DNA of 64,000 nucleotides from a bacterium. GTDB taxonomy: Bacteria; Hinthialibacterota; Hinthialibacteria; Hinthialibacterales; Hinthialibacteraceae. The stretch spans positions 992,001 through 1,056,000 of the forward strand of contig CAXXMV010000001.1 of assembly GCA_963662285.2 (NCBI GenBank). The letters are read 5' to 3'. The notes under the pieces are model-generated. The model was not told the DNA's origin. It did no database searches and saw nothing but the letters and a program-made list of their open reading frames with translations. Of this stretch, positions 1 to 64,000 are shown in pieces; position 1 is the stretch's first letter; the number at the start of each line of letters is the position of its first letter. The translations under genes were made by a program, and so were the position numbers.

Positions 1-367
1 TTGTTGCCTCAACTTCTTTTGCATCAGACAGTTCCTGTTTTCTGAGGTCCTGAAATCCGTTGTTAAGTTGTTCTCTACGTTGTTTTACGGAATCAGGGGG
101 AAGCAAGTCTTGTTTTAACTTTAATGACTCCATCTCATCAATTAATTCTTTATTCTTTTGCAGTAAATTCTTGCGTTTAGCAACAACATAAGTCTTTAAT
201 TCCTGGGAAACAGTTTTATATTTTTCCCATTTGTCATGGATTTCCTGCATGTCCAGATAGCCTAATTTAATGGTAGTTGGCTGAGCGTCACTAACAGACG
301 CTCCCAAAACAACCATGAAACAGACGCACAACAAAATAGACAATAATTTAGTTTTTCGTATTTGCAT
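1..367 (-). CDS. skp: OmpH/Skp family periplasmic chaperone, runs off the window edge
   Basis: Translated by hand from ATG at 367 (GGAGGA RBS upstream): MQIRKTKLLSILLCVCFMVVLGASVSDAQPTTIKLGYLDMQEIHDKWEKYK. Signal peptide, KLGYLD motif, coiled coil, directly downstream of bamA. Confidence 0.85.
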   Translation of the reverse strand, partial: MQIRKTKLLSILLCVCFMVVLGASVSDAQPTTIKLGYLDMQEIHDKWEKYKTVSQELKTYVVAKRKNLLQKNKELIDEMESLKLKQDLLPPDSVKQRREQLNNGFQDLRKQELSDAKEVEAT

Positions 368-455
368 AATAATTCCTCCAGAAAAAAAACAACCTGAATA
401 TTCTACTTCGTATCATGATAAAACATACCCCCAATATAAGCGGGATATAGAATGA

Positions 456-2851
456 TTAAAAACTTTGTCCAAAACTGAAATGGAAGAATTCTGTATCATC
501 TCCAGATAATTTGCGTAGTGGAAAAGCCAAATCAAAGCGAATCATAGCGTTAAGACCGGGAATTCTTACCCGTATTCCCGCTCCAGCGCTATAACGAAAA
601 TCTGAAGGATCAATATCGCCAATCTCCGGCCAGACAGAACCCATATCCACAAAAGATACTGCCTGAAACATCTGCGTTATGGGATAGCGCAATTCTAAAT
701 TACCAACATAGACGGCTTCACCTCCCAGATAAGTTCGATAACCACCATCGACATTTTTATATCTGAGGATAGCAGAAGGACCAATTCCACCTTCATCAAA
801 TCCACGAATCGAATTGGCGCCGCCTGCAAAAAAGCGTTCCTGCAGAGGAATGAATCCAGGATCGCCATAAGCATAGGCCATATTTAATTCACTGGATAAA
901 GCAAAAATAAACCTATCGAATACCGGCAGAAAATAATTAAAGGTATTTTTCCATTTAATAAATTCATTATCAGTAACGCCAGCAATCTCTATCATGGAAC
1001 GACTGTATATGCCTTCTCGTGGATCGACTTTAAAATCACGACCATCATAATAATAACCGAAGGACAAACTGGTAGTGGTGTTCTCGCCCAGATTAAATTC
1101 ACGGGGAATAGAAGCGGGGTCAAGATCGTATCTTTCACCTACATCCGGGTTTAAATTTGTGATTTCGCCTTTGGCGCCAACTAACAGGGAAAGTTCATCA
1201 GACAGTTCTTTACCAATAGTAAGCGACGATCCGGTCCTCTGTTCGTCAAAACGCCGTCCGCCATAACCTTCCTGATCGATATAATAAATATCCCAATCAG
1301 CGCTGTAATCGGTATTAAACAGATGAGGTTCATAAATATCCAACGCTAACCGGTTGCGCAACTCTCCAATTTCACCAGTTATTGAGCCGCGAATGCCATA
1401 TCCAAGGATATTGCGTTCAGTCAACGTAACAAAAACGGACGGCCCATAGGCGGTCGAGAGTCCACCACCGAAGGTCAACATGCCGTTTCTTTCTCTTCCA
1501 GCAAAAGACGTAAGTTTTCTGTTGACGGATCAGAAGGAATCCGGACTCGTTCGAATCCCGGATAAAGGTTTGTTTGTCCAGGCATGGGAATTCCCCGGGA
1601 TTTAAAGAAGTCGAGATTGATCAGGTTACGGTCGCTCTCAATCACTTTAGTCCAGTCCAGCGGTTCACCTTCATCCAGTTCTATTTCCCGCTCAATGACA
1701 AACTTTTTGGTTCTGAACTCATCATCTTCCGTCGGGATAATTGAGCCGTCATCAAGAGTAATAACCCCTTGAATCTCAACTTTACCCAAGTGTTTTCTGG
1801 GCGATTCTGTGGTGAGCAGACGCAAATTGACTATATGGTTTGTTTGATCTTTATCGATATCGGGCTTGATCTCGGAATCAAGATATCCTTGTCCTCGATA
1901 GACATTCAACATCTCAACCAGATCACGGGATAATGTTCCAATAGAGAATTGGTCGCCAGGACGCAGCGATAAATATTGAAGAAGTTCCGCATCAGAGAAG
2001 ATGGTATTGCCATCAATAGAAATATCTCCAATAAAATATGGCTCACCCTCTTCGATCTTAAAAGTGATAGTTAAACCATTATTCTCTTCTATTACCGGAG
2101 CGACGCTGGCTTTTGCATCAAGATAGCCAATATCTGCATAACCTAACTTTTCAATATTACTCAAATCGTTTTGAACCACTTCATGATCATAATGGCGCTT
2201 GATAATAAACCAAAAAGATTTCTTGGTTTCAATAACTTTACTCAAAGCTTTATCGGGAATAACGGTATTACCTTCAAAAATAATCTTCTTTACCGGCAGA
2301 CGTTCTCCTTCTTTTATTTCAATAATCAGGATAGTGGAATCTGGTTTTTCTCCAGTTTCCTGTCGCCATGAGATCTGAGTATTTGGGAAGGATTTTTCGG
2401 TATAGTGAGTTTTGATCTTGTTTATAAAAAGTTTTACCTGATCCTCGGAAAAGAACAGTCTCTCTTTTCCGGTGAAATCAATTATTGTATTGAGCTTTTT
2501 TTCCTTATATTTCTTATTTCCTTCATATTTGATACCAGAAATAAGCGGCTTTTCCACGACTTTCCATATTAAGTTCCAGCCACCGGCGATTGGTTCACAA
2601 TTAGGCTCCACATCGGTGAAATAACCAAGTGAGTAGATTGCCCGGATATCATCGCGAATCCGAGCCGTTGTAGCTATAGAAGCCACATCATCACCAGGTC
2701 GAGTCTGAACAACTTCCAGTATCTCCTCTTGACTAACATAAACAGCGCCTTCAACCGATACTTTAATAATGGTATCGGCTAAAGAAGAGGTAGATATACT
2801 CGCTAATAGCAGAACAGTCCCAATTTGGATAAATAAGCAGCGCAGTTTCAG
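456..2851 (-). CDS. bamA: Outer membrane protein assembly factor BamA, split by a 1-nt frameshift near 1482, probable CTG start
   Basis: ORF 1475..2686 holds POTRA domains. ORF 456..1481 holds the barrel with SIRGF motif and terminal F. Frame stays open upstream to CTG at 2851, adding a signal peptide after an AAGGAGGT RBS. Confidence 0.93.
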
Positions 2852-5300
2852 ATCACTACCTCCTTCGGCGATGACTCACGAAACAAGAGTTCATCATTCC
2901 CCACATCAACAATAATTTCCTGCTCACCTTTAAAGCGACCTTTAAGCACTTCTTCAGATAAAGGATCTTCCAGATGCTTTTGAATCATTCGCTTTAATGC
3001 CTCGCGCCATAGGCTTTATCAAAGCCTTTATCAACTAAAAAAGATTTTGCTGCATCCGTCAGTGCAAGTTTGAATCCCATCGGGGCAATCCGCTCTTGAA
3101 CTTCATCAATCGCAATATCACAAATCTTAAGTAAATGCTCCCGTTCCAGTTCATGAAAAACGACGAATTCATCAACCCGGTTAATGAATTCCGGTCTAAA
3201 TTCCTTTTTCAATTCGCTCATGACCTTGCCTTTCATATCTTTATAACTGAGCGAATCTCTTTCGGAAGTAAAACCAAGTGAGGCGCGATTAGTAATCTCC
3301 TGAGATCCGATATTGGATGTCATTATTAGAATGGTATGCCGAAAATCCACTTTATGTCCAGTGGAATCAGTAAGTCGCCCATCATCCAAGACCTGTAGGA
3401 GAATATTATAGACATCTTGATGTGCTTTTTCGATCTCATCAAGACATATAACAGAATAAGGTTTACGACGCACTTTTTCAGTTAACTGTCCACCTTCGTC
3501 ATGTCCAATGTATCCTGGAGGAGCGCCGATCAGTCGGGAGACAGCGAATTTCTCCATATATTCAGACATATCAACGGAAATCAAAGCATCTTCATCGCCA
3601 AACATGAATTCAGCGAGAGTTTTAGCCAAATGCGTTTTTCCTGTACCAGTTGGTCCTAAAAATAAAAAAGAACCGATGGGCCGTTGTTGATTAGAAAAAC
3701 CTACACGGGAACGACGGATGGCTTTAGAAATGATAGAGATCGCCTCTTCTTGCCCAACGACTTTTTCATGAAGTTTCTCTTCAATACGCAACAATCGAGA
3801 ATATTCTTTTTCTTCGATTTTAACCATGGGAATGCCGGTCCACTTTGAAACTACATAGGCGATTTCGTCTTCGTCTACAACAGTTTCCTTACCAGCCATA
3901 CTGCGCGACTCTTCCCATTGCTGCGAAAGAACAGTTTGTTTTTCGCGTAGTTCTTCACGTTTACGCTTCAATTCGAGGCATTTTTCAAACTCTTCAGATA
4001 CAGTAGCAGACTCAATCTCTTTCATGATCTGCTTAATAGTTTCATCAATTTCACGCAGTTCTTTGGGCCGGGTGGTTGCCTGTAATCTTGCGCGGGAACC
4101 AGCCTCATCAATCAGATCAATAGCCTTATCGGGTAAATAACGATCAGAGACATATCTGTCGGAAAGCGTCGCCGCTGATTCGATAGCCTCTTTGGTATAT
4201 CTTACGCGGTGGTGCGCTTCGTATTTGTCGCGTAAACCTTCTAAAATGCTGAAAGTCTCCTTGACCGATGGGGGATTAACAATAACGGTCTGGAAACGGC
4301 GCTCAAGCGCACTGTCTTTTTCGATATATTTCCGGTATTCATCAAGCGTTGTAGCGCCGATGCATTGCAACTCGCCGCGAGCCAACGCGGGCTTCAGCAT
4401 ATTGGATGCATCCATTGATCCTTCTGCGGCGCCAGCGCCTACTAAAGTATGCAGTTCATCTACAAAAAGAATTGTATTGCTGGAACGGCGAATCTCTTCT
4501 AAAACCGATTTCAAGCGTTCTTCAAATTGTCCACGATACTTGGTGCCAGCCACCAACCCAGCTAAATCAAGCGTGATCAAGCGTCTATTAAGCAGAAGAT
4601 CAGGAACGGTGCGAGACATGATCTGCTGCGCCAAACCTTCAGCGATGGCAGTTTTTCCAACGCCTGCTTCACCAATCAAAACGGGATTATTTTTTGTGCG
4701 GCGACATAAAATCTGAATTACCCGCTCAATCTCGTCCTGTCGACCAATGACGGGATCAAGTTTATCCATAGAAGCAAGTTCAGTAAGATCAGTTCCAAAA
4801 GCATCCAGGGCCGGAGTTTTGCTTTTACTTTTGCCAGCGGCCACAGCTTCCTGCGGTCCGCCGCCCATCAGGCGGAGAATCTCGCTGCGGGCTTTTATTA
4901 AATCAACACCATGGCTTGCCAGAATCCGGGCGGCAAGACCTTCATTTTCCCGAATGACGCCTAACAACAAATGCTCTGTGCCGATGAAATTAACGCCAAA
5001 CGCCTGAGCTTCCTGATATGCGAATTCTATGGCCCGTTTTGCGCTGGGCGAAAGAGAAATGGTACTATCAACACTGCCGCCGCTCGACTCATGTTGGATA
5101 TTTTTTTGAATCTCAATGCGCAAGGCTTCCAAATTCAATTCCATATTCCGCATTGCGGTTGCAGCAACGCCTTCACCTTCCGCAATGAGACCAACAAGGA
5201 CATGTTCAGTTGCGGCATGGCTGCATCCCATTCGTGAAGCTTCTTCTTTAGCACGTTTCATAACCAGCCGTGCCCGTTCAGTTAATCGATCAAACATCAT
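2848..5300 (-). CDS. clpC: ATP-dependent Clp protease ATP-binding subunit ClpC, 1-nt frameshift near 3000
   Basis: Clp N-domain, two AAA+ modules ([16 protein letters not shown]), UVR-like middle domain. After YGAR the conserved tail (P)[20 protein letters not shown] continues in another frame to TGA at 2848. Confidence 0.95.
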
Positions 5301-5516
5301 TGCGCTTGCTCCTGATAATGATATATAGCACCGGTACGCGTTGAATTCCTTGTAGTTTCAGTCCGGCTGGTTGGCGATTTTTCCTAAATATATCAATAAT
5401 TAATTATAGTGGTTTACATGATAACGTATAAGCGTCTCAAAAGACTACAACACGGTCTTTGGGGAAGACGAAATGTTACCTAAAAAAGAAACTAGTAGAT
5501 AGAACCACTCTAGAGA

Positions 5517-6569
5517 TTAATTTTTGATCCAGTTTCGAATCAACTCGGCTCTATATTCATCCCGCTCGGTAGCAGTAAGAGTTTTTTCGGCCTGTTTCTG
5601 CAAATGAGCGGGACGCACCCGCACGATCATATCATTCAAACTATCGTATGATGGCTTTTCAAAAATCCCAAGGTTTAAACCCATTCGGATTGATGAAAAA
5701 AGTTCTATCGCTTCATTGGAACTCATAACTTGAGCATAGCTCAATGTAGCAAATGCACGCCAAATCCTATCTTCAACCTGGCTGCGCTTCTCTTTAATTA
5801 ATTTATCCAGCGCTTTTCGTTCCTGATCAAGAATTTGTTCTAATAATGTATCAATCTTTGCAATGGTATCCAATTCGGAAATGCCCAAGGTCCATTGATT
5901 TGATATCTGGAACAAGTTGCCGGTAATCTCACTACCTTCACCTGACAAACCCCGCACTGTAATTCCCATTTGCGTAACAGCGCTAAGCACTTTATCAATA
6001 CGCCGTGAAATCACCAATGCAGGCAGATGCACCATAACCGAACATCGGATTCCTGTACCGACATTGGTGGGACAGGCGGTTAAATAACCAAACGTATTAG
6101 AGAACGAATAAGTAATGGATTCTTCTAAATCCGTATCGATTTGATTGATGCGCTTCCAGGTCTCTTCCAGATTATTGCCTGGCATAAGTACTTGCAAACG
6201 AAGATGGTCCTCTTCATTCACCATAATACTGGCGGTTTGATCCTTGCAAATGGCAACATATCTCTCAATCCCGCTTTTAGCCAATTCGCGGCTTATCATA
6301 TTTCTTTCAGCAAGAAAGTACCGGTCTGTAGGCTCCATCTCATCCATGCAAAATAAATCCGGATTATTTAAGGAGGATGCGTTTCGAATAGCTTTTTTGG
6401 CTTGCTCGGAGATTCGCTTTAAATCAGTGGAAGAGGCCCATTGCGAAAAAGGAATCCCTTCAATATTTCGAGCCAGCCGTATACGACTGCTGATCACCAG
6501 ATTATCGATAGGTTTACCGGTCTTAAGCCATCCGCATTCCGTAAGATATTTTTTTGGTAAATCCACCAT
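5517..6569 (-). CDS. mcsB: Protein arginine kinase McsB
   Basis: ISSRIRLARN, NEEDHLR and CPTNVGTG motifs; lies between mcsA and clpC. Confidence 0.95.
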   Translation of the reverse strand: MVDLPKKYLTECGWLKTGKPIDNLVISSRIRLARNIEGIPFSQWASSTDLKRISEQAKKAIRNASSLNNPDLFCMDEMEPTDRYFLAERNMISRELAKSGIERYVAICKDQTASIMVNEEDHLRLQVLMPGNNLEETWKRINQIDTDLEESITYSFSNTFGYLTACPTNVGTGIRCSVMVHLPALVISRRIDKVLSAVTQMGITVRGLSGEGSEITGNLFQISNQWTLGISELDTIAKIDTLLEQILDQERKALDKLIKEKRSQVEDRIWRAFATLSYAQVMSSNEAIELFSSIRMGLNLGIFEKPSYDSLNDMIVRVRPAHLQKQAEKTLTATERDEYRAELIRNWIKN

Positions 6570-6606
6570 TTATTATCAACTTTCCTGCATTATTTCAAAA
6601 CTTATA

Positions 6607-7125
6607 TTATTCAATACCATAATGCGATAGTTGGCCTTCCATATCGCGTATCTGATCTCTCAATTTAGCTGCCAATTCAAAATTTTCCTGCCCTACAGCC
6701 TCTTTCAATTGCATCCGTAAATAAGAAACATTGCGCCTCAAAACCAGCTGAGCATCACCTTTTCCCGGCGTTTTTCCAATATGCTTGACTTCTTTTTGCA
6801 CCTTCTGTAATAACGGTTTCAATTCAGGAGAAAAGGTATCATAACACAACGCGCAACCCAAGCGTCCGCTTTCTTTGAATGCATTATATGATAATCCACA
6901 AGAGGAACAGGTTTGATGCGCGTTAAATTCCGCATCCTGGTTTTTGGTAAAAGAGATGTTGCCGGTCAGGAATTGCTCGATTGAAAAAGAAGGATTAATA
7001 GAGGTTCCTTCAATTCCACATTTCTGAGAACAATCATGACATATGTGAATCGAATATTTCTTACTATTTTTTAACTGCGTTATATGAATCTTCGCAGGAT
7101 TTTTTTTACATATTTCGCAAAGCAT
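6607..7125 (-). CDS. mcsA: McsA activator of McsB
   Basis: Four CxxC motifs, GRLGC, C-terminal UVR domain ENFELAAKLRDQI. Confidence 0.93.
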   Translation of the reverse strand: MLCEICKKNPAKIHITQLKNSKKYSIHICHDCSQKCGIEGTSINPSFSIEQFLTGNISFTKNQDAEFNAHQTCSSCGLSYNAFKESGRLGCALCYDTFSPELKPLLQKVQKEVKHIGKTPGKGDAQLVLRRNVSYLRMQLKEAVGQENFELAAKLRDQIRDMEGQLSHYGIE

Positions 7126-7148
7126 AGCGCAAACTCGTTTCCTTCAAT

Positions 7149-8084
7149 CTATTCATTATTAACGTACGTTTCATGATAGATTGAAATTCCATCAGTTTCC
7201 GTCCTTTTAATAAACGCTTCCATTAGCGCTAATGTAATTGGTCCTCGCTCGCCAGATCCAATTGTACGAGCATTTATAGTGGTTACAGGGACGACTCTAG
7301 CAGCCGTTCCCGTCACAAAACACTCATCCGCATTAAATAGGTCAGCCAGAGTGATATGATCTTCCCGGCATGACATACCTTTTTCTAAAGCCAATTCTAT
7401 GACAGCTTCACGCGTTATCCCCGGCAAGGCGCCATCTGATATAGGTGGAGTGATGACCTTACCTTCATCTACTATAAATATATTATCCGCTGTGGCTTCA
7501 GAAACAAATCCCATATGATTCAAAAAGATTGCTTCAGCAGCGCCTTCACGGTTAGAATCCAGTTTGGCTAGAATATTACCCAGATAATTCAAAGATTTTA
7601 TTTGGGGCGGCAAGGCGTCAGGCAGATTCCTTTTTATCGCTGTCGTAACCAGGGTTAATCCTTTTTCATACAATTCTTTGGGATATAGTTTTATTCGATC
7701 AATAATTACAATAAGTTTCGAAACGGGGCATTTACGTGGATCTAATCCCAAGTCTCCATCTCCACGGCTGACTATTACCCGAACATACAAGGGGTCTTCA
7801 TTATTGCTTAAATCCACTTCATTCTTCTGCGCCCAGGAGCGCGCCACTTTACCAATCTCTTCAAGGATATCCTTTTGAGAATATTGGATTTGCAAATCAA
7901 TCACTTTGGCGGAACGAAACAGACGCCTCATGTGCCTTTCGCCCCGGAAAATGCAATTCCCATAAATGCGAATGCCTTCGAAGACGCCATCTCCATAGAG
8001 AAAACCGTGGTCAAATACCGAAACCGTAGCGTCTTCCTTTGACACTAGATTTCTGTTGATTGAAATTACAGGAACCGTAGCCAT
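7149..8084 (-). CDS. ilvE: Branched-chain amino acid aminotransferase (class IV PLP)
   Basis: DHGFLYGDGVFEG, KSLNY and LPGITR motifs. Confidence 0.92.
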   Translation of the reverse strand: MATVPVISINRNLVSKEDATVSVFDHGFLYGDGVFEGIRIYGNCIFRGERHMRRLFRSAKVIDLQIQYSQKDILEEIGKVARSWAQKNEVDLSNNEDPLYVRVIVSRGDGDLGLDPRKCPVSKLIVIIDRIKLYPKELYEKGLTLVTTAIKRNLPDALPPQIKSLNYLGNILAKLDSNREGAAEAIFLNHMGFVSEATADNIFIVDEGKVITPPISDGALPGITREAVIELALEKGMSCREDHITLADLFNADECFVTGTAARVVPVTTINARTIGSGERGPITLALMEAFIKRTETDGISIYHETYVNNE

Positions 8085-8288
8085 AACTACTGCAATCCTC
8101 CAAACCTCATTTAGAATGGTTAGTTAATCAAGTTCTATTTTCGTCTATCGCAAAAAAAAACCGTAAAATACTCTTTCAAGGCAAAAAGGAATAACAAAAG
8201 AATATAATTCACGAACCACTCTATACTCTAAAAGGTACAAAATACGCTTATTTACATAAGTCTACATGAAGCCAGACCGTTATCCAAG

Positions 8289-9797
8289 TCAAAGCGATAA
8301 ACGTTTCAAAAAGAGGACTCCGGTTCTGGTATCACGGCTGAATAAATAAAAAGAACGCCCGATAAAACTACCTGATAGTTCTTTATTTCGACGCCCAAGA
8401 TGCCATGCATATACAACATCCGAGTCTGCTGGATCAGGCAAATTGCGAATCAGGTCGCCCTGAGTCATATCACCGCTGGGAACTGCTACGAATACCACTG
8501 CGTCATGCAAATCATGCCGCTTTACCAATCGATATAGAGCACGCCTGTCATATATCTGTTCTGCATAGAAGGCGCCATGCTTCCAAAGCATAAATCCATT
8601 AGCGGTAAGTACAACAATGACAATATATAACAACAATTTTCTTTTTAGTATACTTTTCTCTAAGGATAATATTCCCGCCGTTGCCAGTAATATTATAAAA
8701 ACGACAGATTCATAATAAAACCGGGGTCCATATTGATTCCCGCCATCAGATGGATACAGCATGTAACCCAGCGGTAGAAGGAATGCTGAAATCGCAAAAT
8801 AGCGAAACCATTTATTATTTCTTTTACGCCACATACCCCATAGGGCTATAAGCGGAGCGCCGGGCGTTATCCACAAAAATAATCGCCCACAATTAATTAA
8901 AAGATTTCTGATTGCATCAGTTAAGCCATAGTGCTGAGTCTCAATATAATCAAACACTCGAATTACCCGGTCGCCGAATCCCAAACGTTCGCTTTCTAAC
9001 AAAAATCTTGCCGGACGCAGCCAATTACCTGTAAGAGACTGATTATTATAAATATAAAACATAAAAAAGGGTGAAGCGCCAATCACAAACCAGGCAATAA
9101 ATAGTTTCCGGTTAAATGAATGTCGCGCGATTCCAACAATTGGAATCGCCAAAAGCAAAATCGCTGTATATTCACGGGTAATAAAGGCCAGGGAAGCAAA
9201 GAAACCAGTTAATAGAGCATATATGCCTATTTCCATGCGATCCCACAATATTAAAGACACAATGGCGAGCATTACACATAAAAGGCAAGCAGGATGGGAG
9301 AAATAAGAGGCGCCGTTAAATAGAAAGAAGGGACAAATTACAGTCAGGGCAGTACTGATCCAGGCGCCTTTCCGTCCCATCAAAATCCACCCAAGAGCGA
9401 ATACGACCAGAACGGTTATTCCTCCAATAATTGGATTTACCAACGCAGGGACGCCCCAAAACATGCCTATTGACAGAATCAACGACCATCCCGGAGGGAA
9501 AATCGAAAAAACTTTCCCCTCATGCGTCAAAATATAAAAAGGTGAGAGAAATTCCTGATGAGGATGTTCTGGCGCAGACAGGCGACCTTGCGCAAATACT
9601 TGAGCTTGAAAAATATAGGCATGCTCATCAGCTGAATTCGGAAAACTTTGAAGAACATAACGGGATATACAAAACAAGGCTATTGTGGTTAACAAAACCA
9701 ATACAAGTAGAATCACCAACTCAGTTTTGTCGGGATATTGCTTTGATATTGAATTCGTTTGACAAGATACTTTTCTTTTTACTGATAACATTGACAC
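8289..9797 (-). CDS. GT-C fold membrane glycosyltransferase (ArnT/PMT-like); start uncertain
   Basis: Many TM helices, DE motif in first loop (NSADEHAY), FPPGW and YGPRF motifs. Confidence 0.7.
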   Translation of the reverse strand: MSMLSVKRKVSCQTNSISKQYPDKTELVILLVLVLLTTIALFCISRYVLQSFPNSADEHAYIFQAQVFAQGRLSAPEHPHQEFLSPFYILTHEGKVFSIFPPGWSLILSIGMFWGVPALVNPIIGGITVLVVFALGWILMGRKGAWISTALTVICPFFLFNGASYFSHPACLLCVMLAIVSLILWDRMEIGIYALLTGFFASLAFITREYTAILLLAIPIVGIARHSFNRKLFIAWFVIGASPFFMFYIYNNQSLTGNWLRPARFLLESERLGFGDRVIRVFDYIETQHYGLTDAIRNLLINCGRLFLWITPGAPLIALWGMWRKRNNKWFRYFAISAFLLPLGYMLYPSDGGNQYGPRFYYESVVFIILLATAGILSLEKSILKRKLLLYIVIVVLTANGFMLWKHGAFYAEQIYDRRALYRLVKRHDLHDAVVFVAVPSGDMTQGDLIRNLPDPADSDVVYAWHLGRRNKELSGSFIGRSFYLFSRDTRTGVLFLKRLSL

Positions 9798-9917
9798 CGT
9801 GTTTTTGAGTAATTGACATAATGATATTCTGACTGGCGATTAGAAAACCAAACGTGATAATTATCGAACATATTTTTGATAATCGCTCTATCACTCAAAG
9901 TAATTGACATAATAACA

Positions 9918-9946
9918 GAAAAAGCCTCTTCTGAAGAGGCTTTTTC
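9918..9946 (-). terminator. Intrinsic terminator after dxs
   Basis: GAAAAAGCCTCTTC/GAAGAGGCTTTTTC inverted repeat with A and T tracts. Confidence 0.75.
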
Positions 9947-9975
9947 TTATCAAAACAAATTTACATAATTATAGA

Positions 9976-11886
9976 CTATTTTACCGCCGCTATTTTTTTT
10001 ATGTTCTTGGATTGAACAAAATCCACTATCCGTTTAGCGACTTGCTCAGGCAACAGGTTATGTTCTTCAAAAATCTGGTTGCGCGTTCCATGTTCAATAA
10101 TTTCATCGGGAACAGCCATCCTTAGAAGAGAAATGTTGCCTAATCTCATATCTTGAAGCGCTTCTGCAACAATACTGGAGAATCCACCGGCAATTGAATG
10201 ATCTTCATAGGTGGCGAAATGGGTATGATTCTCGGCCAGTTTTTTAATCAGTTCATGGTCAAGCGGTTTGGCGAAACGCATATTGACTACAGTAGGATTG
10301 ATGCCATCCTTACGCAAAAATTCCGCTGCTTCCAACGCCCGGTGCACCATGTAGCCATAAGCCAATATCGCTACGCCAGAGCCTTCCTGCAAGACTTTTC
10401 CCTTGCCGATGGCAATGGGTTCTTCTTCAGGCGACCAGTCTACGCCCTCGCCAGCAGACCGCGGATAACGCACTGCAAAAGGACCATCATGAGCTAAAGC
10501 CGTCCATAGCATTTGCGAAAGTTCACGCTCATTGGCAGCAGCCGCTAACACAATACCGGGGACTGAACGAAGAAACGCGATATCATACAATCCCTGATGG
10601 GTTGCGCCATCATCGCCAATAACCCCACCACGATCTATCGCAAAAATGACTGGAAGTTTCTGAATGCCGACATCGTGATACACCTGGTCATAGGCGCGTT
10701 GCAGGAAGGTGGAATAGATTGCGGCAACCGGGCGGATGCCTTCACATGCCATACCGCAAGCCAACATAATTGCGTGCTGCTCGGCGATGCCCACATCAAA
10801 GAAATTATCGGGATGCTCTTTAGATAACCTTGAAAGCCCAGTACCTGAAGCCATAGCTGCCGTGATACCGACGACTTTAGGATTCTTTTCCACCATTTTA
10901 CAGATAACATCGCTAAAAACGCTGGTATAACTTGGTGGTGTTGGCGTTAATGCCGGGATTTTAGATTTTTTCGGCTCGCCAGTAGCTTTTATAAACGGCT
11001 TGGCGCCATGCCAACTGGCGGGATCTTCTTCGGCTGGTTCGTAGCCATGTCCCTTTTCAGTCAAAACATGGAGCAGTAAAGGACCTTTCAAATCTTTAAG
11101 ACTGGTCAACGTCTCAATCAGAAGATCAATATCATGGCCATTGATAGGCCCGAAGTAACGAAATCCTAATTCTTCAAAAAACACGCCGGGCACAATAAGC
11201 GACTTGATACTCTCTTCGACCTTCTGCAAACGCTTCATCAGCGAATTGCCAATGCTCTTTTCGAGAAACTTATCGACGCCTTCTTTGGTTTTATTATAAT
11301 AATAGCTGCTGATAAGCCGGTTGAGGTGATGCGATATACCGCCGACATTAGGAGAGATGGACATATTGTTGTCATTGAGAATAACTAGCAGATCGGTTTT
11401 TAACTCTCCCGCATGATCCAAACCTTCGTAGGCGACGCCGCCGGTCAAGCCGCCATCTCCAATTATGGCGACGACTTTATTATCCCCGCCATTCAAATCA
11501 CGACCCGCAGCTAAACCCACCGCAGCGGATACAGACGTGCTGGCATGACCCGTCCCAAAATGATCGTGAGGACTTTCCCAACGGCGTGGAAATCCACTAA
11601 CGCCTTCATATTGGCGCAAGGTATGAAAATTATCCCGGCGACCAGTAAGCAACTTATGCCCGTAGCATTGATGACCGACATCCCAGACGATCTTGTCTTT
11701 GGGACTCTCAAGAACGCGATGAAGAGCAATAGTCAACTCCACTGCGCCTAATCCCGGCGCCAGATGCCCGCCTTTTTCGCTCACAACATCAATAATCTTC
11801 TTACGAATATCTTTAGCAAGAATATTTAACTCTTCTATGCTTAAATCACGTAAATCTTCAGGACCATTAATCTTTTCAAGAACCAT
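9976..11886 (-). CDS. dxs: 1-deoxy-D-xylulose-5-phosphate synthase
   Basis: GGHLAPGLG, WDVGHQ, GDG..LNDN TPP motif, GIAEQH, DGATHQG. Confidence 0.97.
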   Translation of the reverse strand: MVLEKINGPEDLRDLSIEELNILAKDIRKKIIDVVSEKGGHLAPGLGAVELTIALHRVLESPKDKIVWDVGHQCYGHKLLTGRRDNFHTLRQYEGVSGFPRRWESPHDHFGTGHASTSVSAAVGLAAGRDLNGGDNKVVAIIGDGGLTGGVAYEGLDHAGELKTDLLVILNDNNMSISPNVGGISHHLNRLISSYYYNKTKEGVDKFLEKSIGNSLMKRLQKVEESIKSLIVPGVFFEELGFRYFGPINGHDIDLLIETLTSLKDLKGPLLLHVLTEKGHGYEPAEEDPASWHGAKPFIKATGEPKKSKIPALTPTPPSYTSVFSDVICKMVEKNPKVVGITAAMASGTGLSRLSKEHPDNFFDVGIAEQHAIMLACGMACEGIRPVAAIYSTFLQRAYDQVYHDVGIQKLPVIFAIDRGGVIGDDGATHQGLYDIAFLRSVPGIVLAAAANERELSQMLWTALAHDGPFAVRYPRSAGEGVDWSPEEEPIAIGKGKVLQEGSGVAILAYGYMVHRALEAAEFLRKDGINPTVVNMRFAKPLDHELIKKLAENHTHFATYEDHSIAGGFSSIVAEALQDMRLGNISLLRMAVPDEIIEHGTRNQIFEEHNLLPEQVAKRIVDFVQSKNIKKIAAVK

Positions 11887-12039
11887 TGAAAATAACCTAA
11901 TTTCTTCGTAATTAAACTCTAGAGGGATAATCAGTATTTTGTTTGTTTCTCATAACATTTGATCTACAAAGAAGCCGCTCTTTACAGGCTTTCTCGAATC
12001 GAGAATAAGAACTTTATTATGAGAATCCCTCTAATCTAT

Positions 12040-13014
12040 TTATGCCTGACGCTCAACCAGAATAGTGGTTAAATCTATCAGGACTGAAGCGCGGTCGCCT
12101 TCGCATTCTAACAGTGACAAGACGCTATCGCGAAGTGAATTAACGCGTTTTCTTGATTCATCTAAACCAATCAGCGATGGATATGTTAATTTATCCCGCG
12201 CTTCATCGCTTCCGGCGTTTTTACCTATCACCGCCGTATCGCCAACTACATCTAAAATATCATCCACTACCTGAAAGATTAATCCAAGATGGGTTCCAAC
12301 TTCTCTAAGTAATTCAATATCCGCTTTGGATGCTGAAACCATGTGGGCGCCCATGAGCAAAGAGGCTCGAATCAGGGCAGCCGTTTTATGTAGGTGTATA
12401 TATTCTAGCACTTCTTCCGTTCCAGGCTTACTCTCATACTCCAAATCCACCGCCTGTCCCGCCACCATGCCGGGATAACCGCACGCAAAAGCCAATTCCC
12501 GCGCAGTTCGCAACGCCTGTAAAGCCAGGTTGTCGGGCAAACTTGAGAGCAACTGAAAACCCAGGGTGTGCAATGCATCAGACGATAACACAGCCAACGC
12601 TTCACCAAAAACAATATGAGAAGTCGGTCTTCCACGGCGTAATTCATCATCATCCATGCAGGGAAGATCATCATGCACTAAAGAATAAGTATGCACCAAT
12701 TCAATTGCGCATGCAGCAGTGAGCAATGATTGTTTCAAATTATCATCTACGCCATCCCAAGTATTTCCACTATACGAGTCATTACCTGATACGCCCCGGC
12801 AAAAATCTGCTCCGGCTAAAACCAGAATCGGTCGAATCCGCTTGCCGCCTGCTTCCAAGGGGTAACGTAATGCTTTATGTAATTGGGCAGCCATACCTTC
12901 CAACGGAGGCAGCAACGACCACAGTTTTTCTTCAACCTCTTTTTTGCGCCGCGCTAGATAGGCTTTGCAACCTTGCGTCGATGATTGAGATTTTTTTTCT
13001 TCTGAATTATTCAT
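12040..13014 (-). CDS. ispA: Farnesyl/geranylgeranyl diphosphate synthase
   Basis: GGKRIRP, HDDLPCMDDD..RRG and FQVVDDILD motifs; xseB-ispA-dxs synteny. Confidence 0.93.
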   Translation of the reverse strand: MNNSEEKKSQSSTQGCKAYLARRKKEVEEKLWSLLPPLEGMAAQLHKALRYPLEAGGKRIRPILVLAGADFCRGVSGNDSYSGNTWDGVDDNLKQSLLTAACAIELVHTYSLVHDDLPCMDDDELRRGRPTSHIVFGEALAVLSSDALHTLGFQLLSSLPDNLALQALRTARELAFACGYPGMVAGQAVDLEYESKPGTEEVLEYIHLHKTAALIRASLLMGAHMVSASKADIELLREVGTHLGLIFQVVDDILDVVGDTAVIGKNAGSDEARDKLTYPSLIGLDESRKRVNSLRDSVLSLLECEGDRASVLIDLTTILVERQA

Positions 13015-13049
13015 GGAGCCAGCCTATTATTAAAATATACGTCCATACC

Positions 13050-13171
13050 TGATGAGTCGTCAAAAAGTGTACGGCGGACGAAAGGTACGCTATACCTTGG
13101 ATAAATCAACCTAGAACACCACAAATTATTGTGCTCATGAAAACTATTTTAGACTTTTTACCATTTCATCA
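13050..13171. mobile_element. 122-bp MITE-like element with imperfect terminal inverted repeats and a 4-bp direct repeat
   Basis: Left end TGATGAGTCGTCAAAAAGT; reverse complement of right end TGATGAAATGGTAAAAAGT; TACC flanks both sides (13046-13049, 13172-13175). Confidence 0.6.
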
Positions 13172-13197
13172 TACCTCAAGCAACCATAAGAGCCATT

Positions 13198-13449
13198 CTA
13201 TTCATCTACAACTCCATCAAACGGCTCTTCGCTCCATCCCGAACCGGAATCCGCCGCTAATTTGGTGATGCGGGTTTCGACGTTATCGATCCGTTCAGAG
13301 CACTTTTTAACCAGCCCAGCCCCTTCGACAAAACAAGATTCCATTTCATCCAGGGTCAAGCCGCCTTGATCAAATTTGGCGATTATTTCTTCGAGACGCT
13401 GCATGCCTTCTTCAAAATCAAATGAATCCGCGTTTTTTTTTGCACTCAT
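13198..13449 (-). CDS. xseB: Exodeoxyribonuclease VII small subunit
   Basis: FEEGMQRLEEII..LTLDE pattern, follows xseA. Confidence 0.92.
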   Translation of the reverse strand: MSAKKNADSFDFEEGMQRLEEIIAKFDQGGLTLDEMESCFVEGAGLVKKCSERIDNVETRITKLAADSGSGWSEEPFDGVVDE

Positions 13450-13453
13450 GCTC

Positions 13454-14734
13454 TTAATCCTCTTTGACTACCCGAACTGCGAAGGCGCCATCAGAAACCA
13501 TAACCTGAATTGAATCGTCCGCCTTAACATCAGCAACCCGACATACTAAATATCCTTCATTGGTACGGCAAATGGAATATCCTCTGGCAAGATTTCGAGC
13601 GGGATCATAACTGTGCAGCAGATGATCGTAACGCCGGACTGTTTGACGCCGCTGTTCAAGCGCGTGTAAAATAAACCGTTGCAGAGATTCCTTATAGTTC
13701 TTGCATGACAAACGCTTTTGCTGAGTCATTGACTCGCAAGCGCGAATCATCGCCGCCATAATATCATCTAAACGCTGACGTTTTTGCGCAATAACCGTGA
13801 TGGGATGATAGCGCTTGAGCGCCTGTTGAGAAACCTCCAGGCGTTCCTTCTCCCGTTCTAGAAGAGGAACGATTAATCGAAAAAGCCTATCGCGATGTAA
13901 ATGCAGATTCGCACGATGATTCTCAAACAAATCAAGCACTAACTGCCCGGCTGCAGTAGGAGTCGGCGCACGCAGATCAGCGACGAAATCTGAGATAGTA
14001 AAATCTATTTCATGCCCAATCGCTGAAATCACCGGCAAATCAGACTTATGTATGGCCCGCGCCACTATCTCTTCATTGAATGACCATAGGTCTTCAAGGC
14101 TGCCGCCGCCGCGACACAAAACAATCAGATCGAACTCACCGCTCTGGTTAACGGCCTCAATCATACGTGATATTTCAGCTGCGGATTCTTCACCCTGAAC
14201 CAAGACAGGGCAAACAGTACAACAGACAGGACAATGTCCTGCAGTAACAATGCGGAGAAAATCACGCACCGCCGCGCCGGTTGGAGAAGTAATAACAGCA
14301 ACTTTGCGTGGAAAATCCGGTAATAATTTCTTATTTTCAAAATCAAAAAGCCCTTCTTCAGACAGTATACGCTTCAATGCATCAAAACGTTGCTGAAGAG
14401 CGCCAATCCCGGCCAAGCGTATAGTGGAAACAACTAACTGATATTGTCCACGGGGTGGATAAAGCGTTATATTGCCGCCAGTTATCACCTCAACGCCATC
14501 TTGCAAATCCAATCCCCCCCAACGCGCCACGGTTCCCTTCCACGCCACGCATTCAAGAACCGCATTTGCATCTTTAAGGCGAAAATAGGCATGACCGGAT
14601 GGAGCTCGCTTAAATCCGGATAATTCTCCCCTAACCTGAACCCAGTCATACTCCTCTTCCAACTTCTGTCGAATTTCATTAGTCAGGCTGGAAACGCTAT
14701 AGAGCGGCTGGGCTGCTTCTGCTTCCTTAATCAT
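13454..14734 (-). CDS. xseA: Exodeoxyribonuclease VII large subunit
   Basis: SGHAYFRLKD, RGGGSLEDL, GHEIDFT and RAPTPTAA motifs. Confidence 0.96.
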   Translation of the reverse strand: MIKEAEAAQPLYSVSSLTNEIRQKLEEEYDWVQVRGELSGFKRAPSGHAYFRLKDANAVLECVAWKGTVARWGGLDLQDGVEVITGGNITLYPPRGQYQLVVSTIRLAGIGALQQRFDALKRILSEEGLFDFENKKLLPDFPRKVAVITSPTGAAVRDFLRIVTAGHCPVCCTVCPVLVQGEESAAEISRMIEAVNQSGEFDLIVLCRGGGSLEDLWSFNEEIVARAIHKSDLPVISAIGHEIDFTISDFVADLRAPTPTAAGQLVLDLFENHRANLHLHRDRLFRLIVPLLEREKERLEVSQQALKRYHPITVIAQKRQRLDDIMAAMIRACESMTQQKRLSCKNYKESLQRFILHALEQRRQTVRRYDHLLHSYDPARNLARGYSICRTNEGYLVCRVADVKADDSIQVMVSDGAFAVRVVKED

Positions 14735-14763
14735 TCAATTCCCGATTCGTGTTTCTAAATTCA

Positions 14764-14796
14764 CCCTTACCCTAACCTGATCCCGAAGGGAGGGGA
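14764..14796. repeat. Degenerate REP-like element
   Basis: CCCTTACCCTAACCTGATCCCGAAGGGAGGGGA resembles the CCCTCACCCTAACCCTCTCCC..GGGAGAGGG repeat type; single copy here. Confidence 0.4.
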
Positions 14797-14830
14797 TTTG
14801 ATTAGCCAACATTTATGGATAACAAAGATA

Positions 14831-15616
14831 CTATACAGCGGCGCCAGGATACAGGATGCGCTCTATCGATTCGGCATTCCCGGTTTTTTCGTCAACCGAT
14901 ATTACTACTCCCGCAACCTTAAGATTATGCTTGGAAATACGAAAAGGAACCTTCATTCCTGTAACAAATCTCCTGGTTGCAGTTTCAATATCCATACCGA
15001 TAACAGAATCAAAAGCGCCCGTCATTCCAGCATCAGTAATATACGCCGTACCCCCTGACATTATTCTCTCATCAGCAGTCGGGACATGAGTATGCGTGCC
15101 GATTACGGCGCTTACCCGTCCATTCATATACCATCCAAGCGCCATTTTTTCAGAAGTGGCTTCTCCATGAATATCTACTAGAATAATTGCCTGATTGCCA
15201 ATTTCTTCAAGCATTTTATCCACAGCCTGAAAGGGACAATCAATGGGGGTCATATATAGTCGGCAACATAATTGCGCAACAACAATATTGCATCCATTTT
15301 GCGCAGTGACGGATGTCCATCCATGACCCGGAACATCCAGGGGATAATTATAGGCTCGCACGATACAAGTGTCTGTATCTATGAAAGATAGAACATCTTT
15401 ATTATCCCAGGCATGATTTCCTAAAGTAATGGCTTCAACGCCTGCATCGTATAACTCCTGAGCAACAGCTTTGCTGATGCCTTTACCTCCGGCGGAATTT
15501 TCACCGTTGGCGATACAGAAATCAATTTTATATTCTTCTATGATAGATTGTAAATTATCTTTTAATACAGCGCGTCCAGGACGAGCGAAGACATCTCCGA
15601 TAAATAGTATTTTCAT
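14831..15616 (-). CDS. ymdB: TIGR00282/YmdB family metallophosphoesterase
   Basis: GDVF, NGEN, TLGNH, DIHGEATSEK and GTHTH motifs. Confidence 0.92.
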   Translation of the reverse strand: MKILFIGDVFARPGRAVLKDNLQSIIEEYKIDFCIANGENSAGGKGISKAVAQELYDAGVEAITLGNHAWDNKDVLSFIDTDTCIVRAYNYPLDVPGHGWTSVTAQNGCNIVVAQLCCRLYMTPIDCPFQAVDKMLEEIGNQAIILVDIHGEATSEKMALGWYMNGRVSAVIGTHTHVPTADERIMSGGTAYITDAGMTGAFDSVIGMDIETATRRFVTGMKVPFRISKHNLKVAGVVISVDEKTGNAESIERILYPGAAV

Positions 15617-15656
15617 TCACTAAACTTTCTAAAATTCACAATATACTAAGTATATA

Positions 15657-16511
15657 TTAAGATGCTCTAAGTTGAAGATAGTCCCGCAACGCATCCTGCC
15701 ATGATCGCAAAGGCCCAAGTCCCGCACTGATTATTTTACTATTATCCAAACATGAATTAACCGGGCGCCGGGCGGGAGCGCCATATTCACTCGCTGTTAC
15801 GGGAATCAACTGAACAGACATATTGGACTGATCAAAAATCTCCTGCGCAAACTCCATCCAGGTGCATCCACCACTATTGGTAACATGATATACGCCATAG
15901 TTTTTGGTTTCTACCAAGCGTCTTATGACATTAGCGGCATCTGTAGTATAGGTGGGAGAAAGAGATTCATCGCTGACAATCCGTAAAGGATTGCCTTTCG
16001 ATCCTAAACGAAGCATGGCTTCCACAAAATTGGTACCTTTCATTCTGCTGGGAGTCAAACCAAACAATCCAGCTACCCGCACAATATAATTTTTGTTCCA
16101 TAAAGAATTAAGGTAATGCTCCCCAGCCAGTTTGGTTATACCATAGGCATTAAGAGGCGAAGCCGGATCGTCTTCGACATAAGGCGAGTCTTTGAAACCG
16201 TCAAAAACATAATTAGTACTGACATGCACCAATGGGATATCCCATTTTTTACACGCCAATGCAAGGTTTCGAGGCCCAAGCGCATTGACTTCAAAGGCTC
16301 GAATATGCTCGCGCTCGCATTCATCTACGCGGGTAAAAGCGGCGGCGTTAATAACCAGATCAGGAGCGGTAAAAGCTACTTGCTGTTGAACGGATGCTTC
16401 ATCCGTAATATCCATATCTTCAGAGGTATATTGCGTTATCTGGCAATCATCAAACGCTTTAATTAAATCAGTGCCAAGTTGTCCACGCGCGCCAATTATC
16501 AAAACCTGCAT
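15657..16511 (-). CDS. rfbD: dTDP-4-dehydrorhamnose reductase
   Basis: GARGQLG, STNYVFDG, YGITK, PTY and PARRP motifs; start moved to the ATG at 16511 after GGAGG. Confidence 0.92.
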   Translation of the reverse strand: MQVLIIGARGQLGTDLIKAFDDCQITQYTSEDMDITDEASVQQQVAFTAPDLVINAAAFTRVDECEREHIRAFEVNALGPRNLALACKKWDIPLVHVSTNYVFDGFKDSPYVEDDPASPLNAYGITKLAGEHYLNSLWNKNYIVRVAGLFGLTPSRMKGTNFVEAMLRLGSKGNPLRIVSDESLSPTYTTDAANVIRRLVETKNYGVYHVTNSGGCTWMEFAQEIFDQSNMSVQLIPVTASEYGAPARRPVNSCLDNSKIISAGLGPLRSWQDALRDYLQLRAS

Positions 16512-16702
16512 AAAACAAACCTCCATTAGAGTTACTTAGAGAATAATTTATTATATCGGCTTGTGAAGCATTTGTGGAGAAACAGTGAACAAGTTGTGGA
16601 TTTCTTTTCAATAAGCAAAAATTTCAAAGGATTGAAAAAATCAAAGAAAAGCAGCTTAATTAATAAAATCTGACCAAATACCAATGATTAAGGAGTTTTC
16701 TC

Positions 16703-16897
16703 ATGACTGATTGCAATAATAATGTAAATTGCACTTGCACATATTCCAACTGCGCCAAACATGGAAAGTGCTGTGAATGCATTAAATACCATCTGCGTAT
16801 GCAAGAACTGCCCGCTTGTTGCTTCCCTTCTAATGTCGAGCGCTCATACGACCGTTCATTCAGAAAATTCATCGAAACATACAAGGATAAGGTATAA
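16703..16897 (+). CDS. Small Cys-rich protein (DUF6485-like)
   Basis: CTCTYSNCAKHGKCCECIKYH..ELPACCF..ERSYDRS; AAGGAG RBS; followed by a terminator. Confidence 0.75.
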   Translation: MTDCNNNVNCTCTYSNCAKHGKCCECIKYHLRMQELPACCFPSNVERSYDRSFRKFIETYKDKV

Positions 16898-16917
16898 CCG
16901 TATAAGATATATAATAG

Positions 16918-16954
16918 AGTAAAGGCGTGCAGTTTAAGCCTGCACGCCTTTACT
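16918..16954. terminator. Terminator hairpin between convergent genes
   Basis: AGTAAAGGCGTGCAG/CTGCACGCCTTTACT perfect 15-bp stem. Confidence 0.75.
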
Positions 16955-16999
16955 AATCGTTATTAATCAAGGAGTTGTATCCAACCTATAAGTTTTTAT

Positions 17000-17440
17000 T
17001 CAATTTTGAAAATTGATTTTTATAGGTATGGGAACCGATTTTGTCATTTTGGGCAAATATAGTGTGAGAATTCCGTTCTCATGCTTTTGCGTCACATTGC
17101 TTTTAACAACTTGAGCAGGCAAAGAAATATTAACCGAAAAAGGACCACATTCGCTATCAAAACAATGCTGACAATCACTTGATTGCGAAAGCGCACTTTG
17201 AACCAGAACAGCAGTATCATTAACGGTTGCATCTACCACATCAGGATTAATGCCCGGTAACTCTACATCCACAATAAATCGATCAGATTCTTCGAATATT
17301 TTGGTTGCCGGGCCCCACGATAAGTCATCTGTTTCACGGACGACGAATGCTTTTGGCAAGAGCGCCAGCGATAACTTGCTATCAGGTTTATCTCTTGGAA
17401 TCCGGCGGCTATTCTTTGTATTATCTGAAAAAGTGAACAT
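17000..17440 (-). CDS. Hsp20/alpha-crystallin family small heat shock protein
   Basis: VDVELPGI..ISLP..ENGILTLYLPK motifs; AAGGAG RBS. Confidence 0.85.
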   Translation of the reverse strand: MFTFSDNTKNSRRIPRDKPDSKLSLALLPKAFVVRETDDLSWGPATKIFEESDRFIVDVELPGINPDVVDATVNDTAVLVQSALSQSSDCQHCFDSECGPFSVNISLPAQVVKSNVTQKHENGILTLYLPKMTKSVPIPIKINFQN

Positions 17441-17738
17441 TGTTCATCTCCTTAGTGCTTACTAAATATATCTCAATAAAATCCAAATTGATTTTTTTTA
17501 TCTATCATTTTAACATTTTATTTTCTGCAATAACTTTTGGTGTTTTTAATTGATCTATACATAATTCATATTTTTTTAATACTTACTCTAACAATATATT
17601 TAATATAAACAATAATCAGGCCACTTTGTCATTTTCTTTCAAAAAACCACGCATCATTCCAAAGAAAACCCTGATTTACGATCAAAAACAATTGAAAATA
17701 ATTATCACCATGGTTTATAAATAGAAATACTTTTTATT

Positions 17739-17763
17739 TATTTGCGCCACAATGGCGCAAATA
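17739..17763. promoter_or_regulatory. Palindromic operator resembling an NtrC-family enhancer site
   Basis: TATTTGCGCCA-CAA-TGGCGCAAATA, 11-bp perfect arms in an AT-rich intergenic region. Confidence 0.55.
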
Positions 17764-17897
17764 TCATGATGTCAAAGGCTTCTTATTCAAGCCAGGAATT
17801 CTCATAAATGATAATCTTCTAAATATGCATAAATACGTTATTATAAAAAGAATTCTGAATCTGTTAAAACATGACGAGAATGTTTAACATCCACTCC

Positions 17898-17925
17898 TTG
17901 ACTCCGGCGCCGGTGAAACTATTAT
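17898..17925 (+). promoter_or_regulatory. Putative sigma70 promoter of the rpmH operon
   Basis: TTGACT-16 nt-TATTAT about 40 bp upstream of rpmH. Confidence 0.45.
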
Positions 17926-17964
17926 TTATAGCTTAAAATCAATATAGGATGATAATAAAAAGCA

Positions 17965-18126
17965 ATGAAGCGAACGTATCAACCAAGCAACACTAAAAGA
18001 ATCCGTACGCATGGCTTTCGTGAAAGAATGAAGACGCGAAGCGGTCGCGATGTAATCCGAAGACGCCGACGTAAAGGGCGAGTACGTTTAACTGTCTCAG
18101 ATACTATGCGCGATAAAATGCGTTAA
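17965..18126 (+). CDS. rpmH: 50S ribosomal protein L34 (absent from the ORF track)
   Basis: Hand translation [53 protein letters not shown]. Confidence 0.98.
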
Positions 18127-18163
18127 TAGTTAAACCAATACCGTCTATATTTGGGATTGAATA

Positions 18164-18541
18164 TTGAGATTGGACCAACGGTTTAGAAAGTCCGAACGCT
18201 TATTAAAGAAGGAAGAGATTCGAAGCGTATTGCGTCAGCGCGGCGTTGAAGGCAAATATTGCTTTCTCCACATCCATCCCAACCAAGGACCAAATTCCAG
18301 GTTGGCTGTTGTGGTCAGTCGAGCTGCAGGGAAGGCAGTCGTCCGTAACAAAGCGAAAAGGCGACTGCGAGAGATATTCCGGCGCAACAAGAATTATTTG
18401 AACCAAACACTCGATCTGGTTATTCGGGCAAAACGCTCGATAAGCCTAGCTTCTTATCGCGAACTCGGTGAAGATTTTAATAGAATTCTGAAACGACGAA
18501 GCTTTTTAAGAACCATTGATCCGAGTAAAACGGACAATTAG
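18164..18541 (+). CDS. rnpA: Ribonuclease P protein component
   Basis: KSERL and AVVRNKAKRRLRE motifs; synteny. Confidence 0.95.
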   Translation: MRLDQRFRKSERLLKKEEIRSVLRQRGVEGKYCFLHIHPNQGPNSRLAVVVSRAAGKAVVRNKAKRRLREIFRRNKNYLNQTLDLVIRAKRSISLASYRELGEDFNRILKRRSFLRTIDPSKTDN

Positions 18542-18575
18542 TTAAATATTTGCTCAGCGCCGGTTCGACGGATTC

Positions 18576-18854
18576 ATGGATATGTATGGGGTAATCAAAG
18601 CCATTGCCGCAGTACCTGCGCGTTTGGCCATTTCTTTCCTCACAGGGTATCATCGGTGGATTTCTCCGATGATGGCGCCGTCTTGTCGTTTTCACCCCAC
18701 ATGTTCTGTGTATTCAATAGAAGTTATTGCCTCTTTTGGCCTTTTGAAAGGTGGATATCTAACCATAATACGCCTTTTAAAATGTCAACCTTTTCACCCT
18801 GGAGGCGTCGATCTCCCACCCAAGCCTTCTCCAGATAACAAATGCAGCTTCTAA
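18576..18854 (+). CDS. yidD: Membrane protein insertion efficiency factor YidD
   Basis: [10 protein letters not shown] and [14 protein letters not shown] motifs. Confidence 0.95.
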
Positions 18855-18927
18855 TGGCCTGCGCATGCGTATGCATGCCCATTGTAATTACAGCATAATT
18901 ATATTTGTACGAGTTTATTGTTAAATT

Positions 18928-20859
18928 ATGGATACAGAAAAAAGACTTATATTATGTTTCGCATTATCCATGCTGGTTGTCTTTGCTTTTAGCTGGCTTA
19001 ATGCGAAACCGCCGCGAGATCAACAAACTGGTGATTTATTATCCTCACCAAATCAAATCGAGTCGTCGGGACAGTCTCCGACCCAAAAAGCAACACCGCA
19101 ATCCGGCGCCCGGCAATCGAACACCCAAGATAGCAGCCCGAAAACCGAAATCGATCAAAAACCAATTGACGATTCCACCTCCCCATGGGCATGGCTGCCT
19201 TCTGAAGCGCCCGCTACGCCAACCGGGAACATTGTTGTTGAAAGTTCGCTCTATCGCATTGAATTCTCCACCCTCGGCGCAATTCCGGTTTCGTGGAATC
19301 TTATAAAATTCAATGAGTTATTTTCAAAGAAAAACGCGCTTAAACTCCAATCCACTAGAGGTTCAGAACAGCAACAGCAACTTGCCCGCCTGGAACTGGA
19401 ACTTATGGAAAAGCACGAAAACAATGGCGATTTTTTTGTAAATGCCATTAACTCTACTTTCCCTGCCGGAAGCGCGGGATTTCAAATCCGCTGGGGTAAA
19501 ACCCGTTCAGACGGAAATATCCCTTACACCTGCTCCAAATCTCATTTTGTGGTGGATAAAGAGACCGAAATTAGTTTTGTTTACCAATCTAACGGTATTA
19601 CTCTTGAAAAAGTCTTTCATTTTCATCCCGACAGTTATCACCTTGAGATGGAAATAAGAATCACCAACAACACGGGAAAAGAATTACCCTTCGATCAGAA
19701 CGGCTTCTATGATTTTGTGTGGAGCGGAGGTTTTGGTTATCCTTCACTTAGAACAGATGCCGCAAACAATGTTCTATCTCAACGCGCCGGTTCCACAACG
19801 ATCAAACCAATCGCCAGTTTCTTAAAAGAAATCAGCAATCCCACCATTCGCTCACTATCCGAATATAAATCTGCTCAGACGCAGTTGCTATATGAAGAGG
19901 ATAGTGTGGGTTGGGTTGGAGTCGGTCAAAAATATTTCCTTTCCGCCATTATCCCTCACATGCCATGTAATGATATATTGCAAGGCGTTTCTTCTTCCGG
20001 CGAAGCGGCGAGGGCTATTCTTCAGCCTTTAATGGGTGTACGCATGAAGTTGAAGCCTATAGCCAATGGAGATGTTTTTGAAGACAAGTTCACCCTGTAT
20101 GTCGGTCCGATCAATGATGAAGACCTGGGCAAGGCAAGCGCAACATTAGTCGACGCCCGGCAGATTTTCCTGCGCAGCGTCATCGGCCCTATCGCCGGTT
20201 TAATGCTACGACTTCTACAAGGCATGTATTGGCTTATTCCCAACTACGGTTTCGCCATCATTGCTCTAACCCTGCTGATGAAGATTCTGATGTTCCCCAT
20301 CTATCAGAAACAGATTCGCACAACCAAGAAGATGCAGGCCCTCCAACCACAGATCACTGCGCTCAAAGAGAAGCATAAAAACGATGCGCAGAAACTGCAA
20401 AAGGAGCAAATGGAGCTTTTCCGCAAACATAAAGTCAACCCCCTTTCAGGGTGCTTGACTATGTTAACAACCATCCCTGTTTTTATTGCACTCTATGCCA
20501 CCTTTGCCATGGCAGTCGAACTGCGCGGAGCGCCGTTCTTTGGTTGGATTCAGGATTTATCGGCGCCGGATGGAGCGTTTTACATAGCTCTTTCATCTTA
20601 CGTCATCCCCATCAACATCCTTCCTATCGCTTATGCAATTCTTATGCTTTGGAGTACCAGTCAGCAAGCGATGGCGGGACCAAACGCAACAGCAATGAAA
20701 ATCATGCCGTTGATTTTCGTATTCTTTTTCTGGTCGATTGCTTCAGGCGTAATCTTGTATTTCGTTATCAGTATATTCATTGACGTTACGCAACGATTAA
20801 TCATGGACAAAATAAAAGGAAATGAGCCGATCCCGGTCACGACCAAGACCGGGAAATAA
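18928..20859 (+). CDS. yidC: Membrane protein insertase YidC
   Basis: N-terminal TM, large periplasmic domain, LYVGP, NYGFAII, VNPLSGCL, WIQDLSAPD. Confidence 0.96.
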   Translation: MDTEKRLILCFALSMLVVFAFSWLNAKPPRDQQTGDLLSSPNQIESSGQSPTQKATPQSGARQSNTQDSSPKTEIDQKPIDDSTSPWAWLPSEAPATPTGNIVVESSLYRIEFSTLGAIPVSWNLIKFNELFSKKNALKLQSTRGSEQQQQLARLELELMEKHENNGDFFVNAINSTFPAGSAGFQIRWGKTRSDGNIPYTCSKSHFVVDKETEISFVYQSNGITLEKVFHFHPDSYHLEMEIRITNNTGKELPFDQNGFYDFVWSGGFGYPSLRTDAANNVLSQRAGSTTIKPIASFLKEISNPTIRSLSEYKSAQTQLLYEEDSVGWVGVGQKYFLSAIIPHMPCNDILQGVSSSGEAARAILQPLMGVRMKLKPIANGDVFEDKFTLYVGPINDEDLGKASATLVDARQIFLRSVIGPIAGLMLRLLQGMYWLIPNYGFAIIALTLLMKILMFPIYQKQIRTTKKMQALQPQITALKEKHKNDAQKLQKEQMELFRKHKVNPLSGCLTMLTTIPVFIALYATFAMAVELRGAPFFGWIQDLSAPDGAFYIALSSYVIPINILPIAYAILMLWSTSQQAMAGPNATAMKIMPLIFVFFFWSIASGVILYFVISIFIDVTQRLIMDKIKGNEPIPVTTKTGK

Positions 20860-20997
20860 CAAAACTTCGCCGGTATAAAAATAGAAAATGATAACATACA
20901 AACTCAGACCGGCTTATTTGATTTACTTTCAAAACTTGCTTATTTATCCTTAACGGCTCCTCAAGCAACTTTCCGAAAGTAAAATGGAGAACCATAA

Positions 20998-21948
20998 ATG
21001 AAAGAAATTATTGGAACAGGAAAAAATCTAGATCTCGCAACCACCGATGGTTTGAAAAAACTTAACGCATCCAGGGAAGAAGTCGAAGTTGAACCACTCG
21101 ACACAGGAAGAAGCGGTTTTCTTGGCATTGGACGCAAATACGCCAAAGTAAGAGTAACAGTACGACCGGATATTCGCATCCGCACGCAAGTTCTTTTACG
21201 CAATATCCTCAGTAACATGAACATAGAAACAGAAGTGAAGATTGAAGAAGACGGTGACAATCTTAATATTGTCCTTGGAGAAGAAGCATCAATATTGATT
21301 GGGCATAGAGGACAAACTCTTGATGCGCTGCAATATTTTATTGCGCGTTATCTCAATGAAGATAAAGATGAGTGGCGTAAAGTTGTACTTGATATCGACA
21401 ATTACCGCGACCGGCGCGAAGAGAACCTGCGCAGCATGGCCGAAAGGATGGCGGAACAGGTCATCCGTAATAAACGCGATATCCGCACTGAACCATTAAC
21501 CGCTCCTGAAAGACGCATTATTCACATGGCGCTCAAAGAAAACAGTACGATTACCACTTTCAGCATCGGAGATGGCGCCCGCAAGCGAGTAGTCATTACA
21601 TTATCTGACAGATCAGCCCGGCGCTCCTCACGAGATGGAGGACGAGGTGGGTACAGTGGACGCAGCGGCGCAGGTGGACGCAGCAGCGCAGGTGGACGCG
21701 GCGGCGCAGGTGGACGCGGCGGCGCAGGTGGACGCGGCGGCGCAGGTGGACGCGGCGGCGCAGGTGGACGCAGCGGATCAGGTGAACGCGGCGGCGCAGG
21801 TGAACGCAGCGGCGCAGGTGGACGCAGTGGATCAGGTGAACGCAGTGGATCAGGTGAACGCAGTAGTTCCGGTGGATACAGCAACCAACGCGGCGGACGC
21901 CGTAGAAGCAGCGGACAACGCCAACGTCAACCTGAAAATAAAGAATAA
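20998..21948 (+). CDS. khpB: RNA-binding protein KhpB/Jag/EloR with Gly/Arg-rich tail
   Basis: Jag_N (GFLGIG), KH (LIGHRGQTLDALQY) and R3H (ERRIIH) domains; follows yidC. Confidence 0.93.
   Translation: MKEIIGTGKNLDLATTDGLKKLNASREEVEVEPLDTGRSGFLGIGRKYAKVRVTVRPDIRIRTQVLLRNILSNMNIETEVKIEEDGDNLNIVLGEEASILIGHRGQTLDALQYFIARYLNEDKDEWRKVVLDIDNYRDRREENLRSMAERMAEQVIRNKRDIRTEPLTAPERRIIHMALKENSTITTFSIGDGARKRVVITLSDRSARRSSRDGGRGGYSGRSGAGGRSSAGGRGGAGGRGGAGGRGGAGGRGGAGGRSGSGERGGAGERSGAGGRSGSGERSGSGERSSSGGYSNQRGGRRRSSGQRQRQPENKE
21658..21873 (+). repeat. 18-bp tandem repeat, 12 units, inside khpB
   Basis: Unit GGACGCGGCGGCGCAGGT (four exact copies plus variants) encoding GRGGAG/GRSGSG/ERSGSG. Confidence 0.95.
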
Positions 21949-21978
21949 TTTCCAATCTATAAACTAATTCAAACAATT

Positions 21979-22016
21979 AAGCGGCCTGCAAGTAATTACG
22001 CAGGCCGCTTTTTTTT
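21979..22016 (+). terminator. Intrinsic terminator of the rpmH-khpB operon
   Basis: AAGCGGCCTGC/GCAGGCCGCTT stem plus T run. Confidence 0.85.
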
Positions 22017-22115
22017 ACACAATTATAGATATTTAATCCTAAAAACCGAATTCTGATTAAGATTAGGGCCTTGATTGTATATACCCAAGTTATATAAATA
22101 ATTTTTACAACCGCT

Positions 22116-23387
22116 CTAATCTGATATTTCCTCATAAGAAATGGGAAATTGGATGGTGAAAGTAGTACCATGTTTTGGAATACTGTGTGCAGAAACCAAG
22201 CCGCCCATAGCCTCGATTATCGATCGACTGATAAATAAACCCAATCCAGTCGATTCTGTATCAGGGCGCGTTGAATAAAACGGTTCAAAAATTCTGGATA
22301 ATATATCATAAGGAATTCCCGGGCCATTATCAGATACGGCAATTTCTAGAATACGTTCTCCCTCGCCCTCAATTGATTCTCCCCGGACATGGATCACGCC
22401 TTCTCCTTCAAGAGCCTGATAGGCATTGATGAAAATATTCGAGAACACCTGCACTAACTGACGCCGTTGAGCAAATACAAATGGCAGATCATCCGGCAAC
22501 AGGAATTCGACCTGTATTCCGCCTTGGGCGTATTTTACTAACCGCAATGAGCGGTCTAATATTTCTTTAACATCTACGAATTCAGCATTTTCATTATCCC
22601 GCCGTAAAAAACTTTCCAACTGCAATTCCCGAAGCATTCCCAGGAAAAGATCCGTCTCCTGCTCAATCACTTGTTTGGATTCAGTTTCATCAAGCGAATC
22701 TATTTCGGCGCGTATATTTAATATGGGTTTTTTAAGATCATGAAGCAGATTGGCCGTCACTTGACCTACCAAAGCCAAACGTTCCAAATGAATCAACTCA
22801 CGCTGCTTTTCTTCCAGAAGCGATGTTGTTTTGCGAACTTCTTCATCCTTGGATTTAATTGTATAAAACCCCAAGCCGCTGATAAAAAATAAAGATAATA
22901 TACTTCCGAGAATGGCGACCACAAATAAGAGACTGCGCCTGGCATTGATTTTTATATAAAGCGTACCCAGAACCGATTCATCTTCTCCAATAATAACCTT
23001 AGACCGAAAGGATGGATCGCTTCCGGGATGAGAACTCTTCTGCTCTATAGAAAAAAAGAAGGGATAAACCACCACATCTCCACTAGGCGTCATCTTTCTT
23101 ACAATAACTTCATCAATGTATGGATATTCCTTCTTTAATTTCTCTGCACGATTTTCTATTGCTCCCAAATGAAGGTCGACTACATCATCACCTTCCAATA
23201 ACGGAAGAAAATCACGCGCAAGAATATCCGGGAGACTTTGCACCGTCTCCTGGTGAGTTTGCGCCGCCCACAACAACGCAACCAGCACGCCAACAAGAAT
23301 TAAACCCGATAGGAACAAGAAAATACGATTCACGATGCGATAACGCCATCCAATGATAGAAAAGAGATTTAATATAAATGAAAACAA
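22116..23387 (-). CDS. Membrane sensor histidine kinase with no adjacent response regulator; start uncertain
   Basis: Two TM helices, H-box LLHDLKKP, N-box NIFINA, DNGPG and GLGL. Confidence 0.9.
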   Translation of the reverse strand: MFSFILNLFSIIGWRYRIVNRIFLFLSGLILVGVLVALLWAAQTHQETVQSLPDILARDFLPLLEGDDVVDLHLGAIENRAEKLKKEYPYIDEVIVRKMTPSGDVVVYPFFFSIEQKSSHPGSDPSFRSKVIIGEDESVLGTLYIKINARRSLLFVVAILGSILSLFFISGLGFYTIKSKDEEVRKTTSLLEEKQRELIHLERLALVGQVTANLLHDLKKPILNIRAEIDSLDETESKQVIEQETDLFLGMLRELQLESFLRRDNENAEFVDVKEILDRSLRLVKYAQGGIQVEFLLPDDLPFVFAQRRQLVQVFSNIFINAYQALEGEGVIHVRGESIEGEGERILEIAVSDNGPGIPYDILSRIFEPFYSTRPDTESTGLGLFISRSIIEAMGGLVSAHSIPKHGTTFTIQFPISYEEISD

Positions 23388-23506
23388 TGCATTATACTCG
23401 ATTCACCATATTGAAGCAGAGAACAACATTCTGATATCAACAATTTGTTTGGATTGATAAGCTTGGTTTCTCCTTTTTTCCGAACTTTATGATATAATTA
23501 TTTATT

Positions 23507-24220
23507 ATGGATACTCTTTCTATTGGACTATCGGGTTTAACTACATCTCGTTTGCGTGGCCTGACCGCCGCAAATAATCTAGCTAATTTGAACACAACCG
23601 GTTATCGGGAACAACGCGCCAATAGCGCCTCTTTATCGAACGGCGCAGGCGCAGTGATAAACAGTATTTCAAAAACCTCAACCAATGGGCCTCTAATTCC
23701 CACAGATAATCCCCTCGATCTTTCTATTATTGGCGATGGTTACTTTCAATTGACTGACGCGCAAGGCAATAACTCTTACACCCGTGATGGCTCATTCTCT
23801 CTAAATTCCGATGGACAATTAGTCAACAGCCGGGGATTGGCCATAAATCCGGGCATTGCCATACCACCAGACGCTCAAAACATTTCTATCGCCTCAGATG
23901 GAACAGTAAGCGCTCAGGTTAATGGCGAAACCATCCAACTGGGCGGCATTCAAATCGCCAGTTTCAGCAATCCTCAAGGACTTTCAAGAGATGGGGGCAA
24001 TTCACTATCTCAAACAGGGGCTTCGGGTATTGCCCAAACAGGAATACCGGGAACCGAAGGCCGTGGATATATTCAAACTGGATTTATTGAAGGTTCAAAC
24101 GTGGATATAGCGCGTCAAGCCATAGCTTTGCGCGAAGAAGAGAATGCATTTAAAGCCAACGCAACCATTATCCGTACAGCCGACGAGATGAAAAAAGAAG
24201 TCATTGATCTGATCGGGTAA
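23507..24220 (+). CDS. Flagellar basal-body rod/hook family protein (FlgG/FlgF-like)
   Basis: ANNLANLNTTGY, NPLDLSIIGDGYF, YTRDGSF and EGSNVD motifs. Confidence 0.88.
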   Translation: MDTLSIGLSGLTTSRLRGLTAANNLANLNTTGYREQRANSASLSNGAGAVINSISKTSTNGPLIPTDNPLDLSIIGDGYFQLTDAQGNNSYTRDGSFSLNSDGQLVNSRGLAINPGIAIPPDAQNISIASDGTVSAQVNGETIQLGGIQIASFSNPQGLSRDGGNSLSQTGASGIAQTGIPGTEGRGYIQTGFIEGSNVDIARQAIALREEENAFKANATIIRTADEMKKEVIDLIG

Positions 24221-24236
24221 AATATACGCTAAGGCC

Positions 24237-26477
24237 TTACTTCCCGTTTTTCTTTTTAGAGAATGTATTAGATTGCTGCATACGCAGCCGCCTAACCGTC
24301 TTAACTCCATTAATGCCATATAGTTGCTGTGAAATTGTATTAAGATGATTAGTATTAACTATCTCAAGAATAAAGGTGAAAGTCGCGCTGCCGCTGACTG
24401 ACTCACTTACGCAATTAAGGATATTTGTTCCGGTCGAAGATATCATCTGAGACAGGTCGCTTAACAGATTGCGTCGATCATTCGCCCGTATCTCAATGCG
24501 CACCGATACAGGATGCGTCTGGTCTCCTGACCAGAATAGCGGTAAGAGCCTTTCAGGATGCCCATTATATTGTCTGATGCTCCGGCAGGTTGTTTTATGG
24601 ATTGTAACGCCGCGCCCGCGAGTAACGAAACCAACAATATTATCTCCCGGTAATGGACTGCAACACCGGGCTATTCGATACATAATATCGTCAATTTCGG
24701 CCAATTTCACAATAGAGCGGGAAGTATTCTCTTCTTCAAAAATATTTTGCGATTTTTGCTCGATTAACTTTTGAGGTTGGTCTACTTTATTCTTTTGCTG
24801 CAAACGGGCAATGACCTGCTTGGTTGAAATGCGTCCAAAACCGATATTAACGAAAATGTCTTCGACTTTTTTCAAATCCAACGATTGAGCAATCTCTTCA
24901 GCATCCGCAGAATTATAAAACTCACGGGGATTATAGCCCGCCCGTTGAATTTCTTTGGATAGAGTGGATCGACCTCTTCTTAGCAGTTCATCCCGCCTGT
25001 CTTCCAAAAGAAATCGGCGTATTTTATTTCGTGCAGAGGAGGTTTTGATAAATTCCAGCCAGGCGGAAGATGGCCGGTTATTTTTCGAGGCCATAATCGA
25101 TACAACATCACCGGTTTGAAGACAATAATTAAGCGGCACTAATCTGCCGTTGACTTTCGCGCCACCACACTGATGCCCCAGTTCAGTATGGATTTTATAA
25201 GCGAAATCCACTGGCGTGGAATCCTTCGGCATTCTGATCAGTTCACCCTTGGGCGAATAGACATACACTTCATCCGAAAAAAGTTCGTTGCGAATGGTTT
25301 GCAAAAAATCTTCCGGATCACGGGTATCCGGCAGTTCCTGGTTAAATAATTTAACCCACTTGGAATCTCCGCCAACACGTTTTTTAGTATGTTCTTTATA
25401 ACGCCAATGGGCGGCAATTCCATGTTCGGCGATTTGATGCATCTTTTGAGTGCGTATTTGTATTTCCATCATACGCCCGGTTTTGCTTAATACTGTCGTA
25501 TGAATCGAGCGATAGTTATTAAGTTTAGGAGTGGAGATATAATCCTTGAAACGACCGTCAACCTGCCGCCACATGGTATGCACTTCTCCCAAAACGGCGT
25601 AACAATCACCAATATTTTCGCAAATTACCCTGAGCGCTATAAGATCATATATTTCTTTGAATGATTTATTATAACGCCGCATCTTCATGTAAATACTGTA
25701 AAAATGCTTGGCGCGGCCTTCAACCGTGACATGAATCCCACGTTTGTGAAGTATCTTTTCTAAATCCGCACGCGCCTCTTTTATAATAGTTTCGCGTTCC
25801 AGCCGTTTCAAAGAGACTTTATTTTTAATCCCTTTGTACGCTTTGGGATTCAAGAACATCAGGCAAAGGTCTTCCAACTCCCATTTAATTTGCCCAAGTC
25901 CAAGACGGTGCGCTAGGGGAGAATAAACATTAAGCGTGTTTTGAGAAATGCGAATTTGTTTGTGATGCGGAAGAAAATGCAGCGTTCGCATATTATGCAA
26001 TCGATCAGCCAATTTTATTACAATCACATGCAAATCTTTGGCGGTGGCAACCAACATCCTGCGCAGGTTTTCGATCTCTTCTTCACTGTGATAAGCCGAA
26101 CTGATTTCACTTACTTTAGTCACGCCCTGAACTAGATTTGCGGTATCTTCTCCAAACATGCTTTTTAAGTCATCGTAAGTGTAATCAGTATCCTCCAGGA
26201 TATCGTGGAGTAAACCAGCCATTATTGTGCTGGCGTCCAGTTGATATCCCGCGAGAATCTCCGCAACAGCAAGTGGATGAGAGATATAAGGATCGCCATT
26301 GGCTCTTGTCTGTTCTTTATGCGCCTCATAAGCAAAAAAATACGCCTTGCGGATGCCAATAATATCTTCATCACCCAGATAATTCCGCAGGATCAACTCC
26401 AGAATAGGAAAATCATCTTCCATATCTGATAAAGTAACCGGCGTATTTTCTATTTGAATTTCACTTAAGCCCATCAT
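24237..26477 (-). CDS. rel: Bifunctional (p)ppGpp synthetase/hydrolase (long RSH)
   Basis: Intact HD motif LHDILEDT, KLADRLHN, synthetase, TGS, zinc-finger and ACT domains. Confidence 0.95.
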   Translation of the reverse strand: MMGLSEIQIENTPVTLSDMEDDFPILELILRNYLGDEDIIGIRKAYFFAYEAHKEQTRANGDPYISHPLAVAEILAGYQLDASTIMAGLLHDILEDTDYTYDDLKSMFGEDTANLVQGVTKVSEISSAYHSEEEIENLRRMLVATAKDLHVIVIKLADRLHNMRTLHFLPHHKQIRISQNTLNVYSPLAHRLGLGQIKWELEDLCLMFLNPKAYKGIKNKVSLKRLERETIIKEARADLEKILHKRGIHVTVEGRAKHFYSIYMKMRRYNKSFKEIYDLIALRVICENIGDCYAVLGEVHTMWRQVDGRFKDYISTPKLNNYRSIHTTVLSKTGRMMEIQIRTQKMHQIAEHGIAAHWRYKEHTKKRVGGDSKWVKLFNQELPDTRDPEDFLQTIRNELFSDEVYVYSPKGELIRMPKDSTPVDFAYKIHTELGHQCGGAKVNGRLVPLNYCLQTGDVVSIMASKNNRPSSAWLEFIKTSSARNKIRRFLLEDRRDELLRRGRSTLSKEIQRAGYNPREFYNSADAEEIAQSLDLKKVEDIFVNIGFGRISTKQVIARLQQKNKVDQPQKLIEQKSQNIFEEENTSRSIVKLAEIDDIMYRIARCCSPLPGDNIVGFVTRGRGVTIHKTTCRSIRQYNGHPERLLPLFWSGDQTHPVSVRIEIRANDRRNLLSDLSQMISSTGTNILNCVSESVSGSATFTFILEIVNTNHLNTISQQLYGINGVKTVRRLRMQQSNTFSKKKNGK

Positions 26478-26741
26478 TTAATCCTTATATATTTTAGAGT
26501 GATTTTCATAATAACGCCCATATTCGCGAGATAATAAACAAACATATTTATGAGAACCTCTCTACCAATCTTATAACTTAATTTTCGCTTCAACATTCAG
26601 TTTTTACAATGGAGAAGATAACGAACTTTACCAAAAGAAGCATTTACTTCTATCCGTGCTTTTGATACTATATCCAGATTCTTGCCTATCTTCATATAAT
26701 TATTGATGTTGCATACGCTAGCGCATCACCGATCCAACTCG

Positions 26742-26751
26742 CCCCCCCCCC
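26742..26751. repeat. C10 homopolymer tract
   Basis: Ten consecutive C in an AT-rich intergenic region, about 135 bp upstream of the sugar transferase. Confidence 0.85.
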
Positions 26752-26885
26752 ATAACTTTAGCCAATCATAGCGATGCTTACGATTTATGATATAGAGAAA
26801 GCAGGCCTCGGCTTGCTATGTATTAGGTATTTATACATAACTAGTATAATCCTCTTCTGAGCTTACACAGAAAGAGATTTTTCAC

Positions 26886-27584
26886 ATGGATAAATCAATC
26901 ATCCACCTAGATAAAAAAACAGGATTTCGCTTCATATTCCGATCCTGGTGGGTACAAAGCAGTTGGTTGTTTACTCAAATAAGTGCGTTTACAGTAAAAC
27001 GAACTCTCGATATTATTATATCCGTATTGCTTCTCGTTGTTCTCCTGCCGCTTCTAATAATGGTCACGCTGCTGATCAAGATTACTGACGGAGGTTCTAT
27101 ATTATTCTGGCAGATTCGAGTTGGAAAAGACGGGGAAAAGTTCCTATTCCCCAAGTTCCGTTCCATGCGGATTAATGCGGAAGAACTGCAAAATGAACTA
27201 TTCAATCTAAACGTCCATAAAAACAACTTGACCTTCAAGATAAAAAACGACCCACGGGTTACGTGGGTCGGATATTATCTCCGTAAATGGAGCATCGATG
27301 AACTACCTCAACTATGGTGCGTCATAAAAGGCGACATGAGTTTAGTTGGTCCACGACCGCCTATTCCAGCAGAAGCCGCGAAATATAACCATACCGAAAG
27401 ACGCCGGTTGGATGTTCTACCTGGTTTGACCTGTATATGGCAGGTCAGTGGACGCAGTGATCTGCCATTCGCCAAACAGGTTGAGTTGGATATGAAGTAC
27501 ATAGAAGAACAAAACCTCTGGCTCGATATTATCCTACTGCTCAAAACCATCCCCGCCGTGTTCAGCGGCAAAGGCGCTTATTAG
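26886..27584 (+). CDS. Polyprenyl-phosphate phosphoglycosyl transferase (bacterial sugar transferase)
   Basis: KRTLDI, KFRSM, DPRVT, SIDELPQL, GDMSLVGPRP and PGLT motifs. Confidence 0.92.
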   Translation: MDKSIIHLDKKTGFRFIFRSWWVQSSWLFTQISAFTVKRTLDIIISVLLLVVLLPLLIMVTLLIKITDGGSILFWQIRVGKDGEKFLFPKFRSMRINAEELQNELFNLNVHKNNLTFKIKNDPRVTWVGYYLRKWSIDELPQLWCVIKGDMSLVGPRPPIPAEAAKYNHTERRRLDVLPGLTCIWQVSGRSDLPFAKQVELDMKYIEEQNLWLDIILLLKTIPAVFSGKGAY

Positions 27585-27613
27585 ACTATCCCCTAAATTT
27601 ATAGTTTTAAGTG

Positions 27614-28255
27614 TCAGAAGGATGAATTCCTGGTTGACCAGCGGTAAATATCCCCTCTACTCACCGTACCATTACTGGGATTATAAATGGTAACAGACAG
27701 AAATCCCGATAATGCTGAATCGCATACCGGGCAATCTGAACCTCCAGAGTGTTTAATGTCCGGTGGATAGTAATAAATCTGCGCTAATCGACTATCCGGT
27801 CCGGAACTGGCAATCATGGCGTATTTATCACCCAGATTTATGGCTCCCCGCTGACCGGAACGATCAGCCCGACCATAACAATAAGCGTTTGATCCTATAA
27901 ATTCGGTCATATCAACTAATCCGGCGCCATTATCATATGAATGAGCAAAAGGATCAGATGGGACGGCGGATAAATAGGCCAACGGCGAAGTCAGAGGATT
28001 CAGCCGTGCGACCAAATTGAATGCATCAGTATTGTCCGGGATAGATTCCGGCAGGGAATTATGATCGATGCGGTAGGCCTCAAGAGCCACAAAGATTACC
28101 CGTGATTCTTCTTCAATACGAGCAACTTTAGCGCGTATCATGGCCGATAAGAAATTTGGAACCGCAATAGCCGCCAAGATTCCGATTATGGCGACCACTA
28201 TGAGTAATTCTATTAAGGTAAAACCAGTTTGCTTAAATCTTAACATTATGGTCAA
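27614..28255 (-). CDS. Type IV prepilin/pseudopilin-like protein with CPVC motif
   Basis: G|FTLIELLIVVAIIGILAAIAVPNF class III signal peptide; LTSP.AYL..P.DPF, SSGPD and YNPSNGTVSRGDI segments. Confidence 0.88.
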   Translation of the reverse strand: MTIMLRFKQTGFTLIELLIVVAIIGILAAIAVPNFLSAMIRAKVARIEEESRVIFVALEAYRIDHNSLPESIPDNTDAFNLVARLNPLTSPLAYLSAVPSDPFAHSYDNGAGLVDMTEFIGSNAYCYGRADRSGQRGAINLGDKYAMIASSGPDSRLAQIYYYPPDIKHSGGSDCPVCDSALSGFLSVTIYNPSNGTVSRGDIYRWSTRNSSF

Positions 28256-28267
28256 CTCATTTCCTGG

Positions 28268-29533
28268 TTAAAACATAGACCAATCGTTTACGCTGCTGGC
28301 GATACTAAGGGGAAGAACGGAAAGAAAATATGGCGCCGCTTCACAATCAATATAGGAGGCGCTGAATGTTTCCACATCAACCACCATAATCTGGTCAGAC
28401 TGGGTTAATCCCAAATAGGCTTTTTTACTATCCGGCGAGAAATCCTGGGCAAAAAAACCAATTTGACTTGGATAGGATAATTCAAATTGCTGAGCAACAG
28501 TCATATAATCCACTGAATCAGGATCACAATTGATTAGGTGAACTACTTGGATATCCTGATCAAAGGGTTTATTAAAATCACCCGCCGCAATCCATTTCCC
28601 GTCTGGACTGTAGGCATACCCTTTGCAGCTAACGCTATTAACCTTTGTCATCTTCTCCGTCTGCAAATCTATGGAAAAGAAATAACTGCCCGGTTCGGCA
28701 TCCCAATGGCAGTTGCCAACAATATGTTGACCATCAGGCGATATTCTCAACGAAGGAGTCATGTGACCTTCGGTAGTGAGAATAGTCTTTAGATGAACGT
28801 CTTTTTCGGCGCCCTGAGTTCCAAAAACCTCAATGCCTCCAGCGCAGGAGATATAGACTTTCTTTGTTACCGTCGAGTAAACCACTGAGTGGGGCAAGGG
28901 AAGAATATTTGAATCGGTGAGGCGTTTTTCTTTAGTAATCCCATCGATGATATCGACTCCACCGGGGTTGTCGCTCCCCATAAAGCGGGTCGCAAATATG
29001 TCATATCCAGATTCATTAACAGGAAAACCAATAGTCGCATGATGATGTCCAGCATCAATAGTTTCTATTGCGAAGGTACTGGGATCAATCAGGCTAATAG
29101 CGTCATCACCATCGTTAGTTGAGCATATTTTATTATCAGGAGTTACATAAATATGATAAGGCTTGTTGCCAGATAAAATCGATTTCAAATGAATGATAGA
29201 ACCGGGAAAACCGCTATAGTCAAAGGCTTCAATAGTTCCGCCATCTTCGGAATCTCCATTCGGGCAAGTAACAAAAAACCTTTTGAGTGATGGTATAACG
29301 CGAATAAAACGAGGAGTATTTTCGAAAAACGAACCTGGAGGGGTATAAGAGAAAACCATTGCACCGCCAGAATCATAAACCGCAATCATCTTATTCACAT
29401 CATTTTTATGACTTACCGCGATAAGATGATCAGCTGCATAAGTTAAATTCCCCAAAATAAGACTTGAAACAAAGCATGAAATGATCAAACTAAATTTATT
29501 ATAAATAATTGAATGCTTTATATTGCTAATCAT
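28268..29533 (-). CDS. Secreted YncE/AztD-like beta-propeller
   Basis: Signal peptide, repeated xSPDGx blade motifs, His motifs (KPYHI, AGHHHA, LPHS), tail SSVNDWSMF. Confidence 0.7.
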   Translation of the reverse strand: MISNIKHSIIYNKFSLIISCFVSSLILGNLTYAADHLIAVSHKNDVNKMIAVYDSGGAMVFSYTPPGSFFENTPRFIRVIPSLKRFFVTCPNGDSEDGGTIEAFDYSGFPGSIIHLKSILSGNKPYHIYVTPDNKICSTNDGDDAISLIDPSTFAIETIDAGHHHATIGFPVNESGYDIFATRFMGSDNPGGVDIIDGITKEKRLTDSNILPLPHSVVYSTVTKKVYISCAGGIEVFGTQGAEKDVHLKTILTTEGHMTPSLRISPDGQHIVGNCHWDAEPGSYFFSIDLQTEKMTKVNSVSCKGYAYSPDGKWIAAGDFNKPFDQDIQVVHLINCDPDSVDYMTVAQQFELSYPSQIGFFAQDFSPDSKKAYLGLTQSDQIMVVDVETFSASYIDCEAAPYFLSVLPLSIASSVNDWSMF

Positions 29534-29787
29534 TAGTAGACTCCTTTAGAAAGTGTTGTAGTTGATAGATTATCAAAAGATGTAAATTTTTGAAAACACC
29601 CTGATTTCAATACAAGTAAATTTTGTTATGTGTTATAACAAAAAATCACAGGCTATATCATCATGATAATCGCCAATATTTATTGGCGATAACGCCTGCT
29701 GCATAGACCAGTAGTGCACGATTGTGAAGATTCAGTGAATTGATCGAGATTTTTTATAAAGATAGAGGTACAGAATTAATAAAAAAT

Positions 29788-30162
29788 CTAGCAGGACAAT
29801 CCTAAAGGAGGAGCGCGGGGAGAAAAATTATTTGTTGCATCAAGTAAAAAGAAACAATCCCCGGGCGAGATAATGCTTTCTATTTCATAGAAAGCATCTA
29901 AAAAAGATGATTGAACTAACGAGGTTTTGGCATATTGATTAAACTGACAAATCAAACATTCATGATCATCTTCGGTAACATGCTCATAAACATGATCCTC
30001 TTGGCAAATCGATGCAATCTGTCCAGAGTCAACTGAATGCGCAAGACCATGCTGATGATGAAAAGGCGAATGCATGGAAGCAGACAGCACCGCAAAGATA
30101 TACAAAATCAATGCTATACGGTCAGACGATATAAGTTTTGATCTGCCAAAGGTTTTAATCAT
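29788..30162 (-). CDS. DUF2946-like (CruR/CutF-type) leader protein with C-terminal RAPP
   Basis: Hydrophobic N-terminus, HSPFHHQHGLAH, HECLICQF and PRAPP six residues before the stop. Confidence 0.78.
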   Translation of the reverse strand: MIKTFGRSKLISSDRIALILYIFAVLSASMHSPFHHQHGLAHSVDSGQIASICQEDHVYEHVTEDDHECLICQFNQYAKTSLVQSSFLDAFYEIESIISPGDCFFLLDATNNFSPRAPPLGLSC

Positions 30163-30195
30163 ATATAATTCACAAATTCATCACCTTTTTTAAAC

Positions 30196-30223
30196 ATCGT
30201 ATTTCTTTATCCAAAAATGTCAA
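30196..30223 (-). promoter_or_regulatory. Putative sigma70 promoter of the RAPP leader
   Basis: TTGACA-16 nt-TACGAT on the minus strand, about 35 bp upstream of the ATG. Confidence 0.5.
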
Positions 30224-30262
30224 GAAAAAAACGGAACTGAAAAGCCGGGGGATTCAGTTCCG
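30224..30262 (-). terminator. Intrinsic terminator downstream of glnA
   Basis: CGGAACTGAA/TTCAGTTCCG stem followed by T8 on the minus strand; a second hairpin GGCAGAACCTTG/CAAGGTTCTGCC lies at 30349-30376. Confidence 0.6.
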
Positions 30263-30403
30263 CATAAATAAATCGCAGATTATATTTATGATTTTTTTTA
30301 ATTCAAGTAAGGTCTAGTCAACAATTATCCTGACTGGAATAAGCGTGCGGCAGAACCTTGGAAACAAGGTTCTGCCAACTCGCGAATATTAAACATAGAT
30401 TAA

Positions 30404-31819
30404 TTAGCAATCGTAATACATGAAGAATTCATAAGGATGTGGACGAAGGCTAAGCGGCCCAATCTCTTCAGTGCGCTTGTACTCAATCCAGGTATCAATA
30501 ACATCCTTGGTAAATACATCGCCTTGCAGAAGGAAATCGTGATCGGCTTCCAAAGCATCCACGGCGCCAGCTAGTGAACCAGGAACCTGTGGTATTTTAG
30601 CCAGTTCTTCAGCAGGTAAGTCATAAAGGTTCTTATCGAGTGCATCGCCTGGATCAATCTTATTAAGGATTCCATCCATACCAGCCATAGCGATGGAGGC
30701 GAAGCAGAAGTGCGGATTACAGGATGGATCCGGGCAACGGAATTCAACCCGCTTGGCTTTGGGGCTTGGCGAATACATCGGGATACGAATGGCCGCGCTA
30801 CGGTTGCGCTGTGAATAAGCCAGGTTAACTGGAGCCTCGTAACCTGGAACCAGACGTTTATACGAGTTAGTGGTTGGCGCCGCGAAAGCGATCAGCGCGG
30901 GAGCGTGCTTCAAGATTCCACCAATGTAATGTAGAGCCATTTCAGAAAGACCGGCGAATTTGTCGCCTGCGAAAAGAGGCGTATCGCCTTTCCAAAGACT
31001 TGAGTGAACATGCATTCCAGAACCATTGTCTGCAAATAATGGTTTCGGCATAAAGGTTACAGTCTTGCCATATTTCTTAGCGACATTCTTGACAACATAC
31101 TTGTACATCATGACCTGGTCAGCCATGTGAACCAGTGGTCCGAATTTCATATCGATTTCGCACTGGCCGGCAGTAGCGACTTCGTGGTGATGGGCTTCAA
31201 TCTCAATGCCAATGCTCATCAACACATCTACCATCTCAGAACGGATATCCTGAAGCGCATCTACTGGAGCACAAGGAAAATAACCTTCTTTGTGACGCGG
31301 ACGATGTCCCAGGTTTCCGCCTTCTACATCGGCGTCTGAATTCCAGATGCCTTCTTCTGAATCGATCTCATACATACCGTAATGAGAAGTCTGGCCGAAA
31401 CGGACGCTATCAAAGATAAAGAATTCAGCTTCCGGGCCGAAATAAGCTGTATCAGCGATTCCAGTTGATTTAATATATTCAACGCATTTGGCTGCTACAT
31501 TACGTGGATCACGCGAATAAGGAACACGGGTAATAGGATCAATGATCGTACAGGTCAAAGAAAGCGTCGGTAAATCAGTGAAGGGATCAATAAAAGCAGT
31601 AGTAGGATCAGGCAGCATCAACATATCACTTTCATCGATTGCTTTCCATCCACGGATGCTTGATCCGTCAAAACCATAGCCATCTTCGAACGAATCTTCT
31701 TCCAGGCAATTAACCGGCACCGAAAAATGCTGCCAGGTTCCAAGAAAATCCTGAAACTTGAAATCGACGAACTTGATTGATTTTTCTTTGATTAGACCTA
31801 GGACTTCTTGAGGCGTCAT
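30404..31819 (-). CDS. glnA: Glutamine synthetase type I
   Basis: [31 protein letters not shown] and adenylylation site NLYDL; start moved to the ATG at 31819 (AGGAG RBS). Confidence 0.97.
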
Positions 31820-32171
31820 AATTAATACTCCTTCTAATTGAACGGATTTTTTTAACGGCTTACGCCGATATTCTTGCAAAAACAATTTATTGTTTTTGTG
31901 ACTTTTTATTAATAAAGATTATCACAGCGCTTCTTTACACAATGATCAAAGGTATCATTCTCTAGAGAACAATTATATTTGTCATCAGAGCGATTCTTCT
32001 AAAATCATGCGTTTTTTAATCAAGCATTTTCAATACGCATAATTTTTTTTGTTATCGCTCCAGTCATACAACAACCGGAACATATTAATTTTTGGTTTAG
32101 ATTAATCTTAAAACCCCGGCTAAGAGGCATATATTTCATCTGAAAATCATTAAATTATATTCTCTTATTAT

Positions 32172-32188
32172 AGCAGGACGCATGCCAA
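32172..32188 (-). promoter_or_regulatory. Putative sigma54 (-24/-12) promoter of glnA
   Basis: Minus strand TTGGCATGCGTCCTGCT with exact GG-N10-GC spacing. Confidence 0.65.
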
Positions 32189-32456
32189 TTTTGTTATATG
32201 TTCTTATCTCCTGTATTTACAGTCTATTATAACAAATATATCTTGAGTGAATATTTCAATTGATTTAAAATCAGCAACAATCAGATGCTGATTTATGAAC
32301 ACCAGTTCAAAGAAAGACATTTTAGAGTAGTTTTCATAATTAACTTTATTAGTTACCATAACTTTGAACTACTGCTTAACACATATAAGTATAACAGACA
32401 TAACGTGAACACACGTAACTGTGACAATCGTTCTAGATGCATAGCTGGAGAAATGA

Positions 32457-33818
32457 ATGACTCAAAAATCAAAAGCATCATCATCCAATAAAGGCGCCTC
32501 CATTGTAATCGTAGGTCGGCCTAATGTTGGGAAATCAACCTTATTCAATCGAATCATTCGCAGGCGGGACGCCATAGTGGATGATCAACCCGGCGTGACG
32601 CGTGATAGTAAATACCGCATAGCCGATTGGAATGGAAAATCGTTTTTCCTGGTTGATACCGGTGGTTTTTTCGGTCCGGATAGCGATCCATTTACCAAAG
32701 AAATCCAACAACAAATCGAATTTGCTTCGCGTGACGCCTTGCTTCTGTTGCTCGTCTTGGATGGCTCAGTAGGTCCAACTCCCGCTGATCATGAAGTCGT
32801 CGATCTATTGCGCCGTTTACATAAACCAATTTTAGCAGTAGTCAACAAAATCGATTCTCCTAAACGTGAAGAGGAAATGAGCGCTCCATTTTATGAATTA
32901 GGCCTGGATTCGCTCCATCCTATTTCCGCAACACAGGGAACCGGGGTGGGCGACCTGCTTGATGAAGTCGTTTCATATATTGCAGACGATGCGCCGGAAC
33001 CTCAACAACTACTGCAAATTCCAAGCATTGCTCTTCTCGGAAGACCCAATGTTGGTAAATCCACTCTCTTAAATGCGCTATGCGGATCAGGTCGCTCTAT
33101 TGTATCCCCTGTTCCAGGAACAACTCGCGACCCGGTAGATACAGAGATTGAAGTAAATGGTAAACATTATTTATTAGTTGATACAGCTGGCGTCCGACGT
33201 CGCGGCAAAACAGGCCAAGGCCTCGAACATTTTACTCTTGTAAGAAGTAAGGCCGCATTAAAACGCTGTGATCTAGCTTTTCTTATGATCGACGGTGAAG
33301 AAGGACTTACCGAAACCGACGCCAAAGTTTTTAGCCTTGCTAATGATTTGGGAAAAGCCGCTATCCTTCTAATGAACAAATGGGATGTTGTGGAGAAAGA
33401 TGAAAAAACTTCCGGCTTATATGTCAAAGCAATTCGCGAGAGAATTCCATTTCTCAAATATGCTCCAATAGAGTTCATCTCCGCCCTGACCCACCAACGA
33501 ATTCATAAAATTTTCCCCCATGTGGAAAAGGTGCTCGAAAACTATAATCACCGCGTCCCCACCGCCGAACTGAACGAACTGTTGTATGGAATCCTCCAAC
33601 ATCATCCACCTCCCGTTCATAAAGGGCGGTCGCCTAGTATATATTATTGGACGCAGGTTTCTGTTGCGCCACCTACATTCGTTGTTTTCACCAACGATAC
33701 CGAAGCGATTCATTTTTCTTATGAACGCTATCTGGTCAATCAGCTTTACGAAAATTTCGATTTTGAAGGAACGCCTATCCGTTTGATCTGGAAGAAAAAG
33801 GGAGCTAGACGAGTCTAA
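32457..33818 (+). CDS. der: Ribosome biogenesis GTPase Der/EngA
   Basis: Two GRPNVGKS GTPase domains and a KH-like C-terminus (FEGTPI). Confidence 0.97.
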   Translation: MTQKSKASSSNKGASIVIVGRPNVGKSTLFNRIIRRRDAIVDDQPGVTRDSKYRIADWNGKSFFLVDTGGFFGPDSDPFTKEIQQQIEFASRDALLLLLVLDGSVGPTPADHEVVDLLRRLHKPILAVVNKIDSPKREEEMSAPFYELGLDSLHPISATQGTGVGDLLDEVVSYIADDAPEPQQLLQIPSIALLGRPNVGKSTLLNALCGSGRSIVSPVPGTTRDPVDTEIEVNGKHYLLVDTAGVRRRGKTGQGLEHFTLVRSKAALKRCDLAFLMIDGEEGLTETDAKVFSLANDLGKAAILLMNKWDVVEKDEKTSGLYVKAIRERIPFLKYAPIEFISALTHQRIHKIFPHVEKVLENYNHRVPTAELNELLYGILQHHPPPVHKGRSPSIYYWTQVSVAPPTFVVFTNDTEAIHFSYERYLVNQLYENFDFEGTPIRLIWKKKGARRV

Positions 33819-34438
33819 TGTGGTGGTTCATCTCACTGGTTCTTGCATATTTACTCGGTTCGATCCCATCGGCTTACTACGCCGTCAAGTGGATCAAAGG
33901 CTCTGATCTGCGTGACTTAGGCAGCGGTAACCTCGGCTTCACTAATTGCGCTCGAGTTATTGGTTGGAAATGCAGCATCCCTATTCTTATTTTTGACATC
34001 CTCAAGGGAGTTGCTGCGGTATCAATCGCCCGCTGCCTGATCCCCGGACAGGAACTGTTAGCTGTTCTTTCCGGACTGGTCGCCATCTTAGGCCACAACT
34101 GGACCATCTTTCTGGGATTCCGCGGCGGTGGAAAAGGCGTGGCAACAACAGCTGGCGTCTTCGCCTCCTTGGCGCCTGTTCCATTCATCATAACTTCGGT
34201 TGTATTTCTAATAACAATAGCCGCCACGCGCTACATGTCATTAGGATCAATACTGCTTGGCATCACCCTCGCCGCATCCAGTTTAACTCTGATAATAATA
34301 CAACACCCGGCAGCCCCTTCATTAGAAGTACTTATTTTTTCTTTGATGGCTGCGGCGCTGATAATCATCCGGCATATTCCCAATATCCGCCGATTATGGC
34401 GGGGAGAAGAATCAAAAATAGGCGCCAAGAAAGACTAA
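33818..34438 (+). CDS. plsY: Glycerol-3-phosphate acyltransferase PlsY
   Basis: YLLGSIP, GSGNLGFTN, GHNW, GGKGVAT and RH.PNI.RL motifs. Confidence 0.95.
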   Translation: MWWFISLVLAYLLGSIPSAYYAVKWIKGSDLRDLGSGNLGFTNCARVIGWKCSIPILIFDILKGVAAVSIARCLIPGQELLAVLSGLVAILGHNWTIFLGFRGGGKGVATTAGVFASLAPVPFIITSVVFLITIAATRYMSLGSILLGITLAASSLTLIIIQHPAAPSLEVLIFSLMAAALIIIRHIPNIRRLWRGEESKIGAKKD

Positions 34439-34465
34439 TTTTTCGCGAAAAGGACAAGTAATTTA

Positions 34466-35206
34466 ATGGATATCATTCCTGCAATCGATCTGCGCGGCGG
34501 TCAGGTAGTACGTCTGCTGCGTGGCGAATATGACAAAGAAACTGTCTACCCCAAGCAACCAGCTGAAATGGCTCAACTTTGGCAACAAGGCGGAGCGAAC
34601 CTGATTCATATAGTTGATCTCGATGGAGCGCGCGATGGCGCCATGCAAAACGCTGACGCGGTTAAATCTATTACCCAAAGCGTATCTATCAAAACAGAGC
34701 TGGGCGGTGGATTGCGCGATATGGAATCAATCGAACGCCTGTTGACCGATCTAGGCGTCAGCCGCGCCATCCTGGGCAGCGTCTTATTGGAAAAACCCGA
34801 ATTAGCTACAGAAGCGGCGACCAAATTCCCCAATCAAATCGTTCTGGGCATCGACGCACGTAATGGAATGGTTGCAACCCGCGGATGGCGTGAAGACAGC
34901 GCAGTTAAAGCCACCGACTTGGTTAAGGAATTCTCTTCCCTGCCTATAGCGGAAGTTATCTATACCGACATCGCCCGCGACGGGACGCTGGAAGGTCCAA
35001 ACCTGGAAGCAACCGCCGAGATGGCTGAAGCCTCTCCCTTCCCCATAGTCGCGTCCGGCGGCATCGGCGACCTCTCCCATATTGAGGCGCTAGTTCAATG
35101 CGCCAAATCACTCAAAAAGGGAAGCATCACCAGCATCATTATCGGCAAGGCGCTCTACGAAAACAAATTCACCCTCGAAGAAGCCATAAGCATCGCCCGT
35201 TCATAA
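34466..35206 (+). CDS. hisA: ProFAR isomerase HisA
   Basis: IIPAIDL, HIVDLDGA, GGGLR, YTDIARDG and ASGGI motifs. Confidence 0.95.
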   Translation: MDIIPAIDLRGGQVVRLLRGEYDKETVYPKQPAEMAQLWQQGGANLIHIVDLDGARDGAMQNADAVKSITQSVSIKTELGGGLRDMESIERLLTDLGVSRAILGSVLLEKPELATEAATKFPNQIVLGIDARNGMVATRGWREDSAVKATDLVKEFSSLPIAEVIYTDIARDGTLEGPNLEATAEMAEASPFPIVASGGIGDLSHIEALVQCAKSLKKGSITSIIIGKALYENKFTLEEAISIARS

Positions 35207-35242
35207 AATACCCGAGGCATAGAATTTATGCTGCAAATTGCT

Positions 35243-36529
35243 TCATCCATTATGACTTCCTATCAAGCGTTTTTTCAGTCGAACGATTAAATTCAAGCGA
35301 ATCGTGATCAAGGTTGCCATTGATATAGTCGCACAGAGTATGATGAATCCATAAGGAAAAAAACTGAAATAGGGAATCAAGCCTATAATATCAAGTTCTT
35401 TAAGAACAACCTTAATCAAACCTTCCGTTATAACATCAATGCTTTTGGTAGGGAAAGCATTGACCATTACAACTATGCTAAGCTGATGTTCCGGGAAATA
35501 AACCATGTATACCGTTGATCCAATATTGGCGCCGCCATGTCCAATGGCTTCTTCACCGCAGGAGAACTCACGCTTAAATACTTGCACGCCTAATCCGTAG
35601 GCACTCATATTATAGATATGCTTAGTTTTAACAAATTGCAGCATTTCATCCATTGATTTTTGCTTCAAGACCTTTCCCCCAAATAAAGCATGACACCAAA
35701 GCGCTAAATCTTCAGCCGTCATAAAAAGGCCGCCCGAACCGTATATTATGCTATCATGAGATACTCTGGGTTGGAAAGTTACATCGGAAGTCTTATCTCC
35801 AAACATAAAATTATCGCCATATATATGAGCTTGATTATCCGGGATATCTTCATCGATGGAAAGGTAGGCATTTTTGATGCCTAAGGGCTTCCAGAAATAT
35901 TTGTGAAATTCAGTCGAAAGAGTTGAACCAGTTGCTTTCTTGATGATCATGGCCATCAACAAATAGTTTGTATTGGAATAGTGAAAACCACCCCCAGGCG
36001 CAAAATATGGTTCTTTGATATAATTCAGCACTTCTTCTGGAGTCCATAATTTCGTCATGTCTTTGAGCATATCATCCCAGATTTTCTGATTATCCAGGAA
36101 CTTATAAATTCCACTGGTATGACTCAGCAATTGACGTATCGTTACGATTCCATTGACATGGGGATAAGGTGGAAGCCATTTTGATAAGGGATCATCAAGC
36201 GAAAGCAATCCCTCTTCAGTAAGTTTTAAGGTAAGCGCGGCAACAAAATTCTTGGTTATGCTTCCTATGGCAAAAAGCATATCCGGCTTTATCGAAACAG
36301 TAGCATGGGAAATTCCACTCACGCCAGTCCAGATTTTTCGGTCAGGAAATATAACAGCTGCGGAAACGCCTATGGCATTGTGTTTCTTGAGTCCACTATC
36401 AAGAACTTGTTGCATGTGTTCTTCCAGAGATTCTTGATCCCCACAAGAAAATATGGGAAATAAAAATTGAGTAGAGATAAATAAAGTAAGAGATAAATAG
36501 AACATGAATGTTTTCATGTTTTTATACAC
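35243..36529 (-). CDS. Serine hydrolase (beta-lactamase class C/D-peptidase family) with C-terminal TM
   Basis: SITK, YSN and GHGG motifs, LLSHTSG, signal peptide, hydrophobic C-terminal anchor. Confidence 0.88.
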   Translation of the reverse strand: MYKNMKTFMFYLSLTLFISTQFLFPIFSCGDQESLEEHMQQVLDSGLKKHNAIGVSAAVIFPDRKIWTGVSGISHATVSIKPDMLFAIGSITKNFVAALTLKLTEEGLLSLDDPLSKWLPPYPHVNGIVTIRQLLSHTSGIYKFLDNQKIWDDMLKDMTKLWTPEEVLNYIKEPYFAPGGGFHYSNTNYLLMAMIIKKATGSTLSTEFHKYFWKPLGIKNAYLSIDEDIPDNQAHIYGDNFMFGDKTSDVTFQPRVSHDSIIYGSGGLFMTAEDLALWCHALFGGKVLKQKSMDEMLQFVKTKHIYNMSAYGLGVQVFKREFSCGEEAIGHGGANIGSTVYMVYFPEHQLSIVVMVNAFPTKSIDVITEGLIKVVLKELDIIGLIPYFSFFPYGFIILCATISMATLITIRLNLIVRLKKRLIGSHNG

Positions 36530-36683
36530 CTTTCTTTATGCATATAAAATCAATCCACCATGATCTTATAACTATTCTCCCACGACATCGCTTCAGCGGA
36601 CTCAAGATAAATTGCAATAAATGCTTCCGGGCAAACAGTCAGAGGCGTGTAGCAAAGACATTAAACTGCACCGGTGCATAATT

Positions 36684-38291
36684 TCACTCTTGAGGAAAAT
36701 TCTCGGCTAATTTCACCTGGTTTCGCCCTTCATTCTTGGCAATATATAGCGCCCGATCAGCCGCTTGAATCAGTTCTTCCGGTTGGATATCCCGGTTTGG
36801 AATAATACCGGCAAGGCCGATGCTGAGCGTGACAACATTGCTGCATTCTGACTTAATATGCTCTAATGCCAGGGTTTCTATTTTTTCTCTCATAGAATCG
36901 ACTATAGCGAGCGCATTCTCTGGAGTCGTACCGACCATCAAGATGACAAACTCTTCTCCGCCATACCGCGCAACCAAATCGCCGGGACGTTTCAACTTTT
37001 CATTGAGCGCATGCGCCACTATTCGAAGACACTTATCCCCTTCCTGATGACCATAGGAATCGTTGTATTTCTTGAAAAAGTCAATGTCGCACATCGCTAA
37101 CGAAAGTGATATTGAATTACGAATCGCCCGCCTCCATTCTTCATTATAATGCTCATCGAAATAGCGTCGATTGAAAATTTGGGTTAATCCATCAATGGTT
37201 GAGATCTGCTTGAAATAATCAGATTTTTCCTGTAGTTGACCCTGGGTTTCTTCCAGACGCCCGATCATCTGGTCGAATTTATTAGCCAACACGCCAATCT
37301 CATCGCCACGTTTTATTGATATCCTATTTGTTAAGTTCCCGCTTTCATAGATACTGGAAACATATCTGGTTAATTTTATAATAGGGCCAACTATATATGC
37401 TTGCAGAGAACTAATCATCACTAACAGAATTAACAAACCTAATAAAAGAACAGATATCAAAGCAGAATCCAAAGCGGCATAGCCGATATTCGCTACATGC
37501 CTGGGTATGGTTGCCCGTAATAAAAGCGCGGGGTTTCCTTCTAAATCAGGATAAGTTGTGTATACCCATAATATTTCATTGCTTTGTTCATGAAAATAAT
37601 ATGGATTCTCTTTTGTAATTTGATCCAGTACATATCTTTCATTGGCTGGAATTGAATCATTATTAACCGGTCTAATTTTGATCGGCGTAAGTATCTGGTC
37701 TTCAATTTTTTTTACAAAGATATCATTTACAAAAACCCCCAAAATCATATAACCGCTAATTGAGCCGGTAATTTCAGAATTAAATATCGGACAGGAAACA
37801 ACCAATAAGGGATATTTTTCAGTCAAGAATACGCCGGAAGTAACACTTTGATATGATTGGTGAAATTGAAAAGGATTACCTGAAGGTAATCTATTCCGTG
37901 GAAAATCTTTGAGAAAGATTTCTTCATAATTAACATAATCATAGATTCTTCCATACTGTACCTCATTTTTAATATTAACAATATATAACAGATTTACCTT
38001 ATCGTTTGCAAAAGACTCGTCCTTTAAATATTTCCCGATATATTCATCAAGATTACCAGAAACAAATTCCGCAGTTTCACTCCATGAAGACCATTCTATA
38101 TCTGTTAAACTCAGGTAATTGATTACCCGCTTAATGGCTGCTTGACAACGTTCCATATCCTTTATAGATTCATTCCGTTCCAAAACATGAAAACTTGGAG
38201 ATAAAATAAAGAAATGAACGCCGTAATGCAAAATCATATTCAATACAATGATGAGCGAAAAGACTAATATGCTTTTGTATTTAAGAGACAT
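36684..38291 (-). CDS. Membrane diguanylate cyclase (CHASE4-like, HAMP, GGDEF)
   Basis: Two TM helices around a sensor domain, HAMP (DEIGVLA), RPGD I-site and GGEEF active site. Confidence 0.9.
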   Translation of the reverse strand: MSLKYKSILVFSLIIVLNMILHYGVHFFILSPSFHVLERNESIKDMERCQAAIKRVINYLSLTDIEWSSWSETAEFVSGNLDEYIGKYLKDESFANDKVNLLYIVNIKNEVQYGRIYDYVNYEEIFLKDFPRNRLPSGNPFQFHQSYQSVTSGVFLTEKYPLLVVSCPIFNSEITGSISGYMILGVFVNDIFVKKIEDQILTPIKIRPVNNDSIPANERYVLDQITKENPYYFHEQSNEILWVYTTYPDLEGNPALLLRATIPRHVANIGYAALDSALISVLLLGLLILLVMISSLQAYIVGPIIKLTRYVSSIYESGNLTNRISIKRGDEIGVLANKFDQMIGRLEETQGQLQEKSDYFKQISTIDGLTQIFNRRYFDEHYNEEWRRAIRNSISLSLAMCDIDFFKKYNDSYGHQEGDKCLRIVAHALNEKLKRPGDLVARYGGEEFVILMVGTTPENALAIVDSMREKIETLALEHIKSECSNVVTLSIGLAGIIPNRDIQPEELIQAADRALYIAKNEGRNQVKLAENFPQE

Positions 38292-38453
38292 GATAATTTA
38301 TATTCCTATCGAACTCATTGAATAAAATAGTGCGCTATCTAGTAAGTTTATTTCTTAAACTGCGCTTAGTAACAGAAATTTTATTAAACACAAAAAGGTT
38401 CTATAGTAAATATGTTTTGTAACCAGGCGCCTCTAATCATAATGGTTTTTGAG

Positions 38454-38895
38454 CCTATCAAGCGTTGTATTTACGTCTAAGCCGAACTATTAGATTTACA
38501 CGACGCTTGATTAAGGATGTCATTATTGCGGTAACACCGATGATAATCAATCCATAAGGGAAAAAACCGAAATAGGGAATCAGGCCTATAACATCAAGTT
38601 CTTTTTCGAGACGGACTTGGTTTTGACGAATTGCTGCATCTGATCCATTGATTGTGTTGTAGAACTTTTACTTCAAAGAGAGCATGACGCCAACGGGCTA
38701 AATCTTTAGCCATCATAAAGAGGCCGCCCGAAATGAAAACCCTGTCCAGGCTCAAAATAAGGTTGCTTGATGTAGTTCAAAGCTTCTTAAGGAGTCCATA
38801 CTTTGGTCATGTCTTTTAGCATGTCATCCCAGATTTTTTGGTCGGGAAATATTATTGCGGTTGAGACGCCTCTGGCATTGTGTTTTAAGTTCATC
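38454..38895 (-). pseudogene. Internally deleted remnant of a paralog of the 35243..36529 serine hydrolase
   Basis: Four collinear blocks match about 35258-35400, 35620-35738, 35981-36088 and 36341-36390; no intact ORF. Confidence 0.85.
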
Positions 38896-38954
38896 ACCAA
38901 CATATGATTTAAAGATATAAACAAAACACCTACCCGTCAAGCATAAAGGCGGAA

Positions 38955-39505
38955 CTAAACCACCCTCGACTGAAGGTCTAGGGGTTCGGTTTGCGAATAA
39001 ATTCGCCTTAAGTCTTGCTTATTCTAAAGTCATCATCTCTTTCTTGGTCTTGGTTCTCTATGTACATCTTTATTACCTCATCCGTCACATTTCCGCTACT
39101 TACCGCAAAATATCCTCTCGCCCATAAGTGACGTCCCCAAAACGTTTTATTCAATCCCTTATATTCCTTTAACAGCTTTCTTGATGAGGCTCCTTTTATA
39201 TATTTCATCATCTTGCTGACCGATAGATGAGGAGGCATCGATACCAACAGGTGTACACGATCCTTCGCCACATGTCCTTTGAGTATTTCTACATCATTCC
39301 TTTTGCATATCTCACGGATATTTTTTCGAACACTTAACGCTATTTCTCCCGTGAGTACTTTTTTTCTATATTTCGTAACCCATACTACATGGACATGTAG
39401 GCTATATTTGCTATGAGATGATGTTCTATAATCGTTCATTCCTTTAGTTTATCAAACTAAAGTCTTCGCCTGAAGGCGAGGGTTTTTCTCCCAGAAAGTG
39501 ACAAT
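38955..39505 (-). mobile_element. IS200-type insertion sequence (tnpA only); ends approximate
   Basis: Subterminal hairpins CCCTCGAC-TGAAG-GTCTAGGG (~38962-38983) and CTTCGCC-TGAA-GGCGAGG (~39464-39481) flank a Y1 transposase; no tnpB. Confidence 0.8.
39008..39439 (-). CDS. tnpA: IS200/IS605 family Y1 transposase
   Basis: HVVWVTKYR, KGASS, LWARGYF and YIENQ motifs; the HUH motif reads DRVH instead of DHVH. Confidence 0.93.
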   Translation of the reverse strand: MNDYRTSSHSKYSLHVHVVWVTKYRKKVLTGEIALSVRKNIREICKRNDVEILKGHVAKDRVHLLVSMPPHLSVSKMMKYIKGASSRKLLKEYKGLNKTFWGRHLWARGYFAVSSGNVTDEVIKMYIENQDQERDDDFRISKT

Positions 39506-39582
39506 TACAGGAGGTTATTTTTGCACACACATAAAATACACAAAAATGGGTATAAGAACCAGAGTATAAACTTTTGACAAGG

Positions 39583-40743
39583 TTAATACGCTGCCCAATG
39601 TTTCGCTTGGGATTGGGAATCCCATGGCGCTGATCCAGGAAAGAGGATTGGCGCTAATTTCAAAAAGAAATTAGTGCTCATGCTAATATCATCTTCATCC
39701 AGGCGATTTATGTTGATAATGATGACCGCGTCTTTGGGTGGGTAATAGAACATTTCTGAACTGAAGCCGAAGATGGTTCCGTTATGTCCCCAAAAGCCGC
39801 CCAAATCCAGTATCCCGCTTCCATAGCGAATCCATTCAGGATTTCCATCAAATGCATTTGCATCCAATTGTTTAGCATGGGTTTCGGAGGAAAGAAGAAC
39901 GCCTTGATATAAGGCTTTAGCGTATACTTTCATATCTTGTAAGGTTGAAATCATGGCTCCGGCGCCATTGGCCCACGAACCGGACATCACTTCGGTTTTA
40001 TCTTCATACTGGTTTGATGCTGCATTCCAAGAGTAACCTCTGAGATCACCGGGCAACTGTTCATCAGTAGCATAAATGGTATTAGTTAAACCAAGAGGAG
40101 TAGAAATCCGATCCTGGATTACCTGGCCTAATGAATCACCAGTCACCTTCTCGACAATATCACCCAGCATAGTAAAATTCATATTGCAGTATTCGGACTT
40201 TTGATCTGGAGACTCAAATAAACTGGATTTATTGGCGGAAAATTCCAACAATTCATCAAAGGTAAATTCCAGCAAAGTATTTTGATAGATTTTATGCAGA
40301 AAATCATGAGACGCATAATCCACGATACCACTGCGCATTTCGAGCAGGTTCTGTATCGTGATTAAATCCGCATTTGGGAAATCTGGATACCATTTATCAA
40401 TGGTATTATCCCATTCGAGCAAACCATCATCAATAAGCGTCAAAACAACCAAGCCGGTAAATGTCTTAGTGATGCTGGCGATTCGAAATGGTTGTTCGGT
40501 AGTACGCGGTTCCAGAGTTTCCAGATTGGCGTATCCCTTCGCGACGGTATATTCACCTTCACCTGGAATCCATATTCCCACTATAAGACTTGGTAAGTTT
40601 TTCTCTTGCATTTCTGTATCGATTAGTGCATCTATTTGGCTAATAATATCTTCTGGCAGAGTTGATGGAGCACTCTGTAAAGAGAGAATCACTACAAACA
40701 AAAATCCAAAAGCAATATGAAGAGGACGCATAATATACTCCAT
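39583..40743 (-). CDS. Secreted serine hydrolase (beta-lactamase family)
   Basis: SITK, YCN and GHNG motifs; signal peptide; tail SQAKHWAAY. Confidence 0.88.
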   Translation of the reverse strand: MEYIMRPLHIAFGFLFVVILSLQSAPSTLPEDIISQIDALIDTEMQEKNLPSLIVGIWIPGEGEYTVAKGYANLETLEPRTTEQPFRIASITKTFTGLVVLTLIDDGLLEWDNTIDKWYPDFPNADLITIQNLLEMRSGIVDYASHDFLHKIYQNTLLEFTFDELLEFSANKSSLFESPDQKSEYCNMNFTMLGDIVEKVTGDSLGQVIQDRISTPLGLTNTIYATDEQLPGDLRGYSWNAASNQYEDKTEVMSGSWANGAGAMISTLQDMKVYAKALYQGVLLSSETHAKQLDANAFDGNPEWIRYGSGILDLGGFWGHNGTIFGFSSEMFYYPPKDAVIIININRLDEDDISMSTNFFLKLAPILFPGSAPWDSQSQAKHWAAY

Positions 40744-40911
40744 AATAATATCTTCGAGGATGTCCCAACACCTGATTTAAGTTAACAATTATCAAAACAT
40801 TAGTCAAGTAAGGAATATATTGAACAATATTGTTCCTACAAAGATAAACCTACGACTTGCAACGGCTATAATACTGGTCAAGAGCAAATCCACCCGATAG
40901 CAGGTTATTTA

Positions 40912-42384
40912 ATGAAATTCTGGGACCATGTCGCGCAAGAGCAGCATTACCTTACTTTTAATCAATCCAACCAGGGACCGGTCGGCTTAATATATCCAAA
41001 CGCCTACACCGTTGGCATGGCCAGTCTGGGCTTTCAACAAATATACCGTCTGTTTCGGGAATCGGGCATTGCTGTGGAGCGGGTCTTCTTCGATAAAAAG
41101 GGACGCGAAACGCGCAGCATCGAGAACCACACTCCCCTTTTTCGCTTTCCGGTTCTTGCAGCCTCCTACACCTATGAACTGGATATCGTAAATCTTTTGA
41201 AGATGCTGCTCTGCGGTGGAGTCGAGCCATTATCTGAATTGCGTCAGGATGGCGCCCCTGTTATTATTATTGGCGGTCAGGCGGCCACCGCCAATCCAGC
41301 GCTATTGCAGCCATTCGCGGATGCGGTGGTTCTGGGTGAGGGAGAAGAGACTATTGCCAAAATCTCAGCCGCCCTTATTGCAACCAGCGATAAATCCCGC
41401 GACGCCATCCTGCAAGCCATTGCTGAAATCCCGCATATATACGTTCCCCGGATTCATGGCGCATACTCACGCGACCAATTCACCCGCAATGTGATTGATC
41501 CCCTGGAGCAATACCCCTGTCATTCAGTTATCCGGGCGGACAACGATGAATTCGGTGGATCATTTCTGCTGGAGGTATCGCGAGGCTGCAATTATCAATG
41601 TAAATTCTGCATCGTTCATTATCAGAACGGCTCATCGCGATACCGAAGTTTTGATTCACTCATCGGCATACTCGATCAACATCAGAACCAATTTCAAAAA
41701 GTCGGCCTGCTCGGAGCGGCGGTGGCCGACCATCCCCGGATCGAAGATATAACCGAATGGCTGGTGCAACACGGTAAACAGGCGGGAACCTCATCCCTTC
41801 GGGCGGAAAGAGTGACAGAACGGTTCTTGGACCTGCTCAAACTCGGCGGACAGCAAACCTTGACCATCGCTCCAGAAACCGGATCGTTGGCCAACCGTAA
41901 GACATTGCTTAAAGGGGTGAAGGATGAAAAGTATTTCCAACTGGCTGAATGGATGGGACAACGCCGCTTTCCATATCTGAAACTCTATTTCCTGATCGGC
42001 ATCCCCGGAGCTGATCCAATACAGGAAGCCAATGACATAATCGGATTCAGCGAGACAATAGGCGACATCTTCTGCAAAGCGGGGGGAAGCAAAGTCACTG
42101 TAGCCGTATCTCCATTCGTGCCCAAACCGTCAACGCCCTGGGAAAACGAACCGCTATGGGAACCGAAAAAGATCAAGAAAGCCTCCCGGATTATCCGCAA
42201 GCAATTGGCTTTTCGCGGCAACATGAAGGTTCCGCCAGTCAATGTAAAAGAAGCGCGTATCGAAACAATCCTATCCCGTTTCGGCGCTGAATTGAGTGAC
42301 GAGTTACTGCAACTGGCGCATGGAGAATCTACTATAGAAAACGCCTTCAATAGCATCAATATCGGTGGAACTAGAGAAATATAA
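40912..42384 (+). CDS. B12-binding-type radical SAM protein
   Basis: YPNAY.VGMASLG N-terminus, CNYQCKFC, APETG, KLYF.IG and FVPKP.TP motifs. Confidence 0.88.
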   Translation: MKFWDHVAQEQHYLTFNQSNQGPVGLIYPNAYTVGMASLGFQQIYRLFRESGIAVERVFFDKKGRETRSIENHTPLFRFPVLAASYTYELDIVNLLKMLLCGGVEPLSELRQDGAPVIIIGGQAATANPALLQPFADAVVLGEGEETIAKISAALIATSDKSRDAILQAIAEIPHIYVPRIHGAYSRDQFTRNVIDPLEQYPCHSVIRADNDEFGGSFLLEVSRGCNYQCKFCIVHYQNGSSRYRSFDSLIGILDQHQNQFQKVGLLGAAVADHPRIEDITEWLVQHGKQAGTSSLRAERVTERFLDLLKLGGQQTLTIAPETGSLANRKTLLKGVKDEKYFQLAEWMGQRRFPYLKLYFLIGIPGADPIQEANDIIGFSETIGDIFCKAGGSKVTVAVSPFVPKPSTPWENEPLWEPKKIKKASRIIRKQLAFRGNMKVPPVNVKEARIETILSRFGAELSDELLQLAHGESTIENAFNSINIGGTREI

Positions 42385-42403
42385 CCAGGTTGACCAATCT
42401 ACT

Positions 42404-43141
42404 CTAAGAGGCCATCACCCGGCCATCTTTCATGACGGGGACAATATCAGTAGTATCGATTCTGACGCATTCTGGCAGATCATCGCCCAACCCTATATCT
42501 TGCAAAAATCTGCCATGAAAACACTGCCGGATCATATCGGGCAGACAATCCTGGTATAAGTGGTATAGATCAACCGCTGATCGGGCGGCGTCTGAAATTT
42601 GATAATCATGTCCAGGCGGTTCCAGCAGCATCGATAGCACTCCACCGATGCAAACCATATCTTCCAGGCAGTAACGACCCTCACGACCGGATACCACGCC
42701 AATAACGCTCTCCACCGAGTCATCCAGGTTGCGCAATTTTTCGGCTACCGCAGAAATATTGGCGAACGAGACAATAATAGTTTCTTTGGCTGGTGAGGAC
42801 GCCACCAGGGCGCGGGTTCCATTGGTGGTAAGTTGGATAAGCGTTTTATCTTTGACCACTAATTCAGTGAATTCGAGCGGTGAATTACCATAATCGTATC
42901 CTTCACGCTTAAAGCCCTCCTTCTCTCCACAAAGCAAGACCGGCGCTCCCTGTTCCATCAAAACGGTATATAAGTTACGGGCGTTCTGATCGCTCTCCTG
43001 TGGTAAAATAACTTTCGCTCCATGCGATAACGCCGTAGTCATCACCGTCGTGGCCCGCAGAATGTCAGCCACAACCACGACAGAGTTACTCAAATCCCGT
43101 TCTTTAAGTTCGGTCCAGATTAACGCCGCATCTAATTGCAT
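42404..43141 (-). CDS. comB: 2-phosphosulfolactate phosphatase family protein
   Basis: DILRATT, LCGEK.G, GNSP.E, TTNGT and CLED motifs; start moved to the ATG at 43141. Confidence 0.88.
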   Translation of the reverse strand: MQLDAALIWTELKERDLSNSVVVVADILRATTVMTTALSHGAKVILPQESDQNARNLYTVLMEQGAPVLLCGEKEGFKREGYDYGNSPLEFTELVVKDKTLIQLTTNGTRALVASSPAKETIIVSFANISAVAEKLRNLDDSVESVIGVVSGREGRYCLEDMVCIGGVLSMLLEPPGHDYQISDAARSAVDLYHLYQDCLPDMIRQCFHGRFLQDIGLGDDLPECVRIDTTDIVPVMKDGRVMAS

Positions 43142-43319
43142 GTTACTATACCTCATCTTTTTTATGACTATTTGACTCAAACGGGCAAGAGAGCATCGCC
43201 ATAACAGCCTGATTCTCTTGCGGAACAACGCTATTTCAGTATAACCTATCATAAGTTTGATTAAAGCGGCTGCAATAGCTGACCACAATATTTCATCATG
43301 ATGAAATCGAGAGTCTTTC

Positions 43320-46300
43320 ATGATTCCTTTGCAACTTAAATTACGCAATTTCCTATCCTATGGCGAAGATGCGCCTACATTGGATTTCACCTCTTTCAAA
43401 CTGGCTTGCCTTACCGGTCGCAATGGGCACGGTAAATCGGCTTTGCTGGACGCTATTACATGGGCGGTCTGGGGAGAAGCGCGCAAAGCCAATTACAGCC
43501 GCAAGCCTCATAACGATCTTTTACGCCAAAACGCCGAAGAGATGTCAGTTGAATTTACTTTCATGCTCAACGACCGCGAATACCAGGTCTTCCGCGAATT
43601 CAACTGCAAGAAGCGTTCGCCCAAATTAGAGTTTCGCGCCAGAGAAAACCGCGATGATAATTTTATTGTGTTAACCAGTGGTAAGATCACTGAAACCCAA
43701 CAGCGCATCATTGATACGCTGGGGCTGGATTACAAAACTTTCATTAACTCATCTTTTCTTCAACAAGGCAAAGCTGACGAGTTCACCCGCCAGCAACCCA
43801 AAGACCGCAAGGAAATCCTTTGCAATATTCTGGGATTGGATAAATACGATAAACTGCTGGTTGAGGCGAAACGGCGCCTCAGCGACGCGAAAGCCATGCG
43901 TAAAACGCTGACCGAATCGCTGGATTCAATCCAGACCGAACTTGAGCAAGAGAAACTTATAGCCGCACAAGAGAAACAACTCGGCCAAGACCTGTCAAAA
44001 AAAGAAGCCGAACTGGATTCATTACGTGAGGATGCTAAAAAAATACAAGAGAACATCACCCGTCTGGAACGCATCCACCATCAAATCAAACAAGGCGAAC
44101 AAGAAGAGAAGCGCCTTAGATCTAGCATGCAGGAAAAAGAAGAACGAGGAAAGAAACTTAGTAAAGATAAATCCGAATTCTGTCAATTAATTGAACGTGA
44201 AGAAGAAATCACCAAACAGCATCAGCGCTACAATCAAATAGGCGACGAATTAACCCGGTTATTGGATGTAGACGACAAGAGAAAACGTTTAGACGCCCAA
44301 AAACAAGCCATAGAACGTACTATTGAAGAGCAAAAGTCAGCACTGAACGTCAGAATGGCTTCTCTTAATAGCGAACTTGATCAAATCAGGAAACGCCAAA
44401 AAGATAGCCAACCCATGATTGACGCCCAAACTGAAATAGAAAAAAACTACGCTCTGTTCCAGGCGACGGAAAAAGAGAACGCCCGGCTTGAATCCATTCG
44501 ACCTGCTTTTGATAAAAAACATCAGCAACTTAAAGACGCCGAAACGGCCATCGATAAACAACGCCAGCAAATTACCGTACAAATCGCCGAACTGCGCGGC
44601 GTCACCAAACCCATCGCCGCCTTGGCTAAAGAGATTCAAAACGATCATGAGAAACTCAAACAACAGCCAGCCGTTCAAGAAGCCGTCACTAAGATCAAAA
44701 AAGAGTTGGAGCAATTGGTTGAACAAGGCAACAATAACAACCAACAAAAGGAAAGAGCATCCAGCAATCTCGAACAGTGCAGGAATGCCATCCGCCAAAT
44801 CGAAGAAAAATTAGACCTCCTACAAAAAGGCCAATCACATAACTGCCCTGTGTGCGACAGCGATCTGGATCAACATAAACGCGATAATCTCATTGCCAAA
44901 TTTAATGCAGAACTTTCTGCACTACAAAACAAAATCCCAGAATTAGATAAAGAAATTTCTGATCGTGAAAAGAACAGAATAGATTTACTTAAGCGACATC
45001 AAGCCGCCGATAAAATCCGCGCCCAGCAGGAAAATGAACTGAGCAGATTAGCTGTTTTACAAAATGACGTCAAGAACCGTCAGGATGACCTCGACCAGAA
45101 ACTTGCGCAACAGGAAACTCTTATACAACTAGAAGAAAAACTGAAGCAAAATAATTTTGCAGACGACATTCGCAAACAAGCAGAACTGTTGCGTGAAGAG
45201 ATCAAGCAATCCGGTTATAACCCTGAGACTCATGCCCAAACCGCAAAGTCACTTAACCAGCAACGCTCTCACGAACACCGCTGGAACCAGCTGCAAGACA
45301 TATTAAAAAACCAAATCGAATGGATCAAACAACAAAAGATTCTCGACCAGGACATCGCTGCCATCCAAACCAAGATAAATTCCGGCGACTATGCCATTGA
45401 ACAAAAAAAACATCTGCAAACAATAATAGATGATATCGCGCCGTTGCAAAAAGAACTCGACCAACGCCCGGAGCTGCACCAGGAGCAAACCAAACTCAAC
45501 AACGCCCCGGCTGAATGGAGCCGTCTTTCTATGGCAAAAGAAAGACTCCCGGAAATCAATCAGGAATTGCTCCGCTTGAAGCAGGATGTCGAGGAACATC
45601 AAAGCAGGCTAAAAGCCATAGAAGAAGAACGTAAGCAGAGCATTCCCGCTCTTGAAGAGCTCGATCAATTCAAGCGAAAAATGGCTGACAACGAATCTCA
45701 GCAAAAAGAACTTGACCAACAGCGCGGCGCAATCCAAATGGAACTGGGCGGCGTCAGACAAAAACTAAAACATCTTGATAAACTCAAACAGGATATAGAA
45801 GATAAAAGCAAACAATTACTCAATACCCAACAGGATGAGCGCCATTATCAGGCTTTATCCGTGGCCTTCAGCCGCAACGGCATACCCGCAATGATCGTGG
45901 ATCAATCTCTGCCCGAACTGGAAAACGACGCCAACCAATTACTACAACGACTCACTAATGGCCGCTGTTCCCTGGCCCTGGAATCTCAACGCGAAACCAA
46001 AACTGGCGGAATCAGCGAAACGCTTGATATAAAAGTCAGCGATGAGATGGGAACCCGCGACTATGAAATGTTCAGCGGCGGCGAAGCCTTCCGCACCGAT
46101 CTGGCGCTGCGCATTGCTCTTTCAAAACTGCTCTGCCGCCGCGCCGGGAGCAAACTGCAACTTCTGGTTATCGACGAAGGCTTCGGCACGCAGGACAACG
46201 AAGGCCTCAGCGCCATCATCGATTCCATCAATGAAATCCAGGATGAATTTGAAAAAATCATAGTTGTCACTCACCTTGAGGAACTTAAGGAAATGTTTCA

Positions 46301-46367
46301 AGCCCGTATAGAAGTCGTTAAAGAATTGGGGATCGGGTCGCGTTTTGAAGTAATCCATTCGATGTAA
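43320..46367 (+). CDS. sbcC: SbcC/Rad50 family SMC-like ATPase
   Basis: Walker A GRNGHGKS, long coiled coils, central CPVC zinc hook, FSGGE signature, IDEGFG Walker B. Confidence 0.9.
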   Translation: MIPLQLKLRNFLSYGEDAPTLDFTSFKLACLTGRNGHGKSALLDAITWAVWGEARKANYSRKPHNDLLRQNAEEMSVEFTFMLNDREYQVFREFNCKKRSPKLEFRARENRDDNFIVLTSGKITETQQRIIDTLGLDYKTFINSSFLQQGKADEFTRQQPKDRKEILCNILGLDKYDKLLVEAKRRLSDAKAMRKTLTESLDSIQTELEQEKLIAAQEKQLGQDLSKKEAELDSLREDAKKIQENITRLERIHHQIKQGEQEEKRLRSSMQEKEERGKKLSKDKSEFCQLIEREEEITKQHQRYNQIGDELTRLLDVDDKRKRLDAQKQAIERTIEEQKSALNVRMASLNSELDQIRKRQKDSQPMIDAQTEIEKNYALFQATEKENARLESIRPAFDKKHQQLKDAETAIDKQRQQITVQIAELRGVTKPIAALAKEIQNDHEKLKQQPAVQEAVTKIKKELEQLVEQGNNNNQQKERASSNLEQCRNAIRQIEEKLDLLQKGQSHNCPVCDSDLDQHKRDNLIAKFNAELSALQNKIPELDKEISDREKNRIDLLKRHQAADKIRAQQENELSRLAVLQNDVKNRQDDLDQKLAQQETLIQLEEKLKQNNFADDIRKQAELLREEIKQSGYNPETHAQTAKSLNQQRSHEHRWNQLQDILKNQIEWIKQQKILDQDIAAIQTKINSGDYAIEQKKHLQTIIDDIAPLQKELDQRPELHQEQTKLNNAPAEWSRLSMAKERLPEINQELLRLKQDVEEHQSRLKAIEEERKQSIPALEELDQFKRKMADNESQQKELDQQRGAIQMELGGVRQKLKHLDKLKQDIEDKSKQLLNTQQDERHYQALSVAFSRNGIPAMIVDQSLPELENDANQLLQRLTNGRCSLALESQRETKTGGISETLDIKVSDEMGTRDYEMFSGGEAFRTDLALRIALSKLLCRRAGSKLQLLVIDEGFGTQDNEGLSAIIDSINEIQDEFEKIIVVTHLEELKEMFQARIEVVKELGIGSRFEVIHSM

Positions 46368-46413
46368 ATCTGCATCGATGTTTTATAAACGCTAAAATAC
46401 TGGGAGAATAAAA

Positions 46414-47697
46414 ATGACGAAAACATCACAATGGCTTAAATGTATTCTATTAACAGGCGTATTGATGTTAGGTATGGGGATTACCGATGGACATGCACTA
46501 GCAAAAATCAAAGTGTTAGTATTCACCGGAGGACATGATTTCCATCCCACATTCTTCAATATTTTCGAACACGCAGACATTGAATACAAGCACGTCGAAC
46601 ACCCCAAGGCTAATCAGGTTTTCACTGATGGCACAGCTATGAAATACGACGCTATCGTACTATACGATATGTGGCAAGATATTACCGAAGATCAAAAGCG
46701 GGGGCTTCTGAAATATCTTCAAGCTGGAAAGGGACTGGTCTCATTACATCACAGCATCGCCAATTACCAAGCCTGGGATGAATATCTCGATATCACAGGA
46801 ACTTCATACGTCACCGATGCCAAAGGACGCACTATCCGGGGAAAAGAATATCCCCAATCAACATACAAGCATGATGAATGGATGAACATACAAATCGCCG
46901 ATCAAGATCATCCCATAACCAAAGGTCTGGGGAATTTCAAAATCTTTGATGAAACCTATAAGGGTTATTATTGCAGCCCGGATGTCCATCTTCTGCTAAC
47001 CACCGATCATAAATTAAACGACAAGACAATCGCCTGGACTAAAAAATACGAAAACAACGAAATCGTATATATCCAATTGGGACACGGTAAAGAAGCTTTT
47101 GCTAATCCTAATTTCCGCCACCTGGTCGCCCAGGCTATTCGCTGGACGGCAAAACGCCCCACCGCTCAACCACTGATAACCTCCAACGGTCTGTCTGATT
47201 TTGAAACCGAAGGCAACGCTGTTTGGAAAGTGGAAGATGGAATTTTGTCAGGACGCCAGGGCGCCAATATGGCTCCAGGCGACCTGTTCACCAAGCAGAG
47301 TTATACTGATTTTACGCTTAATCTGGAATTCAAAGTACAGTGGCCCGCCAACAGCGGAGTCTGGTTCCGTTATCAGAATGCACAAACAGCTTATCAAGCC
47401 GACATCCTCGAATACAAGAATCCCCTATGCTGGTCGGGTTCATTGTATTGCCCCAAGAACGGACCGTTCATCGCTATGAATAAAGACGCCTCCCTTATCG
47501 ATAAAAAAGGCTGGAATGATTTCGTCATTACCTGCAAAGGCGAAAATCTGGTCATCACATTAAACGGAAAGAAAGTCGCTGATGTCAATGATACTACCAG
47601 CGACAAGGGCAAACTGGGATTACAGGTTCATGCTGGAGAAGAATTCAAGAATATGTTGATAGAAATCCGAAATGCATTTGTACTGCCATTGGAATAA
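46414..47697 (+). CDS. Secreted ThuA-like plus DUF1080 (3-keto-disaccharide hydrolase-like) fusion
   Basis: Signal peptide; TGGH..H..DE.Y..LGH region; WKVEDG..NSGV.FR..WN..LQVH region. Confidence 0.82.
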   Translation: MTKTSQWLKCILLTGVLMLGMGITDGHALAKIKVLVFTGGHDFHPTFFNIFEHADIEYKHVEHPKANQVFTDGTAMKYDAIVLYDMWQDITEDQKRGLLKYLQAGKGLVSLHHSIANYQAWDEYLDITGTSYVTDAKGRTIRGKEYPQSTYKHDEWMNIQIADQDHPITKGLGNFKIFDETYKGYYCSPDVHLLLTTDHKLNDKTIAWTKKYENNEIVYIQLGHGKEAFANPNFRHLVAQAIRWTAKRPTAQPLITSNGLSDFETEGNAVWKVEDGILSGRQGANMAPGDLFTKQSYTDFTLNLEFKVQWPANSGVWFRYQNAQTAYQADILEYKNPLCWSGSLYCPKNGPFIAMNKDASLIDKKGWNDFVITCKGENLVITLNGKKVADVNDTTSDKGKLGLQVHAGEEFKNMLIEIRNAFVLPLE

Positions 47698-47725
47698 TGA
47701 ATGTAACTATGCTAATAATCCGTAT

Positions 47726-47763
47726 AAAGCGGCAAGGGTACCAAAAGCCCTTGCCGCTTTTTT
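47726..47763 (+). terminator. Intrinsic terminator
   Basis: AAAGCGGCAAGGG/CCCTTGCCGCTTT stem plus T run. Confidence 0.85.
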
Positions 47764-47871
47764 ATTTCAAAAATCAATTTTATAGCTTTAAAAAACGCTT
47801 TGATAATAACCAAAAGTAATCAGAAATGTATATATTATCGTCAACTGCTCTAATCACCGATTATACAGGAG

Positions 47872-50619
47872 ATGTATATGAAGAATCAGTTCACTTTTGT
47901 ATTGGGAATGTGTTTAGCAGTAATTGTGTTGGTATTAGTTTTAACAGTATTCTGGGATTACATATTTCTCAATCCCCCTCCCACGCAAACATTAATAACT
48001 GAGACTAATTCCCCGCTTGACGATCAAATAGTATTATCGCCTTTGCCGACGCCAGCACAAGATATTTTAAACGTCGTTTTGCCTGACACAGAATCCATTA
48101 ACGAAGATCACACTACTAATCCAATTCGCCCAGTCGCCGCTCCATCTCAATTTGAGCATGTCCGAATACGTATAGTTGATGCCCTGGGCGACGCTGTACG
48201 TAGCGGCGCCATCGACCTAAATCAAAAAACTTTTAATTTTACTGACGGCGAACTGAATGTATTCGACATTCCTAATGGCGCCTATCAATTAGTTTGTAAT
48301 GCCGATAATTATGCTTCGGCAACAAACACTATTCAAATTTCAGCTGATAATCGAGAGGCTTTAATTACATTGGAATATCTGTGCGATTACCATATCAATG
48401 TCTTTTTTGGTAATGAGGATGAATTTCAACGGCCAGTATCAGGCGCAGAGGTTTACCTATACAAAGGCCCTGTAGTGCAACGGCCACTTTCTGTCAGCGC
48501 CAGAATACCTTATATGACCTGGCGGGGAACCCGCAATTATGCTCATATCAAACGCAATGATGATATAAAAGTAGTAGGCATAGATAGCGGTGTTGTCGGC
48601 GCACAAGATGCGAATTCAATGGGCGCATCTGATTTTTATATAAACGATAAAATCGCCGGAATATCTGGCTGCATGTGGCATTCAAACTCCCGAATCCACT
48701 TTCCTCATATTAGCGCAGATGCTTATCAACAAGACAATTCACGCAGGTTGCGAATATGGGATGCATTAACCTGCTATACCTCTCCAGATATAAACGCTCA
48801 TTTGTCATCTCCACGTGAACAATATGATTATGTTGATATCAAGCGGGGTCAGTCTGATTTTTTCTGTAAAGTAGGTATACCCGTTTCTAAGAAAATATTA
48901 TCCGCAACCGCCATCACTGATGCAAATGGAAAATGCCAATTTAGAAATCTTCCAGCTGGGACATATATTGCTCAGGCTCATAAAGGTCAATTCCGTTCTT
49001 CCTTCAAGGTTCTTCATCCAGCTGTTCAAAGCAGAAACCTATTTATCTCATCTGCTCGAAACGTCAATATCAACGTAAAACGAGCAGGAGTTGAAGATAA
49101 AGAACTTGCAAATCTTCCAAACGTGGAGGTACTTTTCACCCCTATAGACCAATCTAGTAATTCCGGTTTTTATTCTGGAGAAACCAATCAGTATGGCAAG
49201 ATTAATTTTCACTCCATCCCTTGGGGAACTTACAAATTGAGGATTGTTCCTTCCCCGGTATCGTCTGTTAAACAGAAAACATTAGAAGTTGTAATTGATG
49301 AGCCTGAAGAAAAATTTGTTGTGGAACTAGATTCAACATCTGGATTAACGATTTCGGGAACAGTGATTGATGAAAACACGGGAGCGCCTGTTGAAAATTT
49401 TGGATTAGAGTTAAACCAGCGTAATCCTGTTAGCGGGACGCATAGCCGTACAGTATCCGACCAATCCGGCCGCTTTTCATTTACTTTTTTAGAAAAAGGT
49501 AGATATTGTATATCTCCCATGATGGATAAACGTTATTTTAATGAATATTCGATGTCACCAAGAATGGAGAAATCAACTTATCCTATTCAAGAAACCGATC
49601 AAAGTGAAGAAAGCAATTCAAATAACAAAGATGAATTTGTATTTTCATTTAAGAGTATGAGAAATGATGGTCTTACTGTTTTATTAACTGAAGATATCAA
49701 TGATATGCAGTATTTTGTTGTTTCAGCAGTTAGAACACGATTCCGTGGACAAGTCATAGATACCGAAGGCAGACCTGCCGCAAATGTTCGCGTATCTACA
49801 TCCATTCATTTGCTTACTACTGACGCTATAACAGATGAAGATGGCCGTTTTGAGTTGGTAGCAGTAAGCCGTCCAAGCCAAAGCCGTCACAAGATATCAA
49901 TCACAGCCAAAGTATGCGAGCCTGTTTTCAATCCTCAAGCCGGAACAGTTCCCCGCGTAATAATGCGTGGTTCAACGGATTGTAGGTTTTCAATCGGCGA
50001 AACGATAAACAATATCCAAATAGTCATGGAAAAAATTAACCGCGAGGGGAAACTTAAGGGTCAAGTGATAACAAATGATGATAGGGAAAATTTTGATGGA
50101 TTTAGAATTGTATTGCATCAAAAGTTAGGGCAAATCATACAGGAAATCAAATCGGATGGGTCATTTTTTATCGAAAATATCGAGCCTGGACATGCTGGGT
50201 GTTGGATTATTCCACCGGGGAAGACTATACAACATGCAATATATGGTGAGAGATACATAGAAGAATATTGCCGTGAGTTTTTTGAAGTTACGATACCAGA
50301 AGAGCCGGAACCATTGTCAATAGAAGTCAAAATATATCAAGCAGGTAATATTGCAGGAGTAATTGGAGATGAGGAAGGTAATCCTCTCCCTTTTACGGCA
50401 ATACAATTGCCGCAAATCCCGCAATCCAGTATAAGAAACTCGTATACTGATGAAAATGGTCTGTTTTTTATGTGGGGTCTACGATCAGGCCAAAAATATG
50501 TTATGCAGATAATCCAAAACCACCTTGCAGAGCCTTCTTTGATACTTGAGGATGTAACGGCGCCCAACGAAAATATACAGATTCGTTTAGACTCTTCCCA
50601 GTCATCGAGCAATGATTAA
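47872..50619 (+). CDS. Membrane-anchored protein with repeated carboxypeptidase-regulatory-like beta-sandwich domains
   Basis: One N-terminal TM; repeated ISG.V.D..G.P and TD..G.F....L..G.Y motifs. Confidence 0.75.
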   Translation: MYMKNQFTFVLGMCLAVIVLVLVLTVFWDYIFLNPPPTQTLITETNSPLDDQIVLSPLPTPAQDILNVVLPDTESINEDHTTNPIRPVAAPSQFEHVRIRIVDALGDAVRSGAIDLNQKTFNFTDGELNVFDIPNGAYQLVCNADNYASATNTIQISADNREALITLEYLCDYHINVFFGNEDEFQRPVSGAEVYLYKGPVVQRPLSVSARIPYMTWRGTRNYAHIKRNDDIKVVGIDSGVVGAQDANSMGASDFYINDKIAGISGCMWHSNSRIHFPHISADAYQQDNSRRLRIWDALTCYTSPDINAHLSSPREQYDYVDIKRGQSDFFCKVGIPVSKKILSATAITDANGKCQFRNLPAGTYIAQAHKGQFRSSFKVLHPAVQSRNLFISSARNVNINVKRAGVEDKELANLPNVEVLFTPIDQSSNSGFYSGETNQYGKINFHSIPWGTYKLRIVPSPVSSVKQKTLEVVIDEPEEKFVVELDSTSGLTISGTVIDENTGAPVENFGLELNQRNPVSGTHSRTVSDQSGRFSFTFLEKGRYCISPMMDKRYFNEYSMSPRMEKSTYPIQETDQSEESNSNNKDEFVFSFKSMRNDGLTVLLTEDINDMQYFVVSAVRTRFRGQVIDTEGRPAANVRVSTSIHLLTTDAITDEDGRFELVAVSRPSQSRHKISITAKVCEPVFNPQAGTVPRVIMRGSTDCRFSIGETINNIQIVMEKINREGKLKGQVITNDDRENFDGFRIVLHQKLGQIIQEIKSDGSFFIENIEPGHAGCWIIPPGKTIQHAIYGERYIEEYCREFFEVTIPEEPEPLSIEVKIYQAGNIAGVIGDEEGNPLPFTAIQLPQIPQSSIRNSYTDENGLFFMWGLRSGQKYVMQIIQNHLAEPSLILEDVTAPNENIQIRLDSSQSSSND

Positions 50620-50635
50620 AGTGTTTTACGAAAGT

Positions 50636-50665
50636 AAAAAAGGCGCGATTTCTCGCGCCTTTTTT
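50636..50665. terminator. Bidirectional intrinsic terminator
   Basis: AAAAAAGGCGCGA/TCGCGCCTTTTTT between convergent genes. Confidence 0.85.
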
Positions 50666-50691
50666 ATTTGTTTAAATTGATAATAGATTGG

Positions 50692-52005
50692 TTATTGCAT
50701 CAACTCACGATAATAGAGGTTTGTTCGGCTATCTGGTCTAAATCCACGGTCGCCCGGTTTACGTCCCAGGTTGGCGTTCTGAACAGCGTTGAGAGAGCCG
50801 GTGGCATTGGTCAAAGAGGCCTGACGATCCACCCGTAAATATATAGGGACGACGCCGCGGATTTTCCTACTCTCTTCTCTTTGGTTTGCCCATCCTTTAT
50901 ATTCGATCTCAACAATTATCTTGACTGTACCTTCAAATGGCTTGGCCGGGAAGAAATAAACCCGTCCGCCCGCATCATCATAAAAATCATCCAAATCAAT
51001 ACGGCGGTTCATCATGTTTTTCCAGTTCCGGCTGGCCGGCTGGAATCCCTGAATGTAGCCAACGCCCTCAGCTTCACCGCGAGAATCGAGTGTAAACTGT
51101 ATAGTTGCATCTTTATCTATATCAACAATATTGATTTTTTCTCCATTTGATCCGATAACCTGCATATCAAGCGCAATCTGTTTACTACCGCCAGTTGTGT
51201 TTCGAACAGAAAAATCATCCGGTTTTACAATCAGCATCGGAGGATTAGCCACTATCTGAATCGAATCCGCTGTAACGCCTGGAGTCGGAGTCGGGGTGAC
51301 TATTCCAGGAGCAAAAGTAGGCGTCGGAGTTGGATCTTCACCTTTCTCTGTTGGCGTAGGGGTTGGTTCTGCAATCGTCGGGGTCGGCGTGGGATTATTA
51401 TCATTGCCGCCAATATGAGGAACCAATTGCACATTATCAATATAAGCCGGAGCAGCGCCATCATAAACAAATTCTATTTTTTTCTCGCTGTCTGTGGCGC
51501 CAGCGCCCAGATTCATATTCAATGTCAGAGTAGTTTCATTAAATAATCCCTGGCCAGTTTCAACAGGTATACCGGCAATCAGCATCCCACCAACAAAAAC
51601 ACGAATCTGTCCGCCCGGTGGAACTGCCGTACAGAATGTCAAATCAAACCGCACATAATTACCTTCTGTTTTGGGAACCGCAGCAATAGACGTCCCTGGT
51701 TCTAACGACAGGAAATAATTCTCGGCGCCTGAGGGGAGAACCTCTTTACGCAGCACAGGAGAAATTTCGCCCGGCAGCCAGCCAATCATTGGAGGAGCGC
51801 CGACAATGAGCGATCCCTGCTGAAAATCTCCATTGGTTATCAGGTTTTTTTCCGCATCAATCACCTTTTCGGTACAGCCTGTTTGAAAAGGCACAGCTGT
51901 AGGAGCTGGCGTAGGCGTTTGAGTTTGCGTATAACCTGGAGGCGCTGTATAAAACACTATACCAGCCGCTATCAAACTATAAATCAACCATCTTGTGGAT
52001 TTCAT
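50692..52005 (-). CDS. Secreted protein with CBM-like domain and Pro/Thr linkers
   Basis: Signal peptide, NLITNGDF..YIDNV jelly-roll-like motifs, (PT)n linkers. Confidence 0.65.
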   Translation of the reverse strand: MKSTRWLIYSLIAAGIVFYTAPPGYTQTQTPTPAPTAVPFQTGCTEKVIDAEKNLITNGDFQQGSLIVGAPPMIGWLPGEISPVLRKEVLPSGAENYFLSLEPGTSIAAVPKTEGNYVRFDLTFCTAVPPGGQIRVFVGGMLIAGIPVETGQGLFNETTLTLNMNLGAGATDSEKKIEFVYDGAAPAYIDNVQLVPHIGGNDNNPTPTPTIAEPTPTPTEKGEDPTPTPTFAPGIVTPTPTPGVTADSIQIVANPPMLIVKPDDFSVRNTTGGSKQIALDMQVIGSNGEKINIVDIDKDATIQFTLDSRGEAEGVGYIQGFQPASRNWKNMMNRRIDLDDFYDDAGGRVYFFPAKPFEGTVKIIVEIEYKGWANQREESRKIRGVVPIYLRVDRQASLTNATGSLNAVQNANLGRKPGDRGFRPDSRTNLYYRELMQ

Positions 52006-52117
52006 GATTTTGATCCTTCCAAGCGATTCATCAAATTTATTTCCTCAAAATCAGCCGCTATAACCAAGAGTATCAAAAAAATCAGCGGACATCATATAAT
52101 TTATTAAAAAAAACAAA

Positions 52118-55100
52118 TTATCGTTGATAAATCGCCTCCAGCTTACGCTGGGCGGTAATATTTCCTTCGCTATCGAATATGCGTCCACGCGTAAGAATAG
52201 AAAACGCGCGCGAACGAACTGTAATCAGGCTTGAGATGCGGTTCATGACGGCTTCCATTTCCTCAGTTGTGAGAGGATCGTTGGTTCCAATATTTATCCT
52301 TTCGCGCAAGTCGCCCGGATAATCCTTCAGCAGATCTAACGTACGGTCATAGCGCACCCTCACCAAGTCAGCGAATCTATCTCGGCGCTTGAGGTGCATA
52401 ATCTGCGATAACAGAGTACCGGTATCCGAAAAAGGACCATCATCCGGATCGCTGACCTCAGTGGATAGATGAACATTGTTTCTGAGGTTACTAGCTTTGT
52501 CGCCTTTAACATTCTCAATATTCAGGCCCATACGATCAAAGCGTTGACTCTCGATATCTTTTAAATCTTTAAATGCGCGATAATCTCGTCCCACAGTCCT
52601 TAATTTATAATCAGTCATGGTATCGACTAATGTACGCGCATAACCAATCCGACTAAGGAAATCATCATCATCCAGGTTGTGAATTCCAAAATGCATATCA
52701 TGACCACCCGGTTGGCGTCCTTCAATAATATAATCGGCGCACAATGTGTTGAATTTATGGCGCGAGGGAATATCCTTCAAGCGACCGACGCTTTCCAATG
52801 GACAAAACGGAAGCGCGACCAGAACTTCACGCGGCGCAGTATTTATATTGATTGCTCCTGGAACAATGCCCTGAACAGCCGTGGTAATCATATTATAAAT
52901 CTGGGTATATTGGTTCTCCCATTGATCCAACCGTTCACGTTGCACCAGCATTTTGCGGAACTCCGGAGCGGCGCCAGCAATGCGTTGAACGATATCCGGC
53001 GTTGATAGTATTCTATTCCGAATCGCAGTAGCAATATCTTCGACTCGTTGAGGGATAATCGGCGTATTAATCGTCTCAAAACGATTGCCTGTAAACAGAC
53101 GGGATATCTCGCCCACTGTCGCCAACGGGCCATTCTTGACGTAAGCAGTATTATCGATAATATCCAGTTCATCACGCTGTTGGCCGGTCATATCCAAACG
53201 TCTTCTTGGATATGCTGGAACGTAGCCCGTGTTATCCCGGCCAGGCGTTCCTGCGAGAAGTACGCGACGCGCGATAGTATCGACGCTGTCTGTATCGCCT
53301 ACGCGTCCACGGCCAAATAACTCGATTCCCTTAAAGAAATAATTATCATCACCCATATTACCAACGTAAACGCCAGCGCCAGTTACATAATCTCCATTAG
53401 CTTGTGGATCCAAAGGCAATGGCAGTAGAAGTAAATCAGGACGGGTTTGTGCGGTAATAGTAGAATTATTGTTTAGCAAGCCCTGATCGCGGGTGCTCTT
53501 GCGCATAATGATCGTAATATCGATCTTGGCTTCTTCAAGCGATGATCCTATCAAATCCTGGCTCAGGTCTCTGAACCTCTCACGAAGATCAATGCTGAAT
53601 GCGGTGTCACCATTGCGCAGTTTAGAAAATACCGGTCGATGGACTCCATACAGAAAATTCTTATTGGCAGTATTGAGAACTTCACGTTTGGCTTTATCGT
53701 CGATATTGTTCAATCCTGGGTCCAAGGTAACAACAGCTGGATTAACCAGAACTTCACCAACCGGCAAATCGATTTCATAATTATCATCGTTCGGGCTAAT
53801 CGCCTTACGGCCAATCATCCTGATTGTCAGTTGATCATCAACATCGGGGTCATAACCGGCGCGAATCAGTTCGCGAACGCCCATACGCCATGTAAAGGCT
53901 GTATAACGGATCTGATTAGGCGAGATAACATCAGTCATGTTCTCAAACCCGCCGATCATGGAATAAAATTTGTTCTTTCCTATAACCGGAGACACGGCTT
54001 CTCTGGCGAAGGTATTGCTATCTTCAAATCGCTTGAATTGATTAGCGCCAGACATTTCATGAGGATACTGATAGAAATCGCCAATAAAATCCCACCCATT
54101 CCAGTGGGCGTCGTTTTCGGGGAAAGTATTACGATCCACGAATCTTGGTAAACGCAGACTGGGATTTTCGCTGTCGGTATCGCTTCCTTTGGAGGAAAGG
54201 ATATAACCACCAATTTGAGTTCGCTGAAAATCAGCGGTTGGATCAAGATCGAACACAATGGCATTATCAACATCTAACTTAATAGATGATGGAACCGTAC
54301 GTTCGCCTTCAACCGTTCCACTAACAACTTTCATCTGTGTATCAAAATGAGTCGGATCAGCGCGTTCAAAACTCTCCATGCCGCGATAACCGGGTAAAGC
54401 AATCAGATCAAAGTCCGTATCATTTCCAGGAATATCCACGATCACGTTATTAAAAGTAGTACGGTATTTAAAGGAATCTATGTAACCACCCGCCGGATCA
54501 TACAAAGTTACATATTTATCTTCGGGATTGTTGGTCAGAATATCTTCCTGAATATCCACTAATCTAAATCGAAGGTCGCTTAGTTGGGCTTTATTCAAAG
54601 GACCCACGCCATTTACGCTACTACGTATCAAAGCCTCTTCATTTTGCGCAATTACCGGCATCACAACGCGATTGGCGATGTCGGGAACATCAGGATAATT
54701 ATCCTTGATAAACGAAATCAAAGCATCTTTATCGTTGGCCAATAACAACTTGTTATCTTCCAATAACAGATCGGTCGTCGCGATCGTTCCGCCCGGATTT
54801 TTCAGATTATCCTTAGTAAGCAGAGGTTCAAAGGGAACGCCATTTCCCGGCAACCCGATGTTTGGCGTGATATCCCGACCGTCGTCATCTTCATAAGATG
54901 GTTTCATGCGACCGATGACAGTATCCTTTGGAAGAATGTAATGTCCATAAGGCGTATTGACCTGCCATCCGGAAAGGTCTATATCTTCAGTTGTCAGATT
55001 TACCAATTCGGTATACTGCACTGATGTGTTGATTAATTCGATGCGGTCAAAGGAAGTTTCATAAAAATCGCCTGATCCCTGTCCGCCAATAGGTGCGCCA

Positions 55101-58100
55101 GCGGTGATAGTAATCTTTAATTCACCATCGTTACGAACTTCAACGCGTTGATCAGTGTTAAAAGAATAAGGAGTTAAACGGTAATCCAAAGCCAATAACT
55201 GGTCATTGTAGATGGGCAGTACAGCTGTATCGCGTTTTATAAATTCTCTCTGAACTGGATCGAGAAACGGTCCGGTATTCGGCAGGACATCGCCATAAGT
55301 CGTATCGGATTTGAAAGTTATTTCTTCATCATTAAATTCATATCGCACTTCCGGTCGATATTTGTGATTGGGATGCAAATACAATACAACATAATAGAAG
55401 CCGGAAGGAATATTTTCGAAAGTCCAACTGGCTTTTTCAACCGGCTGCGTCCCGACCATCGTGGTCTGAGCTTGTGCAGGCGTCGCGACATTAGTTACGC
55501 CAAAGATAAATGCTGGCGCCATACTATCCATATTCACGACAGGCAATATTGGATTAAAAGTATTCTGGAAGCCCTCAGGCAAATAGGAATATCCCGGTAA
55601 AGATATACCACTGCCATCAGCATGAGGCGAAACAGCGCCCCAATTGGAATCGATCACGTTAGTAGTCAAGAATTTACCATCATCTCCAGCGCCGCCTTCT
55701 ACCTTAAATGATGCAGGAGAATAAGTAATTATAGTAGGATAAGGATTGGTCGGATCAGTATCGTTGAATTGGATGCTATCCAGCACTTCTTCCGCTTCCA
55801 AACGGATAACCGGCTTGGCCATAACTTCATTTATGCGAATCGCCTCAACCCCCTCAAACTTAACTGCCATTCCAATCTGAGCGGGATTGGGAAGAAGAAA
55901 GCGCATCTGCTCGGCGAACTCCTGCCGATCCTGCGCACTTCGGTTAGGCCCGGAAAATAAGCGGGGATGCATACGAAAAGCACGCTGACGGGTAGTATAA
56001 AGCGTAAACTCACGCATAGTGACCGGATCAGATAATACTGGATCATCTTTGGACCTACCCAATATCCTTCTTACATCAGAGTCTTCGCTAACCGGATATG
56101 GCGCCCATGCGTCAATATAATCAATCAGGTTCAGGGCTATCTGGAATTCAGGCGGATCTTCATCATAACGTCCGTCTTCATCATCATCATAAATTGCTAT
56201 ATAGCGCTCGCCAATTTCATCAACTTCGCCGTCGCTGTCGTTATCAACCCCGTCCCATTCCGGCGCGAACATCGCCGCTAGAACCTGGGGATCATAAAAA
56301 TCGGCGTATCCGTCAAAATCATCATCCGCCAAGCTGGAAAGCAACAAAGGATCAGTAATATCCGGTTTTTGAACTATGCGGCCTTCTTTTGTATCTTTAT
56401 CCGCTTCAGGATTACCGCCAAGACCGGGATAACCGTCTCCGCTCAGGTCGCCCCAGGCATCTTCACTGACATGCCATTCAGGATCATAAGCCAAAGATGC
56501 GTCACCATTGAAATCGCCGGTATCGTCGACCAATAGGTCTCCATCATCATCCTGTCCATTACCTTCGATCACCATGCCATAAATAATATCGGTATAGTTT
56601 TCATCCAGCGTTACAGCATCCCAACGCCGGGGAGAGAAATCTGCACCCTTTATATCCTTATCCCAACCGAGAATCCTCTGATTTTGATAAACCCGGTCGC
56701 CACTGGGGCTTAGTTTATCTTGCGGACCGAAGTCCCGGTCATAATCGCTGCCAGAGTCAAATGCCGGGGCGCCAACATCAGGTTCCCCGAATCCATCGAA
56801 ATCTCCACTAGCGTAATTGTTGCCATCCCAGTCATCGGAAGGTTCGTCAACCAGTCCATCGCCATCATCATCTATTCCATTGATAGTATTAGCTTCGGCT
56901 TCAGACTGCCAGTCGCCGTCATTATCAACCTGAAGCGCCAAGAGGTCTTCTATGTGAACTTTAGGGCCGTATTGAAAATCAGCCCGGTTCGCTGTTGGTT
57001 TGCTCAACGTCCAAACATCGGCGGCAAGCCAATTGCTGCTTAGATTAGGATTAATTTTGGCTACTTCGCTGCCTTTTGCGGAGAGCGGTCCTGATATCTC
57101 ATCGGATTGACTATAGATAGTGATCTCATCGCTCAGCATATCAAAGAAAGTCGGCTTTAACGCTGTATTGAGGTTCAATACGCCAACCATGCGTAAATCT
57201 TCTATAGTAGAAAACGGACGATCATCACCTTTAGGCTGAAAAACATCGAATTCGCTGGGATCGTCTGTACCTTCATCTTTTTCATCAATAAAACCGTCGC
57301 CATCATTATCGATTTTGTCGCCGGGTCGGTAATTGTCAGCATTATCGTGATCGAACGCTTTGGTAAGCGGTGAACCACTGGAGTTTTCCGTACTCGGTCC
57401 GATGTAGCGCTCGTCTTCTTCATTCATCAGGCTGTCGCCATCATCATCATAGCTGTTGCCTACAATTACATAAGGTTGACCGTCAAATTGAGTTAAATCG
57501 TTGAAAGCGTTGCTATATTTCTGAATTTTGACAATCTGTGGATTACCGTTATTGTTATCGTCTTGGTTATCTATTCCAGGTTGTTTAGTGGTTCCGCCGC
57601 CATTGGCGACATCACCATATCTATAGTTAACAATGGCTTTGGCCAAAGATTCGGCTGCAGTGGAGCTAAAATCACCCCGCACGATGCGGTTGAATAAAAA
57701 CAGAGGCAAATCCAGTTCTGAAGAGGACACGCCCAGATTATAAACCTGGCCATTCCCAACACCGATGTTATTTCCGGCGAAGTTGACATTGATCTTGGCG
57801 CTTTCATCGAATACGCCTAAACGGTCTCCATCAAGATCATAACCGGAACCAGCAGGGAAAAAGCCGTTGTCCCGCCGTTGGTCAAGTCCATCTTCATCAA
57901 TGCGGTAATCTTCATCATCATCGTTAGCATATTGATTACTATTGGCGCCGGCATCCACCTCGCCATCAAGGTCATCATCCACACCCATTAGCCCTGGCGC
58001 TTTATCACCTTGGCCTTGGCGCATAACACCGCGCATGCCGGTTACATCACCCGGAGGATCCTCGTCAACGCCTAATGGAATCGGCGTGGGGATAAAGCGC

Positions 58101-58507
58101 ATGCCTTTTCTTTCAAGCACTGAAGAAGGCCGCACATCCAACATATGACTGCGGGCGTCATAGGTTACATTATTGCCAACCCGGCCAGCGTATCCCACCG
58201 CCCATGGATCAAGCAGCGAAGTATATTTCGGCTGCGAACGCCCAAGCACGTAATGGGCTTTATCAGGATCCAAATCACGCGCCAATTGCGCCAATGCACC
58301 CTGAATGGCAGCTTCGGTAGACTCCTGGACGTTCGCGCTGGCTACATATTGCTGGAGGGTATTTTCTTCCATACGTATGGTATAGGTAAAACCAGCCAGC
58401 ACTACGGCGAAGATTGACAGTAAAGCCAGTACGGTCAGAAGCGCCACGCCGGACTCTTTAGCCCGTGCGGTACATGTGATTCGATGAGTATCCAGTTTAT
58501 TATTCAT
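52118..58507 (-). CDS. Giant GspK/PilX-like minor pseudopilin with acidic repeats and lamin-tail motifs
   Basis: G|VALLTVLALL (no Glu5), DESAKINVN, RPFSTIEDL, ININTAPREVL.ALP, ITVRS..F.I..RG and many DxDxDG repeats. Confidence 0.82.
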   Translation of the reverse strand: MNNKLDTHRITCTARAKESGVALLTVLALLSIFAVVLAGFTYTIRMEENTLQQYVASANVQESTEAAIQGALAQLARDLDPDKAHYVLGRSQPKYTSLLDPWAVGYAGRVGNNVTYDARSHMLDVRPSSVLERKGMRFIPTPIPLGVDEDPPGDVTGMRGVMRQGQGDKAPGLMGVDDDLDGEVDAGANSNQYANDDDEDYRIDEDGLDQRRDNGFFPAGSGYDLDGDRLGVFDESAKINVNFAGNNIGVGNGQVYNLGVSSSELDLPLFLFNRIVRGDFSSTAAESLAKAIVNYRYGDVANGGGTTKQPGIDNQDDNNNGNPQIVKIQKYSNAFNDLTQFDGQPYVIVGNSYDDDGDSLMNEEDERYIGPSTENSSGSPLTKAFDHDNADNYRPGDKIDNDGDGFIDEKDEGTDDPSEFDVFQPKGDDRPFSTIEDLRMVGVLNLNTALKPTFFDMLSDEITIYSQSDEISGPLSAKGSEVAKINPNLSSNWLAADVWTLSKPTANRADFQYGPKVHIEDLLALQVDNDGDWQSEAEANTINGIDDDGDGLVDEPSDDWDGNNYASGDFDGFGEPDVGAPAFDSGSDYDRDFGPQDKLSPSGDRVYQNQRILGWDKDIKGADFSPRRWDAVTLDENYTDIIYGMVIEGNGQDDDGDLLVDDTGDFNGDASLAYDPEWHVSEDAWGDLSGDGYPGLGGNPEADKDTKEGRIVQKPDITDPLLLSSLADDDFDGYADFYDPQVLAAMFAPEWDGVDNDSDGEVDEIGERYIAIYDDDEDGRYDEDPPEFQIALNLIDYIDAWAPYPVSEDSDVRRILGRSKDDPVLSDPVTMREFTLYTTRQRAFRMHPRLFSGPNRSAQDRQEFAEQMRFLLPNPAQIGMAVKFEGVEAIRINEVMAKPVIRLEAEEVLDSIQFNDTDPTNPYPTIITYSPASFKVEGGAGDDGKFLTTNVIDSNWGAVSPHADGSGISLPGYSYLPEGFQNTFNPILPVVNMDSMAPAFIFGVTNVATPAQAQTTMVGTQPVEKASWTFENIPSGFYYVVLYLHPNHKYRPEVRYEFNDEEITFKSDTTYGDVLPNTGPFLDPVQREFIKRDTAVLPIYNDQLLALDYRLTPYSFNTDQRVEVRNDGELKITITAGAPIGGQGSGDFYETSFDRIELINTSVQYTELVNLTTEDIDLSGWQVNTPYGHYILPKDTVIGRMKPSYEDDDGRDITPNIGLPGNGVPFEPLLTKDNLKNPGGTIATTDLLLEDNKLLLANDKDALISFIKDNYPDVPDIANRVVMPVIAQNEEALIRSSVNGVGPLNKAQLSDLRFRLVDIQEDILTNNPEDKYVTLYDPAGGYIDSFKYRTTFNNVIVDIPGNDTDFDLIALPGYRGMESFERADPTHFDTQMKVVSGTVEGERTVPSSIKLDVDNAIVFDLDPTADFQRTQIGGYILSSKGSDTDSENPSLRLPRFVDRNTFPENDAHWNGWDFIGDFYQYPHEMSGANQFKRFEDSNTFAREAVSPVIGKNKFYSMIGGFENMTDVISPNQIRYTAFTWRMGVRELIRAGYDPDVDDQLTIRMIGRKAISPNDDNYEIDLPVGEVLVNPAVVTLDPGLNNIDDKAKREVLNTANKNFLYGVHRPVFSKLRNGDTAFSIDLRERFRDLSQDLIGSSLEEAKIDITIIMRKSTRDQGLLNNNSTITAQTRPDLLLLPLPLDPQANGDYVTGAGVYVGNMGDDNYFFKGIELFGRGRVGDTDSVDTIARRVLLAGTPGRDNTGYVPAYPRRRLDMTGQQRDELDIIDNTAYVKNGPLATVGEISRLFTGNRFETINTPIIPQRVEDIATAIRNRILSTPDIVQRIAGAAPEFRKMLVQRERLDQWENQYTQIYNMITTAVQGIVPGAININTAPREVLVALPFCPLESVGRLKDIPSRHKFNTLCADYIIEGRQPGGHDMHFGIHNLDDDDFLSRIGYARTLVDTMTDYKLRTVGRDYRAFKDLKDIESQRFDRMGLNIENVKGDKASNLRNNVHLSTEVSDPDDGPFSDTGTLLSQIMHLKRRDRFADLVRVRYDRTLDLLKDYPGDLRERINIGTNDPLTTEEMEAVMNRISSLITVRSRAFSILTRGRIFDSEGNITAQRKLEAIYQR

Positions 58508-58543
58508 AATTCCACTCTATTTATGCGTCGTTATATGCTTGCG

Positions 58544-59920
58544 CTACAGATTACCTATGCTCCGATAGTTATTCGGCAAAAATACTCTTGTTGAATATTG
58601 CTTAGGACTGTTTTCACGATCTTTATCTTGCACATAAATGGTGATTTCCACCATGTTGGGCAATCCATCTGTTTTTTGAGCTATGCGCTGATATACATCT
58701 ATAAACTGACTGTTCTGTGCATTCCTGACGCTGTTTCTCAGTTGACGGGGATCTTTAATCAGGAAATCCATCAGAACCCCCTGTCCACCGCCAGGTATCC
58801 GGGGATACATATCTTCTGGTTCATTTACAATCAATTTAGTAAAAAGGTCTTCTCGTACGTTATTTGAGGTTGGATCATATTCGCTGTTGCTGCTGCGAGC
58901 TAATTTGTTAAACAGCAACTCATCAGGACTGACCAGCGCTGTTTCGCGGGACGAATCCCACTCTTGAACCATGCGCCAGCCTCCCCGGTTGTAATCATAA
59001 TACCAATACCGGAAGCGCAATCCGCGAATATCATAAGACAACACCTGGAATATATGGCCGGGATTCTGATTAGTCGAATTTATTTCGCCAATGGCGCCGT
59101 CTTCCGCTCCATCATCCCAATAAAGTTCGGCTTGTTGAACAAAACTTTTTCTCATTATCTGCCCAATTGGAACAGGTTGAGCAACAAGAGGTTTGAGGGA
59201 AGCATCGTCAATGAACTGTCCAAAATCCAGCAGTTGGGTTTTCGTACTCGCTTGATTATTTAGGTTTAATACTTGACCGCGTCGAACCAGGCGTGTTCCA
59301 GATGGATCCAATCCATAAGAAATCTCTTGCAGAATAATATCGCCCGAACTCTCCACAGCACTGACAAAATGCAAAATATCGCTGGGAAAAAGACCAATGT
59401 CTTCATCTATGCAAGCCGAATCACCCGGATCACAGCCCAGCGGATCAGCGCCAGGGCTTTCTCCGCGCAATGCTTGTTGAGCACCGCCAGCATAATCCCC
59501 GTCAAATCCATCAAGCACCTCTTCATCGATCAAGCCATCGCCATCATCGTCTTTCCCTGCGCCAGGGACGCTGGAATCCGGCTCGACGACAATATCGCGT
59601 GAAATGCCTGCGAATCGTAACCGCGGACCTGTATTTTGCGATCCAAAACCACCAACGACAACAGGTTTTACCGAATCGGGCGTCAAATAAGCCGCCCGTA
59701 GTTCAGACGACATAAAATCTAACGCCGCACGCGCGGTCTCGTTAACTTCTAACCGGCGAACGGCTATATCCCGTGCAGTCATTACCGCGCGAAATGTTTG
59801 AGCCGCCATGCCCGCCAACATAGTAATCACGGCGACCGAGATCATTAATTCCACTAAGGTAAAACCGCTCTCTTGTCTTACCGGTTGCAATCGCGAAGCG
59901 GTCTGATCTTGAGCAACCAT
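58544..59920 (-). CDS. GspJ/PilW-like minor pseudopilin
   Basis: G|FTLVELMI, ARAALD.M..ELR.A, EISY.L, LRFRY and LP.MVEI segments; one DDDGDGLIDEE repeat. Confidence 0.82.
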   Translation of the reverse strand: MVAQDQTASRLQPVRQESGFTLVELMISVAVITMLAGMAAQTFRAVMTARDIAVRRLEVNETARAALDFMSSELRAAYLTPDSVKPVVVGGFGSQNTGPRLRFAGISRDIVVEPDSSVPGAGKDDDGDGLIDEEVLDGFDGDYAGGAQQALRGESPGADPLGCDPGDSACIDEDIGLFPSDILHFVSAVESSGDIILQEISYGLDPSGTRLVRRGQVLNLNNQASTKTQLLDFGQFIDDASLKPLVAQPVPIGQIMRKSFVQQAELYWDDGAEDGAIGEINSTNQNPGHIFQVLSYDIRGLRFRYWYYDYNRGGWRMVQEWDSSRETALVSPDELLFNKLARSSNSEYDPTSNNVREDLFTKLIVNEPEDMYPRIPGGGQGVLMDFLIKDPRQLRNSVRNAQNSQFIDVYQRIAQKTDGLPNMVEITIYVQDKDRENSPKQYSTRVFLPNNYRSIGNL

Positions 59921-59982
59921 TGTTTTCGCCTTTCTTTCAAACCATCCTTATTTCAGAAGGTTCGATCTGCTTCAATTGCCAA

Positions 59983-61509
59983 CTACATACTCGACACAGG
60001 CCGTGACTGAAGCCCGCGCGGCTGTCCGCCGCTTAATATAAAGCCCTGGCTTGGATCTTTAAGATTAATAAATCCAACCAGTGTATATTCAAATTTATAA
60101 CAGTCCTCATCAATCTCGCCATCAAAATCGTTATCCAGGCCGTCTAATTTCTCTTCATCCACGCCCCAACTTATAGAACCATAGGATAAACGTTGACGAC
60201 GTATCACTCTTGGGTCATTTGGCACCAGATCATCACTGGCTTGTTTATCAATTTTTTTACTATCCCCATCGGTATCTTCACCATCACCGCCCCAGACAAT
60301 CAAAATCTCTATCCGACGCCAATTAGGCAATGGCGCAGCCACGCAATCTTCGTCTACCAAGCCATCCCGTCTTTTGGGAACTTGCGAGTATCCCCGCAAA
60401 AACGCCAAGCCGCGTCTTGTGCCTGAAGGAACAGGAAAATCGTAATCCAGGCCGTCAGGAATCTCTTCATCGATGAATCCATCTCCATCATCATCAATTC
60501 CATTGCCCAGGTCAGGCGAACCATCGCCATTTATATCGGTTATACCGAAACGGCCATCATTAGGTATGCGTCCAACTCGTATTTGCCAGGAATACTTTTC
60601 GAATGGCGCAGGAAAAGGGCAAGGGGCGAATGGAAAACAGGAAAGATCACAATCTTCATCAATAAGGCCATCGTGGTCATTATCAATGCCATCCCATATT
60701 TCCTCATCAATGCCCTCGTCGATTCGGCCATCGCCATTATTGTCTATACCATCTTTAACGGCAGGCAATCCCTGACGATCCGGCTCAAATTCTCCATCTC
60801 CGTCATTATCATATTTATCTCCCGCTAAAAGAGGCAACATGAAAAACTGCGATCCCATTACGCGCACTGAAGGCAAACGGCAATCCTCATCAATGAAACC
60901 ATCTTTGTCATCATCAATTCCGTTGGCAAACTCTTCATCCGTATTAGGTTCAGGATCATAATTATAATCGCCATCTGGAGCATCAGTAGCGAATCTGCGT
61001 GGGATATCCGTTAAACGCCTACTTGAACTATCGCCATCATCATCGACGACGCCATCGCCATCATCATCCAGACCATTAGGTTGAATACCAGAGAACCTTA
61101 AACCATCCGCTTCCGGCAGCCCATCATAATCATCATCGCTGGCGCGGTTATAATTCAAGTCATATTGAGGATTTGCACGAGAAAAGATACGATCCTGATT
61201 GAACATGATATCGTCGGTGTCATCATCATAACAATTGCCGGGAATAGGAATAATTATATTTGGACCCCCGGGAAGGATCGGGAAGTTTATCGGGTCCATC
61301 TTTAAACCCTCAAACATACTTTGCGCCAAAAGCGACGCCTTCGTCATATGCTCAGCTCTATAGCTAACTTCGATGCCATAGGGAAACACCTTCACTATAG
61401 ACAATAGCCCAATCCCCAGGATTGCAGCGGCGATAATTACCTCAAGCAGCGAAAAACCTGCTTGGCGGTAGTTTCTTTTATGTTTCTCTTGGCGGTTCGT
61501 GCCAGTCAT
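59983..61509 (-). CDS. GspI/PilV-like minor pseudopilin with a large acidic repeat insertion
   Basis: G|FSLLEVIIA, AS.LAQ...E, YSW, RRIEI.IVW; many DGxDxDxDGxIDE units. Confidence 0.82.
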   Translation of the reverse strand: MTGTNRQEKHKRNYRQAGFSLLEVIIAAAILGIGLLSIVKVFPYGIEVSYRAEHMTKASLLAQSMFEGLKMDPINFPILPGGPNIIIPIPGNCYDDDTDDIMFNQDRIFSRANPQYDLNYNRASDDDYDGLPEADGLRFSGIQPNGLDDDGDGVVDDDGDSSSRRLTDIPRRFATDAPDGDYNYDPEPNTDEEFANGIDDDKDGFIDEDCRLPSVRVMGSQFFMLPLLAGDKYDNDGDGEFEPDRQGLPAVKDGIDNNGDGRIDEGIDEEIWDGIDNDHDGLIDEDCDLSCFPFAPCPFPAPFEKYSWQIRVGRIPNDGRFGITDINGDGSPDLGNGIDDDGDGFIDEEIPDGLDYDFPVPSGTRRGLAFLRGYSQVPKRRDGLVDEDCVAAPLPNWRRIEILIVWGGDGEDTDGDSKKIDKQASDDLVPNDPRVIRRQRLSYGSISWGVDEEKLDGLDNDFDGEIDEDCYKFEYTLVGFINLKDPSQGFILSGGQPRGLQSRPVSSM

Positions 61510-61527
61510 TTTTCTCTCCCAGGCGCT

Positions 61528-62334
61528 TTACTTAAACAACTCATCCATGGGCCATGGATTCATAATAGCGTAATCATAGATGCGAGTTTTACCTGTAAGT
61601 CTAACAGCTTCAATTGTTTGCACTTTATAACGTTCTTGGTTAAGTTCGGATGGCGGATCAACCCATTTCATTTTGCTGGTACTGAAAGCGCCGATATTTT
61701 TAATATAATCGCCATTTTCGCCATTTATCATGAATATCTCGCTATCACGAGCCAAATGAATCACTGGAGCAATTTGGTTCGATAGCGTTTGCTGCTCTTT
61801 TCCATCAAAATAAACTTTGGCGATTGCTCCACGGGCATTAAACTCGACATAAAAAATTTGCGCGTGATCATCTAATCCCGGGATAAAGCCATCCACATCC
61901 GCAACCATGACTCCATCAGGTAAAGTCTGTGGATCGTTTAATGGATTCGCATTGAAAATATCCGTACTATTACCCTTACATAAGGCCTTAACTTCATAAG
62001 GATACTCCTCGCAAACTTTACCTTCGATCCAGATTTGAGCTGGCTCGGTGCGTGATCCGGATAAAGTATTTGGAAGACCATCCAGATGCCCCGAATCGAT
62101 TACCACCCGGCGATTTTTCCGCATTGCAATCGCGCTTTGCCGGGCTTGTTTGAAACTTGAATTCAACATTTGAATCCCGGCATCCACCCGGCTGCTAGCC
62201 ACCTGCGTCATGTAACTCATCGTCCCAAAGCCAGCCAGAATGCCGATAATCCCGATAACCATCAGCATCTCAAGCATAGAAAAACCGGCCTGTCTTGAAC
62301 GACGATCATTAACGTTAATTTTATTAACTTTCAT
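61528..62334 (-). CDS. GspH/FimT-like minor pseudopilin
   Basis: G|FSMLEMLMV, ARQSAI, LPDGV, FNARG and LTG motifs. Confidence 0.82.
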   Translation of the reverse strand: MKVNKINVNDRRSRQAGFSMLEMLMVIGIIGILAGFGTMSYMTQVASSRVDAGIQMLNSSFKQARQSAIAMRKNRRVVIDSGHLDGLPNTLSGSRTEPAQIWIEGKVCEEYPYEVKALCKGNSTDIFNANPLNDPQTLPDGVMVADVDGFIPGLDDHAQIFYVEFNARGAIAKVYFDGKEQQTLSNQIAPVIHLARDSEIFMINGENGDYIKNIGAFSTSKMKWVDPPSELNQERYKVQTIEAVRLTGKTRIYDYAIMNPWPMDELFK

Positions 62335-62885
62335 GGTATCAGACCCTTATATATATCTTCAAGATAAAACTCCAGCCAGATCACAGCCTGAATCTTATCT
62401 CATCAAACTTAACAATATCACGCATCTGAACTTTGGGTCAGATAAATCTTTTGGCTTCCCTAAGCCATCCCTGCGTCAATTCCGTCCCTCGTGACCCATC
62501 ACACTAACAAATCAACTTAAAAATTGGAAATATATGGAATGCACATTATATCTATTGAATGGAAGCCCCATAGGGTTGAACCGCATCATCGGTTTATTCC
62601 ATTCAAAATTCAAATTGACTGGGGAAATGAGCGTCCCCTTTATTCAGCCCCAAAAACAAAAATAAATCATTGCATATCAGATATTTACTAAGCTTCGGTT
62701 GTTCCACCACTCTAAACTATATCATGCACCTTCAAAACCATCAAATTAAATGTAACGTTTTTTGTAATTTAAATTGTGGGTCATGCGTTACACCTATATT
62801 TCTTATTGAACATTATTTCAATAAGAAATATTCAAATTTACATTTGATAGGTTACATAATATTCTTCATTCATGCAGAAAATACT

Positions 62886-64000
62886 CTAAATATCTATTTT
62901 CACATCAGCAGCAGGTTCGCCGCCTCGTAAATCAAAACGTAGAAATGCGCTTATAAAATCATCTAATTCGCCATCCATCACCGGCTGAACATCGCCGCGC
63001 TCAAAGCCGGTGCGATGATCTTTAATCATGTTATAGGGGTGAAATACATAAGAGCGGATCTGGTTGCCCCAGGCAATATCACGTTTTTCTCCGGACAGTT
63101 CTTCAACTCTTTCGGCATGTTCGGTCTGCATCATTTGAAACAACCGGGAAGTTAGTATCTTCATAGCAGTCATACGGTTTTGTCGTTGAGACCGTTCATT
63201 TTGACATGAAACCACTATCCTGGTTGGCAGGTGAGTTATACGGATAGCAGAATCGGTAGTGTTGACATGCTGACCGCCTTTACCTGAAGCACGAAAGGTA
63301 TCGATGCGAAGGTCTTTTTCATCAATGTCCACATCTATGCTGTCATCAATCACAGGCATTACATGAACCGCAGCGAACGAGGTATGACGCCGGGAATTCG
63401 AGTCGAATGGAGAAATTCTCACCAAGCGGTGGATGCCATTCTCTGCATGAATATACCCATAAGCGTAACTGCCTTTAACCATAATAGTTACGTTTTTTAA
63501 GCCCGCTTCATCGCCTTCCTGATAATCCACAACATCCGCTTCCCAACCCTGGCGTTCGATATACCTCATGTACATGCGAAACAGCATGGCGGCCCAATCA
63601 CATGATTCGGTTCCACCAGCGCCGGGATGAATATTTAGAAAACAGTCGCCAGAATCAAAATCACCACTGAGAGTACAATGGATTTCAAATTTATCAAATT
63701 CTGTCTTGATATCGGAAAGTTCTTCGGAGAATTCTTCTTCATGAGAAGAGTCATTTTCTTCCTGGACCATCTCAAGCATAATTTCCAGATCAGATATGCG
63801 AGATTCAAGAGAACCATAATTATCGACAATATCTTTAAGTATCTTGATCTGTTTGCCATGTTCCTGTGCAACTTTGGGATTATCCCAAAAGCCGGAAGCG
63901 TTCATCTCTTCTTCAAGTCGGGAAATAACGGCTTGTTTGGCGCCTACGTCAAAGATGGCCTCCCAACTCTTCGAGACGTTCATGCATGGAGCTCAACTCC
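62886..64000 (-). CDS. prfB: Peptide chain release factor 2; 5' end outside window; programmed +1 frameshift
   Basis: SPF and GGQ motifs. Upstream frame ..ELSSMHERLEELGGHL ends at CTT TGA C. Confidence 0.97.
63948..63964 (-). promoter_or_regulatory. prfB +1 programmed ribosomal frameshift site
   Basis: Minus strand GGGAGGCCATCTTTGAC: internal Shine-Dalgarno followed by the slippery CTT-TGA-C. Confidence 0.93.

Follow-up and report, generated by a model that had tools for sequence, protein, structure and literature searches.

What does a compact set of minor-pilin genes with one giant member build, and which machine does it serve? The locus lies in the window, the whole 64,000-nucleotide stretch of DNA that was analysed (C1:992001-1056000), which carries a real H-I-J-K operon, as the first-pass annotation had observed. 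What the cassette encodes is a genuine, conserved version of the known H-I-J-K tip complex that has not been described before. The explanation that we favour, giving it a little better than an even chance, is that this orphan operon supplies a single, T4aP-like type IV filament with its four core minor pilins, H, I, J and K, and that the filament has an enlarged, calcium-stiffened tip with K as adhesin.

The operon and its subunits

The span 50692-62334 is a tight minus-strand operon running from H through I, J and K to the gene of a secreted PT-linker protein and then a strong terminator hairpin (Table 1), with gaps of 18, 62, 36 and 112 nt, in order, from H to the fifth gene. The open reading frames and sizes listed earlier were reproduced exactly, and the terminator placed after the fifth gene corresponds to the hairpin, which separates the operon from a convergent gene at 47872-50619. 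A sigma-70-like site in the upstream intergenic region (62744-62716, TTGATG-17-TATAGT with TG) is a candidate only, because promoter-like sites in this region are not in excess (31 vs 26.2 +/- 6.4 in shuffles). The cassette surroundings in the window include genes for a release factor, a ThuA-type enzyme and SbcC.

Table 1. Features of the cassette, positions counted from the first letter of the window
Feature	Position	Strand	Remarks
Upstream intergenic region, presumed operon promoter region	62335-62885	minus	551 nt
H minor-pilin gene	61528-62334	minus	ORF, 268 aa
I minor-pilin gene	59983-61509	minus	ORF, 508 aa
J minor-pilin gene	58544-59920	minus	ORF, 458 aa
K minor-pilin gene	52118-58507	minus	ORF, 2129 aa
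K residues 1-130, leader and N-terminal helix	58118-58507	minus	...KESG, then VALLT; Thr5 not Glu
K residues 130-800, acidic region	56108-58120	minus	12 profile-detected loop copies, 5 strong
K residues 801-1880, central module with LTD match	52868-56107	minus	Pfam, orthologue comparison
K residues 1164-1198, LTD (lamin-tail-domain) match	54914-55018	minus	PF00932
K residues 1860-2129 and stop codon, GspK-like C-terminus	52118-52930	minus	invariant helix-hairpin-helix
Fifth gene, secreted protein	50692-52005	minus	ORF, 437 aa
Bidirectional intrinsic-terminator-like hairpin	50632-50669	.	17-bp stem, A run before, T run after

Prepilin N-termini and class-specific best matches in gene order bear out the proposed identity of the genes as an H-I-J-K minor-pilin set. 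H, I and J score 26.8, 29.5 and 28.9 bits with Pfam N_methyl (curated cut-off 21.2 bits), the only curated Pfam or NCBIfam family cut-off that any cassette protein reaches; N_methyl does not match K. The best NCBIfam class matches along the gene order are GspH, PilV, Verru_Chthon C / GspJ and GspK, all confined to the N-terminal part and below curated cut-offs; the GspH and GspK assignments proposed for H and K thus find class matches, both at this sub-cut-off level (H with TIGR01708 GspH, E 1.9e-8, profile positions 1-56 only; K with NF037980 GspK, E 1.4e-5, residues 19-104). H is GspH/FimU-like, has a class III leader ending in RQAG before FSMLE, with Glu5, and contains no copy of the acidic repeat as defined by the strict expression D.D.DG..D[DE].

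I matches TIGR02523 PilV best (E 2.9e-10, 40.8 bits against a cut-off of 52.2, vs 13.0 bits for GspI) and keeps a Glu5 (E23) that is invariant among orthologues. Its length, about three times the normal, is due to arrays of acidic DxDxDG loops that separate a few conserved hydrophobic segments (residues 306-312, 397-406 and 475-483). Its N-terminus aligns with the canonical I proteins of the genome at an hhalign value of 97.0%, over the N-terminal helix only, and a short motif match to them is not significant (E 0.086, 7 columns). J, which is GspJ/PilW-like, matches the NCBIfam models Verru_Chthon C (E 2.5e-6) and GspJ (E 1e-3) and keeps an equally invariant Glu5 (E24). A single strong acidic loop occupies its residues 120-136, IDEDI at 171-175 is invariant, and a 'W...WDS' stretch at 314-323 resembles GspJ; alignment with the canonical J proteins of the genome again covers the N-terminal helix only (hhalign 97.9%, 73 columns), and a motif alignment with an E-value of 0.0045 has a probability of only 7.7% and is not significant.

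In K, Thr5 (T25) is invariant in 14 orthologues, as are G20, A22, L24 and V26. The acidic region keeps a steady length of 633-694 aa across the phylum, with an invariant Asp at every loop copy in the 14 orthologues, and degenerate 'xNxN' helix-hairpin-helix-like starts occur at residues 238-246, 444-452 and 485-491. The central module measures 1080-1215 aa within the order to which the window belongs vs 698-733 aa in more distant lineages; its LTD match (E 7.2e-4, 20.3 bits against a cut-off of 34.3) recurs in 13 of the 14 orthologues at E<=0.1 (best 8.9e-8). At the C-terminus, the helix-hairpin-helix motif 'ININTAPREVL..LP' is invariant, 8 of the 14 orthologues match T2SSK at E<=0.1, the best of them with 9.5e-4, and hhalign places 38 columns against one of the genome's canonical GspK proteins (92.5%, E 4.8e-7). 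Thr5 together with a GspK-type helix-hairpin-helix is, as far as sequence indicates, as expected of a cap subunit: at the T4aP tip, PilHIJK are capped by PilC/PilY1, and the tip complex is itself capped by a subunit lacking Glu5 (PMC10191384, in part).

The same four co-transcribed genes in H-I-J-K order are found as PilH-I-J-K or FimU-PilV-W-X in T4aP and as GspH-I-J-K in T2SS, and there, too, the proteins have prepilin leaders, K alone lacks Glu5, and K ends in a GspK-type helix-hairpin-helix; unlike in those sets, no class-specific model reaches its cut-off here and, unlike in T4aP minor-pilin sets, no PilY1 or PilE-like gene follows. Three T2SS-like loci in the genome each carry their own complete normal-sized G-H-I-J-K set (H 187-217, I 145-192, J 232-326 and K 428-463 aa). 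Relative to these, the cassette proteins are enlarged about 3-fold (I), 1.5-2-fold (J) and 4.5-fold (K), the extra mass being the acidic loop arrays and a ~1,100-aa LTD-containing module in K, so that the earlier remark that typical subunits are far smaller holds within this very genome. Verru_Chthon A-D (TIGR02600, TIGR02598, TIGR02599 and TIGR02596) also comprise four prepilin-like genes, one of them giant (A, with a model of 1,296 positions), and weak matches to D, B, C and A map onto H, I, J and K. As these cover only the first 31-62 model positions with 11-27 bits against cut-offs of 51-332 bits, membership was rejected, and the comparison made in the first-pass annotation stands for layout but reaches no further than N-terminal, sub-cut-off matches.

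The neighbourhood survey found the homologs kept as a cassette, the H-I-J-K order being retained in 20/20 fetched loci, i.e. 5/5 from a scan of public genomes and 15/15 from the phylum, the latter with the caveats that tblastn did not detect J in L077, that L072 and L077 have a split K, and that in L066 K runs off the end of the contig. In the phylum (that of Ca. Hinthialibacter), I and the K C-terminus were each found in 32 of 35 genomes and one or the other in 34 of 35. The cassette is single-copy, I has 94 full-length orthologues at E<=1e-3, and full-length matching to a characterised family returned none. A previously undescribed cassette is therefore near-universal in a little-known phylum.

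The acidic loops

The acidic repeat noticed earlier is real and common to I, J and K, with 5, 1 and 4 strict copies, respectively. A profile built from these 10 copies found 11, 2 and 12 stretches, of which 8, 1 and 5 score above 5 bits; the initial estimate of roughly 9, 1 and 12 copies is accordingly fair if degenerate copies are counted, but not as a strict count. All open frames of at least 100 aa in the 7.3 Mb genome (2.85 million aa) contain 16 strict motifs, 10 of them in these three proteins, a concentration far above chance. Asp makes up 15.9% of I, 9% of J and 11.6% of K, and 59% (23/39), 29% and 34% of their respective invariant columns. The number of strict motifs per orthologue is steady (I 3-6, J 1-2, K 3-8) and orthologues as distant as about 26% identity keep the loop aspartates unchanged; on this alignment evidence, the repeat is under strong purifying selection.

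The pattern D-x-D-x-D-G-x-x-D is the classical Ca2+ loop, and thrombospondin type-3 and other DxDxDG loops are stiffened by Ca2+. Like the loops of EF-hand, thrombospondin type-3, PF11617 (MopE-type metal-binding motif) and NF033662 (acidic double-disulfide repeat), those of the cassette have Asp at positions 1, 3, 5 and 9, Gly at position 6 and a tandem arrangement; unlike in the last three, Cys pairs are absent or not conserved. EF-hand matches in Pfam (E 0.018-0.8) and a weak NF033662 match are all below cut-off, PDB sequence searches gave no match, and PF11617 matches neither I, J and K at E<=1 nor the repeat segments at E<=10. Judged by likeness to the motif, the loops probably bind Ca2+.

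A complex prediction for I and J with 4 Ca scored 0.53 (best of 3 controls 0.00), with runs agreeing in at least 58% of contacts and partner pLDDT of at least 73, which amounts to 'weak support' rather than none for a pilin-like tip complex. In a set of 157 solved complexes the mark lets through 116, and in one of 215 mismatched pairs it lets through 2; among these passes, scores of at most 0.60 comprise only 18 of the solved complexes and both mismatches. GspI-GspJ complexes have already been solved, and the I-J pass may reflect likeness rather than binding.

The first-pass annotation had taken the loops to form a polyanionic head for metal capture or for adhesion to minerals or host cells, a reading in which they would do more than hold structural calcium. 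We consider this unlikely: about 25 invariant-aspartate loop copies concentrated in three tip subunits, the Asp richness of I and K, and weak sequence-search links to PF11617-carrying proteins (P0094, P0096 and P0097) would suit such a head, but PF11617 itself is unmatched, no neighbouring gene points to metal handling, and every Asp strictly keeps its position, as would be expected of fixed coordination sites more than of a general charge cloud. Metal capture or adhesion to mineral or host by a polyanionic head is speculation, and a structural calcium role is the simpler account of the same data.

The filament and its proposed machine

T2SSE, secretin and T2SSF have no match inside the window, and the 378 kb around 20 cassette loci contain no ATPase, platform or secretin gene. 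Elsewhere in the genome there are 11 T2SSE matches, 7 of them near full length, and 8 secretin matches, in agreement with the proposal that the cassette depends on machinery encoded at a distance; many T4aP minor-pilin operons are likewise encoded apart from ATPase and secretin genes (PMC10191384, in part). An MSH-like locus has its own pilins, and no H-I-J-K genes of their own accompany the PilB-PilT-PilB cluster, the orphan PilC or the PilMN/TPR-secretin locus. Co-occurrence cannot discriminate between the machines, because a PilM/N fusion is present in 35/35 genomes of the phylum and the cassette in 34/35. Since the T2SS-like loci carry their own sets, we infer that the cassette serves a dispersed T4aP-like machine, which by elimination would consist of PilB-PilT-PilB, the orphan PilC, the PilM/N fusion with the TPR-secretin, and PilD.

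On such a machine, prepilin peptidase would process H, I, J and K, and an I-J-K trimer with H beneath would prime filament assembly and end at the filament tip. Roughly 25 acidic loops would bind Ca2+ once outside the cytoplasm, turning inserts that would else be floppy into a large, rigid head. This head would present the K central module, and perhaps the co-transcribed, secreted fifth protein, and so let the filament adhere to particles or polymers. Both the binding of calcium and the role in adhesion are putative, as is the assignment to this machine, which was reached by elimination only. PilY1, a non-pilin protein with a beta-propeller (PF05567) at its C-terminus, reportedly has a calcium-dependent function. 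As this one Pfam model has no match in the genome (92.5% complete), the giant K probably stands in for PilY1 as tip adhesin. K would take the same place as the likewise large, tip-located PilY1/PilC adhesin, but has, unlike PilY1, a pilin-type N-terminus and no PF05567 match. Known 'modular pilins' carry grafted adhesive domains, and in Streptococcus sanguinis PilB and PilC a pilin module likewise bears extra, probably adhesive, modules, appended at its C-terminus (PMC10191384, in part). The cassette additions, in contrast, appear inserted within the pilin, the hydrophobic core segments of I being spread over its full length and pilin-like termini of K flanking the insert, and are mainly repeated acidic loops, unlike those of PilB and PilC as described in that part of the source.

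It is improbable that the cassette instead forms the tip of a T2SS pseudopilus, which would stay periplasmic and recognise and push out substrates, perhaps the fifth protein. H, J and K do match GspH, GspJ and GspK models, the genome is rich in T2SS-type ATPases, and the secreted fifth protein is co-transcribed, the H-I-J-K complex of T2SS being known to interact with secreted effectors (PMC10191384, in part). The three T2SS-like loci are nevertheless each fully equipped, I matches PilV rather than GspI best, no major pseudopilin G adjoins the cassette, and a cap and subunits of this size would make a very bulky periplasmic piston.

In dockerins, EF-hand-like Ca2+ loops come as pairs, and the loops in I are often paired too, about 20 residues apart. 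Moreover, the genes of two cohesin-match proteins (one of 620 aa with E 6.9e-8, above cut-off; the other of 530 aa with E 4.9e-5, 24.0 vs 24.1 bits) immediately precede the PilM/N fusion gene and share its strand (C8 locus). That the paired loops are dockerin-like modules recruiting cohesin-domain proteins to the pilus tip is nonetheless highly improbable: Dockerin_1 is unmatched in I, J and K at E<=1 and in the repeat segments at E<=10, dockerin loop spacing differs from that of the cassette, and the tie between cassette and C8 locus is itself putative. That the repeats are low-complexity drift without a specific function, in genes that are inflated or mis-called, can practically be dismissed despite the highly biased composition and the failure of curated models beyond the N-termini, being contradicted by the full-length I orthologues, the Asp positions invariant at 26-30% overall identity, the constant length of the acidic region and the single-copy, near-universal presence of the gene in the phylum.

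The fifth protein

The fifth protein has a signal-peptide-like N-terminus, PT-rich linkers and an N-terminal 'NGDF...GW' domain with two conserved Cys; its strict acidic motif count is 0. Its earlier description as a secreted CBM-like/PT-linker protein holds for the N-terminus and linkers, and 'CBM-like' is a lead only: Pfam gives no match, and CBM_4_9/CenC clusters in the Atlas reach 0.79, under the level that counts. The gene is kept downstream of K within the window's order only, being present in the f1, f2 and f3 loci, and in the f6 loci other genes replace it.

Organisation and conservation of the cassette

Tip complexes of H, I, J and K subunits initiate the assembly of type IV pili and of the type II secretion pseudopilus and decide what the tip contacts. 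The cassette considered here encodes a version of such a complex that is genuine, strongly conserved and so far undescribed. It is kept by a phylum for which metagenomes are the only source, and strictly conserved acidic loops make three of the four subunits far larger than usual, the cap being extended in addition by a module of about 1,100 aa with a putative lamin tail domain (LTD). The extreme loop decoration of three subunits and the giant cap with this putative LTD are new, the basic kind is ordinary, and the cassette extends a known kind of system rather than representing a new one. A literature search returned no published description of such a cassette, and public records name its proteins "hypothetical protein", "lamin tail domain-containing protein" or, generically, "prepilin-type" or "PulG". 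In an excerpt of the phylum description, only flagella and Tad pili are mentioned for Ca. Hinthialibacter (PMC9324843).

The ORF map agreed exactly, for all five genes, with the anatomy described in the first-pass annotation. In the order H-I-J-K-fifth gene, the intergenic gaps are 18, 62, 36 and 112 nt; a 551-nt intergenic region separates the operon on its 5' side from a peptide chain release factor gene. The fifth gene encodes a secreted PT-linker protein, whose likeness to CBM_4_9/CenC clusters in the ESM Atlas (0.79) is under the counting level and serves as a lead only.

Coordinates of the cassette (positions in the window), of the parts of K (residues) and of the machinery loci (C numbers are contigs of the window's genome; the window lies on C1)
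Feature	Position	Strand	Remarks
H	61528-62334	minus	268 aa, ORF map
I	59983-61509	minus	508 aa, ORF map
J	58544-59920	minus	458 aa, ORF map
K	52118-58507	minus	2129 aa, ORF map
Fifth gene	50692-52005	minus	437 aa, ORF map
Hairpin	50632-50669		17-bp stem, A and T runs at its sides; between operon and convergent gene
K N-terminus	residues 19-104 (NF037980)		GspK-like
K acidic region	residues ~130-800		degenerate 'xNxN(T)A'-type motif starts inside
K central module	residues 801-1880		lamin-tail-domain match
K C-terminus			invariant 'ININTAPREVL' helix-hairpin-helix
T2SS-like locus	C1 ~555-566 kb		own G-H-I-J-K set, ordinary size
T2SS-like locus	C6 ~877-889 kb		own G-H-I-J-K set, ordinary size
T2SS-like locus	C7 ~12-23 kb		own G-H-I-J-K set, ordinary size
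MSH-like locus	C1 ~1,214-1,228 kb		own pilins and DUF6701 protein
PilB-PilT-PilB	C6 ~1,587-1,592 kb		part of dispersed T4aP-like set
Orphan PilC	C2 ~666 kb		part of dispersed T4aP-like set
PilM/N fusion and TPR-secretin	C8 ~420-428 kb		part of dispersed T4aP-like set
Prepilin peptidase	C2 ~284 kb		part of dispersed T4aP-like set

Protein searches with I recovered 94 relatives at E ≤ 1e-3, mostly full length. Among their named sources are Ca. Hinthialibacter antarcticus and MAGs carrying the label Omnitrophota, which makes Hinthialibacterota (OLB16) the most likely phylum of the window's organism. The neighbourhoods showed that the genes are conserved as a cassette: the H-I-J-K order is kept in 20/20 loci, that is in 5/5 true loci of the public-genome scan and in 15/15 loci of the phylum. 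Some caveats apply to the latter: tblastn did not detect J in L077, a split K occurs in both L072 and L077, and a contig end truncates K in L066. In L072 (genome G012) and L077 (genome G001) K occupies at least two open frames, for which frameshifting, misassembly and genuine decay are all conceivable causes. Among the 35 phylum genomes, I is found in 32, the C-terminus of K in 32 and at least one of these two markers in 34, essentially in single copy; with these queries both are missing only in G027 (90% complete, 1,260 contigs). Within the window's family the fifth gene is conserved 3' of K; its conservation is weaker at the level of the order, and in a more distant family (f6) other genes are found in its place.

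The convergent neighbour (47872-50619, plus strand) encodes a 915-aa protein with many CarboxypepD_reg / transthyretin-like repeats and a Por_Secre_tail match at residues 59-150, an unusual N-terminal placement. On the same strand are found a gene for a 427-aa protein that fuses a ThuA domain and a 3-keto-disaccharide hydrolase domain (46414-47697) and an SbcC/Rad50-like gene (43320-46367; 1015 aa, with a zinc hook), in the region of which the AT skew of the window peaks (0.387 at 44001-46000). The window also carries a second pilin-like gene pair, unrelated to the cassette, on the minus strand: a further prepilin-type protein of 213 aa (27614-28255; N_methyl E 2.7e-9) and an adjoining protein of 421 aa (28268-29533) with a faint beta-propeller match only.

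Pilin identity of the subunits and architecture of the giant K

H, I and J pass the cut-off of the Pfam N_methyl model PF07963 (26.8, 29.5 and 28.9 bits, respectively, against 21.2), all three exceed that of TIGR02532 (16.3), and their processed starts, read from the translations, conform to G|F(S/T)(M/L)(L/V)E with Glu5 present. K gave no N_methyl match and its leader reads G|VALLT, with Thr5 in place of Glu5; every aligned orthologue of I and J keeps Glu5, and every aligned orthologue of K keeps Thr5. K shares Thr5 with GspK-type caps, and a review of type 4 filaments (PMC10191384) describes their tip complex as having a capping subunit that lacks Glu5.

The best class-specific NCBIfam matches follow the gene order (GspH, PilV, Verru_Chthon C / GspJ, GspK), covering the N-terminal 30-90 residues only and lying far under the curated cut-offs, so that none confers family membership: H scored 34.5 bits with GspH TIGR01708 (cut-off 80; positions 1-56 of 169), I 40.8 bits with PilV TIGR02523 (cut-off 52.2; positions 1-58 of 139) and 13.0 bits with GspI TIGR01707 (cut-off 44.35), J 18.9 bits with GspJ TIGR01711 (cut-off 64.85; positions 2-58 of 192) and K 24.8 bits with GspK NF037980 (cut-off 130; the N-terminal match only). 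The four proteins likewise fall outside the Verru_Chthon families A (TIGR02600 with K, 11.1 bits against 332.3), B (TIGR02598 with I, 14.6 against 51.4), C (TIGR02599 with J, 27.0 against 256.5) and D (TIGR02596 with H, 26.7 against 70).

The three T2SS-like sets of the same genome provide an internal size control for the cassette proteins, with H of 187-217, I of 145-192, J of 232-326 and K of 428-463 aa. Using hhalign, I aligned with the canonical I proteins of this genome over 64 N-terminal columns only and the N-terminus of J with canonical J at 97.9%, and a 'W...WDS' stretch of J aligned weakly with canonical J (E 0.0045, probability 7.7%); when profiles of the C-terminal halves of I and J were set against these canonical proteins, only short motif matches without significance resulted. 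Against PDB sequences, the I profile recovered pilin N-termini only (E 0.5-0.9) and K had no match at E ≤ 1; in the ESM Atlas, I approached pilin/PilV clusters at 0.86-0.89, under the counting level and retained as leads only. The conserved hydrophobic segments of I (306-312, 397-406 and 475-483) are candidate strands of a small pilin sheet, between which the acidic loops would lie.

At the C-terminus of K, hhalign placed 38 columns only at the corresponding place of a canonical GspK of the same genome (92.5%, E 4.8e-7); T2SSK PF03934 scored 13.5 bits in the window's K (cut-off 24.2) and matched 8/14 K orthologues at E ≤ 0.1, and comparison of the C-terminal profile with PDB sequences gave chance-level matches only. 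The acidic region of K is constant in length (633-694 aa), even in lineages with 26-28% overall identity. The lamin tail domain PF00932 scored 20.3 bits in the window's K (gathering cut-off 34.3), matched 13 of the 14 orthologues at E ≤ 0.1 (best 8.9e-8) and is precomputed on 10/41 relatives.

When 1.84 billion representative proteins were screened with a central-module profile, only 87 passed E ≤ 1e-3, of which 18 passed E ≤ 1e-30. We examined 16 of these, namely 14 more distant relatives and two closer ones (P0106 and P0108): a GspK-type N-terminus is present at E ≤ 0.01 in 13/16, and many carry several strict acidic motifs. On these N-termini and motifs, K belongs to a wider, unstudied set of giant, acid-loop-decorated K-type proteins; those with a public name are entered as "hypothetical protein" or "lamin tail domain-containing protein". 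A more distant giant group (relatives P0155 and P0163-P0179, about 2,500-3,300 aa) matches K on either side of and across its putative LTD, with up to five strict acidic motifs apiece; the two tested, P0155 and P0164, have K-type N-termini (GspK E ≤ 2e-4).

Acidic loops and the putative tip complex

The acidic motif DxDxDGxxD[DE], searched as the strict expression D.D.DG..D[DE], occurs five times in I, once in J and four times in K, with no copy in H or in the fifth protein. A profile made from those ten copies detects 11, 2 and 12 stretches in I, J and K (8, 1 and 5 of them above 5 bits), and the earlier count by eye of 9, 1 and 12 repeats is reasonable when degenerate copies are included. 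Among all open frames of at least 100 aa in the whole genome (7.29 Mb) there are 16 strict motifs, ten of which belong to the cassette; within this genome, the motif is nearly private to the operon. Asp makes up 23/39 invariant columns in 29 I orthologues (59%, against 16% of composition), 59/175 in 14 K orthologues (34%, against 12%) and 11/38 in 16 J orthologues (29%, against 9%), and the weak loop copies of K also fall on invariant Asp columns. Judged from these alignments, the acidic loops are under strong selection.

The arrangement of Asp at motif positions 1, 3, 5 and 9 with Gly at 6 is that of the classical DxDxDG Ca2+ loop. EF-hand matches stayed sub-threshold (E 0.018): EF-hand_6 scored 15.2 bits in residues 190-290 of I (cut-off 25), which is short of EF-hand membership (PF13405/PF00036), and NF033662 scored 14.5 bits against a cut-off of 41, again outside the family. 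The MopE-type model PF11617 had no match on the repeat segments at E ≤ 10, the Dockerin_1 model none in I, J or K, and the repeat region of I none among PDB sequences at E ≤ 10. The motif, together with the sub-threshold EF-hand matches, suggests that the loops may bind Ca2+; metal capture or mineral adhesion, as proposed in the first-pass annotation, would be a less economical explanation than structural calcium. Should calcium binding by the loops prove real, no known pilus tip would depend on calcium to such an extent, and the cassette would also be a natural case of modules placed inside minor pilins and not appended to them.

Prediction of an I+J complex with four Ca gave a score of 0.53, the best of three controls giving 0.00; the mark for this score is reached by 116/157 solved complexes and 2/215 mismatched pairs. 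Passes at scores of 0.60 or less comprise no more than 18/157 solved complexes, and both of the mismatched pairs that passed. Contacts agreed between runs to at least 58%, and the partner pLDDT was at least 73. Since GspI-GspJ complexes have already been solved, the pass may reflect likeness to them, and the prediction gives a weak hint of an I-J contact. In the mechanism that we propose, a trimer of I, J and K, seated on H, would prime the filament and occupy its tip; once beyond the cytoplasm, the loops would bind Ca2+ and so stiffen the inserts, and the head would present the central module of K, and possibly the fifth protein, for adhesion.

Candidate machinery elsewhere in the genome

The genome contains 11 T2SSE matches, 8 secretin matches and 8 T2SSF-type proteins (16 domain matches), all of them outside the window, in keeping with the earlier remark that the window holds no machinery gene; ATPase, platform, PilM/N and secretin genes are likewise absent from the 378 kb that the 20 cassette loci cover. 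A further T2SSK match (C6:1407838) was dropped, being the helix-hairpin-helix region of a Tex protein. Besides the T2SS-like and MSH-like loci there is a Tad-like locus, and the dispersed T4aP-like set is left as the one that has no minor pilins of its own. No PilY1 domain (PF05567) was found in K, nor in the whole genome at E ≤ 0.1 (genome 92.5% complete). As the T4aP-like set lacks its own minor pilins, PilY1 was not found and the best match of I is PilV and not GspI, we infer by elimination that the cassette would be the minor-pilin operon of this dispersed machine, the giant K probably standing in the place held elsewhere by PilY1. The PilM/N fusion occurs in 35/35 phylum genomes, and its co-occurrence with the cassette is not discriminating because both are near-universal (35/35 and 34/35).

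We consider it very improbable that the tip complex serves for docking, as a platform loaded with calcium. In this reading, the roughly 25 conserved loops, many of them paired, would act like dockerins and recruit cohesin-domain proteins (two encoded directly upstream of pilM/N), and perhaps the CBM-like fifth protein, to the tip of a pilus able to retract, with the giant K in place of PilY1; a polymer-degrading phylum would then possess a "fishing rod" that carries an enzymatic or binding complex at the far end.

The PilB-PilT-PilB cluster (L090, C6:1580000-1599900) lies behind a gene for an 874-aa TPR protein and has no pilin, platform or secretin gene nearby, and another locus (L091, C2:22000-41900) encodes an 879-aa TPR-T2SSE fusion ATPase adjoining a sigma-54 activator. 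At L095 (C3:294000-308000) a TPR protein is followed by a tandem pair of short secretin genes (390 and 402 aa), adjoined by a gene for a 770-aa protein with a hydrazine-synthase-alpha middle-domain match. At L093 (C8:413000-432900) the genes for the PilM/N fusion (693 aa) and the TPR-secretin (1057 aa) come after two same-strand genes whose products, of 620 and 530 aa, match cohesin domains, while a pilin gene (218 aa) and fliG lie downstream; pilin-like relatives of this 218-aa protein are found near the cassette in 3/20 loci.
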